Assembly (NCBI GenBank): GCA_973895155.1 | Contig: OZ316892.1 | Location: forward strand, 8,613,580-8,677,579 | Direction of reading: 5' to 3' | Source of the DNA: Marsupella aquatica | Taxonomy: Eukaryota; Plantae; Marchantiophyta | DNA: 64,000 nt | In this document: positions 1 through 64,000 of the stretch, in pieces | How positions within the stretch are numbered: position 1 is the stretch's first letter | Layout: each line of letters starts with the position of its first letter | The notes under the pieces: model-generated | The model's database searches: none | What the model saw: the letters and a program-made list of their open reading frames with translations, nothing else | What the model was told of the DNA's origin: nothing | Program-made: the position numbers and the translations under genes

Positions 1-839
1 TCAGAAATTTGAAATCGAAATTTGCAGCCGGGAAAAAAGTCGCGAAAATCTGAAAATTTCGATTCATTGTAACTCATTCAAATCTAAACTAAAATCTTCG
101 ATGTTGGATTCTTTTGAAGCGGATTCACAAGATCTTTCTAATGTATCATAGCACTCCCAAAATTTGTTGTGGATTGACATATTGACTCATTAAATTCTTG
201 CTGCAGAGAAAAGTTGATGGAAACTGTCAGCTGCATGGAGCAACTGTGAAAAAACGAATTCAAAGACTGAACAGTCTAATTAAGCAAAAGAAAAACCTAC
301 GATGCTATCGTTTCTCAATAAATTCATGGCCCGATTACTTACAAGTAACCATGGACGTAACCATGGACGTCTGTCTGTGTTCAGTGTGTCTGGAATTCCT
401 GAATGAAAATTGCTCAAAGCAACTCGGGTAAGAATGGACGTCTGCAATTTTCGTTTTGTTTGTTGCTTCCAGGCCAAAAGATGGCCATTTCTCGAGTCGG
501 GCCGGATTGCTTATGTGGATGTAAGGAAATAATGAAAATTGCTCTAGAGGCAAAAAAGTTAAGAATGGCCATCTGTCGGCGAGTCTCATGTTACGCTGTT
601 GCTTAGAAGTCCAGTGCACTGGCTTTTAAAAGCGAGCTTGTAGGTTAAAAGATCTTCCCGTTCTAAGCAAATTAAATGTTGGGTTATAAGTAAGGCTAAG
701 TGCATGGCTGAACATATACAAAGGGAGCTTAAGTTCAAATCAATCAAATACACTGGTTAAAGTCCAGAACCCCAAATTTTATAAAAAGTCTCCGCATGAC
801 AGTAATTCATAAAAACTCCACTCCATTGTATTGTATTCT

Positions 840-3800
840 TCAAAATGGAAGAACATTTCTATTTAAATCCTTTATGTCTTGTACATAAGAGGCTGAGAAT
901 TGCCTTAGCTGACTTTCCAGATAAATACTAGGGTATACTGAAGGCCACATGCCAACATTTGACACCTCACTTAGGCAAATAGGACTCATTCTAACCATAC
1001 TTGACTTCTTCTCTTCTACAACTTTACTAACATCCTGGCCATGGGCCTTCTTCTGAATAGGTGGTTTGGGAGCTTGTTTCACAGGAGCCTTTTTCTGCCC
1101 AACTGGTTTCACCTTTGCAAGTCGTCTTGCATCTTTTTTCATCACCTGTGTTGCAGACGAAGTTGCACATCGATCTCTATTCTCAATGTCAACATTTTTT
1201 GCCTTCCGACTGCTAACCTGTTTTGTAGGCTTCTTGTAACGCCCCATTGACGCTGTGAGATGCCAATCGTGCTCCTGGTTCAGATCCAGACTTGCCAACG
1301 CTGCCTTGTCAAGTTTTTGCTGATCTGACTCTCGCACTGTAACAATTCTGACAAAGGGAGCTGCATTCACTGGGGCCTCAGTCAAAGTTGAGCTTCTCTG
1401 TGAATTTGGTAAACGCCTTCCCCTCTTCCACATCTTGTCCACAAAAGACTCTTTCCTTTTCAAGCTGCGGTCTGCCCTAGGTACAATTGCAAATGCATGT
1501 GGATTTGGCATCTTCGGCAATGGAGTACTAGGCCCAATTTGTACAAAGTCATATCTAGCCCCAAGAGAAAAGATCTCATCTCGTAATTTTAGCAAGCCAG
1601 TCATGCCAATGCTATTCAAATGAGGAATGCTCTCAACTTTACCATAAATCTCCTTTAAGACTTTTTCATAATGCCCATAGCTAAAAGTCGGATCCTCCTT
1701 TTCTGGCTCACAATCCTCCAGTAGTGTCTCACAATCCTCCAATACAGGCTCTTCTACATTTCCCTGGTCTGAATCATTGCTGGCTGGATGTCTGATTGGC
1801 AAAGTCACACTAGCCACTTCCATATTAGGCTCTGGCCACTGTGCCCTCTCAAATTTGAGCCCACCCACCATAGTGCCATAGTGAGTTCCATAGGTTTGAA
1901 GAATCTTGGACTCACACATGCCACTCATAAGCAACAATTTTATCTGTACATCAATAGAGAAACACAAGTAATATGAGACATTGTCATGATAATGTGTTTC
2001 ATATTTCATATGAAATTACAGTTGTGGCTAGGTAAGATATAAATTCACCTGATGTTTACAGGTATTTCCCTGCATGTTGGATCCACAGGTGCACATGCAA
2101 GTATCATCGAGGTATCCTTCAAGGACGTGCCACTCTCCTGGCTTCTTCTGGCTACGAACAAATGCAACATTGTTGCCTTCCTCATACTTGACATCATCTA
2201 CAGGAATGCTCCTTGCCTTCAAGATTGCTTTCCAGATTATGTCTTCAATTTTCCGATTTCTGACCCGCCCTTGCCACTTCATACAAGACATACACCAATA
2301 GTGGTGTTCAAGATGGTTAATCAATTGTTCTACTAGCCAAACAACCTTCCGCCCTACCTTAGTAGATTTCTCTTCCCGCAAGTATCGCTTCAGAGTTCCA
2401 TGTCATCTCTCAATTGCCCCATTGGTGTTCTGGTTGGCATGGTTGAAGCTCCTGAAGTTTATAACCCACTTACTGATCTTACAATGCCAGTATGTTCTAT
2501 AATACTCTACAAACAGTGGTTGCTCATCTCCCCATGATGCCATGAACCGGAGGGACTCTTCGACAGGGTCTGTGAAAGAAAACAACACACATGAAATAAG
2601 CCAGAGCCTTCTTTGTGAAAGAAAATTCTGGAGACAAATAGGGTCAGAGTTTACCTTTGTTTTTCTGGTACATGAGGTCTCCAAGCTCTTTATTCATTCT
2701 GGCGCGGGAATGGGGATCTCTTACTTTTTTCAGTATGTTTTTAGTCCATGCTCTCCTCACATGCCACACACATAAAGTGATTGGAACACCTGGCCAAACC
2801 TCACTGCCAACACAAATGGAGTCAGATGATATAATACAATGACAAGATGCTTTAATACTGGAATTTTTAGGCAACTATGTTTGGGTGAAATTACCTTAAC
2901 ACATTTTGCTCTTCAGCTGCACAGTCCACTATAAAACAAGCCGGAGCCCATGTCTTGTCCAGGCGTAGGTCATCTTCTCTGGTTCTTTCCATGGTTACCT
3001 TTACAGCAGTCAGAACTTGTAGTAAATCTCTCTCTCTTTGTGGGTCTCCATTAGAGCCCAACATGTTGAAATTCCATTCTGGAATTCATCAAAACAGAGC
3101 ATAGTGTACAAAGAATACTGTACATGCACACAGCCAAGGTTAGAATCACCACTTAAAATTTTCAAAACAGTAATATAAGTCAACATGGAATAGAAATAAA
3201 ATTTTAATGAGTATCACTAACCTCATACTCATTCACACCAAAAGTTGCATCCATGGACACAGCACTACCATGCCCAAGAGTGGCCATTTTTTCCAGTTGC
3301 CACTCAGTTGCAAACACCAACAGAAAAGGAGTTTGTGTCTTCTCATCCCTCTCTTGGTATAATAACACTTGACAACCATTAGCTTGCACCCACAATTTGC
3401 ATCCCAGAGCATCATCACTCGCCCAATGACCTTTCCGATTGTTAATGGCTTTCTTGACATTTTGAATGTCCTTCAAATCTAGTCCCATGTCCCTTGTCCA
3501 GACTACATTGGCTCTGTCATCACTGAACCTCTTTCTATGCTCACGTAGCTCTTCCCACTGGGCCTTCAGAACTCCCAGTTCAGTGACTCCTGTTCGCAAG
3601 AGCCTTTCAATGCTCTCACAAAGGTCAATGGATATTCTGGGGGCAATGTGAGCCCCCACATCCCAAGCAGATCTGTCCTCCCAACCATGACAAAAATTCC
3701 CTGTATTATCAACATGTTTGAACTCTGTGAATTTCAACAGGCAAGCATTGGGCCTTTCCATCTCCTTGAAATTCGCTGAAAAACTGAATCTACAGCCTCT

Positions 3801-4184
3801 CCTAAAAGATGCTCCAGTATGTGTAGTTTGTCGTAGTGGTTTCTCTCCATTTTGAAGAACTCTAGTTTCTGGTAGATCCTCTTGTATGTCTCCCCTAGCA
3901 TCTTTTGGTCCATAACAACACAGATACCTTATGGTCAACCAACCACGTTCTTTGTTTCTTACTACTGTTTCTTTTATTTTCAGGCAAGTGTTAAATTTCT
4001 CACGACATTCCTCCCCTTTCAGGAAATCTTTGAGCCTGGATTTTGGAATCCAAGCTTCATTTTTAAACCAGGTCAAATGATCAGAAGTAAACTTCCCTGG
4101 TGCTGGAATCTGGACTTGGTCACATTGTAATGCACCATAGTGACGTCTTGATTTTATGACATTCGAAGCATTCCCATCAGACAT
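840..4184 (-). pseudogene. Mutator-like (MULE) DDE transposase with SWIM zinc finger, spliced and decayed
   Basis: Successive minus-strand segments give SMDATFGVNE (first D), ACFIVDCAAEE (second D, ~2910-2945), LCVWHVRRAW (CxxH), NTNGAIER*HGTLKR (E, with TGG>TGA stop at 2403-2405) and CMCTCGSNMQGNTCKH (SWIM). Frameshift in an AG run near 3030. Element termini not identified. Confidence 0.88.
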
Positions 4185-4452
4185 CTGACATTGAAAAATA
4201 AAAGTGTAAGGGCTAGTACTTGCAATTCAAAGAAACAAAGCATTTCTAATCAGAAATTCCAGTTATTATTCTATTTCATTTACATCCAGTCACTTACTCT
4301 CTGTAAATCTCAAAAATTTTAAGCATGCAACAGGCTCTCATCATTCACTGACATACAGTCACTCAATATGTTCACACAAATATTATTTTCCGTTAGAATA
4401 GAACACACAGGGCACATAATTTGCATTACTCACAGTTATTGACATCATTGCG

Positions 4453-4635
4453 TCAGATCTCATTGCAGTGCATATTCTCAATTTAGTTTTTATTTATGCA
4501 CGACTACTGTAGTTCTCATTGAGTTACATGCTTTCATTACTCACAGTTACTGTTATCATTGAGTCAGATCTCATTGGAGTGCATATTCTCAATTTAGTTT
4601 TTATTTACGCACGACTAGTTCTCATTGAGTTACAT
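4453..4635. repeat. ~110-bp-period local duplication
   Basis: tcagatctcattg(c/g)agtgcatattctcaatttagtttttattta(t/c)gcacgacta at ~4453 and ~4564. Confidence 0.8.
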
Positions 4636-5069
4636 GCCATTCATCGCATTGCGTCTTCCTTCTATCGTATTGCGTCTTCCTTCCAATTATTAAATCTTTC
4701 TCAAAGCATAGTGTAAAACTGACATTTGAGTACAAAATGAATGTAGTCACTTACCTTGGGACTTGTATTTCACTGACGGCATTTCACCTTCCGACAAGTT
4801 TTTCTTTGCAGCATGCCAAGGTTTGATCATTCATTCGACGCCCTGCCAACATATGACGCAGTCGCTGTCAACTAAGTGTTTGGGCCTGGCTACATACATT
4901 TCGTATCATTCCTGGCACTGGCAAGTGATGCCAAAGATCTCACTGCCATATCCAGGAGACCTCCGTGCCAAGGTCGACTACTGCACATAACATTCGTGCT
5001 ACAGTGGTAAGACAGAGGACAGGCTATTGCTTTCACGCGCATGCATAAAAGAGTACCTTGGGATTCCTG

Positions 5070-6193
5070 TGTAACCCTAAAGGGTAGTCAGGAAAGTCAG
5101 GAACTGACAGGGCGGGCACGGGCAGCAAGAAAAAATAACCTGGCCTGAAAAGTGACCAGGAGGTGCTGTCTGGAAGGGGAAACACGGTGGGCTCTTCCGG
5201 TGAGTTGTGGGGGAGAATCGAGGCATATTAAATGCTTTAGCAGGGACTCGTATCCGTGAATATTACAAGGGCTAGTGGACAGGATGCATGGGAATTTGGG
5301 ACGGGCAGAGAATGGGCAGAGAACGGCCCAATAAGACTAAGAAGCTTTAGCTAGGTGTTGATTTAACTCAATATGATCAGTTTTACACACATAGATCTCA
5401 TCTCCTGGTCTCCAAGTATATTTTTCTTTTGTCAAGCCGACTTATGATAAAGGAGTTGTGAATTTTTTTAAGTGGTGTCTGGTAGCATTACTAACTATGG
5501 AACACCTGGCTTTTCCCTGTCACCCCCTTATTCTCCCTAGAGACAAACAGATCAAGGGAAGGAACTACAGTATTTTATGTTTAAGACCCTCACTAGCTCA
5601 AGAATTACACTGGAGAGCAAACTGGGTTAAGAAAACACTACTGTCATCTTGGAAATTAGTAGCTCTCTTGAAAGTTGATGATCTTTGGCTCATTGGAAAT
5701 TGGAAGGGACTTTCTACTCGAGTGAACTGATTTGATGGAATAGTTTGGGGAATATGGAAAGGGGAATATTTATGGTTTATTTAACCTTAGAAACCTTAAA
5801 CCTGTTAGGATTAACTCTAGTCTTGGTCTAACTTTAGCTTAGTTAGGCTAATCACCATTAGTGTGTTAATGGTGATTAGTGCCTAGGATATAGATGTGCT
5901 AGGAGGAGCTCCTTTTGGAGACTCTTGCTCATTCTTATGGAGTAACTTGGAGAGAGAGGAGAGCTTATGCTATGGATACTTGGTGTGGCCAATATGCCTA
6001 GAGTTGTACTAAAGTTCTTGTGTATTTCTTGTGGAAGTAGTCTCAAGGAGGTGAACCATGTATCTCTCGTATCAGTGCATTGTTTGCTGATTGCTTAAGT
6101 TCTCATGTGTATATTGCCGATGCTTTTCCTAATAAACCATGGTTAAGTTGGGCTCCAATTAACCTAACCAGGTGCTAGAATGAAGTACCAACA
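5070..6193 (+). mobile_element. Probable solo LTR
   Basis: Starts TGTAACC and ends ACCAACA. Flanks tcctg / tccca are consistent with a 5-bp TSD tcccg decayed by CpG deamination on opposite strands. No credible ORF. Confidence 0.5.
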
Positions 6194-6584
6194 TCCCACT
6201 CCCACCCCTTGGTCCCAAACTACACTTCCATCCACAAATAACTGGTCAATTTCAAGACTTTCAGATTCATTGCAATTGTCCATTTTTAGTGTCCCCTATG
6301 CTTTGGTTTGATATGATTGAGAGCACTTGTACACTAAATCTTCCTATTCTAAATGGACTTGAATGGATTACCCAAAATGCTTGTATGTACAGTGTAGTTC
6401 TGGCCAAATTAAAGTTTAGACCACCTCTTTAGGCCATATTTGGGAAGAACCTCTCAACTCTTCTCATTCTATCACTAGAGTATTAAATGCACTATCTGAT
6501 CAGCTATTATGAAACACAAATGAACAGCCAATGTTTGTCCTGTCATTCTTGTAAAACCCACCAAGTTCTACCCCACCGTACAAA

Positions 6585-6995
6585 ATCCCTTTGCAATAAT
6601 TTGTCCTCTCTTTCTTTGTAAAAGCCTGCCCAAATTGTGCCCCGCCTAAATTGTGCCCCACCATATATGACCCCTTCCCAACAATGTGAAAGAAACAACA
6701 GTAAATTGTTATTCCCCTCCCCACCCCCACAGAGGCTTCCTCTCTTTCTTGTAAAGGCCCCCTGAAATTGTACCCCACCATATATGATCCCTTCTCAACC
6801 ATGTGAGAAAATAACAGTAAATTGAACGCCACCCCCGACCCCACCAAACTTCCTCCCTGTCTTCTAAAGGCCCCATGAATTGTACCCCACCAAACTTCCT
6901 CCCTTTCTTGTAAAGCCCCCATGAACTGAATTGTACCCCACCATATAAGATCCCTTCCCAACATTGTGAAAAACCAACAGTAAATTGTACCCAAC
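6585..6995. repeat. Diverged minisatellite
   Basis: Recurring aaattgtaccccaccatatatgatcccttcccaac...aacagtaaattg and cttcctccctttcttgtaaag modules. Explains the overlapping spurious minus-strand ORFs. Confidence 0.85.
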
Positions 6996-7810
6996 CAGAC
7001 TTCTCTCGACGAACAAGACAGTCATGTCTCTTTGTCGTAGAGATTCTTTCTCGAAAGATTGCACAGATTAATGGGTCCACATTCAATTTGCGGCACATTC
7101 GCAAACGAGAAACAGAGTGCGTCAATCATCTATGCCCTGCTCGCCATGCTTCTTCTCTCGATGAGCCACAGTGGCGAAAGAAACCAAGCTTTGTGCAGCG
7201 CTGGTAGTAACCGTAAATTAGAGAGCCCACAAGTGTTGGAGTTTCGAAGCGAGACTTGTTGAGGCCGATCAATCTGGTTTGGCTCTCCTTCTTTCGACGA
7301 GGAACAAATGTTTTCTGGCGGAGCACTCATCGTCATATTTTGAAGGTCTTCCACATCTTTACAGAGAGGGAGACGGAGAGAGAGAGAGACAGACAGACAG
7401 ACGCACTGCTGCTGCGTACTGATCTGGTCTTACTGATCTGGTCTGAGCTCTGATTCATTAGAATGTGGCGCAGCTTGGATTGGAGTTTCTCCTGCAGCAC
7501 GACGGCACTGGACACTGTCTGTCTGGCGCAGAGAACGGTTTCGTCAAAGATAGAGGAGGAGGAGGACGACGGAGAATTGAGGTCAACAATATTAGGGTTT
7601 AGCAGTTTTCTGCAGGATTTCAGGGTCGAGGAGGAATAGTAGGCGTTCATCATCGGCACATTGGGAGGGAAGAGGATGATGCTGAGCAAGTTGGTTTCAG
7701 ATTGAGGTGGACGATAACGTTTGGAAGTAAAATTACAACAACGAAGGGGCTTTTGTGAGTAATTGCTGGAATAATTACAATTTGGGTATTTCGGCATTCG
7801 AGGCTCACTC

Positions 7811-10800
7811 ATGAGAGAGAGGGATAAGCGCTGCGATTCCGGGAGCGAGACGGATGCTGCGAGTGCGTCGTCGTCCTCTCCCTCCTCTTCTTCACGTTCG
7901 TCTTGTTCTAGTTCATCCTCTGAATACTCCGCTAGGGAGGGCAACAGTGCAAGGAGACATGGCAGGTCGAAGAGAAAGCGGTCCATTTCGACGAGTCGAG
8001 TGAGGGACGACGCCGAGCCTTCGTCTTCGTCGTCCGGTTCTTCAGATACTGACGTCAAACGCCGGTACTGGACTCTCTTTCCGCCCTCTCTGGGGTTCTT
8101 GAGATGCTCTTGCCTTGGTCTCTCAATGTATGCATCCTCCTGCTTGGGCATTAGTTCCACTCGTCCGTTTACATGGCATGTTTCATTTCCCTTCCTCACT
8201 CACAGTTGGCATCTTAATTTTTTAGTACTCCAATTGAGGATCAATTGACTTCAAAATCTCCAATTTCTATAGTCTGTTTGGTCGTCTGTATTCTTCCTCC
8301 CACTCAGGCATTTCTTCCAGGTGTCCGTTTCCTTTATTATGTTTCATTTTATTACCTCTGCCATTGTTTCCATCGAATTCGTTCTACCCAAATCGAGATT
8401 ATTTTCTGTACGTCAAAATCAATATAGCTATTTATCTGGATGGGCTTCTTCGGCTGTCTGGCTGTCTGTATCCCTATTTCCTCTTAAGCATTACTTCCAA
8501 TCGCCCTTCTACTAGACTGGTTTCATTCCTCGACGTCTGGCACTTCAGCCGTTGTCTTCTTTCGTTCCCTTAGCTCCAAATTGGGGATCTGTGGACTCAT
8601 AAGCAACGTGGTCACTCTTGCAATCAGAATTGGTTATGGTCTGACTGGCATAGCAGTTCTTGAAAGAGCAACGCAGTAAATTTCTAGCCATATCTGTTGT
8701 TTGTTTCAATGTCATACTGTGCACATCGTTCGATTTGCTCTTATCATAAATATGTGAAATTCGGGCTATTTAAGTTTAGGCATGAATTGTTTGACAAGAA
8801 AGAACTTGAAGAGGAGCTTCAGCAGGATTGCTTGGTCATATATGGAAACGGTCTTTGTAGCTGAATCACTCTTATTTCGACTTATGACAGGAAGTCCAGG
8901 TCGACACGTGGGAAGGAGAGGAGATCTAGGAGTCACAGAAGGGTCAGAACTGACCGGGAGAAGGAAAAGAAGAGAGAAAGAAAGCGACGGAGCAGCAAGG
9001 GCAGTGACGAGAAGCATGGGAGAAAGGAGAAACACAAGAGAAAAGACAAGCATGACCGAGAGAGACGAAAGAGGAATGTGACGGATGTAGACTCTGTTGC
9101 CACAGTCAAGGATGATGATGTTCCTGTTGTGCAATTCGGAGCTAAGTCTACTCTGCAGGTGCTTTCTCTTAACAACTGATCTTTGAACATAAGTTTTGTA
9201 CGTGATGTAACACCCATGCCAGACGACAGTTTCCTTGCGTTCGTATATTATTTTGTGAAAATTGACTGAGAATTTAGTGGACCATTCTGGAAACATTTTG
9301 ACAATTAGGCGATGAACGAGGCTCAGCTGCAGCAGAAAGAAGTTGTTCGGCGAAATGTTGAAATGGCACAGGTTTTGTTCCATTTCCTCACTGATTCCAC
9401 TCAACGTTTGTATTGGTATGAATAAGAATAGCACTTTTCCGATATTGAGTGGACAAGCCACCTATGGATCATGCACTGTAGATAATCTAAGATAAACACA
9501 AAAGCAGATCGTGTATTCATGGGCTTAATGTATTGGATAGTCGTTTGGCTTTTTTGGGCGCCTTTTTGTTTTGTTTTGTCTCGACGACTTAAAACTCTCA
9601 AATATTTACAGGCTAGACTGGCAAGTGGAGAACTTCAAAGAATGAAGCATGAGCAAATGGAGATGCAGCGATTGTACGGGACAGTTGACTGGAGGTTCGT
9701 TCAACAAGACTGTCTGCTGTGGTGTTTGATTCAATGATGTTATGAGTCATGCAACTATGTAACAGAATGGCAGAGTCGATAATGTCACCCCGATGATACT
9801 CCGACAAGTATACCAAATTGCCATCATTTCACTAAAATTCAGTAGGGTAGTCTCGGAGGGATCCCTGGTATGTCTACAAGAGAAATGGCATGTGAAGTCC
9901 GTGTAAGGGTGCTTGGAATTATCAGCTGAATTCTCAGGATAGGCTACTGATTATGGTATTGGTTTTGCACATGAGAAGAGAAAAGAAGAAGCTGCGAGCA
10001 GAAAAATCGGTAATACATCCATCCTATTGTTTTTATTGTCCCTGGACCGTTAATCTTTCTTTGTGAAATTATTGTTGCTGCCAACGTACTTTCAACACAT
10101 ATTGAGGCCAAAGTTCTTGTGAACAAACAGGAAAAGTAAAATCAAATTCCGACAATTTCGAATTTATCAGAGGCAGAGTACAAAGTACATAATCGAAGAC
10201 AGTTGCCAGTAACCAAAGTAGTTGTATTTTCCAGAAAGTGGCACCTATACACTTGAGAGTTTGTAAGTCGGAGTTCTCTCGTTCTTTTATCTAACTTAAG
10301 CTTGACCACTTCGGTACGATGCAGAGATTAGAGAGGACAATAGCAGCCGGGAAAAAACTTGCAAGTATTGAAGAGCGAGAAAATGCTAGAATGGATGCCT
10401 TCCGTGTTGCGGTGATGGTCCCAGCCAGTCTCCCCTAGTCACATGCATCTGAAGAGTTTGTCTTAACCACATGCTCGCCATGGTTCCATCTCTGTAAATG
10501 GCTGTGAATATTCTTACTGTCTGTTAAGAAGAATATCTTCCAGTGCCGTTTGAGAATTTGTTTAGTGCAATGGTCATGTTGGTTACCAGGGTGTTTGTTA
10601 CTATGTACATGTGCGTTGGGTGGTCATTTGTGTTAGGGTTTTGGGTTCTTCCTTTTGCCATACTGAAGGATGAATGTGTGTTTGGTAGCTAGGATTGCCA
10701 ACAGCCGAAGCACAGCGTCAGGCGGAGTGGAGAGCAGAAGCAACACGAGCACTGGCGGAGGCAGCCCTTACTAACAAGGATAATTTGTCACCACCTGTTA

Positions 10801-11370
10801 GTACTAGAGTGCCCTCCAGGTCTCGTAAGGTCATTGGGCCACGATTGCCACCCTAAAAGACATGTGGGCCTCAAAACATCATTACCTCCTTTTTCAGCAG
10901 CCCCTTCATTCTCCTGTATGTCACTGCCAATTGTGGAGCTCCAAAGTGATACGTCTTCTTCATTTGGCTTTAGGGATGTGGTTGCAATATGTTTGTGGCA
11001 GTCTTCACTGTCAATTGTCAGTGCTGACTTCTTTCCAAAATTTTACTTTAGGCAGCTTAGTAAATCAATCTTGTTTGTTCTTTTTGAGTTCTCATCACAT
11101 TCACCCGAATCATTTGTTGTGTTTCTTACGAATGGACTGCCAAAGAAAATTACGACTAAATCTATTTTTATCCAAACTATTAACCCACACATTCCTTCCT
11201 GTTTCTTTGACTCTACTGTATCTGAAATAATGTCATGTTACCGTTGAAGGTACCCCGCCTGCATTCAATGAATTTTGGCTAACACTAAAAGCTTTCAATA
11301 AAAGATTCACTTCTATAAATGATTTGTATACTGTTCATCTATAGAATGTTGCAAATAAGGAAACGGAATA
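7811..11370 (+). CDS. Multi-exon Ser/Arg/Lys-rich protein with coiled-coil C-terminus, function unknown (probably nuclear)
   Basis: GT-AG exons approx 7811-8064 (MRERDKR..SSSS..DVKRR), 8891-9158 (KSRSTRGKERRSRSHRR..), 9309-9371, 9612-9694, ~9976-10010, 10325-10411 (RLERTIAAGKKLASIEERENARMDAFRVA), 10690-10824 (LGLPTAEAQRQAEWRAEA). Last exon near 11345-11370 is uncertain. Confidence 0.7.
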
Positions 11371-11637
11371 ACCACCAGATGGCTCACCAGTGCAGGTCAT
11401 TTACCGGTACGCAAAGATTATCACATAGCCACCTGTTGTGCCCTTCCAAGTCATTCTATGGTCAAGTCCACCCTGGACCTTGGACAAATAAGTTTCTAAA
11501 TTTACATTTACTTTAAATAATTTTTTACTAGCAGCTCTCATAGTTACGAGTTTCTTTACGTCTAGGTTTAGGGTCTTGTGATCATATAGGCAGAGTGATA
11601 ATCTCGAAGAGGACTGAAATCACTAATCTGTGGTTAC

Positions 11638-12490
11638 TCTTTCCAAATTTCTTGAAACACCCAACTTTGATATACATACGTCTGGTAACACTTTCCAAAT
11701 TTCTTGAAACACCAAACTTTGATATACATACGTCAGTGGACAAGATTTATTACAATTACGAATTAGAAGCGAATCATAGGCAGTAATTTGTTTTCCTTCT
11801 TTCATTCTTTCATTCTTTCAAGTAGTGGTTCATTAGGCATTGGACTCTGGGTACTTTTCTCCTTTCTGTGAGTAGGGGCTAGGCATGGGACTCTGGGTAC
11901 TTTTCTCCATTCGGTGAGTAGGGGCAGGCATGGGACTCTGGGTGGCTTCAATGTGTAAACGATCACAATGGCACTCATAATCCTGTGCATGCAAATGTGT
12001 AAACCATCACAATGGCACTCATAATCCTATGATCCTTGTGGGATTATGAGTGAGTTATTAAACCCTAAACCCTAAACCCTAAACTAAACCCCTAAACCCT
12101 AAACCCTAAACCCCTACATACGTCAGTGGACAAGATTTATTACAATTACGAATTAGAAGCGAATCATAGGCAGTAATTTGTTTTCCTTCTTTCATTCTTT
12201 CAAGTAGTGGTTCATTAGGCATTGGACTCTGGGTACTTTTCTCCTTTCTGTGAGTAGGGGCTAGGCATGGGACTCTGGGTACTTTTCTCCATTCGGTGAG
12301 TAGGGGCAGGCATGGGACTCTGGGTGGCTTCAATGTGTAAACCATCACAATGGCACTCATAAGCCATAGTGCCATTGTGATCATTTACACATTTGCATGC
12401 ACAGGATACACATTATGAGTGCCATAAACCCACAAGGATTATGTGTAAATGATCACAATGGCACTCATAAACCCACAAGGATTATGGGTG
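11638..12490. repeat. Patchwork of direct and inverted duplications
   Basis: ~250-bp duplication (11725-11980 vs 12115-12362), smaller tandem units (ttccaaatttcttgaaacac.., gcatgggactctgggt), and an inverted copy (12368-12407 is the reverse complement of 11980-12018). Confidence 0.92.
12059..12116 (-). repeat. Interstitial plant-type telomeric repeat (TTTAGGG)n, ~8 units with variants
   Basis: taaaccctaaaccctaaaccctaaactaaacccctaaaccctaaaccctaaaccccta on the plus strand. Confidence 0.93.
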
Positions 12491-12977
12491 AAGCCATAGG
12501 CAATTTCTTATCTTATTCTTGTGAGTAGGGATGGACACAGGATTCTGAGCGTCGTTGTTGTGATAGTTTGCGCATCGCAGGCAAGTTCTTGACACTCCAC
12601 AAATTGGAATGTGCGGTAGAGCTCAAACGAACTCTCTAAATGCGCAAGGTCATGAGATTCCACCTAGGTAATTGGGATTGGGCGAGGACAAGGTAAATTT
12701 TCCGGAGTACGTGTAACATCAACAAGTATGATATCAATAATGATACAAGAGAAACAAGTATGATATCAGTTTGGGCTAATAAATCAACGCCCTAGTACAA
12801 TTCAGCAAGTTTTTGGGCTAGCCCCCATATCCAGCTACAGACGTACACAATGGAAGTGCCACTTAAGCTAGCCTCATATTAGATAACACCCTCTGACAAC
12901 GAAGTTAGCTTACAATTTTGTATTAACTTTTACGATACCTTAATTCAGGGGCTGGCTTGCTCAAGCAAAACTCACAC

Positions 12978-15900
12978 TCAGGTAACCTGAGTTACATTCA
13001 CTTTCGGCATCATCTTCGATGTATCCTGCAACCACGGCAGGCCAAACGAGGCACATTGCTCTAGGGAGGCTGCCCAAGGTATATCCACAATCGGCCCTAA
13101 GGTTATCCGCCAAAGATCTAACAAAATGGTAACGAGCATAGCTGCTCCCAGTGAGTCAATTGCCGTCTGACTTAGTGTCCATGGTCGTTGGGGATTCGCG
13201 TCTAGCCTGCATAAGGAACAACAAACAGGGTTAGCCCCAAAAATCACCCCTGCAACTCCTGAGACATAGAAGCCAGCATTTTAGCACACAAACAAATACA
13301 ACTTAAAAAACTCGGGATTACTGAGTGTCGAGACACTTTTTCTAGGTAAAGTAGTTTCAACCTAGGGTGAGTTTCCGGCACTCGTCATGTCCACAAAACA
13401 GAGGGGCATGCAGACAACAGATGAGTCATGCACTGGACCTCTAGGCTGAGTGAAATAAAGCAAACACCAGATGGAAATCCGCCAAGATGCCAGTGAGCTT
13501 TTTGGATATCAGCCATATCTTTGCTAGACAACAAGAAAAGAAACAGAGGTAATATCCCAGGACTGTAACTCCGTGGCTTGCTAAAACTACCAGAGGCTTG
13601 CTAAAAATGCCGTGCATAGCTGAGTTGTTGAAACTCATTCCTCACACTAAGTTTGGGAAAACTAGTCTCAAATGAGGAGTCATGTCCACATAATATTGGC
13701 GGGTAAGACAACTGAGGGAGTCATACTGAAGATCCTCTAGGCTGAGTGAAGTAAAGACGGTATATCCGGCACTCATCATGTCTACACACCATTAGCATGT
13801 AGACGACCGAGGAATCATGCCATGCATTCTCTAGGCCGAGTGAAATAAAGCACACCAGACCAAAATCTGCCAAGACGCCGGTGAGCTTTTTGGATATCGG
13901 CCATCCTAGTGACTGTTTGGAAAGAGAGCTGCTGCAAAAGTCCTCTGGAAAGGCATGACCGAAAGGAACTCTCTAATTCTTACAACCAAGATGGTGCATT
14001 ATACAATCATATCATTTTGCCCTTGCAATGGAGCATGCATTTACGGAGTTTGCACTCGGTAGAGGTGACCCACCTGTAAAACATGGGGAAACTCACGAAG
14101 AAGTAAATGGCATAGAAGAACGACCCATATTTGTACATAGCTCCCCTGTCCACCATTTCGTAGTATGGAAACTGGGCACCACATTCCATAGCACAAAGTC
14201 TTAATATAGTTCTGACCAACCGACTCTAAAAATTACAAATAAATCGCAACACTAAGAGAAAGTACCAAGAAAGTGAATGATCAACAGCTTACGTAAGCAA
14301 TTGTGACGGCCTCCACGAAGGCAGTCACGATGGACAAGACAAATATCCACACAGCTTCAATCAAAATCCTTGCAAACACACTGTGGATGTCTGAAATTGC
14401 ATGTCGGAGCCGTCGGATTGTAAAATTAGAGATCATGTGATAGAACAAGAAGTAAGAGTGTGTGAGGAGGAACGTTGTCAGGGGTACCTACAAACCACCA
14501 CACCAGTTTTCACAAAATTGAAACAATCAGCAATCTGCTTCTTCTCACTAGCAATCATGAGTGGGAAAGAGAAACTCCGGCCCATTTAGACTACCTTCTC
14601 CAGATCAATCACCGACACAGCGGAAGGACCTACTCCCTACCTTAAGGAGATGTCGGACATTTGCTGAACAATGCAAAGAGAATATCTTCTTTAAAACAAT
14701 ACAAAAGCAGGGGTACATTTATAGTTTTGAAGTCGTGAAATTCCAAATCCTCACATGATTCAGCTTATAGGACGGAAATGAGTATGTCGCACCCAGGACT
14801 GTGTAGAAGTAGTGGGTCCAGAAGTAATTTCCCACATATCCAAAAATGAATATCCACAAATTAGCCTGCACCACCCACAACGAAGCTCAATAAAACGGTC
14901 GCATTCAGGTCGCTCTTGTTAAGCCGTTCCATTCACAGAAAAACTATCGCACGGGACCACTGGACAAGTCAGGTGAAGGAGTGCGAAAGGGACTAAAATT
15001 TAAGGGTGATAGAGATGCGGATGTACCTTCACCCAGTATCGTTTGTAAAATGGCTTCTTTGCATCTTCCTACACTCCACACTGCGGCATGTCAGTCCAAA
15101 CGCTTTGTACAAGGTCCGTGCAGGTTATCATGAGTAAGACAAAAGATAATAGTTCCGTCAGAGAATTGAGGGAAACCCAGGTTAGTAGACAGGACATACC
15201 TTCCCAACGAAGAAAATGGGCAGTGTGAATGTTGGCACTGCACAAATCAGCCCTAATACCAGGTACTCCAGCTCTTGAAATTTCTGTAGGAATGACCAAC
15301 GGATATAATTGTAGAAGGCAACGTCAGTCAGACCTAAATGTCACTATCCAAGGCACGATCATGACCCCTCTGCAGTGTAAAGATACTTGACATGTTATAG
15401 ATGTTCCCACTAACCTTGGCCCCGCACATATAGGTCAACTGCAGACAACCGGCTTTCTAACTTTTCTTTAAGTTGCGTAAACTTTGAGATGTATTCTCGT
15501 GTTACGTGACTCGGATCATTGAGGCGAAGCCCTAGAGAGTCAGAAGAAAACAAGAACTTCCTGTGAGAGCAACCGAACACCGTATTTACACACGAAAGTG
15601 CAACAGGTTGCCTGAGAGACTGCTCTCGGCTGAAACCGATCCGAGTTGACGAAGTCCTACTTCAGGACACTGCGAGCAGTCTGATTCGAGAATCTATAAA
15701 TGGAAGACACACATTTCCGAAACTCCTACACATTCTGTCCGATGATGCAACCTTCTAACAACCTTGTAACAAGCTGTCTCGAAAGGGGAAAAAACAAATT
15801 GCACAATAACTTAGCAGGGGAAGAACGGGTGCCACTCTCACCTCATAGAGTTGAAGGGGGACCACGACACAAAGGCAAAGAACTATCCAGAACGGACTGT

Positions 15901-15982
15901 ACGCCAAAAAGAACAGCTCCCCCCATCTCTGGCTGAGATTAGGGGCCAGCCACGGGGCCAGCCACGGACTAGCCGGTCCCAT
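12978..15982 (-). CDS. CPI1: Cycloeucalenol cycloisomerase (cyclopropyl sterol isomerase), 7 coding exons
   Basis: Exons read WLAPNLSQRWGELFFLAYSPFWIVLCLCVVVPLQLYE / KFQELEYLVLGLICAVP / KPFYKRYWVK / ANLWIFIFGYVGNYFWTHYFYTVLGATYSFPS / VPLTTFLLTHSYFLFYH / FPYYEMVDRGAMYKYGSFFYAIYFFVSFPMF / DSLGAAMLVTILLDLWR, closely matching plant CPI1 as I recall it. Confidence 0.95.
13373..13905. repeat. Three diverged ~90-150-bp repeats inside the last CPI1 intron
   Basis: catgtc(c/t)aca...agac(a/g)ac...tcat...ctctaggc(t/c)gagtgaa(a/g)taaag at ~13386, ~13681, ~13777. Copies 1 and 3 continue with caccaga..gccaaga..gtgagctttttggatatc.gccat. Confidence 0.8.
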
Positions 15983-16549
15983 TTCCTTCTTTCCATCTGC
16001 CAGGGCATCAGAACATCACTCAACATCGAGAGCCAGAATACTGCTGACGCAGGTCTCAAACATCTCGGAAGAAACACTCCTTTCACGACAGATCCCATGA
16101 CTGGAAAGCCCAAAGAGTACCCGAGGCTACAAGACATTCGTTTACTGGGCCTGACTACGACGAACGACGAACAAGGGAGCGACAAGCTTTTCGAGTCAAG
16201 TGGAAAACGAAGATCAACACTGGAACGGCAGATATACTGTCGAAAGAGTGCACAATATACAACGGCAAGAAAGGATTCAAATGCACCCTAGCTTTCTTCG
16301 GTCTCGAGAAGAGTAATGACCTAACTCTTTGGGTTTCATTTCCACCTTCTTTGGCCCTCTCTTCTTGACGGAACTCTTCTCTTCCGCCATCGTCGATGAA
16401 CTGCAAAACCTAAACTGTTGATCTCCTCTCCACTCCTGGTCTCTCCTCAATGCCCCGGGCGCTTAGAAAAATGCCGTGCTCTCGGTGTAAAGTCCTTCAC
16501 ATTGCGTCCATTACATGTGTAGCTGCCCTGTTACAAAAGAATAGGATAA

Positions 16550-16650
16550 TGTCCTGGTTAGAGGGCATTGTGGGATATAATGCCCTGAAAATGGAAGGCA
16601 GTAGCTCGAGTTTTGAGGGCATTATTTACATAATGCCCATAACTAGGACA
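16550..16650. repeat. Nested imperfect palindrome (MITE-like) upstream of CPI1
   Basis: Outer arms tgtcctggttagagggcatt / aatgcccataactaggaca; inner arms ataatgccctgaaa / tttgagggcattat. Confidence 0.7.
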
Positions 16651-17059
16651 ATAATGCACATAAAAATTTGAGTGACTTTTCAGTAAGAAACAAGAAAAAG
16701 TGAATCCCTCAAATAGAAAATTCAGATTAAAAGGTCATCCAAGAAGTGGTTGTTATGGAAGGCCAAAAATATAAGTTCTTGAGTTATATTAGATTCTACT
16801 CATAGATATTTTGTTTGTAACACCATATAAGATTTTGTTATCATCTTGAGATCTTGACTAAATTTAATTGTTTTTTGTGTATGGTAAAACTATATTTAAT
16901 TTTTACTTTTATTATATTTATGGTGTTTTGTATAATCCCCTCCTCAGAAAAAGGGGTGCATTATGGAGAATTAATGCACTCAAATATACAAAGAGAAAAG
17001 TCATGAAAGGCTTTATGGGCATGGAAATGGGTGCAAAGGAGCGTATTTTTTAGGTGCAA

Positions 17060-17289
17060 ATTTTGCCAAATTACACCTCCCCAAAAAAGTGTTTTCCACT
17101 TTTGGCTAGCATTTGCTAGATTTTTTTATGTCATTTGTCACTTTTCCACCTAAGCATGAACCCCATTGGCCAGAATCCAACTCTCATCCCTAAATCTAGG
17201 GATATCTGATGGCAGGATGTAATCCATGAAAATTTGACAAAGAATCTTCCTTGCATCTTTTCCCTTAGACGAGCTGACATTGGCCACAC
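17060..17289 (+). repeat. Dispersed repeat interrupted by the retroelement; continues at 27141-27165
   Basis: Aligns with the uninterrupted diverged copy at ~27750-27990 (ccccatt.gccagaatc.aac..tcatcc.taaatctaggga.atctgat...gacatt...ac.ctggc.aaaaa). Confidence 0.8.
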
Positions 17290-17648
17290 TGTCATGCCGA
17301 GGGACAGTGCCTCTTATGCACATCGGCATGTCCCTCGCATGCCCGCTAGGTATGTAGTTAGGGCTAGTGTACTACTTGAGTTAGCGACATGTTCTTATAG
17401 CAAATGCCAAGCGTTCTTGAAGCAAATGCGCTTGTTGGTGTGACGCCAGGACTTTGTTTACTTAGGGCATGTCTTTCTTTGTGGGGTTTTCAGTTCTTCT
17501 TGAATCGCTGTTGACAGAGCTCAAACAGTGCTCGTCGGTTCCGTACACGGGATTCACACAGTGATTCGTTAGATGCTCCCGGCCGATCTTGGCATTTCAC
17601 CGGTTTTCAATTCGATTTCAGTACGCTTGTTTCTCTTACGCCTTTTAT
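17290..17648 (+). repeat. Terminal repeat A1 (359 bp)
   Basis: Matches 26606-26964 with ~11 substitutions by eye. Confidence 0.97.
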
Positions 17649-17660
17649 TCAAGAAGAACT
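17647..17660 (+). promoter_or_regulatory. Self-priming (Tf1-like) primer binding site
   Basis: attcaagaagaact at the end of A1 is the perfect 14-nt reverse complement of agttcttcttgaat at 17492-17505 inside A1. No TGG-starting tRNA-type PBS is present. Confidence 0.75.
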
Positions 17661-19387
17661 CTTGAGATAGCAGTGAGGGGAAGAAGATTGCTTGTGGCGG
17701 TTTCGATAATTTATGGTGAAATCATTGCAATTTCTTCAACGAACATCGGAGCAACGAGTTGGAAGTTGTGGGTTTATGTTGTTATGTGTATATTTAAGTG
17801 TATACACATATCAATGCTCCCGAGGAGGTCCGGATTTCATTTTCTGGTTTCATCCCCTTTGCTCCTTCTTACTGTCACGACCGCTTGCTGCCTCGACTGC
17901 TTTTGGGGTCGTTTCGCATTCCCGGCCACGGCTACCGGCGAGTTTCCCTCGACTACCGCGCGATCACCTCGCGACTACCTCCCGAGCGCATAGAGCCACG
18001 GGTCCGTTTGCTTTCGCCTTTTTCCGATCGCGACCTACTGCCACCCAATTTTTCTTCCCGGCCGTTGTTTCTTCTCGCCTTCTCGCCTTCCCTCGCAGTT
18101 ATTGTCGCGAGCTCGAACCTGCCTGTGTATACAAATACGACATTCATTAAATTACCCCTGGGCGCGCATAGGGCCGCACGCCCGCCCTTTCGAGCTTCGC
18201 TCTTCCAGTCCTCCCGCACATAGGACATTGTGCCTTGTCTTAAAGGGGGTCCCGGTTTTCTTTTGCCTCCTCCAGGCCTCGTTCCAGGCCTCAACCTTCC
18301 GCTGCCAGCATTCATAGGGGGGAGATAGAGCCGAGGCAGCAGCGCAAGGAGTGGGCACGAGGCCCTATGCTACATTAAATGGAGGGGGGAAGTACATAGA
18401 CTCCTTCCCTCAGGAGTCCTTTTGCCAGGCAGTTAGGCACGGAGGCCTATGAAGCATTAAATCAGGGGGAGGGGGAGCGAGTGCCAGGAGAGGGCACAAG
18501 GCCCTAAGCAACATTGAAGCAGGGGAGGGGAGTACACTCGACTCCTCTCATGGGAGTCTTTTGCCAGGGCACTAGGCCCAAATTGCATTAGAGGAGAGGA
18601 GGGGGGAGTTCGTAGCCCTTTTCGGGAGCACATAAGATGGGGCACAAAGCCCTATGGAGGGCTCATGCCATTAAGAGGGCCCATCATTTCTGCTCTTTCG
18701 CCTCTTCCTTTGCCACCCGACTGTCAGTGCCCGATTCTCCCTTTTTCGGCTATTTTCCACCTCTCGACGTCTTCTTTCTCCCTGCCACCGGCCTCGGTGT
18801 ATACACATACGGGAGTGCATAGGGCCGCGTGCCCTCCCTACTCCCTTCGACACTTTTTCCGGACGCGACCTGCTTCCGGCCTAGTTTTCCTCCCGGTCTC
18901 GGTGTATACACATAAGGGAGGGACCTTTCCGCCATTTTTGTTGTATTATTCCTTTTTATTTTGACCCTCTTGGGCCGGTATACACATCGGGGCCAATTTC
19001 ATTCTCTTTGGCCCTTACCTCACGCCGTTTATTTCATTTGTGGGTTTCATTTCCTAGCCTTGGGGTTGTCACTCCTTTTCTTATCAGTTTCTTTCCCATC
19101 AGCACCCCGGGTTAGCATGCAGCATGTCAGCAGAGGAGCCAAGTCGTAGCAACACATCGCCACCGACACCCAGGTACCATTTACGGAGTGATCCATGACC
19201 ATTGGTGCCAATTTCATTGGAGTCTCGGCAATTTTGACAACGTCAACAGACAACAGCAGCACCCACACCACGCAACCCTTCTGTTACATTTGGCGGTCGC
19301 TTCACCACTACCCCAAAGCCTGTTATTGTTTCTTTGCCCTTTACTCCTTTTGCATCAGTGGTTGTTCCAGCTTCACCGACATACAGC

Positions 19388-21193
19388 ATGGACGCCAGCC
19401 ACTCATCTGGCTGCATTGAACGCTTCAGTGGGCGGCCAGGCACTGTTTCTTTGCGTGAGTTCAAATCCACTTTCTACACCGTCATTTACGAATTGGAGTT
19501 GAAGTACGGCAGCAATTTCACAAATGCTTTTGCATTTAAGCAACTAGCCAGGTATGTGCACCATGAGACTTTGGATGTGTATGAGCAGCACTCTCAACGG
19601 CTGCTTGCTGTCACACAATTGCCTAACCCTGCCTATGCCAGTGCAATTGCGGCAGCATCATAATTGGCCTTACAGAATGCCATTGCAGCCCATGCTGCTG
19701 CTCCTGCCACTTCCCCTCCTACTCCACTTCCTACCACAGTGCCAGTTACTCTCATTGTCTTGGCACAGGCTACATCAGGCATTTCTCCCACCATTGATTC
19801 CCCTGCCTTTGCTGATCCAGTGGCTGAGTTTTTCCAGGTTCTTGAATTGGAATTCCCAATCAAGAGTGCTGACAAAATCATGCAGTTGGCCACCTTTGTG
19901 AGGCAGCGCGATGAAACCTTGAAGATGATGTATCGTCGGCTTCTCAAGCTGAAGGAGGACACCCAGAGCATCACTGACCTGGAAGTTGCTCATCGCTATC
20001 TTTACGCATTGGAGGGCACACCAGCTCTCCATTCGCAAGTGTTGCAGCAAGTATTCTCAGAGTTTGGAGACAGCTACACCCTGCTCAATGTCTATGACAC
20101 TGCTGAGAAACTTGAGTTGGCCCATGCACATTATGAGGCCAGTATTGCACGTCCACCGCAATCCAGGTACCAGGCTGCTGCCCCTACACTGGCCACCCCT
20201 TCCCGTGTGCCACAGTATGGTTCCAAGACCAAGCCAGCCCATGCTGCTTTCATGCTGCCATCTTGCAACTACTGTGGTAACCCCAATCACAAGGCTAATA
20301 AATGTGATATTGTTGCTGAGGACCTGTCTTGCGATTTTTGCGGGAAAGTGGGCCACTTGGAGGCAGTTTGTTTTACCAAATTCCCAGAGAGGAAGCAGCT
20401 ACGACAGCAAACCCCTCCTCCTGCTCCTACTTCCACTCCCCCACCAGCTAGGAGGGCTCCTATTGCCTCAGTTGCTCCTCCTTCCAGTGGCAAATCACCT
20501 CGTGCCACCAAATCGCCCAAGCAGCCACGGAAGCAACCAGCTCAGAAGGAGGCTCACAACGCACAGGCAACTCAACTCCAGTCTCTGACTCATGAGGTTG
20601 AGTCCCTACATGCCCAACTTGCCAACATCAAAGGCAAGTCACCTGCCTCTATTGGTCCTTCTCAACCGGCTGGTCACGTGCAACCGATCCCTGGCCCAGG
20701 CATCACTGACAATTCAGCACCTCTACCCCGCTCTTTCTATGGCTTGCCATTTGATGCTCATATGGGTGAGTGTGTGTTGTCCTCTGCTACAAAGCCTGGC
20801 CTTACAGCAGAATTTTCAGATTCATTCTGCCCTTCCTATTTTGCTTACCAACAGGCTAGTGCTGCCTCCCGTATTGCTCCCACACGCCCCATTGTACAGG
20901 CTGATGGTCTTGCTGCTGGTCCTATGACTAGAGCCAGGGGAGCTCGGGCTGTCATGCCCCAATCTTTTCAGCCACTCACACTTGCTGAAGAACGCACCTT
21001 GTTGGTGAGGGGGGATGGAGCTGCAGCTACATCCATTCCACCACCAAGTGCTGCTGACATTTCACAGGGAGTTGTTTCTCTTGAGTTGCTTGAGCATTTC
21101 ACCTCCAGTATGGCACAAAGGATTCTTACAACTCCACTTTTCAGTTGCCATGATTTACAGCTGGATGCTAGAGCTGTCCTCAAAGCGCTATAG
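19388..21193 (+). pseudogene. Retrotransposon Gag with two CCHC zinc knuckles
   Basis: MDASHSSGCIERFSGRPGTVSLREFKSTF...; CNYCGNPNHKANKC and CDFCGKVGHLEAVC; in-frame TAA at 19661 and TAG at 21191. Confidence 0.9.
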
Positions 21194-21459
21194 GGTTCAC
21201 TGCATTCTTCATCAGCCCCTGTGATACCAGTTTTGGAGGTCCAATCTCATGTACATACTGGACCTTCTTCTTCTCCTTTACATGTTTCTGGTCCTGGCTA
21301 TGTTGTTGAGTGGAAAGACCATGGACACTAACTCCCTTCACAAGGTACCTCATCATTTGCCGAGAGTGGTGCCTAGTGACAGGACTTCAGTTTCCACCAC
21401 CATTGCCATTGTTGACAACAGGAATTCAATGGTCAAGTTGGAGGGTCACACTCCTCAGG

Positions 21460-21800
21460 TGGTCATGCTAGACACAAGTGCTTAACCAGTGATATTGGGC
21501 ATTCAGTTTGCCAAGAAGATGGGACTGTTGACTGATCATTTATAGCAATCCAAGTGGCACATTCGAACTGCTAGTGGCACTGTGGAGGATGTGCTGGGTG
21601 AGAGTTCTACTTTACTCACTCTCACTTTTAATGGAGGTACAGATCAGGAACTGCATTTCCCAGTCAGATGTTTGGTTACCAATGCCACTACGTATGATGT
21701 GCTCATTGGCCAGGAGGCTTTGTTCCCACCAGGTTTTACCATTGACAACTGGCATGAGCATGCATACTACAGAGTTGATTGGCATACTGATGGCTCACAC
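21460..21800 (+). pseudogene. Retropepsin-like aspartic protease domain
   Basis: VMLDTSA*PVILG (decayed D[T/S]G motif), IRTASG flap, YDVLIGQEAL; two in-frame stops. Confidence 0.8.
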
Positions 21801-22133
21801 TTGGGCTACATTCCACTTGATTTGCATGGTGCCCATACACCTATGGCTCACCACTGTGTGTTGAAAGCAGTGCACACAGCTACCGATGTCAACCACCCAT
21901 TGTAGGATTGGATTGAGGAGGATGACGATGAGGTGGCTGCTGCACATGCTGCTGCACGTATAGCAGCACTTTCCAACAACGTGGATCATCAACCAGAGTT
22001 CGTACAACGGCTCCAAGCAGCCCATGGACTTTTGGTGGCTGCATTGCGCAAGTTTGAAGACCTTGGGCAGCACAATGGACAGCCGATAGCCCCAATCTTG
22101 AGCGCACCAGTTACATGGACTCCTGCTCCGGAT

Positions 22134-23070
22134 GGCCTTACATTGCTTGAGCTTTTTGGTGGCATTTCTATAGGCCCGGAAGCTCTCCTACAGTCCGGCA
22201 TGGTGGTGAAGCAGTACATCTACGTGGACATTGATCCAGGTGCAAGGCAAGTGGCTGAATCCCGTTTGCTGGAATTTTCAGAACGATTTCCCCAGCAGTT
22301 TCCACACAATGCATGGAAGTCTGCATTTTCTTTCTTCCCTCCAGATATCCAGCTTGTCCAGCACCGACACTTAACCCTTCTTGGTTCCCTTGATTTGATC
22401 ATAGCTGGTTGGGAATGCCAAGGGTTTTCAGCTGCTGGTCATGGTGTTGGATTGCATGACTCTTGTTCTAGCCTTTTCACAGCATTGGTTCAGATTCTCA
22501 CCTGGGCTCAATCCCTTTATCCTGCTGTTGGTTATATCATTGAGAATACTCCATCTCAGTTTGACCAGCGTCCACAGGTCAAAGAGGATTTCAGTGTGGT
22601 CCAGCACTACTTGGGACCACCCCTTCTCATTGATGCAGTGCACTGTGGTTCTTATGCACATCGTCTTCGTAACTTTTGGACTAACCTTGCACCACCTTCC
22701 TTGTTGGAGTTGGCTCTTCACCACACATCCAGGGACACTAACCTCACAGTGGACCAGATTTTGGATCCTGACAGTTCTTGCCAACCAGTTACACAGCAAG
22801 AGCCAGCATCTTGGTATCCAGCCAATACCATTGGACAGCCCCGTGCTGCTTGGCCTACATTTGTATCCTTTCCAGGTGCACATGCTTTTTAGGGTGATGG
22901 TCCTGGCCTGGTTTTTTGACATTCTACCGGTACATGGGATGAACCTAGTCCTGAGGAGAGAGAACGGGCTATGGGCTTCCAACCCGGTACTACAGGTCAC
23001 ACCAAAATCACCAGGTTGGCCAGGAATGCTTTACTTGGCAGGGTAATGGATCTCAATGCTCTCACTTGGC
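22134..23070 (+). pseudogene. DNMT3-like C5 DNA cytosine methyltransferase domain embedded in Pol
   Basis: Motifs in canonical order: I LLELFGGIS, II YVDID, III PDI, IV DLIIAGWECQGFS (catalytic Cys), VI YIIENT, VIII DAVHCGSYAHRLRNFWTNL, IX EERERAMGFQPGTT, X TRLARNALLGRVM. Same frame as PR and RT, with TAG and TGA stops at ~22890-22920. Confidence 0.92.
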
Positions 23071-23439
23071 TTCTGGTCACTTGCATCCTTTTTCAGATGT
23101 ACATTCATTCAGCATCCGGAGTTCCAGCCCTACCACTCCATGGTGCTGTTACATGGCATCCAGACCAGGTGCACTTACCTCTATTCAACACTCATCGCTT
23201 CAGTCCAAGTGTTGGGGGGGAGGATGTCCCTTGTAATGTGGCTGACATTATTTCTGAGTTTCATGGTGTGGACCAACCCAGATCAGCAGGTACAACAGGC
23301 CTTGGAGAGGCCTCATCACCTTATCAGCAGCATGCTAGCAGCTTGGACAATAGAGAGGCTAGCACTTCTGGTTCTTCAAGCATGAGTACATCAGGTCCTA
23401 TTCCTAGTGTTTCCAACTACACATTCATCATGGGCAACC

Positions 23440-24780
23440 ACCTGAGTAAAAGACAGAAGGACCAGCTGCTGAATTTGTTCCTCAAGCATGAGAATGTGTT
23501 TGCTTTCTCTATGAAGGACTTGGGTAAGTGCAAGACTATGCAGTTCTCCATTGAGTTGGCTGATGAAACACCTATCTTCAGGCGGAGACACCGTTTGAGT
23601 AAGCATGAGTGGCAACTAGTGGAGGAGAGGTGCCAAGAGCTCTATGAAGCTGGTCTTATTCAGCCATCTACATCAGATTTTGCAGCAGCTACAGTGATGC
23701 CAGCAAAGAAGGATTCCAGTGGATTGTGGACAGAGAAGCGCATGTGTGGGGACTATAGGCCATTGAACCTGGTCACACCCCAGGATAGGTACCCCATGCC
23801 GCGGCCAGAGGAGCTATTTGACAGCATTGGAGACTCAGACATCTTCACTCTTGTGGATCTAAGGCAAGGCTTCAACCAGATTTTGCTGCTTGCAAAGGAT
23901 CGCAAGAAAACAGCTTTCCATGGTAGTAACCAACTATGGGAGTGGTTGGTGATGCCATTTGGCTTGAAGAATGCGCCCATATTCTTTCAAAGAGTCATGG
24001 ACCAGGTTCTGCAAGGTGCTGAGTTTTTGAAATGCTACATTGATGATGTGTTGGTCCACAGCAAAGGATTTGACCAGCATCTACTTGACCTTGAGGAGCT
24101 ATTCATGAGGCTTAAGAAGGTGAACCTAAAGATACACCCCAAGAAGTATGAATTTGCTGTCAGATCAGTAGTATACCTTGGGCACCGCATTCTTCCAAAT
24201 GGAACCATGGCTCACCGGGCCAAAGTGGTATCCATCTTGGAAATGCCCACTCCTACTGATGTTCACACTCTTAGGAGCTTTATTGGGTTGTGCAATTACT
24301 ACCGGATCTACATCAAAGATTTCAGTACCATTGCACATCCATTGTACTCTTTGTTGAAAAAGAATGTGACTTGGACATGGAGTACAGATGCTGAGGCAGC
24401 ATTTGCCACTTTGAAGGAGAAGCTCTCAGAATACCCGGTGCTTAGAAGACCTGATTTCATTTCAGCAAGGTCTTTGTGCTACACACAGATTGGAGTACCC
24501 TTGGGATTGGTGCCATTCTGGGCCAGCATGATGAGGAAGGTAAAGAGTACGTCATTGCCTATGCATCCAGGAGCAACAATCAGGCAGAGAGTCATTATTC
24601 TTCTTATGAGGGTGAATGCCTTGCTGTTGTGTGGGCTATCATACATTATAGGCCCTACCTCTATGGGACCAGGTTTGTCCTCTACACCGACCACCAGCCC
24701 TTGAAGTGGTTGATGACCAACGACAAGCTTATTGGCAAGCTTGCTCGATGGGCGCTCATACTCATAGGCCTGGTGTGACA
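23440..24780 (+). pseudogene. Reverse transcriptase and RNase H
   Basis: RMCGDYRPLN, DLRQGFNQI, MPFGLKNAP, YIDDVLV, LRSFIGLCNYYR; RNase H HTDWS..YEGECLAV..YTDHQPL. A 5-bp duplication (atttc, 24454-24463) causes a frameshift, and there is an apparent short deletion near 24760. Confidence 0.97.
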
Positions 24781-25099
24781 CATCAAAATGCTGACACTAT
24801 GTCTCGCAGCCCTTTGATTGCCTCTAATGATTCCTCAGATGCACGGCAGGATTTTGACCAGGTTTCCATCCTGCCTACATTTCATGCATCTACCTATCTT
24901 GCTTTGCTGCCATGCTACGTTGTTGACCAACCTGTGGTGGACATATGGGAGGACAACGACACTCTGAGATTTTTGCAGCATGGGGAGTACCCCATACATG
25001 TTACTGCTGCCCAGAGAGACCGAATTCAGCAAAGGTCCAAGCGCTACTTGTGGAAGGGAGATCATCTCGTGCGCTGCTTGCCAGACAGGGAAGTGGTGG

Positions 25100-26180
25100 T
25101 TCCACCCATTCATGAGAGGGTTGGCCTTATCCGTAAGGTACATTCTGAGCTTGGTCATTTTGGTGTTAAGAGGACTTACAGCCTCTTGGTCCCTCATTAT
25201 CATTGGAGAGGCATGCATGGCCAGGTTCGAGATGTTATTGCCCGGTGTGAACAGTGTGATAGGGTGAGGACTTCTTTCACATCTCGGCAACCCACACTTC
25301 ATCCACTCCCTATTCAGGGCATGTTTTATCGCTGGTCATGTGATTTGGCTGGAGAATTACCCCTCACGTCTCGGGGTAATCTCTACATCATGATCATGAT
25401 AGAGCATTTCTCCAAGTGGATAGAACTTGTGGCATTTCCGGATAAGACCTCCCATAGCACCAGCCAGGCATTCCTACAACAAATTTTCGGCCGCTTTGGA
25501 GCTTGTGCAGAATGTCTCACTGACCAGGGCTCAGAGTTTAGAGGAGAGTTCCAGGAGCTGCTTGATCAGGCCCTCATTGATCATCGCCGGACATCACGAG
25601 ATCACCCACAGGCAGATGACTTGGCAGAGCGCATGGTTAAGACATGCAACAAGGGCCTCCGGAAGATCTGCCTCACCAAAAACAAGGAGGATTGGGACCT
25701 GGCCTTACCCTACATTGCCATGGGGTATAGGATGTCCAGACATGCATCACTGTCTAACTTTTCTCTCTACTTCTTGTTGTTTGGTCGTCACCCAGTTCCA
25801 CCTTCTGCTATTGCTGCTCACATGCTTTAGGTGGTAGACTTGGATTCAGCTGTGACTTGGTCTGATGTGATCTCTGAGAGGGCTGCCCTATTCAGGAGGG
25901 TTATGCCCATGGCCATGGAGAATTTGGCCATTGCACAGCACAGGGACACACTACGTTATGCACACACACGAGGGGGCACTTTTCAGCCCAAGGTCAGGAA
26001 GTTTGATGTGGGAGATTTTGTGTACTTGCAGCGGCAAGCTAACGACACCCTGGACACCTCTACCAGTCGTACTATTCTCAGGGTTAAAGCTATTCGACCA
26101 TCTGGAGTGCTAGAGTTACAAGGGGCAGATGGGCGCACAATTGCAGACAATGCCAAGAATTGCGCCCCTTGTCATCTGCC
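25100..26180 (+). pseudogene. DDE integrase
   Basis: HHCC (HSELGH...CEQC), catalytic WSCDLAG / LTDQGSEF / LAERMV, C-terminal VGDFVYL; TAG at 25828. Confidence 0.96.
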
Positions 26181-26235
26181 TAACCTGGATCCCACCATTA
26201 TGACTTCTACTTGGATTCCACCTGTGGACTACCCT

Positions 26236-26388
26236 TGCAAAGTGTGTTTGTGAATTGATGATGCTGACCAGATGCTGCTGTGTGACAATTGCAATGGAGG
26301 GTACCATCTTTTTTGCCTTCGGCCTGAACTTACCCAGGTGCCAGAAGGGTTATGGTTTTGCCCTTCCCGTGCTCCACGTGCTACCTGA
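26236..26388 (+). pseudogene. PHD finger at the integrase C-terminus
   Basis: CKVCL*IDDADQMLLCDNCNGGYHLFCLRPELTQVPEGLWFCPSR: C4HC3 spacing with the conserved Trp; last Cys position is Arg (cgt). In frame with the integrase. Confidence 0.9.
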
Positions 26389-26420
26389 ATTTTCTTCAGC
26401 CCTCCTTTTGGATGTGGTCT

Positions 26421-26427
26421 GGGGGGG
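26421..26427 (+). promoter_or_regulatory. Polypurine tract (G7) immediately before B1
   Basis: ggggggg directly abuts atacagagg, the first bases of B1. Confidence 0.7.
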
Positions 26428-26603
26428 ATACAGAGGTTTACACCTCCACTACGTACATACCACTTCATTTGCTTTTTCTTGGCACTTGTGAATGTGATTG
26501 GACTTTTTCTATGCATGTTGGTTGCTAGCAGCTTGCACATATGCCTTGCCGGTGACTTATATGTTTTCGATACACTATGGCTACGATACTATATGTCACG
26601 ACA
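26428..26603 (+). repeat. Repeat B1 (176 bp)
   Basis: Matches 26965-27140 with one substitution; ends tgtcacgaca. Confidence 0.97.
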
Positions 26604-26605
26604 AC

Positions 26606-26964
26606 TGTCATGCTGAGGGACAGTGCCTCTTATGCACATCGGCATGTCCCTCGCATGCCCGCTAGGTATGTAGTTAGGGCTAGTGTACTACTTGAGTTAG
26701 CGACATGTTCTTATAGCAAATGTCAGGCGTTCTTGAAGCAAACGCGCTTGTTGGTGTGACGCCAGGACTTTGTTTACTTAGGGCATGTCTTTCTTTGTGG
26801 GTTTTTCAGTTCTTCTTGAATCGCTGTTGACAGAGCTCAAACAGTGCTCGTTGGTTCCGTACTCGGGATTCACATAGTGATTCGTTAGATGCTCCCGGCC
26901 GATCTTGGCATCTCGCCGGTTTTCAATTCGATTTTAGTACGCTTGTTTCTCTTACGCCTTTTAT
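26606..26964 (+). repeat. Repeat A2 (359 bp)
   Basis: Copy of 17290-17648, separated from B1 by the dinucleotide ac. Confidence 0.97.
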
Positions 26965-27140
26965 ATACAGAGGTTTACACCTCCACTACGAACATACCAC
27001 TTCATTTGCTTTTTCTTGGCACTTGTGAATGTGATTGGACTTTTTCTATGCATGTTGGTTGCTAGCAGCTTGCACATATGCCTTGCCGGTGACTTATATG
27101 TTTTCGATACACTATGGCTACGATACTATATGTCACGACA
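26965..27140 (+). repeat. Terminal repeat B2 (176 bp)
   Basis: Copy of 26428-26603, joined directly to A2 (..ccttttat|atacagagg..). Confidence 0.97.
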
Positions 27141-27289
27141 ACACTGGCTAAAAATTAAAAAAACTTAAAAAATAAAGTGGTGTAAAGGTTAGTGTTGCAT
27201 GGTGTAAACCATGATTTACTAGCTAAATATACGTGTTTTGCACAAGATATGTACTTGAGTATATATATATATACTCTCGCCAAAGATAT

Positions 27290-27610
27290 GGATATGTAAA
27301 AGATGTAATGAAGTAAAAAGATGTTGTTATGTGAAAGATGTCGTGAAGTAAAACGATGTTGTTAAGAAAAAAGAAATCATTATGTGAAAGATGTTGTGAA
27401 GTACAATGGAGTCGTGTCGTCAAAGATGTCCTTGTGTAAAAGCCATTGTTCCACCAAAGACGGTGTTATGAAAGATGTTATTTACAACAAAGATGACGTT
27501 GTGCAACCAAAGTCTATGCGTAAAGGATGACATTCCGCAAAAGACTTCATTGTGTAAAGGATATCATTGTGTAAAAGATATTGTACATCACTCATTGCAC
27601 AGAAGATGTT
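27290..27610 (+). repeat. Degenerate aaagatgt(t/c) short-period array; reverse-complement relative at ~51690-52000
   Basis: Many aaagatgt/aaagac motifs at ~15-20-bp spacing; acatcttt motifs at 51.7-52.0 kb. Confidence 0.65.
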
Positions 27611-28235
27611 GATAGCCATTGCTAAAACTGTGGGAACATTCTATTATTTTCTGTGCAATGCACGCGTATTACAAAATAGAGAGGAGTAGACAGAAAAGAA
27701 AATCCAGAGAAAAGGATTCCAGGCCAGCATTGTTTTAGTGGCCAAAAAGTTTGCCAGATTTTGCCTCTCCAAAAGCTTACGCCACTTTTGGCAAAAAAGT
27801 GCTAGTTTTTCTCTATCTCATTAGCCACTGTCCCACCTAATCACAGACCCCATTAGCCAGAATCTAACAGTCATCCTTAAATCTAGGGAGATCTGATAGT
27901 CAGGAAAGTATTCCAGGGAAAATCAAATAAATAATATTTTGAGCATCTTCTCCTTTACGTAGTAGACATTCACAACTCTGGCAAAAAAGTAAAAACCTTA
28001 AAGTTTACACTGTTCCAGGCTACTTCCTATTCCATGCTACGTGCTGTTCATCTTGTCCCCATCCCTTTTTTTGGTATGCATTTTCACTTTCAGTTAGAGC
28101 CATCAATTAGAGTCATGGTCTAGAGTCCAGTTAGAGCCCTCAATTAGTCACGGTCTAGAGTCTTCACATTAGGCGGGAGGCCCGAGGAGTAGCTTTTGAT
28201 TTGTGCTTTATTGATTGGATTCACCACACTTGCTA

Positions 28236-28440
28236 CTTGAAAATCCATTCACCCTTCCTTGAAAATTCACTTACAACCAGCCCAAAGCCAGGGCCAATAT
28301 TGTCAACGTTGAAAATTCACTTACAACTTGCCCAATGCCCAAGGTATGAACAATATTGTCAACTTCAAAAATCTACTTACAATTACCTGAATGCCCGTGC
28401 TGTGGATAGTATTGTCACTTGAAAATTCATTTACAGGTAG
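28236..28440. repeat. ~55-bp tandem repeat
   Basis: ttgaaaattcacttacaa...tgccc...atattgtca, about 4 copies. Confidence 0.8.
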
Positions 28441-28876
28441 CACAATGCCCATGGTATGGGTAATATAGTCGAGATTAAGTGATACTGAGAGAAAGCGTTG
28501 TCAAGCTAGATAATCTCTTGGATACTATGGAGAGCCGACAAGTCAAGATGACAACTAGATTTCAAGGAGGTGCAAGTGCAGGGAGAGTAAAGTGGGCACG
28601 GGAAAGGTGCACAATACATGGCACCTTTAAGCCCATCTCATGGTTAGGAAAAAAATGTAATCTTAGTGGAACGGCTACCAGAATGACATTTCTGAAGACA
28701 TCATGAGCACGAAAAAGTTGGATTGCATATGACAGTGTGCTGTTAAGATATGAACTTCCTTGGGTCCCAACTTCTGGAGGTTGTCCGCTTGCAAGTTTTC
28801 AGTTAGGGGACTACACAAAATGAACAGGATGGATGGTTCCTCATTCTCCGAGTTAGATTATATCTAGACAGCAATG

Positions 28877-29040
28877 TACTCTCAATGACTGGTCATTTTT
28901 GGCTTGTAAGGGGAGTGTTGGCATAGTTTGGGAAACCACCTATCCTACATGGCACTCTGTATTCTCAATGACTGGTCATTTTTGGCTTTTAAGGGGAGTG
29001 TTGGCATATTTTGGGAAACCACCTATCCTACATGGCACTC
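28877..29040. repeat. ~83-bp near-perfect tandem duplication
   Basis: ctcaatgactggtcatttttggctt.taaggggagtgttggcata.tttgggaaaccacctatcctacatggcactc occurs twice. Confidence 0.92.
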
Positions 29041-29271
29041 AATGAGAAAAGGCGAAGCAGTCTGCTCCTTTTCGGTAGGATAAATTTTAGGCTGCATTAG
29101 GAGGTGGTGTTTTGCTTTGTCCTTCACAGTAGGTCTCTTCTGTTTGCCCACATTGGCATCTCCTTTTGTTCAGGTTTGAAGCGCAGCATTTAGCTGTCAG
29201 ACTCGTCTTCTCATTTAGGTGTGGAACATTGGAGAGTAGCTATCCGATCATTCTAGTAAAGCCAACCTTAA

Positions 29272-29650
29272 GAGCCTTGATGAAGAGGGGAGCAAAATAT
29301 ATCTCCTGGCAGTTGTAGCCTGTCACTTTTCAATCAGGAGCCCTTATGATGACGAGAGGGGCCTAAAATTTCTCCAGGGAATCGCTTACTGCCAGGTTCC
29401 ACTTAGGAGCTCCTAGCGGGAAAGGGAGAGGCCTAAAATTTCCTCTTGAGGATTACCTCCTGCCACTTTTCACTTAGGAGCCCATAGTGATGAACAGAGG
29501 GGCCCAAAATTTTCCTCTAGAGAATGCCATACCTACCAGTTTTCACTGAGGAGCCCTTAAAAACTAAGGGAGGGACCTAAAATTTTCTCTTTGAGATTGG
29601 GGCCGTGTCCACTTAGGACCCTATAGTGATGAAGAGAGGGGTCTAAAGTT
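29272..29650. repeat. ~65-70-bp minisatellite, about 6 units
   Basis: Recurring cacttaggagccc...gaggggcctaaaattt. Confidence 0.8.
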
Positions 29651-31726
29651 CTGCAGAGTTGTGGTCTACAAGGACTTTACTGTAGTTTCATTGTATGTTC
29701 GTTAAAAAGTTCTTTTCTAGGCAGCCAAAAAGAAAAAGAAAACCAACTGCGTGGTTTCTAATCTCTAGCCTATTCAGCTCCACTACATTACCACAAAACC
29801 AGCGAAGTGGTCCTAATGCCTAAGCCCATTTAGCTTCACTGCATCACCACACTGTTCACCTCAAATGGTACTACTGCGTTTATGAGGCCCCAAATTTTGG
29901 TGAAACTATAATTGATGTTAGTAACATTTTTTGTCAATGACTGGGGAATAGTCTATCCTTAACTTAAAACTCCTCACAACATACCCAGAGACAAGCAGTA
30001 CAAATGGGGGCAAAGGTGGCCTCCAACTTCAACCTGGCACAATTCACGAAATTGAAGCTCAGAGAGACAACGATGTTGAAAAGATGCTAGGCTGGACTGC
30101 AGAACCCCACATGGACCATTCCGAAACATAAATCTTACTTAGATTGGTGTGCTTTGGATACATGCTCACCTTGTTGCGTGTCAAAAAGCTTTGGGTCCAT
30201 CAGAGTCCTTAGGCAAAAGGTTGTGATCAATCTGAGCAACAGCTTCAACATTTCGAGGAAGGGGAGGCACAACCACTACGGTAGGACGTGATAGGTAAAA
30301 AATGGTGGTCCGTCCAAAGCATGAATGTCCAGCTCTAGGAAGAGAGGTGCAGCAACCGGGAAGTGTTCTTGTTCTCAATGAGCTATGCAGAAGATAATTC
30401 AGTGCAAGGCCAACGGTACCATAACGATGAGGGCTGGCTTCTTCCAATCCAGTAGGTAGAATGGATCGGATGCAGCATGGGCGTCCCAAATTCAAAAGCT
30501 GGCAGCAGCAAGACGGTCAGACCACTTCTGCCTAGAGAACTGAAAAGAGGGATCACGACAGAGACGCTGTCATGCTGGTTGGGCGGCAGGACCAGAATGC
30601 AGATCTACGTCCTCGTCCACATGCACAATTCTCGACCACAACACCCTTTCCAGTATGGAGTACCTTCCACCAAATGTTCATGCCCACTTTCATCCGTGAA
30701 CTCCCCTCTCTTTCTACTCGCCTGCTTTTGCAGGCAGAGGACGCCTTGTCTCTCCTCTGTCCTTCAGGTATGCCATGTGTTTTAAATGGGCGATGTGTCC
30801 CTTATGCCAGGGTTTGCTACTCCCAATAGAGCTTCATCATGTAAACAATCTTCAAGACCTGCCAGTTCGAAGGCAAAGATTGCGTCACATTCCAGAGAGT
30901 GACAAATATAATAACTAAGCAGCAGCCGACAAGAACTAGTTGAGAGCAATGTTTCGTACTGCAAAAGCGAACGAGAAAATCCAGGAGAAGGGAAACTGTT
31001 CCTGACAGAATTTTGTTAACTTAACACCAATACACTTCATGTGCCTGGGACTGACCAACTTACCCTGAGAAGCATGAACCTGATACAATATGGATTTTTT
31101 TAAGATGATGTCCGCTGAGGCTACCTGTTGAAACATGAGAAACAGGAAGGAGAAAGTATACGCTCCTCGGAATATTGGATCAGCCGCAAGCCCTGTTATT
31201 TCTTTGACAATATGACTCTTCAAAATTTGGAAGGAATGACCGCCTCCCTTCAAAGGATTTATATCAATATCTACAGTTCTATCTGAATAGGACACACACA
31301 ACCCCCCCCCCCCCCCCCCCTCCCCCTTCAAAAGAAGTACACACACCGCCCTCGCCAGTGCAAACCTATCAACCTAAGCTACTTCTTAGCTTACACACTT
31401 GTTGCAGAATGAATGTCATCCTGACTAACAAATGCCTGAGTTACAAGATGCGACCAAAACCGTTTAATAGTACTTTATCGCAGCCCCTAAAAATTGATGG
31501 ATCAAAATTCCATTTCTGTGCTTCGATGCCTCTTTTGTACAGGCTGTAGGGATAGGCACATTGGCTACCCTTGTTTTGAAACGTCCACCCCGATTCCCCA
31601 CTTGTTCGCTATACTTTGAATCTTGAAATTCCGACCCTGTCCGCCCTGTCCACCCTGTCCATTCTGACGTACACCATTGCAATGTAAGCTACACTTTTCG
31701 TCGAGTTACTTTTGATTAAACCCGCG

Positions 31727-34700
31727 TCAATGAGATGGACGATTGAACTTGTGAGGGTGCTCTATGACCATTACCATCCGACCACATGCCTGCAGAAAAT
31801 TGTGATGCTCTTGGATCTAATCTTAAAGAAACCAACCGCCACAGAAAACTTTACAAAAAGCAAAAAGCTTCAAAACTTCCTCGAGGAAGTTATCTGAAAT
31901 AAATTTCATAACCCTAGCACGCTGTCTTTCTCGAGGTGAGACCATCGTGATGCACATTTCTTGATATAGTCATGAGATAGATAGGAACCACTCAGTTACC
32001 TGCATTTTGTCTGCCATTAGATACGCCAACTCTGCTTTCAATTTCGCCACTTCCAGCCGACCAGTCTGCATCAAGGTCTCAATATGCTGAGTAGCTTTCT
32101 CACAGATGGCGACCTGCCATGGACAAAGGAAATTTTTTAAATCATCCTTTTCAACAATTCCGTCAGGACATTCAACTGCAAGGACAAACAATCAGGAACA
32201 CCAAACACTGGCACGGCCAATTTCATGTTGGAAGTCTTGATTTCAAGCCAACTTCACTAAAAGAGAGAACGAAGAGTTATGACAGCAAATCACCACCTTC
32301 TTGGTACGTAACAGCAGATATTGAAGAAAGAAATTGTCCAGCAGGACTAGAATCCGTTCTACGAGCTTCCTACCAAGACCATGGATGGGTCAAGCAACCA
32401 GCGTATACATGTCCATGTGGCAAAGACACCACATACCACTTCGAAGTCCTCTGTTGGTAAGCCATCCAGCTCAATCAGGTTTGAATCTTCTGATCCTCCA
32501 ATTTTGTAAAGGGTATTTATCATCAATCTAAATTGCCTGGTGCCATTCACACCATACATAGAAGGGATAACTTTAGAACTCATGGCAAATATCAGGAACC
32601 AAACTTTACTTAGTGAGCTAGTTTTGGCAGGACAACCTGAACTGTTGTTCAATTTCCCACTCGGGACACATGCTTTAATGAACGAAAACCTGCAAGAAAA
32701 GAAAGAAATAGTCACCTTTGGGATTTGAAAAATGCCCGAGTCAATTCTGTCTCACATCTGGAATTACCCGAGGGAACCATAGAGTCCATAGGGAGATGGA
32801 CAGAAAGCATCCCAGAACCAACGTTACCGGTATTCAGGGTTTGTGGGAGCTCCGATCTGCAGTGGCATATTCACAATCGCAACTTAGTTCTAGCCAGCTC
32901 AAGTGAGATCACACTTCACAAATCCACAGACAGTCTGTTTGAGCTCTCCTATGAATTTGAAGGAATAATGGCCAGACAAGCTTTGCAAAAATAACACAGC
33001 ACTAAAGATAATCCGCTAGGAACAAAGGCAAGATAATGCATACCTTGAACCTGACAAAGGCTCTCTGAAATCAGGAGTTATGTGTTGTCCATTCCCCACA
33101 TCCATAGCCTGATATAATGCCGGACTCTCTTCTATAACTTGCTCCGTGAATATGTCCCCGCCTCTAAGTTCACCATTGGCTGATACTGGTGGTGATAGCA
33201 GGTCTCGTTCGGCCGGGTCGGATGACACTGATGATCTATGCTCCGGCACTAAGGTGGCTACGGGTTGTTGATGCAACTCACACGTTTGCTGTGATGCATC
33301 AGGCAAAGCAGAGTTGGGAGCCTGGAGTAAAACTGGAGTAAAGGTAGTGTTTAGAGAGGGTGGGAGACCTGGTGAAGGTGGTGTAGGCATAGGGATAATT
33401 GCAGCAGAAAGCATTTCTCCCGAACCCAAGCTATTTCTATGATCCAATTCCTGGGTTGAAGTCGATTGATCGCAAGCTGTCTGAGGTGCAAGACCTCCTC
33501 TGGAAATCCTATTCCTGTTCACCGCCGAAGCTTCATGAAAACCACTAGCCCGACCCTTTCCTGAGGATGAGCTGATTCCCTGAACATACCAGGAAATAAA
33601 CAAAGCGGGCATGTCAAGCAAGATATGCCATGGCCACCACACATGCACTTATACTTCTCCCAAAGTGTATAGCTTGAAAACTCCACATTGTGAATAGGCT
33701 CAGTGGAGTAAATTGATCTTGCTCATAACACACGTGATATTCCAAATACATTCCATACTTATTACTTCACTATTCGTACTCAAATAAGTGCAAAATCCAT
33801 AGGCATTCTCCTAATTAACAGCTTGGGATGATATGAAAGACGCAAACCAAACTGCTACTGTAGACGGAATTCTGTCTCTTGCCTTCCGCTGGGACAGCTG
33901 AGGATCTCCAGGGGTTCTTCGCCTGATAAGCTCTCTTGAAAGAGAGACAAGGGACTTGTCAACAGCATGTGGTTGTGAAGCCTGCACAGACACGATCTCC
34001 CTAAGATATCATAGACAAAATAATCGTAACCCCTCTCTTACAGATAACAACTTTTCAAAAAGAAGAAACACAGAGCTAAATATGGCAGAAACCTGCAATT
34101 CTTTCAGCCTTTGCAAGGAAGATTTCGAAGCTGCTCCTAATCGACGTGAGTTCACCAACGTATTCAATGAGGGGCCCACACTGGCTTCATGACCACGCAG
34201 GTCCCCATTAGATTCAATAGCGGGTTGCTGGACATCGGATGAGGCAGAAGTATGCGTAGTACGACGAGGCGCACGAACTCGTGGCATCACTGTTTCTTCT
34301 GGGTTACCAACACTGTACGAAGAAGGTTCGTCCCGCTCTTCTTCAGCAACATGCCCGTTCGCTGGGGCATCCATAAGCAGCAATACTTCCTGAGGTTCTT
34401 CTGATTGAACCTAACAAAGAAATGTCCACGAAGGCAAATTCAATCAAATAAACACGAAGAAATAAACACAAATATCTTTCAAAACATCGAAATGTGATTA
34501 TAGGACCAAACTAGGAAAGACAACTACCTGAAGTGGAGTACAATATCTGTCTACTTTCTCATGGGAGCGACAACAGACGCAATTCTTGCTATGCAACGCT
34601 CCCACTAACCTGCCGAGTTGAAAGAGGAACAGCGATTTCCCTATCTTTCTCCTTGCGGGACAGCTCCGCCTGCGCTTTTTCCAGCTCTCTCATTGTTTCG

Positions 34701-37700
34701 TTGTGCTTCCTCAAAATTTCACTTTTCTCAGCCAGCAAAGCAGCATATTCCTGACCAAATATGCACAAAAGACTCCTTCGGTTAGACTAAAACCGTGTTC
34801 AAGGTAGCTACCCATGCATGTTGCTATTGCAATCAGAATTTTACTTCATGACTGAGGATTAAACGATGAGCAACCTTCTGGGCGATTTCTCCCCTTGCGG
34901 CCTGGGCTCGCACTTCCTTTTCCAGTGCTTCCCTCTGCCTTTCCAGCATCTCCTGATTATCCTTGCTCGCAGCCTCCTAAGACAGGTGAGCTCTAAGTTA
35001 GACAACTCTGGAGAAAAAAAAAGGAAGCGCATTGGAGGTTTACCAGAATGGCCGTTAAAAAGTCAAGACTTGGAAGGTTTCTGCATCAAATAATCAACTA
35101 CGCTCCCGGAGCCTTCTTCGAGAGACATCTTGCAGTTTCACAAATTTCTCTAGGGAATCCAAATCAGCCGAAAATTCACACGAATTGTACTGCAAATTAC
35201 CAAACGCTGACGCTTTCTTTCTGCCTCTCTTTCCTTTTTCTCTCGATCGTACTCCCGTTTCCGTTCCTTTCTTCTTTCGATAATCTGTAGGAAAAAAAAT
35301 TACAATTTTGCCTGTACTACAGATTCTGTCGCTGCACAGATGAGGCACGGTCTAGCTATCATAAAACCTCCAGAAACACCTTCGAAGCTCAGCAAATGAA
35401 GTGTTTCCAGCCATCCGACGTGTTTAGCAAATATCTACTCAAACGGCATCATGATCCAAATATAATAACTCGAAGTCCAGCTTGTCACTGTGTCCACGAA
35501 ACCTCCTAGATTACCTCATGTTTTGCTGATTGGTCCCATTCTTGCTCAGGCTGCTCATGGCTTCTAAACTGGATATCTGGATGATACTCACAGTACCTGC
35601 GCAGCATACAAATTCATAATACTTAATGGGTTTTCAAGAAAGCAAAACTACAACCCCACACCATCCTCATTACTTGAAAGTGGCTTCCTAAATAATCCAC
35701 AATCTGTATATCCTCTTTAGTAGGACACAGCACCTCGGTAGATCTCAGAATGTATCCGTTTCACAACATTGTCCAATCATCTGTTATGATTTTGTAGGAT
35801 TGAAGCGACCCGCTTAGCTTCACCTCTAGTTAAATATCAGATTATTTCCTTGGCATACGACGCCAAGGAAAATGTAAGTGTAGGTCCGACTCAACACGTA
35901 ACTCCCGACAGGTCTTGTTTATATAAGATCTGGAATATTCTACTCCAACCATGGCAGCTGGTTCTCCTTGTCGGATCCCCACCTGAGACATACCGTCCAT
36001 TAACCTAACCATTGTAAAACTCTGCAGTGCATTTCACGGGATTGGCTTACCCTCGACTAGTTTTTCCTGGTAATCAAGATCACACTCACTCTCGTAATTT
36101 TCCACTTGGCTGTTACATATAAGCACTGATCAATTTGATCTCGAAAACACTTGGCGTAAAGAAATCCTGGATGAAGACATCTACGAACAGATAGATACTG
36201 GAGGCATGCAAGAGCCCCAACCTGGCATACACCCAGCCAGCTACCTACAAGGATCACTGTATGGTCTCAAACAGTCCTGCCTATAGAAAGAATGTAAAAT
36301 TGAACTTCGCAACCAATGACATCGAGCTGCAAGGACGCAAGACTAACCATATATCTGGCAAAAATGAAACATCTGTGCCATGGGGCAGGATGCGCCACTT
36401 CAGACATGCTGGATTGTCACATTGAACCTGCAAATCAAGAAAGACAACACAAGAGCTCGCGGTCATAACGCGGAATAACAAGCTCCATCAGCAGAAACCA
36501 GACGTCTCAGGGCATTTCGTCGAATCAGGTCAACAGAATCGGATTAAAATCAATGAACGGTGATGTCAAACCGATTCAGAACACATACAATAAAACACCT
36601 TATGTTCAACACAGATCCAGCCGTTTTGGTACTTTTTGACGGCAAGCAAGTTGGAAACAAGCATTAAGAAGAAAGGTGAGTAAGACGGAAAGTACCCAAA
36701 TAACATCAGGGACATCCTCTGGAATGGATGCAGTGATACCACGTCTAGATGCTTGCGAATCCAGCTGCAGTAGTGGGACTTGAACCCGCTCTTTCTTTTC
36801 CCACCTGGAGAAGAGAAGAAGTATCCACAGCATGAATATCTTCTCAAAATATGAGACCGCAGTTTAAGACCTACAGGAGCCTCTTCGCATCTCAAGTCCC
36901 CGCAATTTTACAACCAAAGCAGGACAGTCAGAACTGCTATGCTCCCACCCACCAGTACTCAGCCAAGACATCTGACAGCTTCTTCAACAAGCGTCGATAT
37001 GCAGTCGTATCATCAAAATCCTGCAATTCAAGACACGGGTTTCCAATATTGAGAAGAAGACAAAAATGGTCTGTTTTTGCAGGGCAGGTAAAAGGACCAG
37101 GCAATTTGGCAAGATACAAGCTATACTACTGACATAATAAAAACTAAACTGCCAGCAAACAGGCCTTGTGATGCAGATTCTTCTACCAACTTTTACGGTC
37201 TTTACCAAGAAAGGATGGTATGTCATGTGGTACTTAAAAGTTTCAAAGCAACACTTATTATCTATATTCGCCATGTTTTGGAGCAATTAGAGACCTGCTT
37301 GTTGTGTGTAGGTTGCAGGAAATCAGCCTCAGCTAACCCAATGACACCCATGCCCCTCTCGTTCTCTTCCAGTTGCATACCAACCTGTCACATAATCAGA
37401 TTCGAAGATAAACAAAATGGATACTAGCCGAAACAGCTTTTCATTTCACAAGAAACCAGACAAGAGTAAGAAAAGGCGGTCCTTACCCGCATGTAAGCTT
37501 TGATCAGTCGATTACGATGATAAAGCATCATGCCATAAAGATTCTTGTTTTCAGTGTTGAACCTGTAGACAAATCAGTAGATGGCAATGGAACAACCATG
37601 CAACATGAGCAAGAGCAGAATGTGAACGGCCATCCACAGGAGCAAGAAATGCATCCTCTCAGAAGATATGATATCTTTGCGAGATGGTCAAAACGAAACG

Positions 37701-40700
37701 ACTAGCTAAATGACTCCAGAATCACTTACCCCAACTCAATCTTTATTTGCTCTGACGTCCCAGCCGGCTTGTAGTATTCAGTTTCCTTCAGACTGAGAAT
37801 TCCAGCTATCCTCTTTGTCTTCACTTTCTTATCCCTTTCACAAGATATTAAGGAATAATCAGTTTCCATTGCAACCAACAACGTATCCTGTCACAAACTT
37901 GAGCCAAACTTCTGACTCTTTGACTGTAGGCAGAAAATGGATTCTACCAGAATCGCAGGCTAGCTGCGGACGGGCTACAGGTGATAATAATCCTCTTATC
38001 AGTACACTGTCAAAAATGTCAACTTATAGCAAATTTTGACGTTTCCTAGGATACAGATTCTAGACATTGAGCAAAAACAAATCATGTATTTGATGAGGGA
38101 GACTTGCAGTTGATGTACAAACAAGTATGCTTGCAACATTAAGGAGCTGGTTTTGATCAAAAACAGACATTTTGACGCAGGTAGTTGTGGCTGTACATAA
38201 CAGTCTGAATAAGGACATTAAGCTCCAATCTGGATCCCAAACAAATCATACTCGACCAATAGCTTACAACTGCTCAACGCGACATTCAGTAATTCTAGTT
38301 CTTCGATTACGTACGAGGACATGAGGAACTCAAGGTTTTATTTGAGAAAAATGAGACCGGTCCTGGAAGAGTCACTTTTTCTCTACAAAAATCCTAGAAA
38401 GGACTGCAGTGATTGAAGTTTTACAAAGCACCTCACGATATTATCCGAGAAGATTGAGGATGCTACTGCGTACGTCGCATTTTCATTGAAAAAACCCCGA
38501 TAGAGATATAACCAAGAAAATTCAGTTCGTACATTTCATGAGAATTTCTCCTTATATTCTCCAATTGTTTTCTAGCATCAACTGCCATTTAATTCGAGAA
38601 TAGTATGACTTAAACGTGAGAAGGTCACAGCAGGTGGAATTCACAATTGCATTACATTTCTCATCTTGAGAAAAAATAACAATCTACCCGAACGCAAAAC
38701 GGACGATAAGAAGAGTAGGGAGAATACAGTCAACTCCAGAGGCCATTCTCCTGTAGTACATCAGCTCTCAACTGACAAACATCGGGTACTTGTAAGAGAT
38801 TCAATTACCTAATAAAAATCTGCATCCTGGGCACTTTGTATAGAATTGAAACATACGCCCGAAGACTGTAGTCCATAGGAACTTCAGTGGTGTTGGGCTG
38901 GATCATCAAAACAGGGCCCGTCATCAGACTACATAAACAACCTAATTCGGTACGTGCGCAGGTTACCAAGGGTCAGAAGCAACAAATGCATTCACCCCGC
39001 TGCTCTAGACAAATTTCATAGCAGCTTCTGATTTGTGTGGTGCGTCAGGATTCGGAACAATCCATGCCTTCAGCGCTAACAGTTTTTTCCTTAATTCTCG
39101 ACATACCTGTATCTGTTCTGATGCTGAGACTCACAACTTCAGGGCTAACCGAGGACGCTCTAGTGTAGTATGCACACTTTTATCCATCTAGCTCCCTTCG
39201 AATACACGAGAAGACCCGTGGCAATCTAATCTTCAGTACACAACACCCACTACGATTGTTTACGACCTTTGGCCAGATATAGAACTTACCTGATTTGGAC
39301 GAAGCTGCTGAAAGTGAGATGAGTTGATTTCAGAAGTTATCCGTATGTCATGTGGATCTGTTTTAAAGTCCAGCTCGAGTACCCCTTCATGCTTTCGTAA
39401 ATTGGATATAATTAGGATCTGACAGAGCAACAGAATATACACATGTAAATGAACCAGAGTTTAGACCCGTATTACAAAGTGTTCAAAAAGTCAAATAAAC
39501 ACCATACAAAACATCAATTCACCTAAAAACCTTATGCAGGAGAGATTCCGTACTGCGCCTGTGACAGGGATAGCCTCCAGTTGTGCCAGCAGACTCTCCT
39601 CGTCCGGAAAGATCGAGTAGTTACATATAGCCCTCAGACTTTCCTCAATTTCTAAATCATACGGGGATAGACGGTCTATTTTCCAGTTAAGGTTATTTCT
39701 CCATGAACCAAGGATCCTGCTTTGGGTCCAAAATTGGCATAGTATGCTGGAAGATGTAAATCAGTGCAACTAAGGGCTGCTAAACCCAACGATTTGGGCA
39801 TGTTAGCCGGCATCATACTCAAAAGGATACTTCCATTTAAGTCCCATGACACTTGTGGGATAAGAATATCTTCAGCTCCTGTGTCACCCTGTAGAACAAT
39901 TTTCGTCCAACAAAACCTTAAAGAAAAAGCTCCAGCCTTGCCAGTTCTAAAGTCCGTATCAAACCCCAACAAAACCGAGAAAAAATAAAATGAGCTACTA
40001 TCCATGAAAATGGGTTTATGTTTGCATCCAATTACCAAAAATGTTTGTGATAGAAATCCAGCTGTCATGCTGTCAGCGCACTTTGTCAGTACAAGGACAT
40101 CGCTCCCCAATCGCATTGTTCCTGACTGTACACAAAAAGCGCACAACAAACCTAATCAGTCACGCTCGGGTCGAGATATCCACCTTACTGTTAGATGTCT
40201 GAGTTGGTCTCGAGACGCCACAGGGTTTTACCAACCGAGCATCACGATCAACTACCCATCCACGGGTCTAAATTATCTCTGACTCCGGGACTCCTGGTAC
40301 AGGACTGGAACTAGTTTAGACGTCCTTTTCCGAAACATATTTGTGCAAGGTGCTTACCTTGAAGCCATTGCCATGCTTCCCAATCGACCTGTCTCCAGGA
40401 GCCATTTGCTGCCATCATCAGAGATAATAACGGTATCTCAGAGACCAAACACAAGTAAGTTATCCGAGAGCTCATGGGGATTCAAAACGACTTTGAAGGA
40501 TTTCTTAAGATCAGCAAAACCTAGGATGGCTTAAGCATCCAATGGAACGAACCTTTTTGGAATGTCCAAAACTCAACATTTTGTGGAGCTTCTCCGGAAG
40601 TAAACCACACCCATTGTCCATAAAGACTAGGCATGGCTGGCCGTTGAATTCCTTCATGTCAATGCAGAATTGAGATGCACTGACATCGGGATCAATGGCA

Positions 40701-41088
40701 TTGTCGATGAGCCTACAATATAAACCACCCACATAGGTTCCAAGGACAACACGCTAGTCACTTTCACAGAATTTGAAATGCTATCTCAGAAATCCGTGCT
40801 CGAAATTGATGAACAAAACACTCGGATACAGAAGTCCGGAAGCTTGAAGGAGTAAGTCCGTTGAAGGAAACGGTAGTTAAAAGTGAAACGCGGGTCCTAT
40901 CAGAGAAGGTTGTATATTTTATGCGGCATTTAAAGAACAGAGTATGACGAAATTACAGCGACGAGCAACTATCGTTTTAAAACATACTCAGCAATTGCGC
41001 CAAAGACCCATCGATGGCTGGTGCTGTTGCTGTGCAGGAACTTTGGATGAGTCGTGCAATGCTTCACATGGTTGTAAATGTCCACCAT
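31727..41088 (-). CDS. MORC: MORC-family GHKL ATPase with S5 fold, CW-type zinc finger and coiled coils (>20 exons; 3' end tentative)
   Basis: MVDIYNHVKHCTTHPKFLHSNSTSHRWVFGAIAE / LIDNAIDPDV..FMDNGCGL..MLSFG / IGKHGNGFK / SGTMRLGSDVLVLTK..GFLSQTFL / DYSLRAYVSILY / GMMLYHRNRLIK / GVIGLAEADFLQPTHNKQ / DFD / PDVIW-VQCDNPACLKWRILP. Confidence 0.93.
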
Positions 41089-41800
41089 TTTCAGATTTCC
41101 TGCAGAATTCACATCCTCAAAATCATTGAGAATTCATTCTGCACAGGCTCCTAAGAACATTCCCACCCAAATACCAGTGTCGTCCAGGGGCAGCAGAAGA
41201 CATTCCCAAAAGAAGGGCTCTCCCTAACAAAACCGTCCGTTCGGCCGCAAGGGCCCTTGTCCGCAGGGAGAAATCGCACAGGTTCAGAAACCAGGCAGGA
41301 TTCCTAATCTTTGCCTAGTCCTTGTCAGACCATGATGACTGGGAGTCCCGATTGCCGCAGAGACAATCAAGTGAACTGCAAGAGCCAGCCATCATTGCAG
41401 AAATTTCAGTACGTCAAATTTAAAGATCACTGAATTCAAACGATCATTAGATGCTCGAAAAGCCCATGCACCGACAAGAGTGTTTGTAAGGCTAAGATTT
41501 CTGTGCTGGATTTCGACAAAATGCTCAAACCTAATGTAGTAGCGAAGACAGATTGTGAGCAGACCGAGCTGGGACTTTTTGCGGGAGCTTGGAAAAATGC
41601 TTTGACCTGGTTGGGAACGAGTTGAACGAGGCAAAGTTTTAATTCAAAGAGCTCAAATTGCTGTGCGGAGCTTCAACCTACTGTTGCAGTGCCAATGAAT
41701 AGACGAATCACACGAGCGCTCCCACAGACTGAGTGAGAGATGGAGAGAGCTCACAACGAAAGGTGAGGCACCTTCTCAATCATACTCAACGAGAGAACCA

Positions 41801-41874
41801 GCTGGCTTTAGTTCAGTTCGTCAGGAGATGAGCCTGGATCTGAGAGGTCCCACGTTCAATTCCCCGTCCAACCA
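41801..41874 (+). pseudogene. Degenerate tRNA or tRNA-derived element (3' half resembles tRNA-Pro)
   Basis: A-box-like tagttcagtt, B-box gttcaattcc, gagaggtccc variable loop, ends in acca; acceptor and anticodon stems pair poorly. Confidence 0.5.
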
Positions 41875-42039
41875 CGGCGACGGTGAAACTCAAAGCTTCG
41901 AATTGCGACCGTTAATTGTTTTCCCAGCGAGGTATTGTCCAAACTCCTGTACAGTCCTGCACCCTAAGCTCCTGTTGGAAACTTAGAGTTAGAACGGGGT
42001 GAAATGTCTCACATGATTTTGCCTTGGTCTTGACTGGGG

Positions 42040-42450
42040 CGTCTCAAAGGTCACAATTTTATGGATCTTAACTATGGAGTTTAGGTTCAACACAAAAAGT
42101 TATGGGCTACCAAATTCATGGTCCATAATTGGCCAAAGTTATTGATCACCAAATTCATGGTCCATAACTGGCCCTAACTTGTTCTTGTCCAAACTAGGGT
42201 GTCTCAAAGCTCACAATTTTATGGATCTCTGCAGTTAAGGTTACCAACACAAAAAGTTATGGATACCAAATTCATGGTCAGATAATTGGCCAAAGTTATT
42301 GACTAACAAATTGATGGTCCATAACTGGCCTTAACTTGTTCTTGTCCAAACTAGGGTGTCTCAAGGCCCTAGTTAACTCTGGAGTTAAGGTGACCAACAC
42401 AAAAAGTTATGGACTACCAAATTCATGGTTCATAACTTTTTGCCATGAGT
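42040..42450. repeat. ~158-bp tandem repeat, ~2.5 copies
   Basis: gtctcaa..caacacaaaaagttatgg..ccaaattcatggtccataactggcc..cttgttcttgtccaaactagggt units starting ~42041, 42201, 42358. Confidence 0.88.
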
Positions 42451-44099
42451 ATTGGTCACATGCCATTACCATTAGCCAGTGTAGAGGCTAGTAGAAAAAA
42501 AATTTAAGAAACTTTTACTTAACCCTGTGAAAAGTTAGGACCATTTTTTATGACCAGAAACTATCATCTATAATTTTGAAGCTTTGAGAAGCTCTACTAC
42601 AGTACTAGACTGTATAGTCCAAACCTTAGAGTTCAAACTGGGTGAAATGTTTGAAATGAAGGGTGATCACTCTTCTTAAGCCTGGAAACAAGTAACATTG
42701 AACTCTTGCACTCATACAAATTGACTCATGAAACTCTGGTTGCGACAATTCTGCATTGGCCCATGCATTGGCCCACCTTGGTCTATGTCCAAACTACAAC
42801 ACTGAAAAGGAGTAACATTGAATTCTCGCACTCACACAAATTGACTCAAGAAACTCTGGTTATGACCCGCTTTGCCTCGGCCCAACTCGGTCTATGTCCA
42901 AACCCATGTTCAAACTACAGTACCGTACAGTCAAAACCTTAGAGTCGACCGGATGAAATGAAGGGTGATCATTCCTTTTACTCTTGAAAAAAGAGTAACC
43001 TTACATTTTTGCAACCATGCAGATTGACTCATGAAACTCTGGTTGAGATCATGCGACAGTGCTTTGAACTCAAAATTGCCTCATTCTTAAGGTTGTCTGG
43101 TTTTGCTATGCAGAACTGCCATTAACTTAGAGCTAAGCACTTTAGAAGCCCTTCTGGCAATTTCAGCCCTTGTTTGGATCCCGAATAGTGCAAGTGAGAA
43201 AGAAGCTTGTCTCACCCTGGCTCCGTGCCTACACAACAGTCACCTCATCCCAATTTGGCCATATTAAGTACAACTCTCTAATCATTCATAAAGTTGACGC
43301 TTACTTTGAATCCTGAATTTTGGTGTAAAGAAATAATTTGACAAACCCTGGTGAAGCACCTGTCCAACATGAGACCTCGATCCACCATGTTGCACCATTT
43401 TTGTGAAAATGTCCTACAATAGTGGAGAAGGCTGGCATAGCACAGGAGGGCAACTACTGGAAAGTGAAAAAAAGGAAGTTTTGGACAAGGGTATAGAGCC
43501 AGTGATGGAAAATAAGGTACTTTAATATTTTTTTGCCTCAAAAAATGTTCAAATAGTGTTTGTAATATATCAAGGCTGATTGTCTACATTGTTATAGTAG
43601 GCATCTTACTAATAATTCGTGAACGGAAGCTACCTTTAAGGCCTACACTCTAGACTGTGACTCTATTTTAACTCATAAAACACAAAGGGAAAGATTAACC
43701 AAAAGGGAAAAATACCGAAACAGCCGGGACTCTTATTTGTGCAATCTACTTTTTTGTCCCCATCTCCCTCTCCCGTTTCAAGGAACGAGTAGTCAAGGCT
43801 AATCAAGGGAATGACAAAAGAGAAATTAAAACAGATCTGTGTTGTGTCTACATCAAAGATTTATGGACTGTACAAACTTTGCATCACTTGCAAATCACAA
43901 CCCATCAAAGATCTACTTCTATGGTGTGTTTCACACAAATAACACTTATTTTCCTAGATATATGTGTACAATTTTTTGGTGGGAAAATCTAACTGTCTTG
44001 ATGTCTTGCCTAGACATCTAATTGTCTTGATGCCCATGCGTGTGCCATTCTGCCCATTCGGGGCAGATCCCAAACGGTCTGTCCTGGACTCGCATGGAG

Positions 44100-44830
44100 G
44101 AACAACCCGGCCTCTACAGGGCCCAGCTAACCTGGTTGCTGCAGCATAGCCCCACTCCCCCTCCAGCCCTAGAATCATGCAGCACGCTGCTGCATTTGGC
44201 CACTGCTGTGAGCTGCGCCCCAACCCTGCACCTTTTTGGCTACCATAGCCACACCGTGCTCGCCCCCAAAGCCCTTGTGCTCACCCTTGCTGCTCAACTT
44301 GCTGTTGCTATTGCTAAGAGACTTGTTGAGAGACTCGTTGCTCGCCTTGCTCCTATCGATGCTTGACTTGCTGCTATTGGTGCTCGACTTCCTGCTATTG
44401 CTGCTTCACTCGTTGTTGAAGCTTGGTGCTCACTTCTCACCTTGCTATCTTGATTTGCTTGGCAATTCTACTGCACAATTGTTCCCACATTTGAGATTGA
44501 TGTGCTCCTGTTTATGCAGCTTGAGCTTGAACAGGAAAGCTTGGAGTCGTTGCTCCTCTCAATTTGTCTCTACGTAGTTTTTGAGTTGTCCCAACTAATC
44601 TTGGTTGTGTTGTGAGGTGCAAGATCTGTTGCAATCCCGGCTTGAGTGTTGGAGCTGCGAGTCTGTTGTGTTGCTTGCCTCTATTGTGGTGGATCACAAA
44701 TGCAAGTTTGTTGTTGCTTCTAGTCAACTGTGGATTTGTGCTCCATTTTTGCTCACTTACATGATCAATTTGTGTTTTAGCCTGACCAAGGGAGGTAACT
44801 TGTTGCTCCTTTCTTTATGTTAGGGTGACT
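44100..44830 (-). pseudogene. Heavily decayed coiled-coil ORF, probably TE (Gag-like) derived
   Basis: Minus strand reads Q/E/K-rich heptads interrupted by many stops; no diagnostic motif. Confidence 0.3.
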
Positions 44831-45499
44831 GAACAAGATGGTCTGGTTATGAATCGGCCCCATTTGCATTCACGATCACATTGTAAGAATTTCTCCTTTA
44901 TTTTGTGGTGCAGAAATTTTTGGCTTTGGTGCTGCAAATTTTTGTAGCGAGACAACAACACAGATTGAACTTCAAACATTTGCTAAGGACAGTCCTACAT
45001 TGGATCCATACTGTCAAATGTGAATTTTCTTTGAATGTTGGGCAGCATATGTGATATGTGACACCGTGTTTGCTTTTGTGTTCAAAAATATGGTACCAAT
45101 TAGAAAGTGATTGTCACATTGACTAAACAGGGCAATGGGGCATTCAATTTGAGTTGGCAGGGTCCTACTGGTGTTGAGGGTGCTCCACCCACTGTGCGCT
45201 CTATCACATGGATTCTTTGTTCCACTTCAGTTTAGGGGTTGTTTTGTCAATTTTCATGGTCTGGTTCCCAAGTTATACACTCATTGTAATTCATGGGACT
45301 TGGAAGCAAGACACTTACAAAGAGAAACTATTATCTAAACTCAACACAAAAATTGACATAGCAGTCAAAATTGTCATAGTGTACCCCTCAAGTCTAATCA
45401 TGCAAAACGTCACAAAACCAAGTTGAAAGACTATAGGTGCTGGGTCTTAGCAAAGAATACAATATTAGGATGGAGGTACACAAACATAAATTTTCCCTA

Positions 45500-48100
45500 T
45501 ACAAAGACTCATTGACAAATTTCCATTCACATGAGATATGCTAGCCGAGGTCTTCTTAGATGGAGGTGTTACTCTCTTGGTTACTCCATTTGTACGCTGG
45601 TTGAATATGGAGACAATACTTTGATGGTAATGTCTCAACAAGATGCCATAAAATCATCCTGCAAAAACCTTAGTCTCATTAGAATTCTATGAACATACTA
45701 TATCCTTATATTTTCTCTTGGCCATCATACCTAGCAGTTTTTTACCTCATGGACGTGACACTCCATAAATGCGTTCACTTGTTACGTCCTTCCAACTAGT
45801 GGTCCTCTGAGTGGTTTGCTCCACCAATATTTGTGTCTGAGGAGGCACTCCTTAATAGTAGTGTTCACGGGTGTGCAATCATATACCTTCCAGACATGTC
45901 TTATGATATTCTCATTTCAATCCATGACAACACAACACAAATGGGACTCATGACTAGATGAGAAATGAATGTGCTTTGTCACATACTTGCCCATGAAGGA
46001 ATGGTAGGTCTATGACATGACTCTCTCTCGGGCCATGGTATAAAACCTCATTTTCTTGAGAATAATATATTTTTTAATTTTATGAACTTTTTGTATGGCC
46101 TTATGAGTCTCGCCACCTACATGTACAAAAAAAGTCAATAATAAGTCATGCATAACATTCAACCATGTTTACCCAAATAAGTCATAATTCACAATAGAAT
46201 TACACAAGGCAACACCAAATTTATAATTCTCATAGTAACGATCAAGTTGGATGGTTCTACGCTCATCAAGATTCTGACATGGTCGGTCAGATAGTCTTGC
46301 ACATAATCTTTGATTGTTGGCCCAATGATCATCATAGTTGCCAAATTCAAAGGCCAAGGATGCAACATCTCCCCCATTGCATAATGACATTCCAAGTACT
46401 TAGTTTTGTGAAATAACATCTAAACTCATCCCACAATTACTACACCCACAACTCTAAAAGCCTAAAATTCACACCTTATCCAACATTATGCATACGTGCT
46501 CTTACACTGACAACAACATACGTAAAACCATATCTTCAGCTTTGTGGCAATGTTATGCTGAGACAAATCTAGGTACTTGAGGCCATGTGTCAGAATATGT
46601 ATCAATTCTCCAGGTGTCAGCCCATGCATGTCACCAATTTTATGGACCAGTGCTTCCTTCCTAACGGCAGAGTACTCTCTCACACCCCTAGACTTCAACA
46701 AATCCTACAACTTCTTAGCCGTAACTATTTGCAACTCAGAATGCAATGCAACTATATCAATGTCAATGGTCATAGTGTAGGTGGCACTCACCATTTTCTC
46801 CACAAACTTCTTGATAAGGTTTTTGGCCTTGTGCCCCTTGTGGTTCCTAATCTCCATGTTCTCCACAATGTTATCAATAGTGGCCTTGTCATCATGCATA
46901 ACCTGATTAATAAAGATCCCTATCTCTCTCAAATTATCCAGTGCCCTTTGAGTACCGTACCCTCAATGTGCCAAGCATTTTTTTCTTCTCTCTTGGTAAT
47001 TGTAACCATCTCAATTACCCTGTTATCTTCAATATTGAGACGTGGTACCATGATAATTACTCCAAGAAGAATATCATCAAGTATTTAAGTACACTACTAA
47101 TCCAAGGACTGTCATTACAAACTATATACAAACTATGAGAACCAAATCAAATAAAAAATTGGTAAGAAGAGCATGATCCTTGAGTACCCAAAAAAATTAA
47201 GTAGGGTCCCTAACAATCAATTACTTACCAATGTGAGTCGCTCGGCTCTGCTTAATGTCATACTTCAACTGCTGCCACATATGATTCTTGTTTTCATTCC
47301 ATTGTTGTCTTACAGTTGCTATATATCCATCCACAGGTCGACCACGACCACTTTGAAAGTTGTGCCAATGGACTACAATAAGGACATGTAAGCCAATATG
47401 TGTTGCAACAACAACCAATGAGGTATAGGTGAGGTCTATACAAAGGGTGGAATGATACAATTGGGGGATAATCATAGGAAAATACCTCCTAGACTCATTC
47501 TTGCGTGTAATCAAAGTCCAACCATGACCAACCTCCCTACAATCAATGTGAATTAACCAAAGTTGATGCAACTCAGTAACTCGCTCAACACTTGGAGCCC
47601 TCAAACATTCATGTATATGACATCAAGGTAGTAGCCTGTCCACAAAAGTAGTCACTAGGTTGCAATGTTGCTGGAAGATGAGGTGCGATATTGTTGGAAT
47701 ATAGTTGCAACACGAGGTGCTGCTCTCCAACTGAGTCGGTTGTGTGTTCGGAGGTCCTATACGTTGAGAGTCAGGAACTAGAGAAGACAAAGGGCCTTCA
47801 ATTGGAGCCGGTCTTGTAGGTTGAGAGTTAGGGACAATGGACGGCTCCTGGTACAAGAAACCCAAAAACTTGATGGTCAAACATTTTCCCTTTTGTTTAT
47901 AATTACAAAAAAATAGAATCCTAGAATGGTGGAAGAAGAGGACTCGTACTTGGAAGATACCCTCATCCACAATGATGCTTGCTCTTAAAGCCACAAGAGT
48001 ATCTTGATCATCATCACGATAAAATTTTCATCTTTGGCATCTAAAGCATATTGCTCAACAATCTCCTCCTCCAAGAGCATATCCTCTAAGACATGTGATT
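45500..48100 (-). pseudogene. Decayed, CpG-depleted coding remnants, probably DNA-transposon derived
   Basis: Protein-like fragments (MREIGIFINQVMHDDKATIDNIVEN.., YSAVRKEALVHKIGDMHGLTPGEL.., PSIVPNSQPT..VPDSQ) broken by stops; family not recognised. Confidence 0.3.
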
Positions 48101-49290
48101 CCGTAGCATCCTAGATAATGTTATTGGAATCACAGACGATAAAGAAACAATGAAAATAATAGATTTTAATTCTGGGAAATGTGATGACACGGTTATGTGG
48201 TAACCCAAACCCTAAAGATGACCCAATAAATCAAATTCTAGTTTAGAAGTAATGTTTGACATTATCTATGTTAGAAATATAGTTTACAATAAAAATATTT
48301 ACCCTAATTTATTACTTTGATATTGTGCTAAGAAAGTGTATTATAATCTTCTGGTTTATAGTGTGTACCCTAATTGGCATTGTGTTAGTAATAATTTCTC
48401 TAATTTTTTGACCATAATTTTAAGGTTTGGTATTATTAGATATGTTATGTGTGCTCTAATTACAAACCCTCATTAGGGGTCTCTTGCAAATTCTCTGGCA
48501 CTAGGATGCGCCACATCATCAAGGATTATGACAAATAGGTCAGAGCAGGTTTCCTATAAAACAAAAAGGGCTCTATCATGTTTGTGGCAAAAGCAACGTA
48601 ATTTTTGGGGTGCCATGCCGTAACTATTAAGCATAAAAAAGGAATACAAGGAAAGAGATAACATATTTTTTGGTGTAACTATATTAGTTACCATGTGAGT
48701 ATGTTAGAATTGCTTTAGTATGTCTCTAAATGCCTCTAAAATAGAGCAAGTAAGTAACATAAAGTAAAGTAACATCACACATGATGCTCTCTAAAACCCT
48801 CGGGGGTTTCACTTTCACAAAAATGACATATCACGTGTGACGAAGGATAGGATCATTTTATTGGTTCTAAGAGAAAACTTAAGAATTTTTTTAGAAGAAC
48901 AATAGAGTCTTTTAAATTCAATTTTGAGACTGATAAGAACATTAGGGTTTTTTAATCCAATTTTTGGAATATTCCAAGAATATTCCAACTCTATAGGGGA
49001 TATTTTTTTTAATCTTATATTTTAGGGGGTCCAAGGCCTAAAAAGGTCGCAGGTGATGGGGAGGTCCCCATATAGTGAGACCTCCGAGCGAAAACAGTTT
49101 GCAAATGAGGCATTAGTCTAGCCACATTGCCCCTTTGCCCCCACGTCCCACTTCCCAACTACCTGTGACACCTGAAACTCTAGATTTATGCAATGAGTAG
49201 TGAGGAGTTGGTGGTTATTTTTGGTTATGTTTTGGCACCTCAATAGGGAGAGCAATCGTAGATGAAAAACATTATTTCACACTTACACAG

Positions 49291-49362
49291 TGCATGAGAA
49301 GGGATTGAACTTTGAACCTGCACGTAGGGAGGCAGAAGTGCTAACCAATAAACTATGAGGAA
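49291..49362 (-). pseudogene. tRNA-derived (SINE-head-like) relic
   Basis: Minus strand: tagtttattggttagcac (A-box/D arm), ctgc-ctccctacgt-gcag stem, gttcaatccc (B-box). Confidence 0.5.
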
Positions 49363-49557
49363 TCTTCAATGTAGAGTAACTATGAACTATACATAAAGTA
49401 GTCCATACGATGCAATCCTAACCGGCCCAATCTATGCCCTTGCTTGACCTGCTATGGGTGGATTCTCGCACAGGTTTCTTGGCCTGGTCACTCGATGGTA
49501 ATCCGGGCCACCTGTCTCTACCAAAAAATTCAAAATTCAAATTAATTGGCCTCCACC

Positions 49558-50500
49558 CTTTTATTTTATTTTATTATTATTTTCAAAAAAACCACACCCC
49601 TAAAAGCAGGGGAGCAAGGAAAGGGGCAAACCCCAACAAACCCCAACAAACCCAAGGAAAAAACCACAAGGGCAGGGGAGGCAACAGAAAAAACAGCCCC
49701 GAAGGCCAAACTAAACAATCCAGAAGGACCACATCCTTCGCCGTTCTCTAGTACCAACCTGACTATGATGACTCTAGCGGAGCTTGCTCCTAGTTCTAAT
49801 CCATTGCGGGTACCTATTAGATCCCTTCGTCATCATTACCAAGAGAAACCGGACTATCAATTTGCGCCCACAACTCAAGCACTACCTAAAGTTGCTCAAT
49901 AGTTTCCTGAAGATGTTTTCCTTTCTTCTGAGAGTGGCAAGTGGTCACCATGGAATTCAAGTGCATTTTAGTGTTGCGGAGCACTACCCATCCAGGAAGT
50001 CTTCCCAAAAACTGAGAATAAGTGGCTTTATTCAGTTCATTCCAGATGCTATGATAGAGTTCCATAAGAATCAGCAATGGTCCTAGTTTCCATTTGTGTT
50101 TCAAGATGACATGGTTAACAACATCAAAGAGTGATCTGTTGTTAAATTGTAAAGCAGGGGAGCCGTGCAGTAGATGTTGGATCTCTTTCCACCTCTTGAC
50201 AACTTCTCCACAGCTGAAGAAAAGGTGTTTGATATGCTCAAATCTCAATTTACATCTAGTGCAAATTCCATGTGAAACCTTCCAATGACTTCCCCTTCCG
50301 TTCGTGTAGAAGCCGTGGTTAAGTAGATTTGGCCTCCACCAATCACATTGCTTGGATTATTTTTTCACAATTTTCCCTCAATTTTCATCATTTGATAATC
50401 TGGTTTTTCCTTAGACATAAAACCTGCATTTTGAGCCATAGATTGGCTCATTTGATAAACGGGCGAGAATGATCAGGCTCCCAATCGGAGGGCTGCGGAA
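49558..50500 (-). mobile_element. 5'-truncated L1-type LINE: zf-RVT remnant, 3' UTR and A-rich tail
   Basis: CTRCKLRFEHIKHLFFSCGEVVKRW (C-x2-C...HLFFxC...W) and ..YHSIWNELNKATY; T-rich tract at 49558-49583 corresponds to an A-rich tail on the minus strand. Confidence 0.8.
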
Positions 50501-53500
50501 GGGCACTCATTAGCGGATGCGACATTCATGCTTTGGGAGTGAGTACTCCAGGTCACCCGAAGTACGTATATAGTGAATTGTGGTTTAAGTGATGTGCATT
50601 GCACAGAGTTTGTGCTTTGGTGCAGGAGATAATCGACAAGTAGAATGTTGGGTGAAAACTAAGGAGAGATGAAAGAAAGGGCAAAAGTTTGGAGGGTGGA
50701 AAGCCAAGGCAAAAGTTCCAAGACAAATGGTTAGCACAGTTGAAAGGAAGTGAGGGAGTGGGACTGGTTAGAAAGGCCGCCAAAACTCTCTCTTCAGGTA
50801 AGTTGCATATTTCTTTAGATTTGCATTATGACTTTGGTGGCCTATCCAATAACTGATGCCTTTGAACACAACTAAGTCATTGATGTCAACCTGTCATTTG
50901 TTATTAGCAATCATGCATGCAACCCACACACTTGATGAGTGATTGTTAACATTGGTGGCAAAGTTGGTGGTGTCCAATCCACAATCAAGCTTGACAGACC
51001 CATAAGAATGTTGAACACTGGTCACACAATGGCAAAAGACCTGTGCCACACAAAGGACTCCAATATCCATTGAGGATGCCCGTTAGTTAGCCTACCTTGA
51101 TGAGACTGTCATACTCTCAGTACAAGTCTCTTGCCCCTATGAAATAGACTATAGGGAATGAGACATCAGAAAGTATAATACAAGGTCAGGCTTGTTCATA
51201 AGGTGGTTGCCTTCAAATTTTACAGTTTGATTTTCAAGAAAGTAAAAGGATCAGGCCAAAGAGAATTGAAAGACCAAAAAATAATTACATTTAATTAGTG
51301 TGAAGGAAAGAGTGACACAGTTTTCCAAGCAAGTAAAAAGGGGATCTACTAATGCATGAGAATCAAGTACTTTGTGTACCACCCATGCATAGGAAGGCAT
51401 CCATGCATAAAAAATGCTCCTCACTCTACCAACCATGCACAAGAAGTACCTCATGATACTGTGTAATAATAGGAGTTTAATTGATTGCAAGTATTACATA
51501 ATTAATAAGATAGTGCAAAGTGTAATCAATGAAAGAAACAGGAGACCAAAGAGTACTGCAAAAAGAGGGAAGAGAGGAGTGGGGGTAGGTGGGTTAAGGT
51601 TTAAAAGGAAAAGAAAAAAAAAAAAATGGGAAAAAACAAAGAAAACAAAACATCTTACTTGGTAGTACTTGGTTGTTGTGGTCCATCTTTTGCGCCATGA
51701 CATCTTTTACTGGACAACATTTTTTGAACAAGAATATATTTTTAAGAAACATTTTTTTTATTCAATGATACGTTCTGCACCATGATATTTTTCTCAAGGA
51801 CATCTTCAGCACAACAACATCTGTTATGTATTGACATCTGTTGCTGAACAAAATGTTGTATTACTTAGACATCTTTTGCACAAGAATATCTTTTACTTAG
51901 CAACATCTTTTGAGCAACATCTTTTGAACAACATATTTTGCTTGATGACATTTTTTGTAGAACATATTTTATGCAACGACATGTTTTATGCAACAACATC
52001 GGTGATTGAACTTGTCTTATGTATAGCAAGGTCCCTTTTACCATGTTTGCCATATTAATTTTGTGCTATACACTTGAAGGACACTACTTGTATCTCAATT
52101 TTGCAATTGAATTTCTCTTCTACAATACTTGGACCGATTGCTATATAGTAAGGGGCCCTATGGAACATAAAGATGGTCCAAATCAATCCACACCATCAAA
52201 CAAAGCTCACTGCACCAATTAAATCACACCTGCCTATATAAAAGTGCCCCTTTCCTTGCTGGCCCACTGCTCATTTCTGACCTAGGTGAACATTGTACTT
52301 GCCCAAGAAAATAGAGCCCAAGTCCATTCCTATTAAACCTGGATGGTGTGCACTGTATAATTAAAGCTACAGGTAACCCAAAGCTCTTATACAAGTAGTC
52401 ATGGTTTGAGATAACAACAAATAACAAGTGACTCATAGCATGCATAGTCAATTGCCATGGACTACCAACCACCCCTTGCTTCTGGGCTGTGCCACAATTG
52501 TTATGTTGCCAGTCATGGTTCACTAGTCCACTGGTTGACTTGCAATGGATCTCAAGATGACCTCTTGATAAACAAGTGATGGTACTTTTCTTATATATAC
52601 TTCTTGGGAATTGTCACAAAGGGACCAACATTGGTTTTCCATAAGTTGGCCCTAAACCAAAGTGTTTGATTGGGTCTGCTGGACCTGCCTAGCCCTCATA
52701 GATATAGGCAGGCATTTAGATGCTAGGCACAATGATGTGTCACAATTTGCAGTATCTAAATGGACTTGGGGGCCAAAAGTTATGCCCAACTTGAGTAATT
52801 GGGCTTAGTGGTTCAGGCATTCAGGTGCGTGGTCAGTCCAGGTGGGGACTGTGTCGTTAGTTCATGCATGGTGTTTCTTCAGTCCAGGTGTGGCATGTGC
52901 CACCCAAGATGGTCCGTCATGAGTCCAGGCATAGTTTGGGCCCGCATGACATAGTCCCACTGCTGTGGAGTCAACCAACTCCTAACTTGGTGTCACTTGT
53001 TGGTTCACAGCAGAGCAGGGTCCAGGCAAGTAAGTTGCACCAAGTGTCCCCATGTTCAAAGTGTCATAACATGAGATCCTGATGTCCGTTAAGGATGTGC
53101 CTTATTGCGTTACAATCAGGCGGATACAATCATCATCTATATAGGACTAAGGTCCATCTTTAGACCACCTTTTTGAGATGGTAAACTTCCCATACTTTGC
53201 TTCCTTGGCTAGGGAGTAGTTGCAATAAGGGTCTCAAACAATAGGTAAGTTGAGATCATAACCCTGTGCCCTGCTAACAAGTATGAGGTTATTAAACAAA
53301 AATGCAGGCTATTTTTCACACATTTTGTCACTAGAAGGGGCAATGCACATCTACATATGAGAAGGGACAGACTTGTATCCATTAACAATTTGACAAACCA
53401 ATTGATATGTTCAATTCCTATAGAACAAGTTCAAGCTACTTTATTTAGATTGGGACTTTGGAGACACTTGTTGCCTGAAAAAACGACAGCAAGATGTATT

Positions 53501-53559
53501 GTATTGTCAGAGCATATTGTCAAAAATTATGGACTTTGAGTAGATTTTTGTTTAGCCTA

Positions 53560-54115
53560 TTGTGACCATATACTTTGGTCACAGGCTTTGGTTTAAACAG
53601 TGTGTCCATGTCTCGATAGTAATGGTCATTCAAAACTGTACTGTCAAACGAGGATGAACTCTACATATTGGTCTAGTCTATTGTGACCACACCCCTTTGA
53701 TCACATAGCTGTGGTCATGGGCCTGGTTTGAATGGCATGCCCATGTGTCAACCATAATGCTCATTCAAAACCGTATTTCAAAAGAGGATGAACTCTAAAC
53801 ATTAGCTTATTTGCGACCACATAGCTTTGACCACATAGTTGTGGTCATGGGTCTGGTTTAAATTGCGTGTCCATGTGTCGATAGTAATGCTCATTCAAAA
53901 CTGTATTTTGAAAAGAGGATGGGCTCTAGATATTCATTTTATCTTATCTGTGACCACATAGTTTTGACTACAAAGCTTTGGTCGATCATGGGCCGGCCTG
54001 GTTTAAACAGCGTGTCCATGTCTCCATCCTACTGCTAGCTCAAACCAATAGTTTCAAAAGAGGATGCTGAACTCTTGATATTACTTCAGCATTTTGTGTC
54101 AACATAGCTTTGGTC
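53560..54115. repeat. ~130-bp tandem repeat, about 4 copies
   Basis: tgtgaccaca..ctggtttaaa..gtgtccatgt.tcgatagtaatgctcattcaaaac.gta...aagaggatgaactcta units at ~53561, 53682, 53813, 53950. Confidence 0.9.
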
Positions 54116-54535
54116 CCAAGAGTCAGGTTTCAATGTGTGCCCAAAGTAATACTCCTTGTTTTAGGTCCTAAACTCTTCCCTGACCACTTGGTCGCCTACG
54201 CTGAATTCACCCCTATATAGTTTCCCTGCTTGTGATTCTCTACACTTTGGATCTTCTCTATTGAAGAATCTCAAGCTATCAATTAAACAAATTAACAGGA
54301 GAAATACTCAATCACGTTGAAGAGCAAGGGTGTGGTCGTTGTCATGAAACTCCAGTTTTAGTTGAATAGTTTTGTTCCCTGTGTTGCAGTTTTCCTGGAT
54401 TACTGTAGTTTTCAACTTTCTATGCAAGTGACCCTAAAACCCTCAAGCCTTCACCCACCAGGTGTACACTGAACTTGATTTATAACACAATTTTTGGAAA
54501 TCAGCCAAACAGACTTTTGCAACTCCGAAAGACAC

Positions 54536-56204
54536 TGTGACGGGGTCCTCGTCTCGAAAAGTCACCGGTAGGTGTTATTGGCAAGATGCATGTAAATAAA
54601 TAAGCCAATATACTCAAGAGTTTTAAATTTTTTAAAAAGTTAATCATCCCGGGGTGTGTTCATGTTGCTTTGGAGGGCCGGAGCTATTTGAACCCGGGAG
54701 GAACTATTTTTTTAATTGACCCTTTGCTCTCTTGGGTCTTGTCGTTGTGGGAGAAGAAAATTAGGCATCTTAAGGGGACACCACCAATTAATATTTGGAG
54801 ACCCCGGCAGTTTTTCTTGGCCCCGGTGTAATATTGGGGAGCGGCTACACTCGGGGGGGCCCGGCTATGGGGACCCTTTGTGGAGGCCCAATTTAGTGGG
54901 GAGGCTTTAGAGGGGTTTAAAAAAACCTCTATTAGAGAAAGGAGCTGGGAGCATTAAAACACTCCAGGGAGACGGGAGCCCACGAGACGGGGGGCGCCAG
55001 GCGGAGTCAGTCGGGGAGGAGGAGCCCGCGAGCCGTGGGGCGCCAGGTGGAGGGTCCAGCATAGGGCTGCATGCCGACAAGTTGGGAGGCAGCAGGCGCC
55101 AGACGGAGGGCCGCCCGGGAGTAGCAATCCCCGGCAGGAGGAGGCCGCTCTATGGAAGGACACGATCAGCCAGGGTTATGTTAGGTCCTGACAAGCTTTT
55201 GGCGGCATTGAGGAGATGGGGAGCCTCCAGCCAGACCCCAGGAAGGACTCCCCCGGCAAGGAAAATAGTAGGTGTTACACCCACATCAGCGGAGGGCGCC
55301 GACAGTGAGGATTCTCGGGGGTGGAGTCCCGGTTCCGTGAGTGAGTCGGGGGAAGACTAGTGAGGCATACGGACGTTGGTCGTACGGATTTTCAATTATG
55401 CAACACCTTGGATGAGGGGAATCATAGGATTTTTGGAAGGAGCTTGAGGAGCTGATTCCGGCAAGGTGTGGCACGCCCAGAACGAAGTCAGGATGAAGAA
55501 GTTATGAGCTCAGGCGTATTACGGATTCAAACATTCGTAACTTGGTCGTCCGGGATCCATTTTGAGTGCCGCTTACGGATTTGTGATTGGGAGGAGCAGA
55601 GCTATCCAGGGCCCCCCTTAGGGAAGTAGTTCAAAATGGTTGAGGGTTTCGACCTTGAGTGGCCCCCTCACTTCCCCGTGACTACCAAGTGCGGTTGGCA
55701 CCGTCGAAGGCATCGACGGTCCCATAGTTAGATTAGGGTTTTAGGAGCATGTGTGTGCCGCATGTTTTAGGTTAGGGATTCCTTGTGGAAGGTTTTTGCG
55801 GCGCCGCTAGGGTAGCTGCCATCCTTGTGACCCCATGAGGGGTGCTTTGGTGTGTTTGTTTTGAGTATTTAGAGGGAAGCCCCGTAGTAGCGGAGGGGGG
55901 AAACTGAGTCTAGTGTTGGGTTTAGGGAAGTTCGCTCGTAGCCAGAAGAGGGAATCAAGCCAGAGTAGTGAGGTAGAGGTGTAGCACTTGCCCCAGTGAG
56001 GCAGGAGTTGGGCAGACGGTAGGAGGCCGGGTTGTCCTTGCAATGTGTTACGACGTTTTGCCAAAAGATATGGATTTGGTTTGATTCCTCAAGTTTTGGT
56101 GTGGCATTATCTTTTCTGGTTTGCGATTGTGTTCTTTCCCCAAGAAGTGTCTAAGGAATCCTTGCACGGTTTGGTCAACCATGTGAGTAGGAGGGGTGGT
56201 GACA
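54536..56204 (+). mobile_element. Probable solo LTR (~1.67 kb)
   Basis: Starts TGTGACGGGG, ends GGGGTGGTGACA, both flanks read ACAC; GC/CpG-rich interior distinct from flanks; no coding domain. Confidence 0.6.
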
Positions 56205-59107
56205 ACACTCCACCAACGACCAGTAGGAGTGTGTGTGGTGTAGTCCATAGGACTTGATCAAAAGCAGAGAGGCTAGTCGGTAGACTTGATCAAAAATTAC
56301 ACTTCCGGGAGCGAAATCAAACATACTCATCCTACATGCAATAGAATTCGAATAACGTCCCTCCACGTTCCCGTCATACGATAACAAACAATTTTAGTAG
56401 GAGGAAATACATATTTGTCATGTAAATCGTTTGATAAGGACACATTGGTGTGCCTAGCCCTGAGTTATACAAATTATGCTCACTTGGAACAGAATCATGC
56501 TTTAGAAGGAGGTATCTTATGATGCAAGCAAACTAGAATTTTACATAATGAGGATAGTATTGTTAGTGAGTCACTAGTACTGGTTCTCAATGTCTTTGTA
56601 TTTCTAGTGAATTTCTAAGAGTTCAGATAACTAGCAAGTTGGCTAGCCAGAAAAAGAGTTTCAAAATCGGTGTTTACTAACCAAATTTTGGCTAGTTTGG
56701 GACTAGCTTAGTTAACAAAGTGGGGTTTCCTTCTAACATTAACAGGAAATTTTGCCCTCCTAATAGGATTTGTTTTCCTATTTGCTTGCACAATACAACT
56801 ACCCCTTTAGAACAAGCTATTGAATGTATCCCAGATTCGCTCGTCTTCCATTCTGGCTGCATAAACTAGGATACCTGATCCTGATTCAGAGTCTGGAAGT
56901 AGAATTGGTTTATGAAGAAATTTGAAAGTTGGAGGTAATTGGTTTATGAAGAATTTTGAAAGTTGGAGCTAATTGGACTAGTTGGATTATAATATGAAAG
57001 ACTACCACCAAACGTGGCTTAGGTTGCTAGTATCAGAAACCAAACACCAATCGAGAATTTTATGTGCTCAAAGATAAAACTTTACTACTAGCTATCATGT
57101 GCTCGTGCTCTTGATGAGACCAGAGAGAGTGAAAGCTTGCTTTGGTTTTCTGGAATGCAGGTTTCACTTAGAAAAATTTGGATGCACCTTGTGAGTGAAA
57201 GAGGAGTCTTTATGGATTGTAAATGGATTGCACTAAGGAAGGAACGGAGAGGGTTGAAACTGGCTTACCAAATCCACACAACAGACACATTTTTTCCTAA
57301 ACTCCACTAGCCATGACAAAACTTGGATCCACCAAGTTTCATCAATTAAAAGATTCCTTTATGGAAGTGTGGAGCAAAAAGGCAAGGACGAGGATTAGAG
57401 GAGTGAATAAAAAAGGGGAAGTCTTGGACACCTCTCTTTCTATATAGCATGCTCATCTTGGAACATGCTTCATTTTTTGTTTTTTAGTGATATATAGGTA
57501 TTTGGATTATAATATAAACATGACATTGACTAGGAAAACGTACAGTCATATTGAAACTTGTGCACATAAGGTACCAAAAAAAATACACATGTAAATAAAA
57601 ATAATAATAAACAATAAAGTTTAAATTTATGGTATTGGGATGTGCACATAATGTACATGAGTAGAGATATTTATGTACTTACTTTAGGTAATGACACTCA
57701 AAATAATTAAAACCATAAATTTAGGACACAAAACCATGAGTAGTACTTAAAGACATAAGGTGTGCACATTATTTAGATCATTTCTTCTGTACTCATGAGA
57801 ATAAGGGCTAGAAATTCAACGAGCTCTTTGTTATAGGGTGGATGATCTTAAAATATAGCAAAGATTTTAAAAAATTAGAGGGGTGCCAGAATAAATTGGA
57901 AATCTAAACTATACAAGGGGCATCCCTTGTTAAGACACATTAAAATAAAAATGCATAACAAAAGAAGTTTGAATAAGACAAAATAATGAAAGTTGCATTC
58001 GCATATAGCACCTTCAAAATGCCCAGTCTAGGTTTAAAGTGGAGGTAAGCAGGCAAGGATAAAAAAAACCTGCCGACTTTTGTGTTTTTTGTTGCCATGA
58101 TCTCGTCTTGTGTGGTCAAAGCTATGTGGACCCATCCTGATATACAACTTGCCCTTCATGATTGAAGAAAAGGTAAAACAGATTTGAAGCAAGAAGAAAA
58201 CAAAGATGCCTGATTGCTCCCTCCTTTCGCGCCCACGGCTAGAAGTAAATGGGTACTGTGAATTCCAGTGGACCGAGTCCCTGCTAGAATGGATGGACGA
58301 CAGGCACCGACCATTGTCACAAGCTTTACAGGTCGCATTTCAGTGATGTAATCGACATCATCGTAGTGAACACGGCAGCAACCCTTGTCAAAAGCTTTAC
58401 AGGTAGCAACCGTTATCACAAGCTTTACAGATTATATTTTCAGTCACATGTAATACACATGTCTTGCTGTATATGTAACGTAATGTAACATATGTAACAT
58501 GACATAATAAAATATAACTTAAACATCCATCATGGTCGAGGAAGTCTGTCGGAGTATTTTGTGATATAAATAAAAATTTAAGCATAGAGGTCCCATCCGA
58601 GCTGAGGAAGTATGTCGGAGTGTTTTGTGATCGACACAGATTCAAAAAAGGGATCCACCTGAGTGAGGAAGTCTGTGGGGGTGCTCTGGTAAACTGGGAG
58701 GTCCATCCAAAATTTCCCCCTTTCCAGGCTTTCCTTGTCCAGTAAACTGTAATTTTTGTCAAGAGAAGAGGTTACGGGTGTGTAACAATTTATGTAGGGA
58801 CTTGCTATAGTCATAATATGCTGTCCTGAAAAGTCAAGTAGGTAAACTCTTTTTGGGTAGGAGTTACACATGCTAGTGCAGGGCTGGGGTTAGACTATAA
58901 CTTGTTCCCGGAACATTCAAAGAAATTTTCCGGCTACCATCAATCAGCTTCTTTTCATATTCCGAACGCAAGGTTATAACCTAGTAACCCTACGCCCAGA
59001 CCTGCATTACCTTGTACGTAACCTCGGAAGGCAAATCACAAAACTTTGCAATCCACTCAAGGTAGAGTACAAGAGTGGGCTACTGGGCTCATCAACGAAT
59101 TTAATTA

Positions 59108-61171
59108 TCACGGGGAGACACTGAAAGAGAGAGCACCGAAAGTTCCTTTATTGGCTGAACTTAAAGTTCAGCTTTGTGGTGGGAGCCCAAAATGGCTCCA
59201 AACTTTTTTTCTGCGCATACGTTTTCTTTGCATTCGTTTTCTCCACATATACTTTCTCCACATACATATAGAGGCACACAAATATACTTTAGTCACAATA
59301 TATTCATTTTAACATTCTTTAGTTTGTATGAAATATTCAAGATCAAGACAAATTGGAGTACACAGAGTATATTGTATTCAACACAAATGAAAGTACATTA
59401 AATGCTCCCCCTCAATGTAAGTGTGTACTTGATTCTCTCACCACTTAATGTCTTTGTCTTTTAGTTATCAGAATTTCTTAATGCTTTTATATATTTCCCT
59501 TTGGGACCAAAGTCACCTTGAAAAGGTACGCGTCTTAAAGGGGCTTCCTTTTTGTTTTTGGGTGAAATTGGTCACCTCGAAAAGATTTTTAAAGGGGTTT
59601 TTTTTTATAGAAAAAACGATGAGTAAGGAGCATGCCCTATGGTTGATCTCATTATTTTATTTTCTTTGAGAATTAAAACAGATAGAGAATCAAGGGTATT
59701 TTAAAGAATGGGAAAATCAAAAAGACAAAAAGAGACATTTTTATTTTTTGGCCCGGATGGAGGATTACTTTAAGGGGAGAAATAATAAGGGTTTAAAGAA
59801 TTTTTTCTTTAATTGCTGAGAGGTTTAAGGGTATTTAAGGGAGAGATTTTCAAAATGGTCTTTGTTTATATTTTTTTCTTGCTAGAGGGGGCAGACACTA
59901 GTTGAGTGTATCGAACAAGCTAACCCCTATTCTATCTTAGAAGTGGGGAGCGATGAATGGTTTAAGGGTCTTTTAAGGGGAGGAACAATAAAGACAAAGA
60001 ATGGAGAGATTTCAGGTTTTATAAATCTTTCCTTTTTCTTGCAAGAGGGGGGTCAACATCAAAACAAAAAATGTGTTTTTATTCCTTTTGTGTACTTCTC
60101 ACTCATTTTTCAACATAGATATAGATTTTTATTTGAGTAATTCTAGAAGAATGGGTGGGTGTGCTTTTAATTAGGTTAGGTATGACATTAATTAGGAACT
60201 TAGGGATGATTAGCATAAACGGGAGAGTCTCTCAGTTCATTCTCCTCATTCTCTTCTCTTCTCCTCTCATTGCTTATTCTTTTGCCTTTTTTTGGCCAAA
60301 GCGACCTCATAGGCATTGGCGCCATAAGCGTTGCTTGCAACCTACCATTTGCCTAGGTGGTCGTGGAGGGACGCCCTCGATCATTAGGGTCGTTCATAGG
60401 TAGTTTTCTATCGTATTCTTTTGGACTAGTGCGAGTTTGCTCTAGCCGGTGGTAGCAATGACCTAGTCATTTGCTACAGACCTGCCTATAGTCACTTAAT
60501 CTAGTACATTTGACCCGACATTTGGATGCAACTCTTTTTTGTTGGAGATATACTTTGGCTTTGTGTTGTCATCGATGGAGTGTTCTCGATGCATACAATG
60601 CTTGTTGCTTGAGAAATATTTTGCCGATGAGAGTGTTCATCCTTCAGATGCTGGTTTGTATATACATCAATGAAAGGTTGACGATGAGAGGAGAAAAAGA
60701 TTAAATTCTTTATGATTTATTTCAGATTAGGTGGTGGACAATTTAGGGTTAATTTAGGTTAGTCTTTTAGATACATTTAGGTTTTGATACATTTTTTTCT
60801 CTTATCGAATAAAAATTACATGTATGAATTCTATTTCAAACTTATATTATTTTGACGTATCATATTAGAATGAAGTATCTTTTCCTTGTATTTATTAATT
60901 TTTCTCAAATTTAAATGCAACCCCAACTTATCATGTTTTTGTACTATTGCGAGTCAAATTTGGGTCAAAGCATTTCAGGACCCGAGTTTTGAATCTGAGA
61001 CCTCCCCTTCACGAGAGTGATCACTATACTAATGAAACATTCATGTATTGGTGACAATAACTAATGAGTCACAAATTATAAAAAGTAGTTCAGCTTTTGT
61101 GACCAAACCCTTGGGTCACGGGCATTTCACGGGGAGACACGGAAAGAGAGAGCACCGAAAGTTCCTTCATT
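59108..61171 (+). repeat. 45-bp direct repeat pair (59108-59152, 61127-61171) bracketing ~2 kb of AT-rich DNA
   Basis: tcacggggagacac(t/g)gaaagagagagcaccgaaagttcctt(t/c)att, 2 mismatches. Confidence 0.9.
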
Positions 61172-61672
61172 ATTGGGGTACCTTAGTCGTCAAAACTTGA
61201 CCGAGGTGCCACGTTACTATTGTGTGGCGACCTGGAGTGCAATATTGTACTGCGGTTAGATTCGAAGTTCGAACTGTTCTCCAGTTGGAAAACAGGAAAA
61301 GAATGGTCTACAGGAGTGATGTACAGAAGAGACCCGTTCGTGGAGAACCCGATGTTGGTCGTCATCCGCAACAGCGCACTTCGAAGGATCGCAGCCGTCA
61401 AGGTTGGACAGATGGCTCCCCATCGCTCGGCATCCGGAGTGGCGTGCCGCCCTCACCTACCTCCCGCCACACGATAGCCAACCAATCAAGAAAAGATATT
61501 TTGCTTCCGCTTCAGGTTTGCGCGCCTACACTTCTCTCGCAGGCGGTGTCGGTTCGGGCTCTGGAAAGTGGAAACTGCCTCGCCGCGCTGATCCCTTCTT
61601 CACGCTCCGTGTGCGCTCGACCCTGCTTATATAGCGATCGTCCTGGTCCAATAGTCACTTTGATTCCCGCCG

Positions 61673-61822
61673 ATGGCGTCCTCGAGGTGTCGAGGTTTGG
61701 GAGTTTCTATGGCGGAAGTGCGGGGAAGGACGGCGTCTGGTTTCATGTCGAAGGGCTATGGTGATCTGCCTTGTCCTGGATCCGCGGCGGAAGACTCGAA
61801 TACGTCGCCTCCTTCTTTACGG
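61673..61822 (+). CDS. Possible first coding exon of a gene extending beyond the window
   Basis: CpG-rich island, ttatata at ~61627, ATGGCG start, ends ..TTACGG|GTATGT donor followed by intron-like DNA; no recognisable domain. Confidence 0.3.
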
Positions 61823-63480
61823 GTATGTGACGATTTCCTTCCAGAGCTTGATTGTGTCAGATGTCGGTTGTGAGTTCAGAGTTTTTACGAATGCGCAGAA
61901 GTAGAGTGATGTCGGGGTGGTACTGGATTCGGAAGGATTTCCGGAGACGTCTACTTAGTTCGATGGATTGGGATGATGATGTGATCTGCGACTCTTGTTG
62001 CGAGAAGAGTGTAGGTTCGTGAGTGTTTTTGGAAGGGGGTTTGTCTTGTTTCATCGGTCGACCGAAGAGGCTCGCATCCGGTGTTGTAAGATCGCAGCTT
62101 GTCTGTCGGTATTAAAGAGCTCGGTAAGGAATGCTCGCTATGATGCTATCCAGCGGCCCAACTGATGGTCTACGTTTGCAATCATGTTACGTCTTGGTTG
62201 ACATCCCGTTTTACTGTTCCGGGTTTCGGGATGTTGCTGATAGGTCCAATTTAGGCGTTTGTGTTCGTCGCCGACTGAACTATGTTATCGAGTTTGTCTG
62301 ATCGCGGTTGTGGTAGTAGCCGTCTATGTGTCATCTGCTTGCTAGAAGAGTCCAGTGTTGCCCCTGACCTTCGTTTAGTGGTTGTGAGTCCGGGGAGTTG
62401 TAGTGTATAGGTCTCATTACAATGATCTTCGTTTGTATCCAGATATCCGTGACAGATGTGCTTCAGGATTACGCAATGAGTGTCATTGCTGGGTGCTTGC
62501 CGGCGGTCGATCGGTTATCCCATCCGAAAGATCGGAAAGATCTTGCACGGCGCTGCGTGTGATCAAGTTCTGCATGCTTCGTCTAGCGAGCAGGTTGTGT
62601 AAGATAACATCGGGGCCGGCGTTCAGAGCTCTTCCGCAGTAGTGTTCCGAGACGAAGATCGGGGGATGTGTACTTCCGTCTTTGATTTGCGGAGTGGTCT
62701 GGAGCCTGGCAGTGTTATGGTAGTACATTGGACTTCAAATGGGAGACTGCTGTGAAGTCCTATGTTGAACAGTAGTGATCAATGGTTGGAGATCTTGCGT
62801 CTTCGGTACGTGATTCAAGTTAAGCTTCTCGAATGATTGTCAGGGATAAACGTCGCAACCTACCAAGGATCTACCTCATTGTTGAGATAGAGTAGGACCT
62901 TGCGTAACGTTATGTCGTGTATCCCTGGTGTGGTTGATCTGTGAGAGATGGTTCGCTTAGTTCTCAAAGCTGGTTTGACAAAAGACTTCGCCCGTCATGC
63001 TTAAGCGGAGGTAATTATGTTCTTGAACCATTCAGGTTTCGTTAGGTTGTTTCCGAATGTGCATATGTTCACTGCCAATCAGCCTTGGTGAATGGGAAAA
63101 AGTACCAGGCTGATTGCACCACGATACGACCTTGCCCTTATGGGTGCGCTTACGGGGCAGGTCAATGTATCAATAAAAAATGTCGCATTTGTGTAGGGGA
63201 GTGGTTATGACCCTCCCCGAGTGTGTGGTGCGGACTGGCGGTTCCCGTGTGGCTTTTGTGGTGCGACGGGGAGGGTACCGTGCATCTTGTCCTGTCTTGT
63301 CTTGTGTCTGGACTACGGAACAGTGTCAAATCTGATGGCAACCACTGCGCACATCGGTAAGCGGCTTGGAACTAGTGTCTGTAGGATTTGACGTTCAGCA
63401 TCGCTTCTTTGCCCTTGTTGTTTGCAAAGTGTCTACTCCACCCTTCCAGCACTTCCACTCCAAAGTATGACTACATATTT

Positions 63481-63775
63481 CTTCCTCCGTTACATTTCGA
63501 TTGTCCAGTAATGTTTCCACATACTCCCTATCAGTAGCTCTGCAGCATCCTGTGCAACGTTGACACGCATACCTGCGATTTAATCCATCTGCTCCGATTG
63601 ATTCCGGTTGTCAACTGATCTTTCCACAGATTTGCCCTATCAATAGCTCTCGTGCATTCTATGCAACTTTGACCTCCAATCTTCTCCGTTCTATTTCGAT
63701 TGTCAACTAATGTTTCCACAGATTTGCCTTATCAATAGCTCTGCTGCATTCTGTGCAACAATGACATCCATCTGC
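63481..63775. repeat. ~95-100-bp tandem repeat, 3 copies
   Basis: ctccg...ttgtc...tttccaca...ctatca(a/g)tagctc...gcat.ct.tgcaac..tgac. Confidence 0.85.
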
Positions 63776-64000
63776 TAGTGGTGAAGAACGAACATAATAC
63801 ACCATGTTTTGGTGCTTTTTAACCTGGCTTAACTTGGGGGTCGTCTTCAACAAACTGAAGGCAATAAATTTCTGACCCGGTTACTACATCGACCCTGTTT
63901 GGAACTGATTTGTTCTACGCAGAGCTGGCGTTTGCAAGCGGATTAGTGAAGAGAAGGTATTCACAATTACCCAAGTTATAGCGATTTCGTAGGTAGATTG

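Follow-up and report, generated by a model that had tools for sequence, protein, structure and literature searches.

How does a Gypsy-type retrotransposon with a DDE integrase come to lie in a liverwort genome with ends that are not those of its long terminal repeat (LTR)? Retroelements classically integrate via the linear ends of their cDNA, and 2-LTR circles are regarded as dead ends or as a disputed side route of HIV. The locus studied here, in a window of 64,000 nucleotides from Marsupella aquatica (the whole stretch of DNA that was analysed), carries its repeats in the order A-ORFs-B-nn-A-B, with the ORFs between A1 and B1.

Repeat structure and coding capacity

The repeats, ends and empty-site model of the element are as follows.

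17286..17289, unstranded: left copy of the target-site duplication (TSD), ACAC, read from the sequence; 4-bp TSDs are also present in relatives
17290..17648, + strand: A1, left terminal repeat, starting at the integrase end TGTCATG
26428..26603, + strand: B1, ending in degenerate 15-bp tandem units and CACGACA
26595..26612, unstranded: internal att site, GTCACGACA-nn-TGTCATG, with the family spacer GC, here AC
26606..26964, + strand: A2, second copy of A
26960..26970, + strand: A2/B2 junction, U5 end joined to U3 start, precise in the window and variable among relatives
26965..27140, + strand: B2, right terminal repeat, ending at the integrase end CACGACA
27141..27144, unstranded: right TSD copy, ACAC, read from the sequence
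27746..27990, + strand: paralogous host repeat without the insertion, a model of the empty site

A1 and A2 are both 359 bp long and differ at 11 sites, and B1 and B2 are both 176 bp long and differ at one. A1 would consist of the 3' part of U3 (17290-17491) and R-U5 (17492-17648), and B1 of the 5' part of U3. The coordinates first proposed for A1, B1, A2 and B2 were all correct, as were the ends TGTCATG and CACGACA with ACAC on both sides. The claimed empty site was also upheld, the paralogous repeat having 74% identity over 214 bp and crossing the insertion point without a break, in a register that, on our reading of the alignment, fits a 4-bp duplication. No contig joining B1-A2-B2 of the window locus was found among the public-run contigs, in which the sole right-flank contig has 26 letters on the B side, less than the bridging threshold.

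Gag, protease, a DNMT3-like methylase, reverse transcriptase (RT)/RNase H, a D,D(35)E integrase and a PHD finger are encoded in the element.

19388..21274, + strand: gag with a weak CCHC zinc knuckle (about 20261-20308), stop-interrupted
21300..21900, + strand: aspartic protease region, stop-interrupted, from homology to the intact relative P0121
22130..23080, + strand: DNMT3-like C5 cytosine methyltransferase, stop-interrupted (PF00145, E 2e-5); the 3' limit is approximate and is presumed from DNMT3 motifs IX/X
23400..24763, + strand: Ty3/Gypsy-type RT and RNase H, frameshifted, from homology
24787..26250, + strand: integrase with H2C2 finger, D186-D246-E282 (residues counted from 24787), GRHP motif, C-terminal extension and one internal stop
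26254..26388, + strand: PHD finger at the integrase C-terminus, in frame in intact relatives

With stops in gag, protease, methylase and integrase and a frameshifted RT/RNase H, the window element is a dead, decayed copy. The methylase retains its catalytic Cys, in GWECQG, its top PDB matches are DNMT3A/B/C (E about 1e-3), and a Dnmt3-type methylase within Pol was found in 22 of the 24 relatives checked. The C5 DNA methylase and the PHD domain had not been part of the original prediction. The best solved relative of the RT is Ty3 RT (E 1.6e-47), and the Pol order PR-RT-RH-IN with a Gypsy-type RT is that of Ty3/Gypsy. The "clear HHCC-DDE integrase" reported earlier was borne out by the H2C2 finger and a catalytic triad of D,D35E spacing, which is conserved among relatives. 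Chromodomain matches were absent from the window frames scanned and from the intact relative L081, and a PHD finger is present instead. The earlier remark that no tyrosine recombinase is visible agrees with the zero matches in the two long ORFs of L081 and in 33 window reading frames (10 + 23), a few of which lie outside the list of 48 frames of at least 80 aa; this list was covered in part.

Conservation of the layout and of the att site

Among 80 related loci, B-nn-A-B was found in 36 and a single B in 26, and 18 were uninformative. Both ends were present in 13 of the 36 B-nn-A-B loci; eight of these two-ended copies have exact 4-bp TSDs, all different from one another, three have TSDs with one transition, one has two transitions, and one (L021, flanks TAGC and ACTC) has no TSD. 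L021 is ambiguous at its left end as well, with GC before A1 and B absent there. Thirty-two distinct arrays belong to a second family and one to a third, distant family (L082), with an integrase identity of about 50%. In the window's own family, contigs with unrelated flanks end at 26606 (13, 14 and 8 contigs) and at 26603 (8, 10 and 8 contigs) in three of four runs from two studies; run X5 gave one partial contig. Ordinary paired LTRs or a B before A1, against which the original prediction had staked its reading, were seen at 0 of the 23 loci with a visible left end, and the mirror product A-B-nn-A-ORFs-B was likewise seen at 0 of 23. Solo A-B and A-ORFs-B copies also occur; L031, which has the A-ORFs-B form, and L046 represent one and the same insertion. 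The relatives stem from metagenomes assembled from short reads, and in these assemblies single insertions appear in two forms (L031/L046, L008/L010). The scan of prokaryote assemblies gave three loci, of which L081 and L082 were used and L083 (34% identity, 1 kb) was left out, and the scan of viral contigs found no relative. Our results confirmed that the A-ORFs-B-nn-A-B layout is real and family-wide: the same ends, different 4-bp TSDs and common B-nn-A array predicted for independent copies were all found.

The att site is conserved across families whose A and B otherwise fail to align. Its spacer is 2 nt long in 32 of 32 arrays, which were initially detected by a fixed-length pattern. The window has AC at 26604-5, and position 26604 is G in about 90% of the contig depth in three of four runs. 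The family spacer is thus GC and not the "ac" originally proposed, which is a private change of the window copy, described here for the first time; its likeness to the ACAC TSD is therefore incidental. For L037, L075, L052 and L061 we considered that the integrase might cut at the penultimate 15-bp unit, and rejected this: B1 loses units as well (six arrays), and L008 and L010, although one insertion, differ in their number of units, which makes slippage or assembly the simpler explanation.

Priming and the A-B junction

The features that bear on reverse transcription are given below.

17492..17505, + strand: predicted transcript 5' end and self-primer, AGTTCTTCTTGAAT, the exact reverse complement of 17647-17660
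17649..17660, + strand: self-priming primer-binding site (PBS), 12 nt, directly after A1, from sequence match
26421..26427, + strand: G7 polypurine tract (PPT), directly 5' of B1

Self-primer and PBS form a 14-nt perfect match, and in 5000 shuffles the longest match was 11 nt, with 0 of 5000 reaching 12 nt. Two compensatory changes separate the pair from that of the second family, and in the third family it is wholly different in sequence with the pairing kept. TATA-like boxes lie about 30 nt upstream of the predicted start in the second and third families, and no canonical TATA box was found in the window's own family. When the window copy was folded, the primer:PBS helix was the best structure as long as the folded stretch reached no further than 10 nt beyond the PBS, and in longer folds a downstream helix beat it by 4-12 kcal/mol; in six other copies, which had been picked for good primer/PBS matches, the pairing had P 0.87-0.98. 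The complementarity strongly suggests self-priming of the Tf1 type, in which the PBS pairs with the transcript's own 5' end at the predicted start. With this pair in hand, a tRNA primer was set aside. The A1/PBS boundary is in register in 22 of 22 cases and the PPT/B1 boundary in 32 of 32 arrays, the PPT/B boundary being conserved in all three families. Since the self-primer/PBS pair covaries across the three families, a new observation, the LTR defined by reverse transcription is B-GC-A. The B-nn-A LTR originally deduced from a PBS after A1 and G7 before B1 is now backed by a self-priming PBS.

The A2/B2 junction is precise in 16 of the 32 arrays and imprecise in 16; among the latter, six lack the shared AT, two lack 1 nt, five have 1 extra nt (the first PBS base in three of the five) and three are otherwise altered. 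Slippage at the AT in inserted copies could give the appearance of the -2 class. The classes are scattered on the tree without clustering, the tree being star-like with 7 of 29 branches well supported. In L073, 134 nt of pre-PPT DNA and the PPT lie between the intact A2 end and B2, and this insert has diverged by 17.9% from its source, compared with 16.8% for A1/A2. These two observations, imprecision independent of phylogeny and a PPT-retaining copy, are new here and look like what would be expected of joined cDNA ends. Also new is the homogenisation of all repeat segments within each copy: in all segments, A1 resembles A2, and B1 resembles B2, more closely inside one element than from one element to another (13 elements; permutation p 0.0002-0.016).

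Integration route

Copies of this family start and end inside the LTR, probably because the cDNA ends are first joined into a 2-LTR-type circle and the DDE integrase then cuts the internal CA-GC-TG. Transcription would run from about 17492 and end in A2, and the transcript's first 12 nt would very likely pair with the PBS after A1 and prime the minus strand, as in Tf1. Plus-strand priming at G7 would then give a linear (B-GC-A)-internal-(B-GC-A), the DNA ends of which lack TG..CA. The U5 end would be joined to the U3 start anew in each cycle, forming the A/B junction, and the integrase may cut the att site of the upstream LTR 3' of each CA, with loss of the 2-nt spacer upon insertion. The product, A-ORFs-B-nn-A-B with variable 4-bp TSDs, is the one observed. 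Our guess for the upstream preference is that, following second-strand transfer, this att site might be the earlier of the two to become double-stranded; deletion between repeats, assembly collapse or cutting at both att sites may account for the A-ORFs-B and solo A-B copies. The A2/B2 junction, originally read as a circle junction, does look like joined cDNA ends, but from a symmetric circle one would expect the mirror product as well, and this is absent (0/23).

That absence needs no extra assumption if no circle is closed, which we regard as possible though distinctly less probable. RT would finish the right-end A, cross to the beginning of B by way of a 2-nt AT overlap and extend this end alone, giving a linear B-A-internal-B-A-B(-A) on which the integrase pairs two internal att sites, the first and third yielding the full form, the first and second A-ORFs-B, and the second and third solo A-B. 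All three products occur, and the AT overlap is present in the -2 junction class and at the L073 insert; clamping or template jumping of RT over 2-nt overlaps is known for HIV and Tf1. On the other hand, there is no clear reason for extending the right end alone, precise blunt joins are the commonest junction class (16 of 32), and at least one A-ORFs-B copy is secondary (L031, the L046 insertion). Transcription, self-priming and PPT, final product and internal att are common to this explanation and to that of joined ends.

Copying in the manner of DIRS/PAT/Ngaro, with an RNA from inside A1 to inside B2, tips restored by template switches to A2 and B1, and an inherited A2/B2 junction, is very unlikely. 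On this model homogenisation should spare the 3' half of A and the 5' half of B, and junction variants should be inherited; both predictions fail, and the model leaves the conserved PBS after A1 and PPT before B1 useless, even though the repeat layout is identical to that of PAT/Ngaro (PMC4157794, in excerpt; PMC5890265, figure legend). We give still less credence to a tyrosine recombinase, the element's own or acting in trans, that would bring about recombination between the target and a circle's B-nn-A junction. Tyrosine-recombinase retroelements typically have split direct repeats (PMC4157794, in excerpt) and the window spacer AC matches the flanking ACAC, at one locus; the D,D35E integrase is conserved, however, the window frames and L081 ORFs scanned hold no recombinase match, and the 4-bp TSDs vary and are unrelated to the spacer, which is GC in the family. 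A 2-bp "AC" crossover core was rejected on three grounds: the 4-bp fit of the paralogue, the GC spacer of the family and the variable TSDs. Least credible of all, to the point of being negligible, is that an ordinary LTR element was rearranged at this one locus, inserted into itself or was misassembled: 32 distinct arrays in the second family, one in the third and, in the window's own family, tens of independent flanks that stop at one or other of the two ends speak against it, as does the independent report of the layout in Klebsormidium nitens (PMC5890265, figure legend), although no long read crosses B1-A2-B2 of the window locus and assemblies vary at these repeats (L031/L046).

Returning to joined cDNA ends, we see an even chance that the closed 2-LTR circle is the obligate integration precursor in an old lineage, from charophyte algae to liverworts and mosses, in which the integrase leaves the cDNA ends aside and selects for cleavage the upstream copy of a palindromic att site in U3. 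If true, the discarded Panganiban-Temin model would be at work in nature here, and split repeats like those of PAT/Ngaro would have been reached independently. With a multicopy family whose insertions always come from an internal junction, joined-end DNA becomes testable as a normal substrate of a retroviral-type integrase; the family also offers an origin for the hitherto unexplained DIRS-like repeats of Gypsy-DNMT3 elements. Split repeats are not diagnostic of tyrosine-recombinase elements, and programs that detect LTR elements by their paired terminal repeats would presumably overlook or misclassify such elements in bryophyte and algal genomes.

Comparison with known systems

By domains and layout, the window element matches KnitGypsy-Dnmt3 of K. 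nitens and the streptophyte Gypsy-DNMT3 elements, with Gypsy domains, a Dnmt3-type methylase in Pol and A-coding-B-A-B repeats, described as DIRS-like in the Fig. 4c legend of de Mendoza et al. 2018 (PMC5890265). The novelty of the architecture was thus overstated in the original prediction; the att site, TSD, priming mode, integration mechanism and land-plant copies are absent from that account in its available portion. The K. nitens integrase-PHD protein P0007, not tied to the named KnitGypsy-Dnmt3 copies, is 54-56% identical to that of the window.

Canonical Ty3/Gypsy elements, especially the self-priming Tf1/Sushi and Tcn1, share with the window family the RT-RH-IN order, D,D35E integrase, PPT, self-priming PBS, 4-bp TSD and TG..CA ends (Neumann et al. 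2019, PMC6317226, in excerpt). Unlike in these elements, the integrated ends differ from the RT-defined LTR ends, and there are split repeats and an extra A-B; as no complete LTRs stand at the integrated ends (0/23), the family copies like a Gypsy element and its structure is non-canonical. In contrast to the Tf1/Sushi/Tcn1 chromoviruses, the window element has a PHD finger in place of a chromodomain, and a DNMT. The A1-ORFs-B1-A2-B2 split direct repeats are those of PAT, TOC, Ngaro and VIPER (PMC4157794, in excerpt), whereas in the window family no tyrosine recombinase was found in the reading frames scanned, a DDE integrase, PBS, PPT and variable 4-bp TSDs are present, and every repeat segment is homogenised in each cycle.

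The proposed cleavage of a palindromic CA-nn-TG in covalently continuous DNA by a DDE integrase resembles that of palindromic 2-LTR junctions by the HIV-1 and spumavirus integrases (PMC4372172, in excerpt) and recalls the circle model of Panganiban and Temin 1984 (reviewed in PMC11054761, in excerpt). In retroviruses the att site coincides with the circle junction, and the route is considered marginal or is contested; in the window family the att site is internal to U3 and separate from the joined cDNA ends, and none of the copies had ordinary LTR ends. The proposed route is also similar to the copy-out paste-in of IS2/IS3, in which DDE enzymes insert from a junction of abutted ends with a 1-2 bp spacer and produce a TSD (PMC3299598, in excerpt); there the transposase makes the junction from donor DNA, while in the window family the junction is inherited inside the LTR and copied by RT.

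Results

Repeat order, ends and target duplications

The Gypsy-type element carries two split repeats, A and B, in the order A-ORFs-B-AC-A-B, and the order and coordinates first noticed were matched exactly on recheck of the window:

ACAC, target-site duplication (TSD), flanking A1 on the left and B2 on the right
17290-17648, forward strand, A1, left repeat, after ACAC
between A1 and B1, internal region and then a G7 tract
26428-26603, forward strand, B1, directly after G7
between B1 and A2, spacer AC
26606-26964, forward strand, A2
26965-27140, forward strand, B2, right repeat, before ACAC

In the window copy, 11 of the 359 A sites are mismatched between A1 and A2, and a single one of 176 between B1 and B2. 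The empty site is modelled, as proposed, by a nearby paralogous host repeat (27746-27990) that lacks the insertion and is compatible with a 4-bp duplication. The element lies within a dispersed host repeat (16821-17267), where 31 contigs of one public sequencing run (X3) have loose ends at 17015, and a degenerate 35-bp tandem array lies 3' of it (27282-27441). The segment 11631-12488 holds a cluster of direct repeats, 184 and 88 bp long and almost identical, along with an inverted pair (40 bp, spaced 348 bp). A reading frame at 15755-16015 (reverse strand) has no Pfam match and resembles a sterol cyclopropyl isomerase exon.

A scan of metagenomes with an integrase alignment as query confirmed 530 loci, and A and B were mapped on the best 80 of them (66-79% identity, the second family). 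B-nn-A-B, where nn is a 2-nt spacer, was found in 36 of these 80 (37 arrays, 32 distinct once five same-insertion duplicates were removed); 26 had a single B and then flank, and 18 were uninformative for the layout. B preceded A1 in none of the 23 loci among these 80 whose left end is visible, therefore they are neither ordinary LTR pairs, in keeping with the original prediction, nor the mirror form A-B-nn-A-ORFs-B. The window and the relatives share the internal att motif GTCACGACA-nn-TGTCATG and also the PPT|ATACA boundary; elsewhere A and B cannot be aligned between them. A third family (~50% identity) has PPT-B-GC-A-B-flank in its locus L082. The split-repeat feature is real and family-wide.

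The TSD was exact (4 bp) in eight of 13 two-ended full copies, all eight different as expected of independent insertions; it had one transition in three, two in one, and was absent in one. Seven A-ORFs-B copies gave four exact TSDs, two with one mismatch and one none. One solo A-B unit with an exact TSD (L061:6131-6609, CAAT) is the analogue of a solo LTR. Window-family ends could be read from contigs in three of four runs (two studies; the source sample may be among them). Unrelated flanks stopped exactly before 26606 in 13, 14 and 8 contigs and exactly after 26603 in 8, 10 and 8, so the predicted shared ends are borne out. The predicted family spacer AC is not: GC accounts for ~90% of contig depth. 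The second-family spacers (n=32) were AC 11, GC 9, GT 5, AT 4, AA 2 and TC 1, and these variants would mostly be the products expected from deamination of methylated GC. Both A copies of the window carry G (17437 and 26753) and all contigs covering 26753 carry A; the G is private to this element and has been copied to both of its repeats.

Two or three CG-rich 15-bp tandem units (..CGTCACGACA) close B in the window (26561-26603) and in loci L001-L079; they might serve as binding sites for integrase and perhaps also as substrates of the element-encoded methylase. One insertion differs between assemblies by one such unit of B1 (L008, L010), and another is A-ORFs-B in one assembly and full in the other (L031, L046), reflecting deletion polymorphism or assembly collapse. 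One copy is apparently nested inside the integrase gene of another family copy (L025:313-5518).

Ends set by reverse transcription

The segment 17492-17505 is perfectly complementary, in reverse, to 17647-17660, a stretch that crosses the A1 end; in 5000 shuffles such matches reached at most 11 nt. The second-family pair (AGTTTTTCTAGAATT / AATTCTAGAAAAACT) has two compensatory changes from the window pair, with TATAAAAGG ~30 nt upstream, and the third-family pair is ATCTTTGTCAAGT / ACTTGACAAAGAT. This self-primer/PBS pair, found here by sequence, has the self-priming arrangement outlined for Tf1/Sushi and Tcn1 (PMC6317226). Against self-priming, a downstream helix beats the primer pairing in the window copy when at least 20 further bases are folded, and no canonical TATA box is visible in that copy. 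Because the PPT precedes B1 and the PBS follows A1, the LTR defined by reverse transcription is B-GC-A, as predicted apart from the spacer. Neither of its ends (ATACA.. / ..TTAT) is of the integrase type, and the TG..CA ends sit within U3.

In all segments of 13 elements, A1 was nearer to A2 and B1 to B2 of the same element than to those of other elements (p 0.0002-0.016); this held for the U5 half of A and for the first half of B too, and no A1-type or B2-type clades were seen. The pattern fits LTR-type copying, and it argues against partial DIRS-type exchange.

Coding content

Pfam matches comprise a weak CCHC knuckle, C5 DNA methylase, RT, RNase H, H2C2 plus rve integrase and a PHD finger; the protease was assigned via an intact relative. 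The RT is nearest to Ty3 among solved structures, and the methylase is nearest, by a weak match, to DNMT3A/B/C. The window copy is dead because its coding path has nine internal stops and three frame breaks. The DDE integrase (D186, D246, E282) is confirmed, and no tyrosine recombinase was found in the 33 window frames scanned or in the two long ORFs of an intact relative (L081), as first noticed. Named relatives come from Calypogeia fissa (76-82% identity), Klebsormidium nitens and Riccia sorocarpa, which suggests that the host is probably a bryophyte. The DNMT position differs: protease-DNMT-RT in the window, L081 and the protein P0121, and RNase H-DNMT-integrase in P0132 and P0135. L081 (a copy collapsed and circularised in assembly, with two long open frames) and L082 are plant- or alga-type retroelement contigs in a prokaryote genome record labelled cyanobacterium, likely eukaryotic contamination. 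Members of the plant integrase clusters P0004 and P0057 are labelled 'transposase InsO family protein' or 'ribosomal protein L37AE/L43A' in public metagenome annotation.

Discussion

The integrated ends were very probably cut from the internal att rather than from the cDNA ends. Joining of the two cDNA ends followed by a cut at the att of the upstream LTR would account for repeat order, lost dinucleotide and TSD alike. The A|B junction speaks for such joining, as predicted: among 32 distinct arrays it was precise in 16, lacked the shared AT in six and one base in two, had one extra base in five and was otherwise altered in three, and the other three junctions were constant in register across relatives. 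The junction classes needed 16 changes on a weakly resolved tree, not fewer than with shuffled labels (mean 14.9). The A|B junction is probably formed de novo with each round of copying. In L073 the A2 end is intact, and between it and B2 lie 134 nt of pre-PPT sequence, then the PPT, an insert about as divergent as A1 and A2; U5 joined to a cDNA left end whose priming began too far upstream would be expected to give this. Retroviral 2-LTR junction spectra look similar.

The internal cut of the original prediction is very likely right, and its closed circle is held with less assurance: that the molecule's own two ends were joined into a circle is the somewhat better-favoured precursor. Since a finished circle carries a pair of equivalent att sites, a mirror product is expected from it, but it was seen in 0 of 23 loci. 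The main rival, a linear precursor with one end extended by an RT jump, would account for this absence. Under the circle, the upstream att may be used first, as it would be double-stranded first. Mirror forms might also be lost faster through A x A deletion, given how common single-B copies are and that one or more of them (L031) shares its insertion with a full copy (L046).

The circle precursor with its att cut has precedents. HIV-1 and spumavirus integrases are described as cutting a palindromic 2-LTR junction (PMC4372172), and IS2 as inserting from a minicircle whose junction has a spacer of 1-2 bp (PMC3299598). A retroviral circle model was proposed in 1984 and displaced by linear-DNA results, as recounted in PMC11054761. 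In open literature listings, outside Repbase, Dfam, subscription journals and preprint supplements, no description was found of an internal att, self-priming or joined-end integration for Gypsy-DNMT3 elements. The 2026 preprint text available mentions streptophyte Gypsy-DNMT3 elements without repeat structure. KnitGypsy-Dnmt3 of Klebsormidium nitens, named among the searched literature only in de Mendoza et al. 2018 (PMC5890265), has DIRS-like repeats with Gypsy domains according to the Fig. 4c legend; the Discussion and, by term search, three supplementary files give no mechanism. Mechanistically, the window element is an unexplained variant of LTR retrotransposition, and by structure it is a land-plant member of this barely described Gypsy-DNMT3 kind.

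Follow-up and report, generated by a model that had tools for sequence, protein, structure and literature searches.

The element that lies between two ACAC repeats in the window, by which we mean the whole stretch of 64,000 nucleotides analyzed here, raises the question of how a retrotransposon whose direct repeats are split into A and B segments primes its cDNA and inserts it into the genome. Its parts follow each other in the order ACAC, A1, primer-binding site (PBS), internal region, G7 tract, B1, AC, A2, B2 and ACAC, and they were delimited as follows.

17286-17289, plus strand: left target-site duplication ACAC, matching 27141-27144.
17290-17648, plus strand: repeat A1, starting TGTCATG (left integrase end), with the promoter region and an R/U5-like part; from self-comparison and the diverse flanks seen in contigs.
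17490-17495, plus strand: TCAGTT, which we take to be initiator-like from the initiator consensus, with A17492 as the predicted +1; from sequence, with no canonical TATA in the window copy.
17492-17503, plus strand: predicted 12-nt self-primer; from complementarity, shuffles and covariation, the pairing going on to 17505.
17649-17660, plus strand: putative PBS complementary to the self-primer; from complementarity, the adjoining 17661-17672 being variable across the family.
17649-17665, plus strand: local hairpin over the PBS (-5.0 kcal/mol), specific to the window copy; most of the depth of four sequencing runs has changes at 17661 and 17663 that disrupt it.
19238-21905, plus strand: gag-like and protease-like frames, broken by stops; a putative assignment made from position.
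21906-22892, plus strand: C-5 cytosine methyltransferase, DNMT3-like (PF00145, E 2e-5; weak DNMT3 structure matches).
22920-24778, plus strand: reverse transcriptase (RT) and RNase H, with a frame break near 24454 (PF00078, PF17917).
24652-26388, plus strand: DDE integrase (H2C2 zinc finger and rve core) with a C-terminal PHD finger and two stops (PF17921, PF00665; PF00628, E 7e-11).
26416-26427, plus strand: G-rich, polypurine-tract (PPT)-like site ending in G7 and adjoining B1; from sequence, with the same G-run before B in the related family M.
26428-26603, plus strand: repeat B1, starting ATAC and ending CACGACA; from self-comparison.
26597-26612, plus strand: internal attachment-site junction CACGACA-AC-TGTCATG, a near-palindrome with a 2-nt spacer at 26604-26605; from sequence and relatives.
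26606-26964, plus strand: repeat A2; from self-comparison.
26965-27140, plus strand: repeat B2, ending CACGACA (right integrase end); its joint with A2 (26964/26965) corresponds to the two predicted cDNA ends.
27141-27144, plus strand: right target-site duplication ACAC, matching 17286-17289.

As judged from its coding content, the element is a Ty3/gypsy retrotransposon with a DNMT3-like methylase, a DDE integrase and a PHD finger. The RT, RNase H and integrase stand in the Ty3/gypsy order, the closest solved RT structure is that of Ty3 (E 4e-48), and the TG...CA ends with their duplication fall within the 4-6 bp of this class; instead of a complete LTR at either end, the element has a permuted one, with A at the 5' end and B-A-B at the 3' end. 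The best PDB matches of the methylase, which were weak (E about 1e-3), were DNMT3A, DNMT3B and DNMT3C, and its domain was matched by tblastn in 40 of 83 loci. A Pfam search of the gag/protease frames at 19238-21905 gave no match, and a weak Asp-protease match (Pfam) was obtained in the relative L081. Pfam searches also gave no tyrosine recombinase match in the scanned frames of the element, which carry the rve integrase instead, and no chromodomain match at the integrase C terminus, where the PHD finger PF00628 is found instead; an identity as Ngaro or PAT was rejected because a DDE integrase is present. The closest named proteins in the integrase search came from two liverworts and from Klebsormidium nitens, whose integrase-PHD protein is 56% identical, which suggests that the host is a streptophyte. 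The window copy is decayed, with stops and a frame break. Elsewhere in the window, a 340-aa frame at 3204-4226 (minus strand) without a Pfam match contains a D-x-T-F-x-x-N-x-Y-like motif, presumably of the kind found in MULE transposases, and a weak zf-RVT match (E 0.0015) at 49886-50356 (minus strand) likely marks a LINE remnant.

The two A copies are 97% identical over 361 nt, and their identity stops at 17648/26964, that is, at the PBS, as had been claimed in the original prediction, whose start of A1 was corrected to the TG at 17290, the two preceding bases being part of the target-site duplication. Part of the element is present in 13 sequencing runs, none recorded as RNA, of which 6 were compared with the window; joints, flanks and variants were read from the contigs of four runs, belonging to two studies. 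Unrelated flanks stand right before 17290 in 14 and 16 contigs of two runs (agreement 0.4), and this varied sequence indicates that insertions begin at TG. The A copies of the window (17290-17648 and 26606-26964) differ at 11 of 359 sites and the B copies (26428-26603 and 26965-27140) at 1 of 176, and at several of the A1/A2 difference sites the family agrees with A2. In each of the four runs the summed contig depth at 17784-19051 was far below that of the coding part, and this long leader may be subfamily-specific. The element is inserted in an older repeat, 17058-17285 and the sequence from 27145 onward being 74% alike to a paralog at 27746-28020, some 600 bases downstream, that is usable as an empty site. 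On this paralog, at about 27958-28000, a 4-bp duplication aligned best by a small margin (score 80 versus 78, 75 and 73). A 2-bp shared core of the recombinase type was rejected in favor of the 4-bp duplication, a choice that is weak from the paralogous site alone and clear from family M.

The segment AGTTCTTCTTGAAT at 17492-17505 was confirmed by direct sequence comparison to be the exact reverse complement of 17647-17660, as originally predicted, and the match extends on neither side; the predicted absence of a TGG PBS also held, no TGG being found after A1. No tRNA gene was found within the 64-kb window. When A1 was dinucleotide-shuffled, at least 13 matched bases against a 26-nt PBS window were obtained in 0 of 5000 shuffles (best 12, once), and in a sliding control across the whole window at least 13 matches were reached by 4 of 2443 windows, i.e. 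the primer site and three windows within a repeat cluster at 11.7-12.5 kb. This cluster (11725-12488) consists of nested direct repeats with a period of about 382-390 and a 40-nt inverted pair, and it is possibly a small transposon cluster. In the minimum-energy structure of the segment from 17492 to 17662-17670, bases 1-12 pair with 17649-17660; with 40 nt past the PBS, a rival structure of the window copy buries the PBS and beats the primer duplex by 13 kcal/mol. All 4 intact family-M copies that were folded, and L081, had the duplex in their minimum-energy structure, even with 60 nt downstream, and the helices flanking this central duplex, compared with the three-duplex "pretzel" of Tf1/sushi, are unlike between families. 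The competing PBS hairpin that had also been predicted is present in the window copy, but about two thirds of the family depth carries changes that affect two of its six pairs, and the relatives lack it. Its reading as a conserved switch was rejected, the differences at 17661 and 17663 being seen in all four runs. Primer and PBS positions do not appear among the 40 listed of 94 variant rows of the window family, a count that does not imply their invariance.

In a metagenome scan 563 relatives were found; the best 80, with an integrase 68-79% identical, were used and named family M. A scan of genome contigs gave 3 loci, one of which (L083, 34%, short) was left out, and two scans of viral contigs gave zero loci. 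The two other genome-contig loci, L081 and L082, form family S, 48-49% identical, with the same domains and an end that reads B-GC-A-B. They represent a complete Gypsy-DNMT-PHD element filed under a cyanobacterial genome assembly, likely as a eukaryotic contamination. The window A and B gave no blastn match in family M, whose repeats were located by comparing its sequences with themselves and by searching with L036.

The compensatory covariation proposed as a check of the primer was observed, since three families with different primers stay complementary to their own PBS. The primer/PBS pair is AGTTCTTCTTGA/TCAAGAAGAACT in the window family (14 paired bases), AGTTTTTCTAGA/TCTAGAAAAACT in family M (15 paired bases) and ATCTTTGTCAAG/CTTGACAAAGAT in family S (13 paired bases, read from the single contig L081, which was apparently collapsed into a circle by assembly). 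In a 16-row alignment, which represents only three lineages and in which pairs 10-12 were scored on misaligned columns for L053, L061 and L081, both sides changed in 7 of 12 pairs; 500 shuffles yielded this 0 times, and slid controls gave 0-1. Read directly, L081 pairs at 13 of 13 bases. Shuffle controls of L008 and L081 gave 0 of 3000 each. The M copies are old (A1 and A2 86-90% alike), fully paired 12/12 primer and PBS were found in only 4 of 16 of them, and the remaining changes in the imperfect copies are mostly G>A or C>T. A TATAA is present in 17 of 18 family-M 5' ends, with the first A of the primer 31-32 nt downstream in all 16 ends in which the primer was located, and in family S a TATAG stands 29 nt upstream of the primer. 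Taken together, the covarying primer and PBS of three families and the TATA 31-32 nt upstream in family M make self-priming of the Tf1 type, from a predicted start site, very probable.

The positions of the PBS and the PPT bound the LTR as B-AC-A, and the TG...CA ends and the duplication fall inside it, at the B|A boundary. Transcription would start at A17492, and RNA bases 1-12 would pair with the PBS and then be cut off, the cut presumably being made by RNase H in the manner of Tf1; with PBS and PPT as starting points, copying of the LTR type would then yield a linear B-AC-A-[internal]-B-AC-A molecule. In agreement with the claim that a primer of about 12 nt sets the cDNA end at 17648, the commonest A|B joint of the window family is exactly 17648->26428 (7, 6, 3 and 6 contigs of the four runs), with rarer +1, +2 and -2 variants. 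The 24 independent A|B joints of family M comprise 12 exact ones, 5 with a single shared AT, 3 with an additional base (in two cases equal to the first PBS base) and 4 that are slightly altered in other ways, whereas the B|A spacer has a length of 2 nt in 23 of the 24 (AC 11, GC 7, GT 3, AT 1, AA 1; GC makes the junction a palindrome). The similarity of B2 in this family was 0.897 to its own B1, 0.864 to other B2 and 0.862 to other B1, and no more than 10 of the 24 B2 copies matched their own B1 best of all; by these values B2 does not appear to be a separate lineage. The variable A|B joint, the constant B|A spacer and the proximity of B2 to its own B1 suggest that A|B is re-made in each cycle and B|A is inherited. 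Two M ends (L017:4841 and L042:3985) stop exactly at the A end and continue in unrelated DNA, as captured linear cDNA would, the A end being the predicted end of the linear cDNA.

These junction statistics suggest that the A end would be joined to the start of B, so that a 2-LTR circle, or a joined molecule equivalent to it, would form. The integrase would then cut at the TG/CA of the internal CA-nn-TG, drop the 2-nt spacer and duplicate 4 bp, leaving A-internal-B-nn-A-B, the footprint that is seen. The DDE enzyme of the IS3-family element IS911 opens circles in a comparable way, at TG/CA ends that abut across a short spacer; that element is a DNA transposon whose junction is newly made by the transposase, whereas the junction of the window element would be inherited. 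In family M, 57 PPT-B starts with enough downstream sequence, from the best 80 of 563 relatives, represent 48 independent ends, of which 23 end in B-A-B, 23 in B and 2 in B-A, and the 13 complete elements comprise 7 A-int-B-A-B and 6 A-int-B. At the TG...CA ends of these complete elements the 4-bp duplication, read by eye for L031 and L034, is exact in 6, has one mismatch in 5 and is absent in 2, and it is exact in the solo A-B L074. Opening of the joined molecule at the upstream CA-nn-TG site would give the form observed in the window, and the A-int-B form could be due to B x B recombination, to the use of both internal sites or to one-LTR circles. An A|B joint that varies like a 2-LTR-circle junction, together with integrase ends inside the LTR, points to the integration of joined or circular cDNA, which we regard as quite likely to be the substrate. 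The complete reading, in which the element primes its minus strand with its own first 12 RNA bases and integrates after its cDNA ends are joined, is likely, and a free 2-LTR circle made by host ligation is proposed tentatively, with some doubt.

Reverse transcriptases can jump end to end, and the main rival to the circle is that, self-priming being real, RT uses the AT common to both segments to jump from the end of A to the start of B, so that no free circle is formed and the integrase opens the new junction. Both in the window and in family M, AT stands at the end of A and again at the start of B, and 5 of the 24 M joints share one AT; nevertheless both AT are kept in 12 of 24, and the gained or lost bases suit end-joining equally. 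Opening of a circle at its other site predicts A-B-A-int-B, and all 18 family-M 5' ends read A-PBS, with B preceding A in none of them, which counts against the circle and could be accounted for by such a jump, but the product of the jump would still carry the second attachment site intact. Since only A-int-B-A-B retains the 3' redundancy required for new copying, a bias toward that permutation would be selected. On balance, the RT jump appears unlikely. A second alternative, in which the duplex is a mere closure of the leader related to packaging or translation and priming is due to a tRNA fragment or another RNA, could draw on the half-tRNA primers known, according to the accessible text of the source, in plant copia lineages (PMC6317226), but no TGG is present, three distinct PBS each follow their own LTR segment, the duplex begins at the TATA-predicted +1 and the commonest cDNA end coincides exactly with its 12th pair, all of which makes this explanation very improbable. 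That the layout and the complementarity are an accident of a single rearranged copy or of assembly, as the decay of the window copy and the collapse of L081 might suggest, was rejected as having a negligible probability, since family M shows the same layout in 7 complete elements and at 23 independent 3' ends, L082 shows it too, the joints recur in four runs, the flanks at 17290 vary in the window family, and the layout is described for KnitGypsy-Dnmt3 in the available part of that report (PMC5890265).

Self-priming itself is known for Tf1/sushi, Tcn1, TAR and some copia lineages, and the accessible parts of those reports describe for Tf1/sushi and the plant Tcn1 features also found here, namely a PBS complementary to the predicted RNA 5' end, an upstream TATA, no tRNA PBS and a Ty3/gypsy RT (PMC4600332, 10.1101/2022.12.06.519325, PMC6317226). 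In contrast, Tcn1 elements carry a chromodomain (100%) and 5-bp duplications (100%), whereas the window element has a PHD finger, a methylase and 4-bp duplications, and the Tf1-type LTR ends in CA right before the PBS, whereas the window A ends in AT and its CA lies inside the LTR (same sources). On the two Tcn1 features, chromodomain and 5-bp duplications, as given in those parts of the reports, the window element would work like Tf1 without being a member of that group. Phygy and Selgy non-chromoviruses, as far as their accessible descriptions go, share the 4-bp duplication and differ in their tRNA-Trp or tRNA-Ala PBS, no TGG-type PBS being present here.

The A1-coding-B1-A2-B2 split direct repeats resemble those of PAT, Ngaro and VIPER, and a circular intermediate has been proposed for DIRS-1; according to the accessible text of these reports, PAT, Ngaro and VIPER use a tyrosine recombinase, in contrast with the DDE integrase, TG...CA ends and 4-bp duplication of the window element (PMC4157794, PMC6681497, PMC7192593). 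The presumed action of the integrase on an internal palindromic CA..TG junction is reminiscent of the foamy-virus and HIV integrases (PMC1180852, PMC1905944), the former of which cleaves palindromic LTR-LTR junctions (PMC1180852). In the retroviral cases, as described in the available parts of these papers, the cleaved site is the circle junction, and its cleavage is a side route, whereas here it is encoded in the LTR, apart from the joint, and is the one used in every integrated copy seen (PMC1180852, PMC1905944). KnitGypsy-Dnmt3 and the streptophyte Gypsy-DNMT3 elements are likewise close by description, with a Gypsy Pol, a DNMT3-like domain and A-coding-B-A-B repeats, the legend of Fig. 4c giving DIRS-like repeats (A-coding-B-A-B) with Gypsy domains (PMC5890265). 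The accessible text of that report is silent on a primer, on attachment sites, on target duplications and on any model of replication, and its main text does not mention the PHD finger that the window element carries (PMC5890265). No description of priming or internal attachment sites in the Gypsy-DNMT3 lineage was found in the literature outside subscription journals, Repbase reports and figures. The repeat layout was already published (PMC5890265), and what is new, as far as the literature covered goes, is the reading of priming and integration.

The primer alone would be a new instance of self-priming, in a lineage without a chromodomain, and its value is that it fixes the cDNA ends. Once PBS and PPT are known, the DIRS-like repeats published for Gypsy-DNMT3 elements, which had lacked an explanation, can be read as a two-LTR product that is permuted and has the integrase ends inside the LTR. 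Such elements have no paired TG...CA LTRs and would thus be missed by LTR finders at the settings given in the accessible part of PMC6317226. A broader proposal, whose truth we consider evenly balanced, is that of a widespread streptophyte lineage of self-primed DDE-integrase elements with attachment sites in the middle of the LTR, which must circularize their cDNA and are biased to the permutation that can be re-replicated. The finding makes it possible to test whether a retroviral-type integrase can regularly use joined or circular cDNA, and it invites a search of PAT, Ngaro and VIPER for this primer signal. If true, the broader proposal would provide a natural counter-example to the rule of linear cDNA as the integration substrate and a model for the origin and priming of split-direct-repeat elements.

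What the first reader, a model, noticed from the sequence alone, without database searches (positions are those of the whole stretch)
22134..23070. Retrotransposon polyprotein carries a DNMT3-like cytosine methyltransferase between protease and RT
Seen: all main C5-MTase motifs in non-permuted order and in frame with PR and RT. Motif VIII (AHRLRNFWTNL) and IX-X (ERAMGF...TRLARNALLGR) closely resemble DNMT3 (AHRARYFWGNL; ERVFGF...SRLARQRLLGR), unlike the circularly permuted DRM enzymes. Known (from memory, to be verified): DNMT-bearing retrotransposons have been reported in Symbiodiniaceae dinoflagellates and the charophyte Klebsormidium; a land-plant family would extend that. Inference: the enzyme would be packaged with Pol and could methylate the new cDNA/circle or the insertion site (self-marking, evasion of host surveillance, or self-silencing).
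Basis: partly seen in the sequence, partly recalled or inferred. Interest (0 to 1): 0.9.

Follow-up and report, generated by a model that had tools for sequence, protein, structure and literature searches.

The report
Liverwort retrotransposon carrying DNMT3-like methyltransferase
This broken jumping gene, likely from a liverwort, carries a conserved DNMT3-like DNA-methylating domain that would mark its own new copies, and its rearranged end repeats suggest that it inserts from a circular DNA form, a route long rejected for retroviruses.

Summary
Confirmed. Window 22134-23070 is a non-permuted C5 cytosine methyltransferase domain, in frame between protease and RT of a 9.85-kb Ty3/gypsy element (Gag-PR-DNMT-RT-RH-INT-PHD, 17290-27140). 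Pfam DNA_methylase passes its cut-off and the fold matches DNMT3A (Z 29.4). The domain is family-wide and under purifying selection (dN/dS 0.09-0.21 against 24 relatives). This copy is dead, with two stops in the domain. The host is likely a leafy liverwort. The element groups with a Klebsormidium nitens Gag-PR-DNMT protein, so it is the published KnitGypsy-Dnmt3 kind. I did not find it reported for land plants; relatives occur in Calypogeia, Sphagnum, Closterium and chlorophytes. The family mostly has E for the usual P before the catalytic Cys. Enzyme activity and the circle route are inferred, not shown.

The parts
17286..17289 (+). 5' target-site duplication ACAC
   Evidence: same 4 bases at 27141-27144
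17290..17648 (+). repeat A1 (starts TGTCATG); inferred 3' part of U3 + R + U5
   Evidence: 97% to A2; many contigs leave the repeat at this start with unrelated flanks
17492..17505 (+). predicted self-primer at the RNA 5' end, complementary to 17647-17660
   Evidence: 14-nt complement; 0 of 200 shuffles reach 12/12
17649..17660 (+). primer-binding site, not tRNA-type (no TGG)
19388..21330 (+). Gag with Cys/His knuckles; stops at 19661 and 21191, frameshift into PR near 21200-21330
   Evidence: 55% to C. fissa P0201, where Gag-PR-DNMT-RT is one ORF
21381..21900 (+). aspartic protease, broken (stops at 21483, 21543)
   Evidence: gag-asp_proteas E 1e-5, below cut-off
22134..23070 (+). DNMT3-like C5 cytosine methyltransferase, motifs I-X non-permuted; stops at 22890 and 22917
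23430..24464 (+). reverse transcriptase (YIDD at 24036)
   Evidence: RVT_1 E 1e-27
24464..24775 (+). RNase H, set off by frameshifts near 24455 and 24775
   Evidence: RT_RNaseH E 1e-36
25100..26220 (+). DDE integrase: H2C2 zinc finger (25141-25257), D..D-35-E core (25339-25638); stop at 25828
   Evidence: Integrase_H2C2 E 2e-13, rve E 1e-12
26230..26385 (+). PHD finger at the end of Pol; stop at 26251
   Evidence: PHD E 1.5e-10
26420..26426 (+). G-run, inferred polypurine tract, directly before B1
26427..26603 (+). repeat B1 (ends CACGACA); inferred 5' part of U3
   Evidence: one difference from B2 in 176 nt
26597..26612 (+). internal att-att junction CACGACA-AC-TGTCATG (2-nt spacer)
26606..26963 (+). 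repeat A2
26964..27140 (+). repeat B2 (ends CACGACA); the A2|B2 border is the inferred end-to-end joint of the cDNA
27141..27144 (+). 3' target-site duplication ACAC

Best explanation
This is a dead copy of a Ty3/gypsy retrotransposon whose polyprotein carries a DNMT3-like cytosine methyltransferase between protease and RT; it likely comes from a liverwort, likely self-primes, likely inserts from an end-joined cDNA that integrase cuts inside the LTR, and its methyltransferase would methylate the element's own new DNA. Shown here: domain order, fold, family-wide presence, purifying selection, ends, 4-bp target duplication, junction, purine tract and primer complement. Inferred cycle: (1) RNA starts inside A1 near 17493 and ends in A2. 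(2) Its first 11-12 nt pair with the site after A1 and prime the minus strand, as in Tf1. (3) The G-run primes the plus strand, so the true LTR is B+junction+A and the cDNA is [B-A]-body-[B-A], with ends that are not att sites. (4) The two ends are joined, which makes the A2|B2 border. (5) Integrase cuts the left LTR's CA-NN-TG junction with a 2-nt stagger, giving ordinary CA-3'OH ends, and inserts A-body-B-A-B with a 4-bp duplication. The PHD finger may guide it to chromatin. (6) The methyltransferase, packaged in Pol, methylates cytosines (probably CG) on the cDNA or circle, so that new copies arrive marked as host-like or repressed.
For: Domain and fold. Family: 35 of 39 metagenome loci show PR before and/or RT after the domain, and open Gag-PR-DNMT-RT frames exist (P0201 of C. 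fissa, P0139). Contig depth over the domain resembles depth over RT in 3 of 4 runs. Selection: window against 24 loci gives dN/dS 0.09-0.21 for DNMT, 0.09-0.18 for PR, 0.04-0.09 for RT, 0.23-0.49 for the DNMT-RT linker and 0.74-1.12 for the Gag tail. Catalytic Cys is kept in 157 of 157 domains, motif VI Glu in 157 of 157, motif VIII Arg in 156 and 153 of 157. DNMT and RT trees agree in part: 12 of 19 strong RT splits, Spearman 0.66. Ends: exact 4-bp duplication in 6 of 7 elements with both ends (window, L011, L016, L022, L024, solo A-B in L025); L019 matches 3 of 4. Contigs of four runs leave the repeat at 26603 and 26606 into unrelated flanks. A G-run lies within 2 nt of B1 in 15 of 15 loci examined. 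The spacer is 2 nt in every B1|A2 junction read. Primer complement is 12/12 in 5 and 11/12 in 2 of 10 5' ends, with different but still complementary sequences in the window and the Sphagnum-like loci; the A2 control scores 8-10/12 in 9. The A2|B2 border varies by -1, 0, 0, +1, +1 nt in the five elements with both A copies. A distant RH-DNMT-INT element (L113) has a G-run about 115 nt before a contig end reading CACGACA-GC-TG.
Against: No activity is shown. The Klebsormidium domain did not methylate yeast DNA, a result the authors call inconclusive (PMC5890265 section 10). Motif IV has E in 90 and P in 57 of 157 domains, which may weaken catalysis. CpG loss at codon borders (o/e 0.12-0.22) is matched by the neighbouring MULE-like ORFs (0.09), so it gives no specific sign of self-methylation. 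dS is near saturation (median pS 0.69), and among the decayed loci themselves DNMT dN/dS is 0.44. In the window the primer duplex forms only in short folds and is displaced by a downstream hairpin in longer ones; in L019 it is stable. Three of 10 5' ends lack a significant complement. The model does not explain why only the left junction is cut: no A-B-A-body-B form was seen. Three distinct loci end at B1 with no A2-B2, and L037 has part of B before A. Border variation could be later mutation. No transcription start, circle or RNA was observed.
Confidence: 0.6

Rival explanations
1. Same element and same cis sites, but no covalent circle: integrase cuts the internal junction on linear cDNA, holds both halves, inserts them, and host repair joins the free A and B ends afterwards.
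For: It gives the same A-body-B-A-B product and 4-bp duplication. Retroviral integration uses linear DNA (PMC11054761 passages).
Against: It would leave a double-strand break in the chromosome at every insertion (inference). The joints are near-precise, within 1 nt in 5 of 5 elements.
Confidence: 0.2
2. The methyltransferase fold is kept for binding, not catalysis (DNA or SAM binding, or marking one junction for integrase), or acts on RNA.
For: E for P in 90 of 157 domains; negative yeast test of the Klebsormidium domain; no element-specific CpG loss.
Against: Cys, Glu and both Arg are almost invariant across 157 divergent domains. DNMT3B also failed in that yeast test.
Confidence: 0.25
3. PAT/Ngaro-like replication, in which the RNA runs into B2 and the split repeats template both ends without an LTR cycle.
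For: The repeat order A1...B1-A2-B2 is that of Ngaro, PAT-like and VIPER elements (PMC6681497 passages).
Against: Pfam finds a DDE integrase and no tyrosine recombinase in the element's frames. The 4-bp duplications, purine tract and primer site sit exactly where an LTR of B+A predicts.
Confidence: 0.1
4. A one-off captured host DNMT3 fragment, or repeats made by nested insertion or misassembly.
For: This copy is broken by stops and frameshifts.
Against: Same position in 35 of 39 loci and in Calypogeia, Closterium and Klebsormidium proteins; purifying selection; B-A-B in about 10 distinct insertions.
Confidence: 0.01

Closest known systems
KnitGypsy-Dnmt3 of Klebsormidium nitens (de Mendoza et al. 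2018, PMC5890265; I saw passages, sections 10 and 11, and searches of the three supplements held as text; Fig. 4c only by its legend)
   Same: Gypsy Pol with a non-rearranged Dnmt3-type domain; purifying selection; repeats 'the same as a DIRS retrotransposon' with Gypsy domains. K. nitens GAQ93235.1 is Gag-PR-DNMT, 36% identical in the domain and in the same 0.99-support clade. That this accession is KnitGypsy-Dnmt3 is my inference.
   Different: Land-plant host and a much larger family (rough contig-depth ratios of hundreds). Motif IV is GWEC here and GFPC there. A C-terminal PHD finger is present (the word does not occur in that paper's main text). In the parts I read the paper gives no target duplication, att junction, primer or mechanism for the repeats.
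DNMT3A/DNMT3B catalytic domain (PDB 6f57, 6kda)
   Same: Motif order and whole-domain fold (Z 29.4, rmsd 2.5, 270 residues).
   Different: About 26% identity; no PWWP or ADD domain; no introns; embedded in Pol; E for P before the catalytic Cys.
Ngaro, PAT-like and VIPER split-direct-repeat retroelements (PMC6681497, passages)
   Same: A1-body-B1-A2-B2 layout.
   Different: They encode a tyrosine recombinase; this element has a DDE integrase, TG...CA ends and a 4-bp duplication.
Tf1/Sushi and plant Tcn1 self-priming Ty3/gypsy elements (PMC4600332, PMC6317226, passages)
   Same: Primer-binding site complementary to a stretch inside the LTR instead of a tRNA.
   Different: They have ordinary LTRs and chromodomains; this element has a permuted LTR, DNMT and PHD. 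RT placement against these lineages was not tested.
EpiLTRs and SymbioDIRS-Dnmt3 (bioRxiv 10.64898/2026.05.21.726589 passages; PMC5890265)
   Same: Retrotransposon-borne C5 methyltransferases; SymbioDIRS-Dnmt3 methylates CG in yeast.
   Different: EpiLTR DNMTs are DNMT4-related and paired with DAM; SymbioDIRS is a recombinase element. The preprint names 'streptophytes (Gypsy-DNMT3)' without naming land plants in the passages I saw.

Membership tests
C5 cytosine DNA methyltransferase | Motifs I-X and the MTase fold | tested here: met
C5 cytosine DNA methyltransferase | Catalytic Cys (IV), Glu (VI), Arg-x-Arg (VIII) | tested here: met
   157, 157, 156 and 153 of 157; all present in the window
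C5 cytosine DNA methyltransferase | Canonical Pro-Cys dipeptide (recalled as the family norm; GSPC in DNMT3A) | tested here: inconclusive
   Window and bryophyte copies read EC; family 90 E, 57 P of 157; effect on catalysis unknown
C5 cytosine DNA methyltransferase | Methyl transfer to cytosine | not testable with these tools
   needs an assay; this copy has two stops in the domain
DNMT3 clade | Closest solved relatives are DNMT3; non-permuted | tested here: met
DNMT3 clade | Phylogenetic placement among DNMT3, DRM, DNMT1 and bacterial enzymes | not tested
   no host DNMT3 or DRM sequences were held; PMC5890265 places the Klebsormidium elements with Dnmt3
DRM | Circularly permuted motif order | tested here: not met
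   motif I precedes IV, VI, VIII, IX and X
Ty3/gypsy LTR retrotransposon | Gag-PR-RT-RH-INT order with DDE integrase | tested here: met
Ty3/gypsy LTR retrotransposon | TG...CA ends, short target duplication, PBS and PPT | tested here: met
Ty3/gypsy LTR retrotransposon | Two full direct LTRs at the termini | tested here: not met
   A...B-A-B instead; this departure is shared with KnitGypsy-Dnmt3
KnitGypsy-Dnmt3 kind | Dnmt3-type domain inside Gypsy Pol, intronless | tested here: met
KnitGypsy-Dnmt3 kind | DIRS-like split repeats | tested here: met
KnitGypsy-Dnmt3 kind | Purifying selection on the domain | tested here: met
KnitGypsy-Dnmt3 kind | Common descent with the Klebsormidium domain | tested here: met
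   26-member clade, FastTree support 0.99, midpoint root; raw identity to chlorophyte domains (38-39%) is slightly higher than to Klebsormidium (36%)
Tyrosine-recombinase split-repeat elements (Ngaro/PAT/VIPER) | Tyrosine recombinase | tested here: not met
   Pfam scan of the element's coding frames finds rve and no recombinase family
Tf1-type self-priming | PBS complementary to a stretch inside the LTR | tested here: met
   7 of 10 5' ends at 11-12/12
Tf1-type self-priming | That stretch is the RNA 5' end | not testable with these tools
   no RNA holder listed

The most novel reading that the evidence does not exclude
A green-plant-wide clade of Ty3/gypsy elements (chlorophytes, Klebsormidium, Closterium, liverworts, Sphagnum) has moved its integrase att sites into the middle of the LTR and routinely integrates from a 2-LTR circle, the route proposed in 1984 and rejected for retroviruses. 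It carries an active DNMT3-type enzyme with an E-C catalytic loop that methylates this long-lived circular intermediate, and perhaps tells the two att junctions apart. Bryophyte genomes would then hold hundreds of mobile de novo methyltransferase genes.
Probability: 0.35. Interest if true: 0.92.

Novelty: new member of a known kind. Interest (0 to 1): 0.74.

Why it matters
It moves DNMT3-carrying retrotransposons from one alga into land plants, at high copy number, where host methylation genetics can ask why an element carries its host's silencing enzyme. The cis-element anatomy gives a concrete, testable explanation for the unexplained DIRS-like repeats of KnitGypsy-Dnmt3. It offers a natural case for integration through joined cDNA ends. 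LTR finders that look for two full terminal repeats would likely miss or mis-bound these elements (inference).

Tried and rejected
No genome is held for the window, so copies in the host could not be counted or aligned directly. No RNA holder was listed. The Atlas search with a host exon gave no usable hit. Viral contigs gave only weak partial matches to ordinary methyltransferases (73 loci, best E 2e-10). Prokaryotic genomes gave one contig, L113, which reads as a eukaryotic element in a bin. CpG depletion was rejected as evidence of self-methylation. The window's A and B repeats do not match the relatives' repeats by blastn, so a sibling's repeats were used. The first fold test used a wrong register for the window and was redone. 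The profile included RNase H and integrase flanks, so its totals (747 at 1e-30) are not methyltransferase counts. Contig data cannot separate an A-B-A-body-B form from the normal junction. PMC3783388 held none of the terms sought. Literature searches that found no land-plant report. Subscription papers, figures, bioRxiv supplements and the 2018 supplementary figure file were not seen and may bear on novelty.

Full report
Observation. The frame 21381-24464 (+) reads protease, a C5 methyltransferase and RT, with five stops. All main motifs lie in non-permuted order between 22143 and 23048. With X at the two internal stops, Pfam DNA_methylase scores 24.6 bits against a cut-off of 22. PDB sequence search ranks DNMT3A first at E 6e-6. 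A model from a 46-sequence alignment (pLDDT 94.6) matches DNMT3A/B over the whole domain: Foldseek E 4e-18; Z 29.4, rmsd 2.5, 270 residues. Motif IV reads GWEC, not G-x-P-C.

The element. Pfam places RT, RNase H, H2C2 and rve integrase and a PHD finger downstream. Gag lies upstream and is 55% identical to a Calypogeia fissa polyprotein. This copy is dead, with stops in Gag, PR, DNMT, INT and PHD and three frameshifts. It is not very old: A1 and A2 differ at 11 of 361 positions, B1 and B2 at 1 of 176.

Host. No genome is held. An intron-rich MORC gene with a CW finger lies at 31568-41088 (-). One exon found a single relative, from C. fissa, among 53 candidates. Another exon is 90% identical to it, the cleanly aligned short exons are 79-100% identical and the long low-complexity exon at 33037-33582 is 61%. 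The host is therefore likely a leafy liverwort other than C. fissa. This rests on similarity to one species and is not a species call.

Family. The domain found 188 proteins, of which 120 were listed; named ones come from C. fissa (76%), Sphagnum compactum and S. magellanicum. C. fissa CAM6101866.1 has Gag-PR-DNMT-RT in one frame. Of 39 metagenome loci, 35 show PR before and/or RT after the domain; two are internally deleted, one is domain only and one is of the RH-DNMT type. Most are closer to the Sphagnum proteins than to the Calypogeia one, over alignments of different length. That scan selected for the domain. A less biased view is contig depth, which is similar over DNMT and RT in runs X1, X2 and X4 and some hundreds of times the depth of unique flank contigs; the tool warns that this is no copy number. 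The profile search added many polyproteins. Of the 60 sequences with long RT and DNMT domains, 55 carry the DNMT after RT, mostly between RNase H and integrase, and 5 carry it before RT. Named RH-side members are chlorophytes (Tetradesmus deserticola, Scenedesmus). Named PR-side members are Klebsormidium nitens GAQ93235.1, Closterium and Calypogeia. In a tree of 157 domains the PR-side group forms a 26-member clade (support 0.99, midpoint root). RT and DNMT trees share 12 of 19 strong RT splits. The simplest reading is one old capture, one move of the domain within Pol, and inheritance along streptophytes. Horizontal transfer was not tested, and raw identity to chlorophyte domains (38-39%) slightly exceeds that to Klebsormidium (36%).

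Selection. Against 24 of the 39 loci (near-duplicates and the RH-type locus dropped), dN/dS is 0.09-0.21 for DNMT, like PR, higher than RT (0.04-0.09) and lower than the DNMT-RT linker (0.23-0.49) and Gag tail (0.74-1.12, four loci). Synonymous sites are near saturation, so the values are rough. Among the decayed loci the medians are 0.44 for DNMT, 0.39 for RT and 0.60 for the linker. Catalytic Cys and Glu are invariant in 157 domains; the position before Cys is E in 90 and P in 57.

The ends. Self-comparison gives A1 (17290-17648), body, B1 (26427-26603), A2, B2 (to 27140). The element starts TGTCATG, ends CACGACA and is flanked by ACAC. Contigs from four runs leave the repeat at exactly these points into unrelated flanks. 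B-A-B is present at the 3' end of about 10 distinct insertions among the loci; three end at B1, and none shows A-B-A before gag. A 4-bp duplication is exact in 6 of 7 elements with both ends, including a solo A-B. The B1|A2 junction is CA-NN-TG with a 2-nt spacer, that is, two att sites head to head. A G-run precedes B1 in 15 of 15 loci examined. The bases after A1 are not a tRNA site. They are complementary to a stretch 170-205 nt into A in 7 of 10 5' ends (12/12 in five, reached by at most 1 of 200 shuffles; 11/12 in two, reached by 5 and 11 of 200), not in three, and not after A2. The window and the Sphagnum-like loci differ at both partners and stay complementary. Folding supports the duplex in L019 but in the window only in short folds. 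L113, a distant RH-type element, has a G-run about 115 nt before a contig end reading CACGACA-GC-TG, which suggests the layout is old.

Mechanism (inferred). A purine tract before B and a primer site after A define the LTR as B+junction+A. Standard reverse transcription would give [B-A]-body-[B-A], whose ends are not att sites. Joining these ends and cutting the left junction gives exactly A-body-B-A-B. A staggered cut across a 2-nt spacer leaves 2-base 5' extensions. [quoted passage not shown] The A2|B2 border varies by up to one base, as end-joining would give, though old copies also mutate. Sequence cannot tell a true circle from cutting on linear DNA with later repair, nor say why only the left junction is used. 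For the methyltransferase, I favour methylation of the element's own cDNA, as argued for SymbioDIRS-Dnmt3 (PMC5890265 section 11), at about even odds. CpG loss in the element is not specific and the Klebsormidium domain was inactive in yeast.

Comparison and novelty. De Mendoza et al. describe KnitGypsy-Dnmt3 with Gypsy domains, a non-rearranged Dnmt3 domain, Ka/Ks under 0.2 and DIRS-like repeats. Every defining feature I could test is met, so this is a new member of that kind. Seven searches found no report in land plants and no mechanism for the repeats. A 2026 preprint mentions 'streptophytes (Gypsy-DNMT3)' (passages). Papers seen: PMC5890265 (passages, sections 10-11, supplement searches); passages only of PMC11244446, PMC6317226, PMC4600332, PMC6453930, PMC11054761, PMC6681497, bioRxiv 2022.06.16.496473 and 2026.05.21.726589; PMC3783388 searched with no hits. 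An earlier unchecked note of this scan on another genome reached the same permuted-LTR idea. I had written my reading before seeing it, and it is not independent support.

Verdict. Real and well supported as a conserved DNMT3-like domain of a large bryophyte Ty3/gypsy family. The kind is known; the host range and the integration anatomy are new as far as my searches reach. Interest 0.74.

Noticed in passing
window 31568-41088 (-): Intron-rich MORC ATPase gene with CW zinc finger, about 4.4 kb from the element; short exons 79-100% identical to C. fissa P0202. MORC proteins act in transposon silencing (recalled); the adjacency is probably chance.
   Followed up: partly
window 840-4226 (-): Three long ORFs that read like a MULE/SWIM transposase (recalled resemblance; no Pfam hit), strongly CpG-depleted.
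   Followed up: no
window 47221-50356 (-): Decayed LINE-like fragments; weak zf-RVT hit at 49889-50356.
   Followed up: no
window 17058-17267 and 27746-27957: A 74% repeat on both sides of the element; the left flank is itself high-depth in contigs, so the element sits in another repeat.
   Followed up: no
window 17290-19387 and 26427-27140: The LTR pieces and 5' leader keep their CpG (o/e 0.77-0.98) while the coding body is depleted (0.10-0.37).
   Followed up: partly
P0009, P0220, P0278, L113:3061-9516 and other RH-type polyproteins: About 30 have a 300-500 aa tail after the PHD; eight of those checked show a DP(F/W/C)xG-like motif and some a Tudor-like hit. This may be an adenine methyltransferase-like domain, which would make them dual-methylase elements with a DNMT3-type enzyme. 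Not tested further.
   Followed up: partly
L037:690-745: About 35 nt of the B end plus the junction lie before A at the 5' end of an internally deleted copy that ends at B1; not explained by the model.
   Followed up: no
L025:16115-16596: Solo A-B unit with an exact 4-bp duplication, the equivalent of a solo LTR.
   Followed up: yes
L113: An algal-type retrotransposon contig inside a bacterial metagenome-assembled genome, probably bin contamination.
   Followed up: partly

What the first reader, a model, noticed from the sequence alone, without database searches (positions are those of the whole stretch)
26236..26388. Integrase ends in a PHD finger: a chromatin reader and a DNA-methylation writer in one element
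Seen: C4HC3 PHD in frame after the integrase, where chromoviruses carry a chromodomain, with an acidic residue just before the first Cys (VDYPC). Known: many PHDs read the H3 tail, and animal DNMT3 is guided by a PHD-like ADD domain that reads unmethylated H3K4. Inference: the PHD steers integration by H3K4 state, so the polyprotein holds a DNMT3-type writer plus an H3 reader. This copy sits ~0.9 kb upstream of the apparent CPI1 5' region, inside an older repeat.
Basis: partly seen in the sequence, partly recalled or inferred. Interest (0 to 1): 0.7.

Follow-up and report, generated by a model that had tools for sequence, protein, structure and literature searches.

The report
PHD-tipped integrase of Gypsy-DNMT3 retrotransposon
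A dead copy of an abundant jumping gene in a liverwort-like plant ends its integrase with a broken PHD zinc finger that is intact across a large green-plant family, where it likely grips unmodified histone H3 tails to anchor insertion, while the element's own DNA methyltransferase probably works separately.

Summary
The PHD is real (Pfam E 1.5e-10) and in frame after the integrase, but broken here: a stop at 26251, Arg at the eighth zinc ligand, another stop upstream. It is a family trait: 101 of 111 relatives found without the finger as query carry a full C4HC3 there, and it is as constrained as RT. It lacks the K4me3 cage Trp (0 of 101), keeps the H3R2-binding Asp (92 of 101) and best matches unmodified-H3 readers (BAZ, ATXR5, KDM5-PHD1). 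The element (17290-27140) is a Gypsy with a DNMT3-type domain, A...B-A-B repeats and a 4-bp target duplication, like KnitGypsy-Dnmt3 of Klebsormidium; the host is liverwort-like. The PHD stays on the integrase while the DNMT changes place between clades, so the ADD analogy is weak. Histone binding and targeting are untested; flanks gave no targeting signal. PHDs in algal Gypsy polyproteins and DNMT3-Gypsy elements are each in print; I found no text on their pairing or on land plants (one key figure unseen). This scan noted the same pairing before on other DNA. Verdict: new variant of a known kind, moderate interest.

The parts
17290..27140 (+). Whole retrotransposon copy, TG...CA termini, flanked by 4-bp target duplication (17286-17289 and 27141-27144)
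17290..17648 (+). Repeat A1 (5' end); 11 differences from A2 over 359 nt
17649..19387 (+). Long GC-rich 5' leader, CpG o/e 0.77; no tRNA-type primer site evident after A1
19388..21274 (+). Gag-like region with two CCHC-like knuckles; 2 stops; no Pfam match, 56% identical to the N-terminal half of relative P0094
21432..21722 (+). Aspartic protease (PF13975 E 1.2e-4); 2 stops
22131..23093 (+). DNMT3-type C5 cytosine methyltransferase domain, motifs I, IV (Cys), VI (EN), VIII (RxR) present; 2 stops
23400..24455 (+). Reverse transcriptase (PF00078 E 5e-27)
24467..24763 (+). RNase H, set off by a frame change on each side
25105..25608 (+). Integrase zinc-binding domain and DDE core (PF17921, PF00665)
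25831..26235 (+). Integrase C-terminal region: long helix, small beta domain (predicted in a relative), conserved CxxCH motif; preceded by a stop at 25828-25830
26236..26370 (+). PHD finger: ligands at 26236, 26245, 26281, 26290, 26305 (His), 26314, 26359; stop at 26251-26253; Arg at eighth ligand position 26368; Asp after Cys3; Asp at the 'acidic wall' column; Gly at the cage-Trp column; PxGxW
26421..26427 (+). G7 run just before B1, polypurine-tract-like (inferred)
26428..26603 (+). Repeat B1
26600..26609 (+). B1-A2 junction: right terminus, 2-base spacer, left terminus; near-palindromic, circle-junction-like
26606..26964 (+). Repeat A2
26965..27140 (+). Repeat B2 (3' end); 1 difference from B1 over 176 nt
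17058..17289 (.). Left part of the older host repeat that the element interrupts (continues at 27145-27169; sibling copy 27746-28002)
13002..16390 (-). Host CPI1 (cycloeucalenol cycloisomerase) gene, 8 matched blocks, 75-94% identical to a Calypogeia fissa protein

Best explanation
The stretch is the broken PHD finger at the integrase end of a dead Gypsy-DNMT3 retrotransposon copy; in working family members the finger likely binds the unmodified N-terminus of histone H3 and so likely tethers the integration complex to nucleosomes, probably biasing insertion away from H3K4me3 promoters. Shown: domain identity, position, family-wide conservation, breakage of this copy. Inferred: after protease cleavage the PHD travels with integrase; its Asp after Cys3 and PxGxW pocket would hold H3 R2 and A1, the acidic loop before the first strand would favour unmethylated K4, and no aromatic cage exists for K4me3. 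The DNMT3-type domain would act as a separate product, most likely on the new cDNA or on element copies, not under ADD-like control by this finger.
For: PF00628 hit in frame after rve. 21 of 21 long homologues of the integrase tail plus PHD carry rve and PHD. With a PHD-free query, 902 representatives at E up to 0.001; of the best 150, 111 were long enough and 101 have a full C4HC3 right after the matched part. In those 101: Trp at the cage column 0, Gly 88; Asp after Cys3 92; PxG before the Trp 78; acidic residue at the acidic-wall column or the one before it 65, against 10% background. Best solved relatives are WSTF, CHD4, ATXR5, BAZ2B, Lid/KDM5 PHD1, BAZ2A, DPF, UHRF1, BHC80, AIRE; no ING, BPTF or TAF3 among the 60 shown of 71 or of 195. 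A predicted model of relative P0032 matches BHC80 (1.5 A), DPF3b (0.9 A), ATXR5 (1.8 A) fingers and foamy-virus/Ty3 integrases. The window's Asp aligns with BAZ2B E1944, the acidic wall that PMC5415848 finds mutually exclusive with the K4me Trp. pN/pS of the PHD 0.15 against 0.14-0.17 for integrase and RT. The three breaks are nearly private to this copy: other copies read another letter at 25828 and 26368 in 4 of 4 runs and at 26251 in 3 of 4. The PHD keeps its place in both domain orders while the DNMT moves. This copy lies in CpG-poor old repeat DNA (o/e 0.29 left, 0.46 right).
Against: No binding or insertion-site data. In 29 related insertion sites with 6 kb of flank, repeat sharing (0.12-0.20), GC and CpG o/e (0.25-0.35) did not change with distance from the element, a weak test without genome background. 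This copy is 0.9 kb from a gene start. The K4-contacting acids vary: 58 of 101 at Cys1-3, 33 of 101 at the exact acidic-wall column; UHRF1's similar finger tolerates K4me3 (PMC3214078). The pN/pS values rest on saturated synonymous sites and in effect one lineage pair. Only 18 of 77 related genomic copies have an intact finger, as expected of decayed copies but no sign of host retention.
Confidence: 0.55

Rival explanations
1. The finger binds H3 A1/R2 with little regard for K4 methylation and is a generic nucleosome tether that raises integration efficiency without choosing a chromatin state.
For: The R2-binding Asp is kept far better (92 of 101) than any K4-contacting acid (33-58 of 101); UHRF1-type fingers are among the matches and are K4-permissive; no flank gradient.
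Against: An acidic loop before the first strand is common (two or more acids in 85 of 101), and K4 methylation weakens binding in BAZ2A/B, DPF3b and MOZ (PMC5415848).
Confidence: 0.25
2. One reading: the PHD acts like DNMT3's ADD domain and guides or switches on the element's methyltransferase at H3K4me0 chromatin, in an uncleaved polyprotein or a shared particle.
For: Both domains lie in one ORF in this lineage and in 74 of 137 classified proteins; in the 42-row clade the DNMT lies directly before integrase-PHD; the isolated Klebsormidium DNMT was inactive in yeast, which the authors call inconclusive (PMC5890265).
Against: In this lineage about 1000 residues (RT, RNase H, integrase) separate the two; Gypsy polyproteins are cut by their protease (established knowledge); 23 proteins hold protease and DNMT without RT and 12 hold RT-integrase-PHD without DNMT (some may be fragments); the finger is a plain C4HC3 PHD with no ADD match in Pfam.
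Confidence: 0.1
3. The finger does not read histones: it is a structural or protein/nucleic-acid-binding extension of the integrase C-terminal domain, perhaps with the nearby CxxCH motif, or it binds a host chromatin factor.
For: A CH motif 12-32 residues before the finger is kept in 92 of 101, full CxxCH in 63; some PHDs have non-histone partners (established knowledge).
Against: The residues kept beyond the zinc ligands are those of the H3 pocket.
Confidence: 0.08
4. The finger reads H3K4me3 and sends insertions to promoters, as the position near CPI1 might suggest.
For: One insertion 0.9 kb from a gene start; Met three before Cys3 in 86 of 101; one distant relative (P0023) has Trp at the cage column.
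Against: Cage Trp in 0 of 101; no K4me3 reader among the top solved matches; the insertion is in CpG-poor repeat DNA.
Confidence: 0.02

Closest known systems
KnitGypsy-Dnmt3 of Klebsormidium nitens (de Mendoza et al. 2018, PMC5890265; passages, section 9 and a supplement search seen, Fig. 4c not visible); called Gypsy-DNMT3 of streptophytes in preprint 10.64898/2026.05.21.726589 (passages, section 7)
   Same: Intronless DNMT3-type domain in the Pol ORF of a Gypsy element; DIRS-like repeat arrangement with Gypsy domains; purifying selection on the DNMT.
   Different: Here in a liverwort-like land plant, at high copy; an integrase-terminal PHD is not mentioned in that paper's text or its 3 held supplement files (0 occurrences) but could be drawn in the unseen figure; no named K. 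nitens protein was retrieved for a tree.
Chromoviruses (Ty3/Gypsy with an integrase C-terminal chromodomain; MAGGY targeting as summarised in 10.1101/2021.11.30.470311 and PMC6673714, passages seen)
   Same: A histone-reader module at the integrase C-terminus, proposed to tether integration.
   Different: PHD, not chromodomain; predicted ligand is the unmodified H3 N-terminus, not H3K9me; split repeats; carries a DNMT.
PHD-bearing Chlamydomonas Gypsy elements: Gypsy-7a_cRei (PMC9940879, section 13 read) and REM1 (seen only as a citation; its layout is recalled)
   Same: PHD in a Gypsy element of the green lineage, with a proposed role in target choice; Gypsy-7a insertions were intergenic 2.6 times more than chance.
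   Different: No DNMT is listed for Gypsy-7a and it has two LTRs; the legend lists PHD before INT; REM1's PHD is recalled to lie in a separate antisense ORF. Kinship to this family was not tested.
EpiLTRs of Cymbomonas and Euglena (preprint 10.64898/2026.05.21.726589; passages)
   Same: Reader plus DNA methyltransferase in one LTR element.
   Different: Chromodomain, DNMT4-related enzyme and DAM; stated to be distinct from Gypsy-DNMT3.
Unmodified-H3 PHD readers BAZ2A/B, WSTF, ATXR5, KDM5-PHD1, UHRF1 (PMC5415848, PMC3214078; passages)
   Same: C4HC3 spacing, Asp after Cys3, PxGxW, acidic loop before strand 1, no cage Trp.
   Different: Binding is unmeasured here; the acidic-wall column is only partly kept across the family.

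Membership tests
PHD finger (PF00628) | Score above the curated cut-off | tested here: met
   41.3 bits against 24, read with X at the stop
PHD finger (PF00628) | All eight C4HC3 ligands in an open frame, in this copy | tested here: not met
   stop at 26251 and Arg at ligand 8; met in 101 of 111 relatives
H3K4me3-reader PHD | Conserved aromatic-cage Trp (two before the His; position recalled) | tested here: not met
   Gly in the window, Trp in 0 of 101
Unmodified-H3 reader PHD | Asp after Cys3 (H3R2) and PxGxW pocket (H3A1) | tested here: met
   window has both; 92 and 78 of 101; role from PMC3214078
Unmodified-H3 reader PHD | Acidic residue for K4me0 (acidic wall, or before Cys1) | tested here: inconclusive
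   window Asp aligns with BAZ2B E1944; exact column 33 of 101, either of two columns 65 of 101, Cys1-3 58 of 101
Unmodified-H3 reader PHD | Measured binding to H3 tail | not testable with these tools
   needs peptides; no H3 N-terminus was found in the window or 80 loci for a complex prediction
ADD domain | GATA-like finger plus C4C4 PHD-like finger next to the DNMT3 catalytic domain (recalled) | tested here: not met
   plain C4HC3, no ADD family match, about 1000 residues from the DNMT
Gypsy-DNMT3 (KnitGypsy-Dnmt3 kind) | Unrearranged, intronless DNMT3-type domain in Pol | tested here: met
   DNMT3A E 2.8e-23 ahead of DRM 5.6e-12 and HhaI/HaeIII 2.6e-7; catalytic Cys 93 of 94, EN 93 of 93
Gypsy-DNMT3 (KnitGypsy-Dnmt3 kind) | Gypsy domain set and order (protease, RT, RNase H, DDE integrase) | tested here: met
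Gypsy-DNMT3 (KnitGypsy-Dnmt3 kind) | DIRS-like A...B-A-B repeats | tested here: met
   window; L015 complete, B-A-B in 31 of 80 loci
Gypsy-DNMT3 (KnitGypsy-Dnmt3 kind) | RT or DNMT grouping with K. nitens copies | not testable with these tools
   no named K. nitens protein; the RT tree (quick search, 71 rows) holds 67 family rows at 96% against 4 other retroelement RTs, with Closterium rows inside
Chromovirus | Chromodomain at the integrase C-terminus | tested here: not met
   no Chromo match in the window or in 49 relatives scanned
Chromovirus | RT placement in the chromovirus branch | not tested
   no labelled reference RTs were available
DIRS/Ngaro (tyrosine recombinase elements) | Tyrosine recombinase, no target duplication (recalled) | tested here: not met
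   DDE integrase; exact 4-bp duplication in 3 of 5 elements with both ends, 3 of 4 letters in one, none in one

The most novel reading that the evidence does not exclude
A green-lineage-wide clade of Gypsy elements has replaced the chromodomain strategy with an H3K4me0-reading PHD on the integrase, methylates its own cDNA with a DNMT3, and integrates from a circle by cutting the palindromic junction it carries internally (B-A): a self-contained reader, writer and circle-integrating retrotransposon that has thrived in bryophytes, with an algal subclade that adds a Tudor-like and a second, amino-type methyltransferase-like domain.
Probability: 0.2. Interest if true: 0.75.

Novelty: new variant of a known kind. 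Interest (0 to 1): 0.4.

Why it matters
Target choice by a chromatin reader on integrase is established mainly for chromodomains; PHDs in retrotransposons are often noted and their role guessed, but in the papers I saw not tested. This family offers many natural, diverged fingers of one predicted class (unmodified H3), high copy numbers in bryophytes for insertion mapping, and a co-encoded DNMT3 in land plants, where a 2019 opinion paper (PMC6338049) states transposon-encoded methylases are absent. The single copy in this window is a fossil and matters only as a marker of the family.

Tried and rejected
No genome is held for the window, so insertions could not be mapped in the host. IMG/VR: 57 pattern matches, none a relative. 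No RNA holder listed among 15 runs; no evidence on expression either way. Contig depth over the element is far above the junction bin but is not a copy number; run X1 holds the right junction without differences and may be the window's source. The empty site in other individuals was not examined; boundaries rest on termini, the duplication and the sibling repeat. Flank test for targeting was flat and is biased by short-read assembly; target bases showed no strong preference in 46 right flanks. Pfam on four CPI1-region frames found nothing. The protein atlas gave no answer. No complex prediction was run: no histone H3 sequence was on hand, and a pass would follow from likeness to solved PHD-H3 structures. 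The careful RT tree did not finish; the quick tree was used. Rejected: H3K4me3 reading; chromovirus membership; DIRS/Ngaro membership; a host gene fragment captured by this copy alone (the finger is family-wide). The REM1 paper is not held. Literature searches; one search found 2 papers naming Gypsy-DNMT3, one search found 0 holding liverwort, retrotransposon, DNA methyltransferase, Gypsy and PHD finger together; subscription papers, theses, Repbase entries, figures and preprint supplements were not seen and may describe the PHD.

Full report
1. Observation. Translating 25831-26390 gives the integrase tail followed in frame by a PHD that starts at 26236 and a stop at 26386-26388. Read with X at breaks, the frame scores Integrase_H2C2 (E 1.6e-13), rve (E 9.6e-13) and PHD (E 1.5e-10, 41.3 bits against a cut-off of 24), and no chromodomain. 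The finger is broken in this copy: a stop at 26251-26253 follows the second Cys, the eighth ligand position holds Arg, and another stop lies at 25828-25830. The whole copy has 9 stops and 3 frame changes. Contigs of four public runs show that other copies of the family read a different letter at 25828 and 26368 in 4 of 4 runs and at 26251 in 3 of 4, at 99.7% of depth or more, so these are lesions of this copy.

2. The element. It runs from 17290 to 27140, begins TG and ends CA, and is flanked by a 4-bp duplication. Its repeats are split: A at the 5' end, B-A-B at the 3' end; A1 and A2 differ at 11 of 359 bases, B1 and B2 at 1 of 176. The order is gag, protease, DNMT, RT, RNase H, integrase, PHD. 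The methyltransferase is DNMT3-type: all 26 solved matches of the single sequence are DNMT3A/B/C, and a 14-sequence profile ranks DNMT3A (E 2.8e-23) ahead of DRM (5.6e-12) and bacterial enzymes (2.6e-7); the catalytic Cys is kept in 93 of 94 relatives. The neighbour gene is CPI1, 75-94% identical in 8 blocks to a Calypogeia fissa protein, the best of 10 hits, with its start near 16390: the host is liverwort-like and the element's left end is 0.9 kb upstream, divergent. Host DNA left and right of the insertion continues one alignment with a sibling repeat at 27888-28002, so the element does sit in an older repeat.

3. The family. All 21 long homologues of the integrase tail carry rve and PHD. 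A search with the PHD-free 140 residues found 902 representatives; of the best 150, 111 extend far enough and 101 have a full C4HC3 there, and most of the other 10 show a damaged finger by eye. Named members are green algae: Hariotina, Haematococcus, Monoraphidium, Chromochloris, Closterium. Eighty metagenome loci at 75-86% identity (best 80 of 498) share the domain order where long enough; 77 cover the finger and 18 have it intact, some being the same insertion in different samples. Between the window and these copies pN/pS is 0.15 for the PHD (56 copies), 0.14-0.17 for integrase and RT, 0.29 for the DNMT; synonymous sites are saturated and the comparison is in effect one lineage pair, so the values are rough. 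Of 250 proteins examined, 137 were classed; 74 hold DNMT and PHD together, 70 of them with the DNMT just before the integrase, while 23 hold protease and DNMT without RT and 12 hold RT, integrase and PHD without DNMT. In a quick RT tree of 71 rows, the 42 rows with the DNMT after RT form one clade (100%), the window groups with its 5 nearest rows (100%) outside it, and all 67 family rows are set off from 4 other retroelement RTs (96%). The PHD thus keeps its place on the integrase while the DNMT moves.

4. What the finger likely reads. Its best solved matches are WSTF, CHD4, ATXR5, BAZ2B, Lid/KDM5 PHD1, BAZ2A, DPF, MOZ, UHRF1, BHC80 and AIRE, which by established knowledge mostly bind the unmodified H3 N-terminus; no ING, BPTF or TAF3 finger is among the 60 rows shown in either search. 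An AlphaFold model of relative P0032 (mean pLDDT 78, about 90 over the finger, pTM 0.49) superposes on BHC80, DPF3b, UHRF1 and ATXR5 fingers at 0.9-2.3 A and on foamy-virus and Ty3 integrases. Across 101 fingers the cage Trp column never holds Trp, the Asp after Cys3 is kept in 92 and PxG before the Trp in 78. PMC3214078 (passages) ties that Asp to H3R2 and shows that UHRF1's finger tolerates K4me3; PMC5415848 (passages) defines an acidic wall, exclusive with the cage Trp, in fingers weakened by K4 methylation. The window's Asp aligns with BAZ2B E1944, but the column is acidic in only 33 of 101, or 65 with its neighbour. So H3-tail binding is likely, K4me3 reading is very unlikely, and strict K4me0 selectivity is open.

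5. Mechanism. Most likely the protease releases integrase with the PHD attached (inferred from Gypsy biology), the finger grips H3 A1/R2 and docks the integration complex on nucleosomes, disfavouring K4me3 promoters (inferred). The DNMT would be a separate product acting on cDNA or element copies, as de Mendoza et al. propose; their isolated Klebsormidium domain was inactive in yeast, a result they call inconclusive. CpG o/e is 0.27 in the coding part against 0.77 in the leader and 0.66 around CPI1, consistent with long methylation by host or element. Against targeting: 29 related sites showed no change in repeat sharing, GC or CpG with distance, a weak test; and this copy lies near a gene start, though in CpG-poor repeat DNA.

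6. Known systems. The element meets the three features given in text for KnitGypsy-Dnmt3 (DNMT3 in Pol, Gypsy domains, DIRS-like repeats; section 9 of PMC5890265); placement in a tree with Klebsormidium copies could not be tested. PHDs in Gypsy polyproteins are in print for Chlamydomonas, with the same guess about targeting (PMC9940879 section 13; passages of PMC6673714, PMC8557442 and 10.1101/2021.11.30.470311), and reader-plus-methyltransferase LTR elements are described as EpiLTRs. I found no text on the PHD of Gypsy-DNMT3 elements or on their presence in land plants; PMC6338049 (main text read) says transposon methylases are absent from land plants such as tracheophytes. Fig. 4c of the 2018 paper, which shows the domain layout, was not visible. 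Earlier notes of this scan report the same pairing, the split repeats and moss or liverwort hosts on other DNA; I reached these readings before seeing them and tested them here, except the moss label.

7. Verdict. Observation partly confirmed (real but broken finger); interpretation partly supported (reader class yes, steering untested, ADD-like coupling unlikely). New variant of a known kind; interest 0.4.

Noticed in passing
window 26600-26609; 32 junctions in L002-L079: The internal B1-A2 junction joins the element's right and left termini over a 2-base spacer in all 32 junctions printed (GC 18, GT 7, AC 7); with GC it is a perfect 10-bp palindrome, like a preformed circle junction. With 4-bp target duplications this suggests (untested) that a DDE integrase cuts a circular intermediate.
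   Followed up: partly
L001-L080, 3' ends: 36 of 80 loci have a single B at the 3' end and 3 have A...B only, against 31 with B-A-B: B1-B2 recombination or collapse in short-read assembly; not resolved.
   Followed up: partly
proteins P0008, P0012-P0023 and many of P0183-P0321: The clade with the DNMT after RNase H (includes Hariotina proteins by layout) carries 300-490 residues after the PHD: a Tudor-like stretch (PF21743 weak, E 0.001-0.007 in 2 of 28) and a domain with motif I and SPW-like motifs of amino-methyltransferases (PF02086 weak, E 0.004 in 1 of 21 and 0.013 in 1 of 28), some also a G-patch. Possibly a DNMT3 + PHD + second methyltransferase element unlike the described EpiLTRs; all hits are below cut-off.
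   Followed up: partly
window 26161-26181: A CxxCH motif 12-32 residues before the finger is kept in 63 of 101 relatives (CH in 92); may be an extra zinc site.
   Followed up: no
protein P0023: One distant relative has Met and Trp at the H3K4me3 cage positions and lacks the Asp after Cys3: a possible switch of reader class.
   Followed up: no
window 17649-19387: A 1.7-kb GC-rich leader with little CpG loss (o/e 0.77) and internal short repeats, facing away from the CPI1 start 0.9 kb off; no tRNA-primer site after A1, which fits tRNA-independent priming (inferred).
   Followed up: no
window 27298-27522: A short-period tandem repeat right of the element is itself highly repeated in two runs and has a weak match at 51814-51911.
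   Followed up: no
proteins P0112 and P0003; P0154 and P0091: Gag-protease-DNMT and RT-integrase-PHD appear as separate complete proteins with equal contig lengths (8955; 11053), suggesting a two-ORF form in some relatives; DNA not seen.
   Followed up: no
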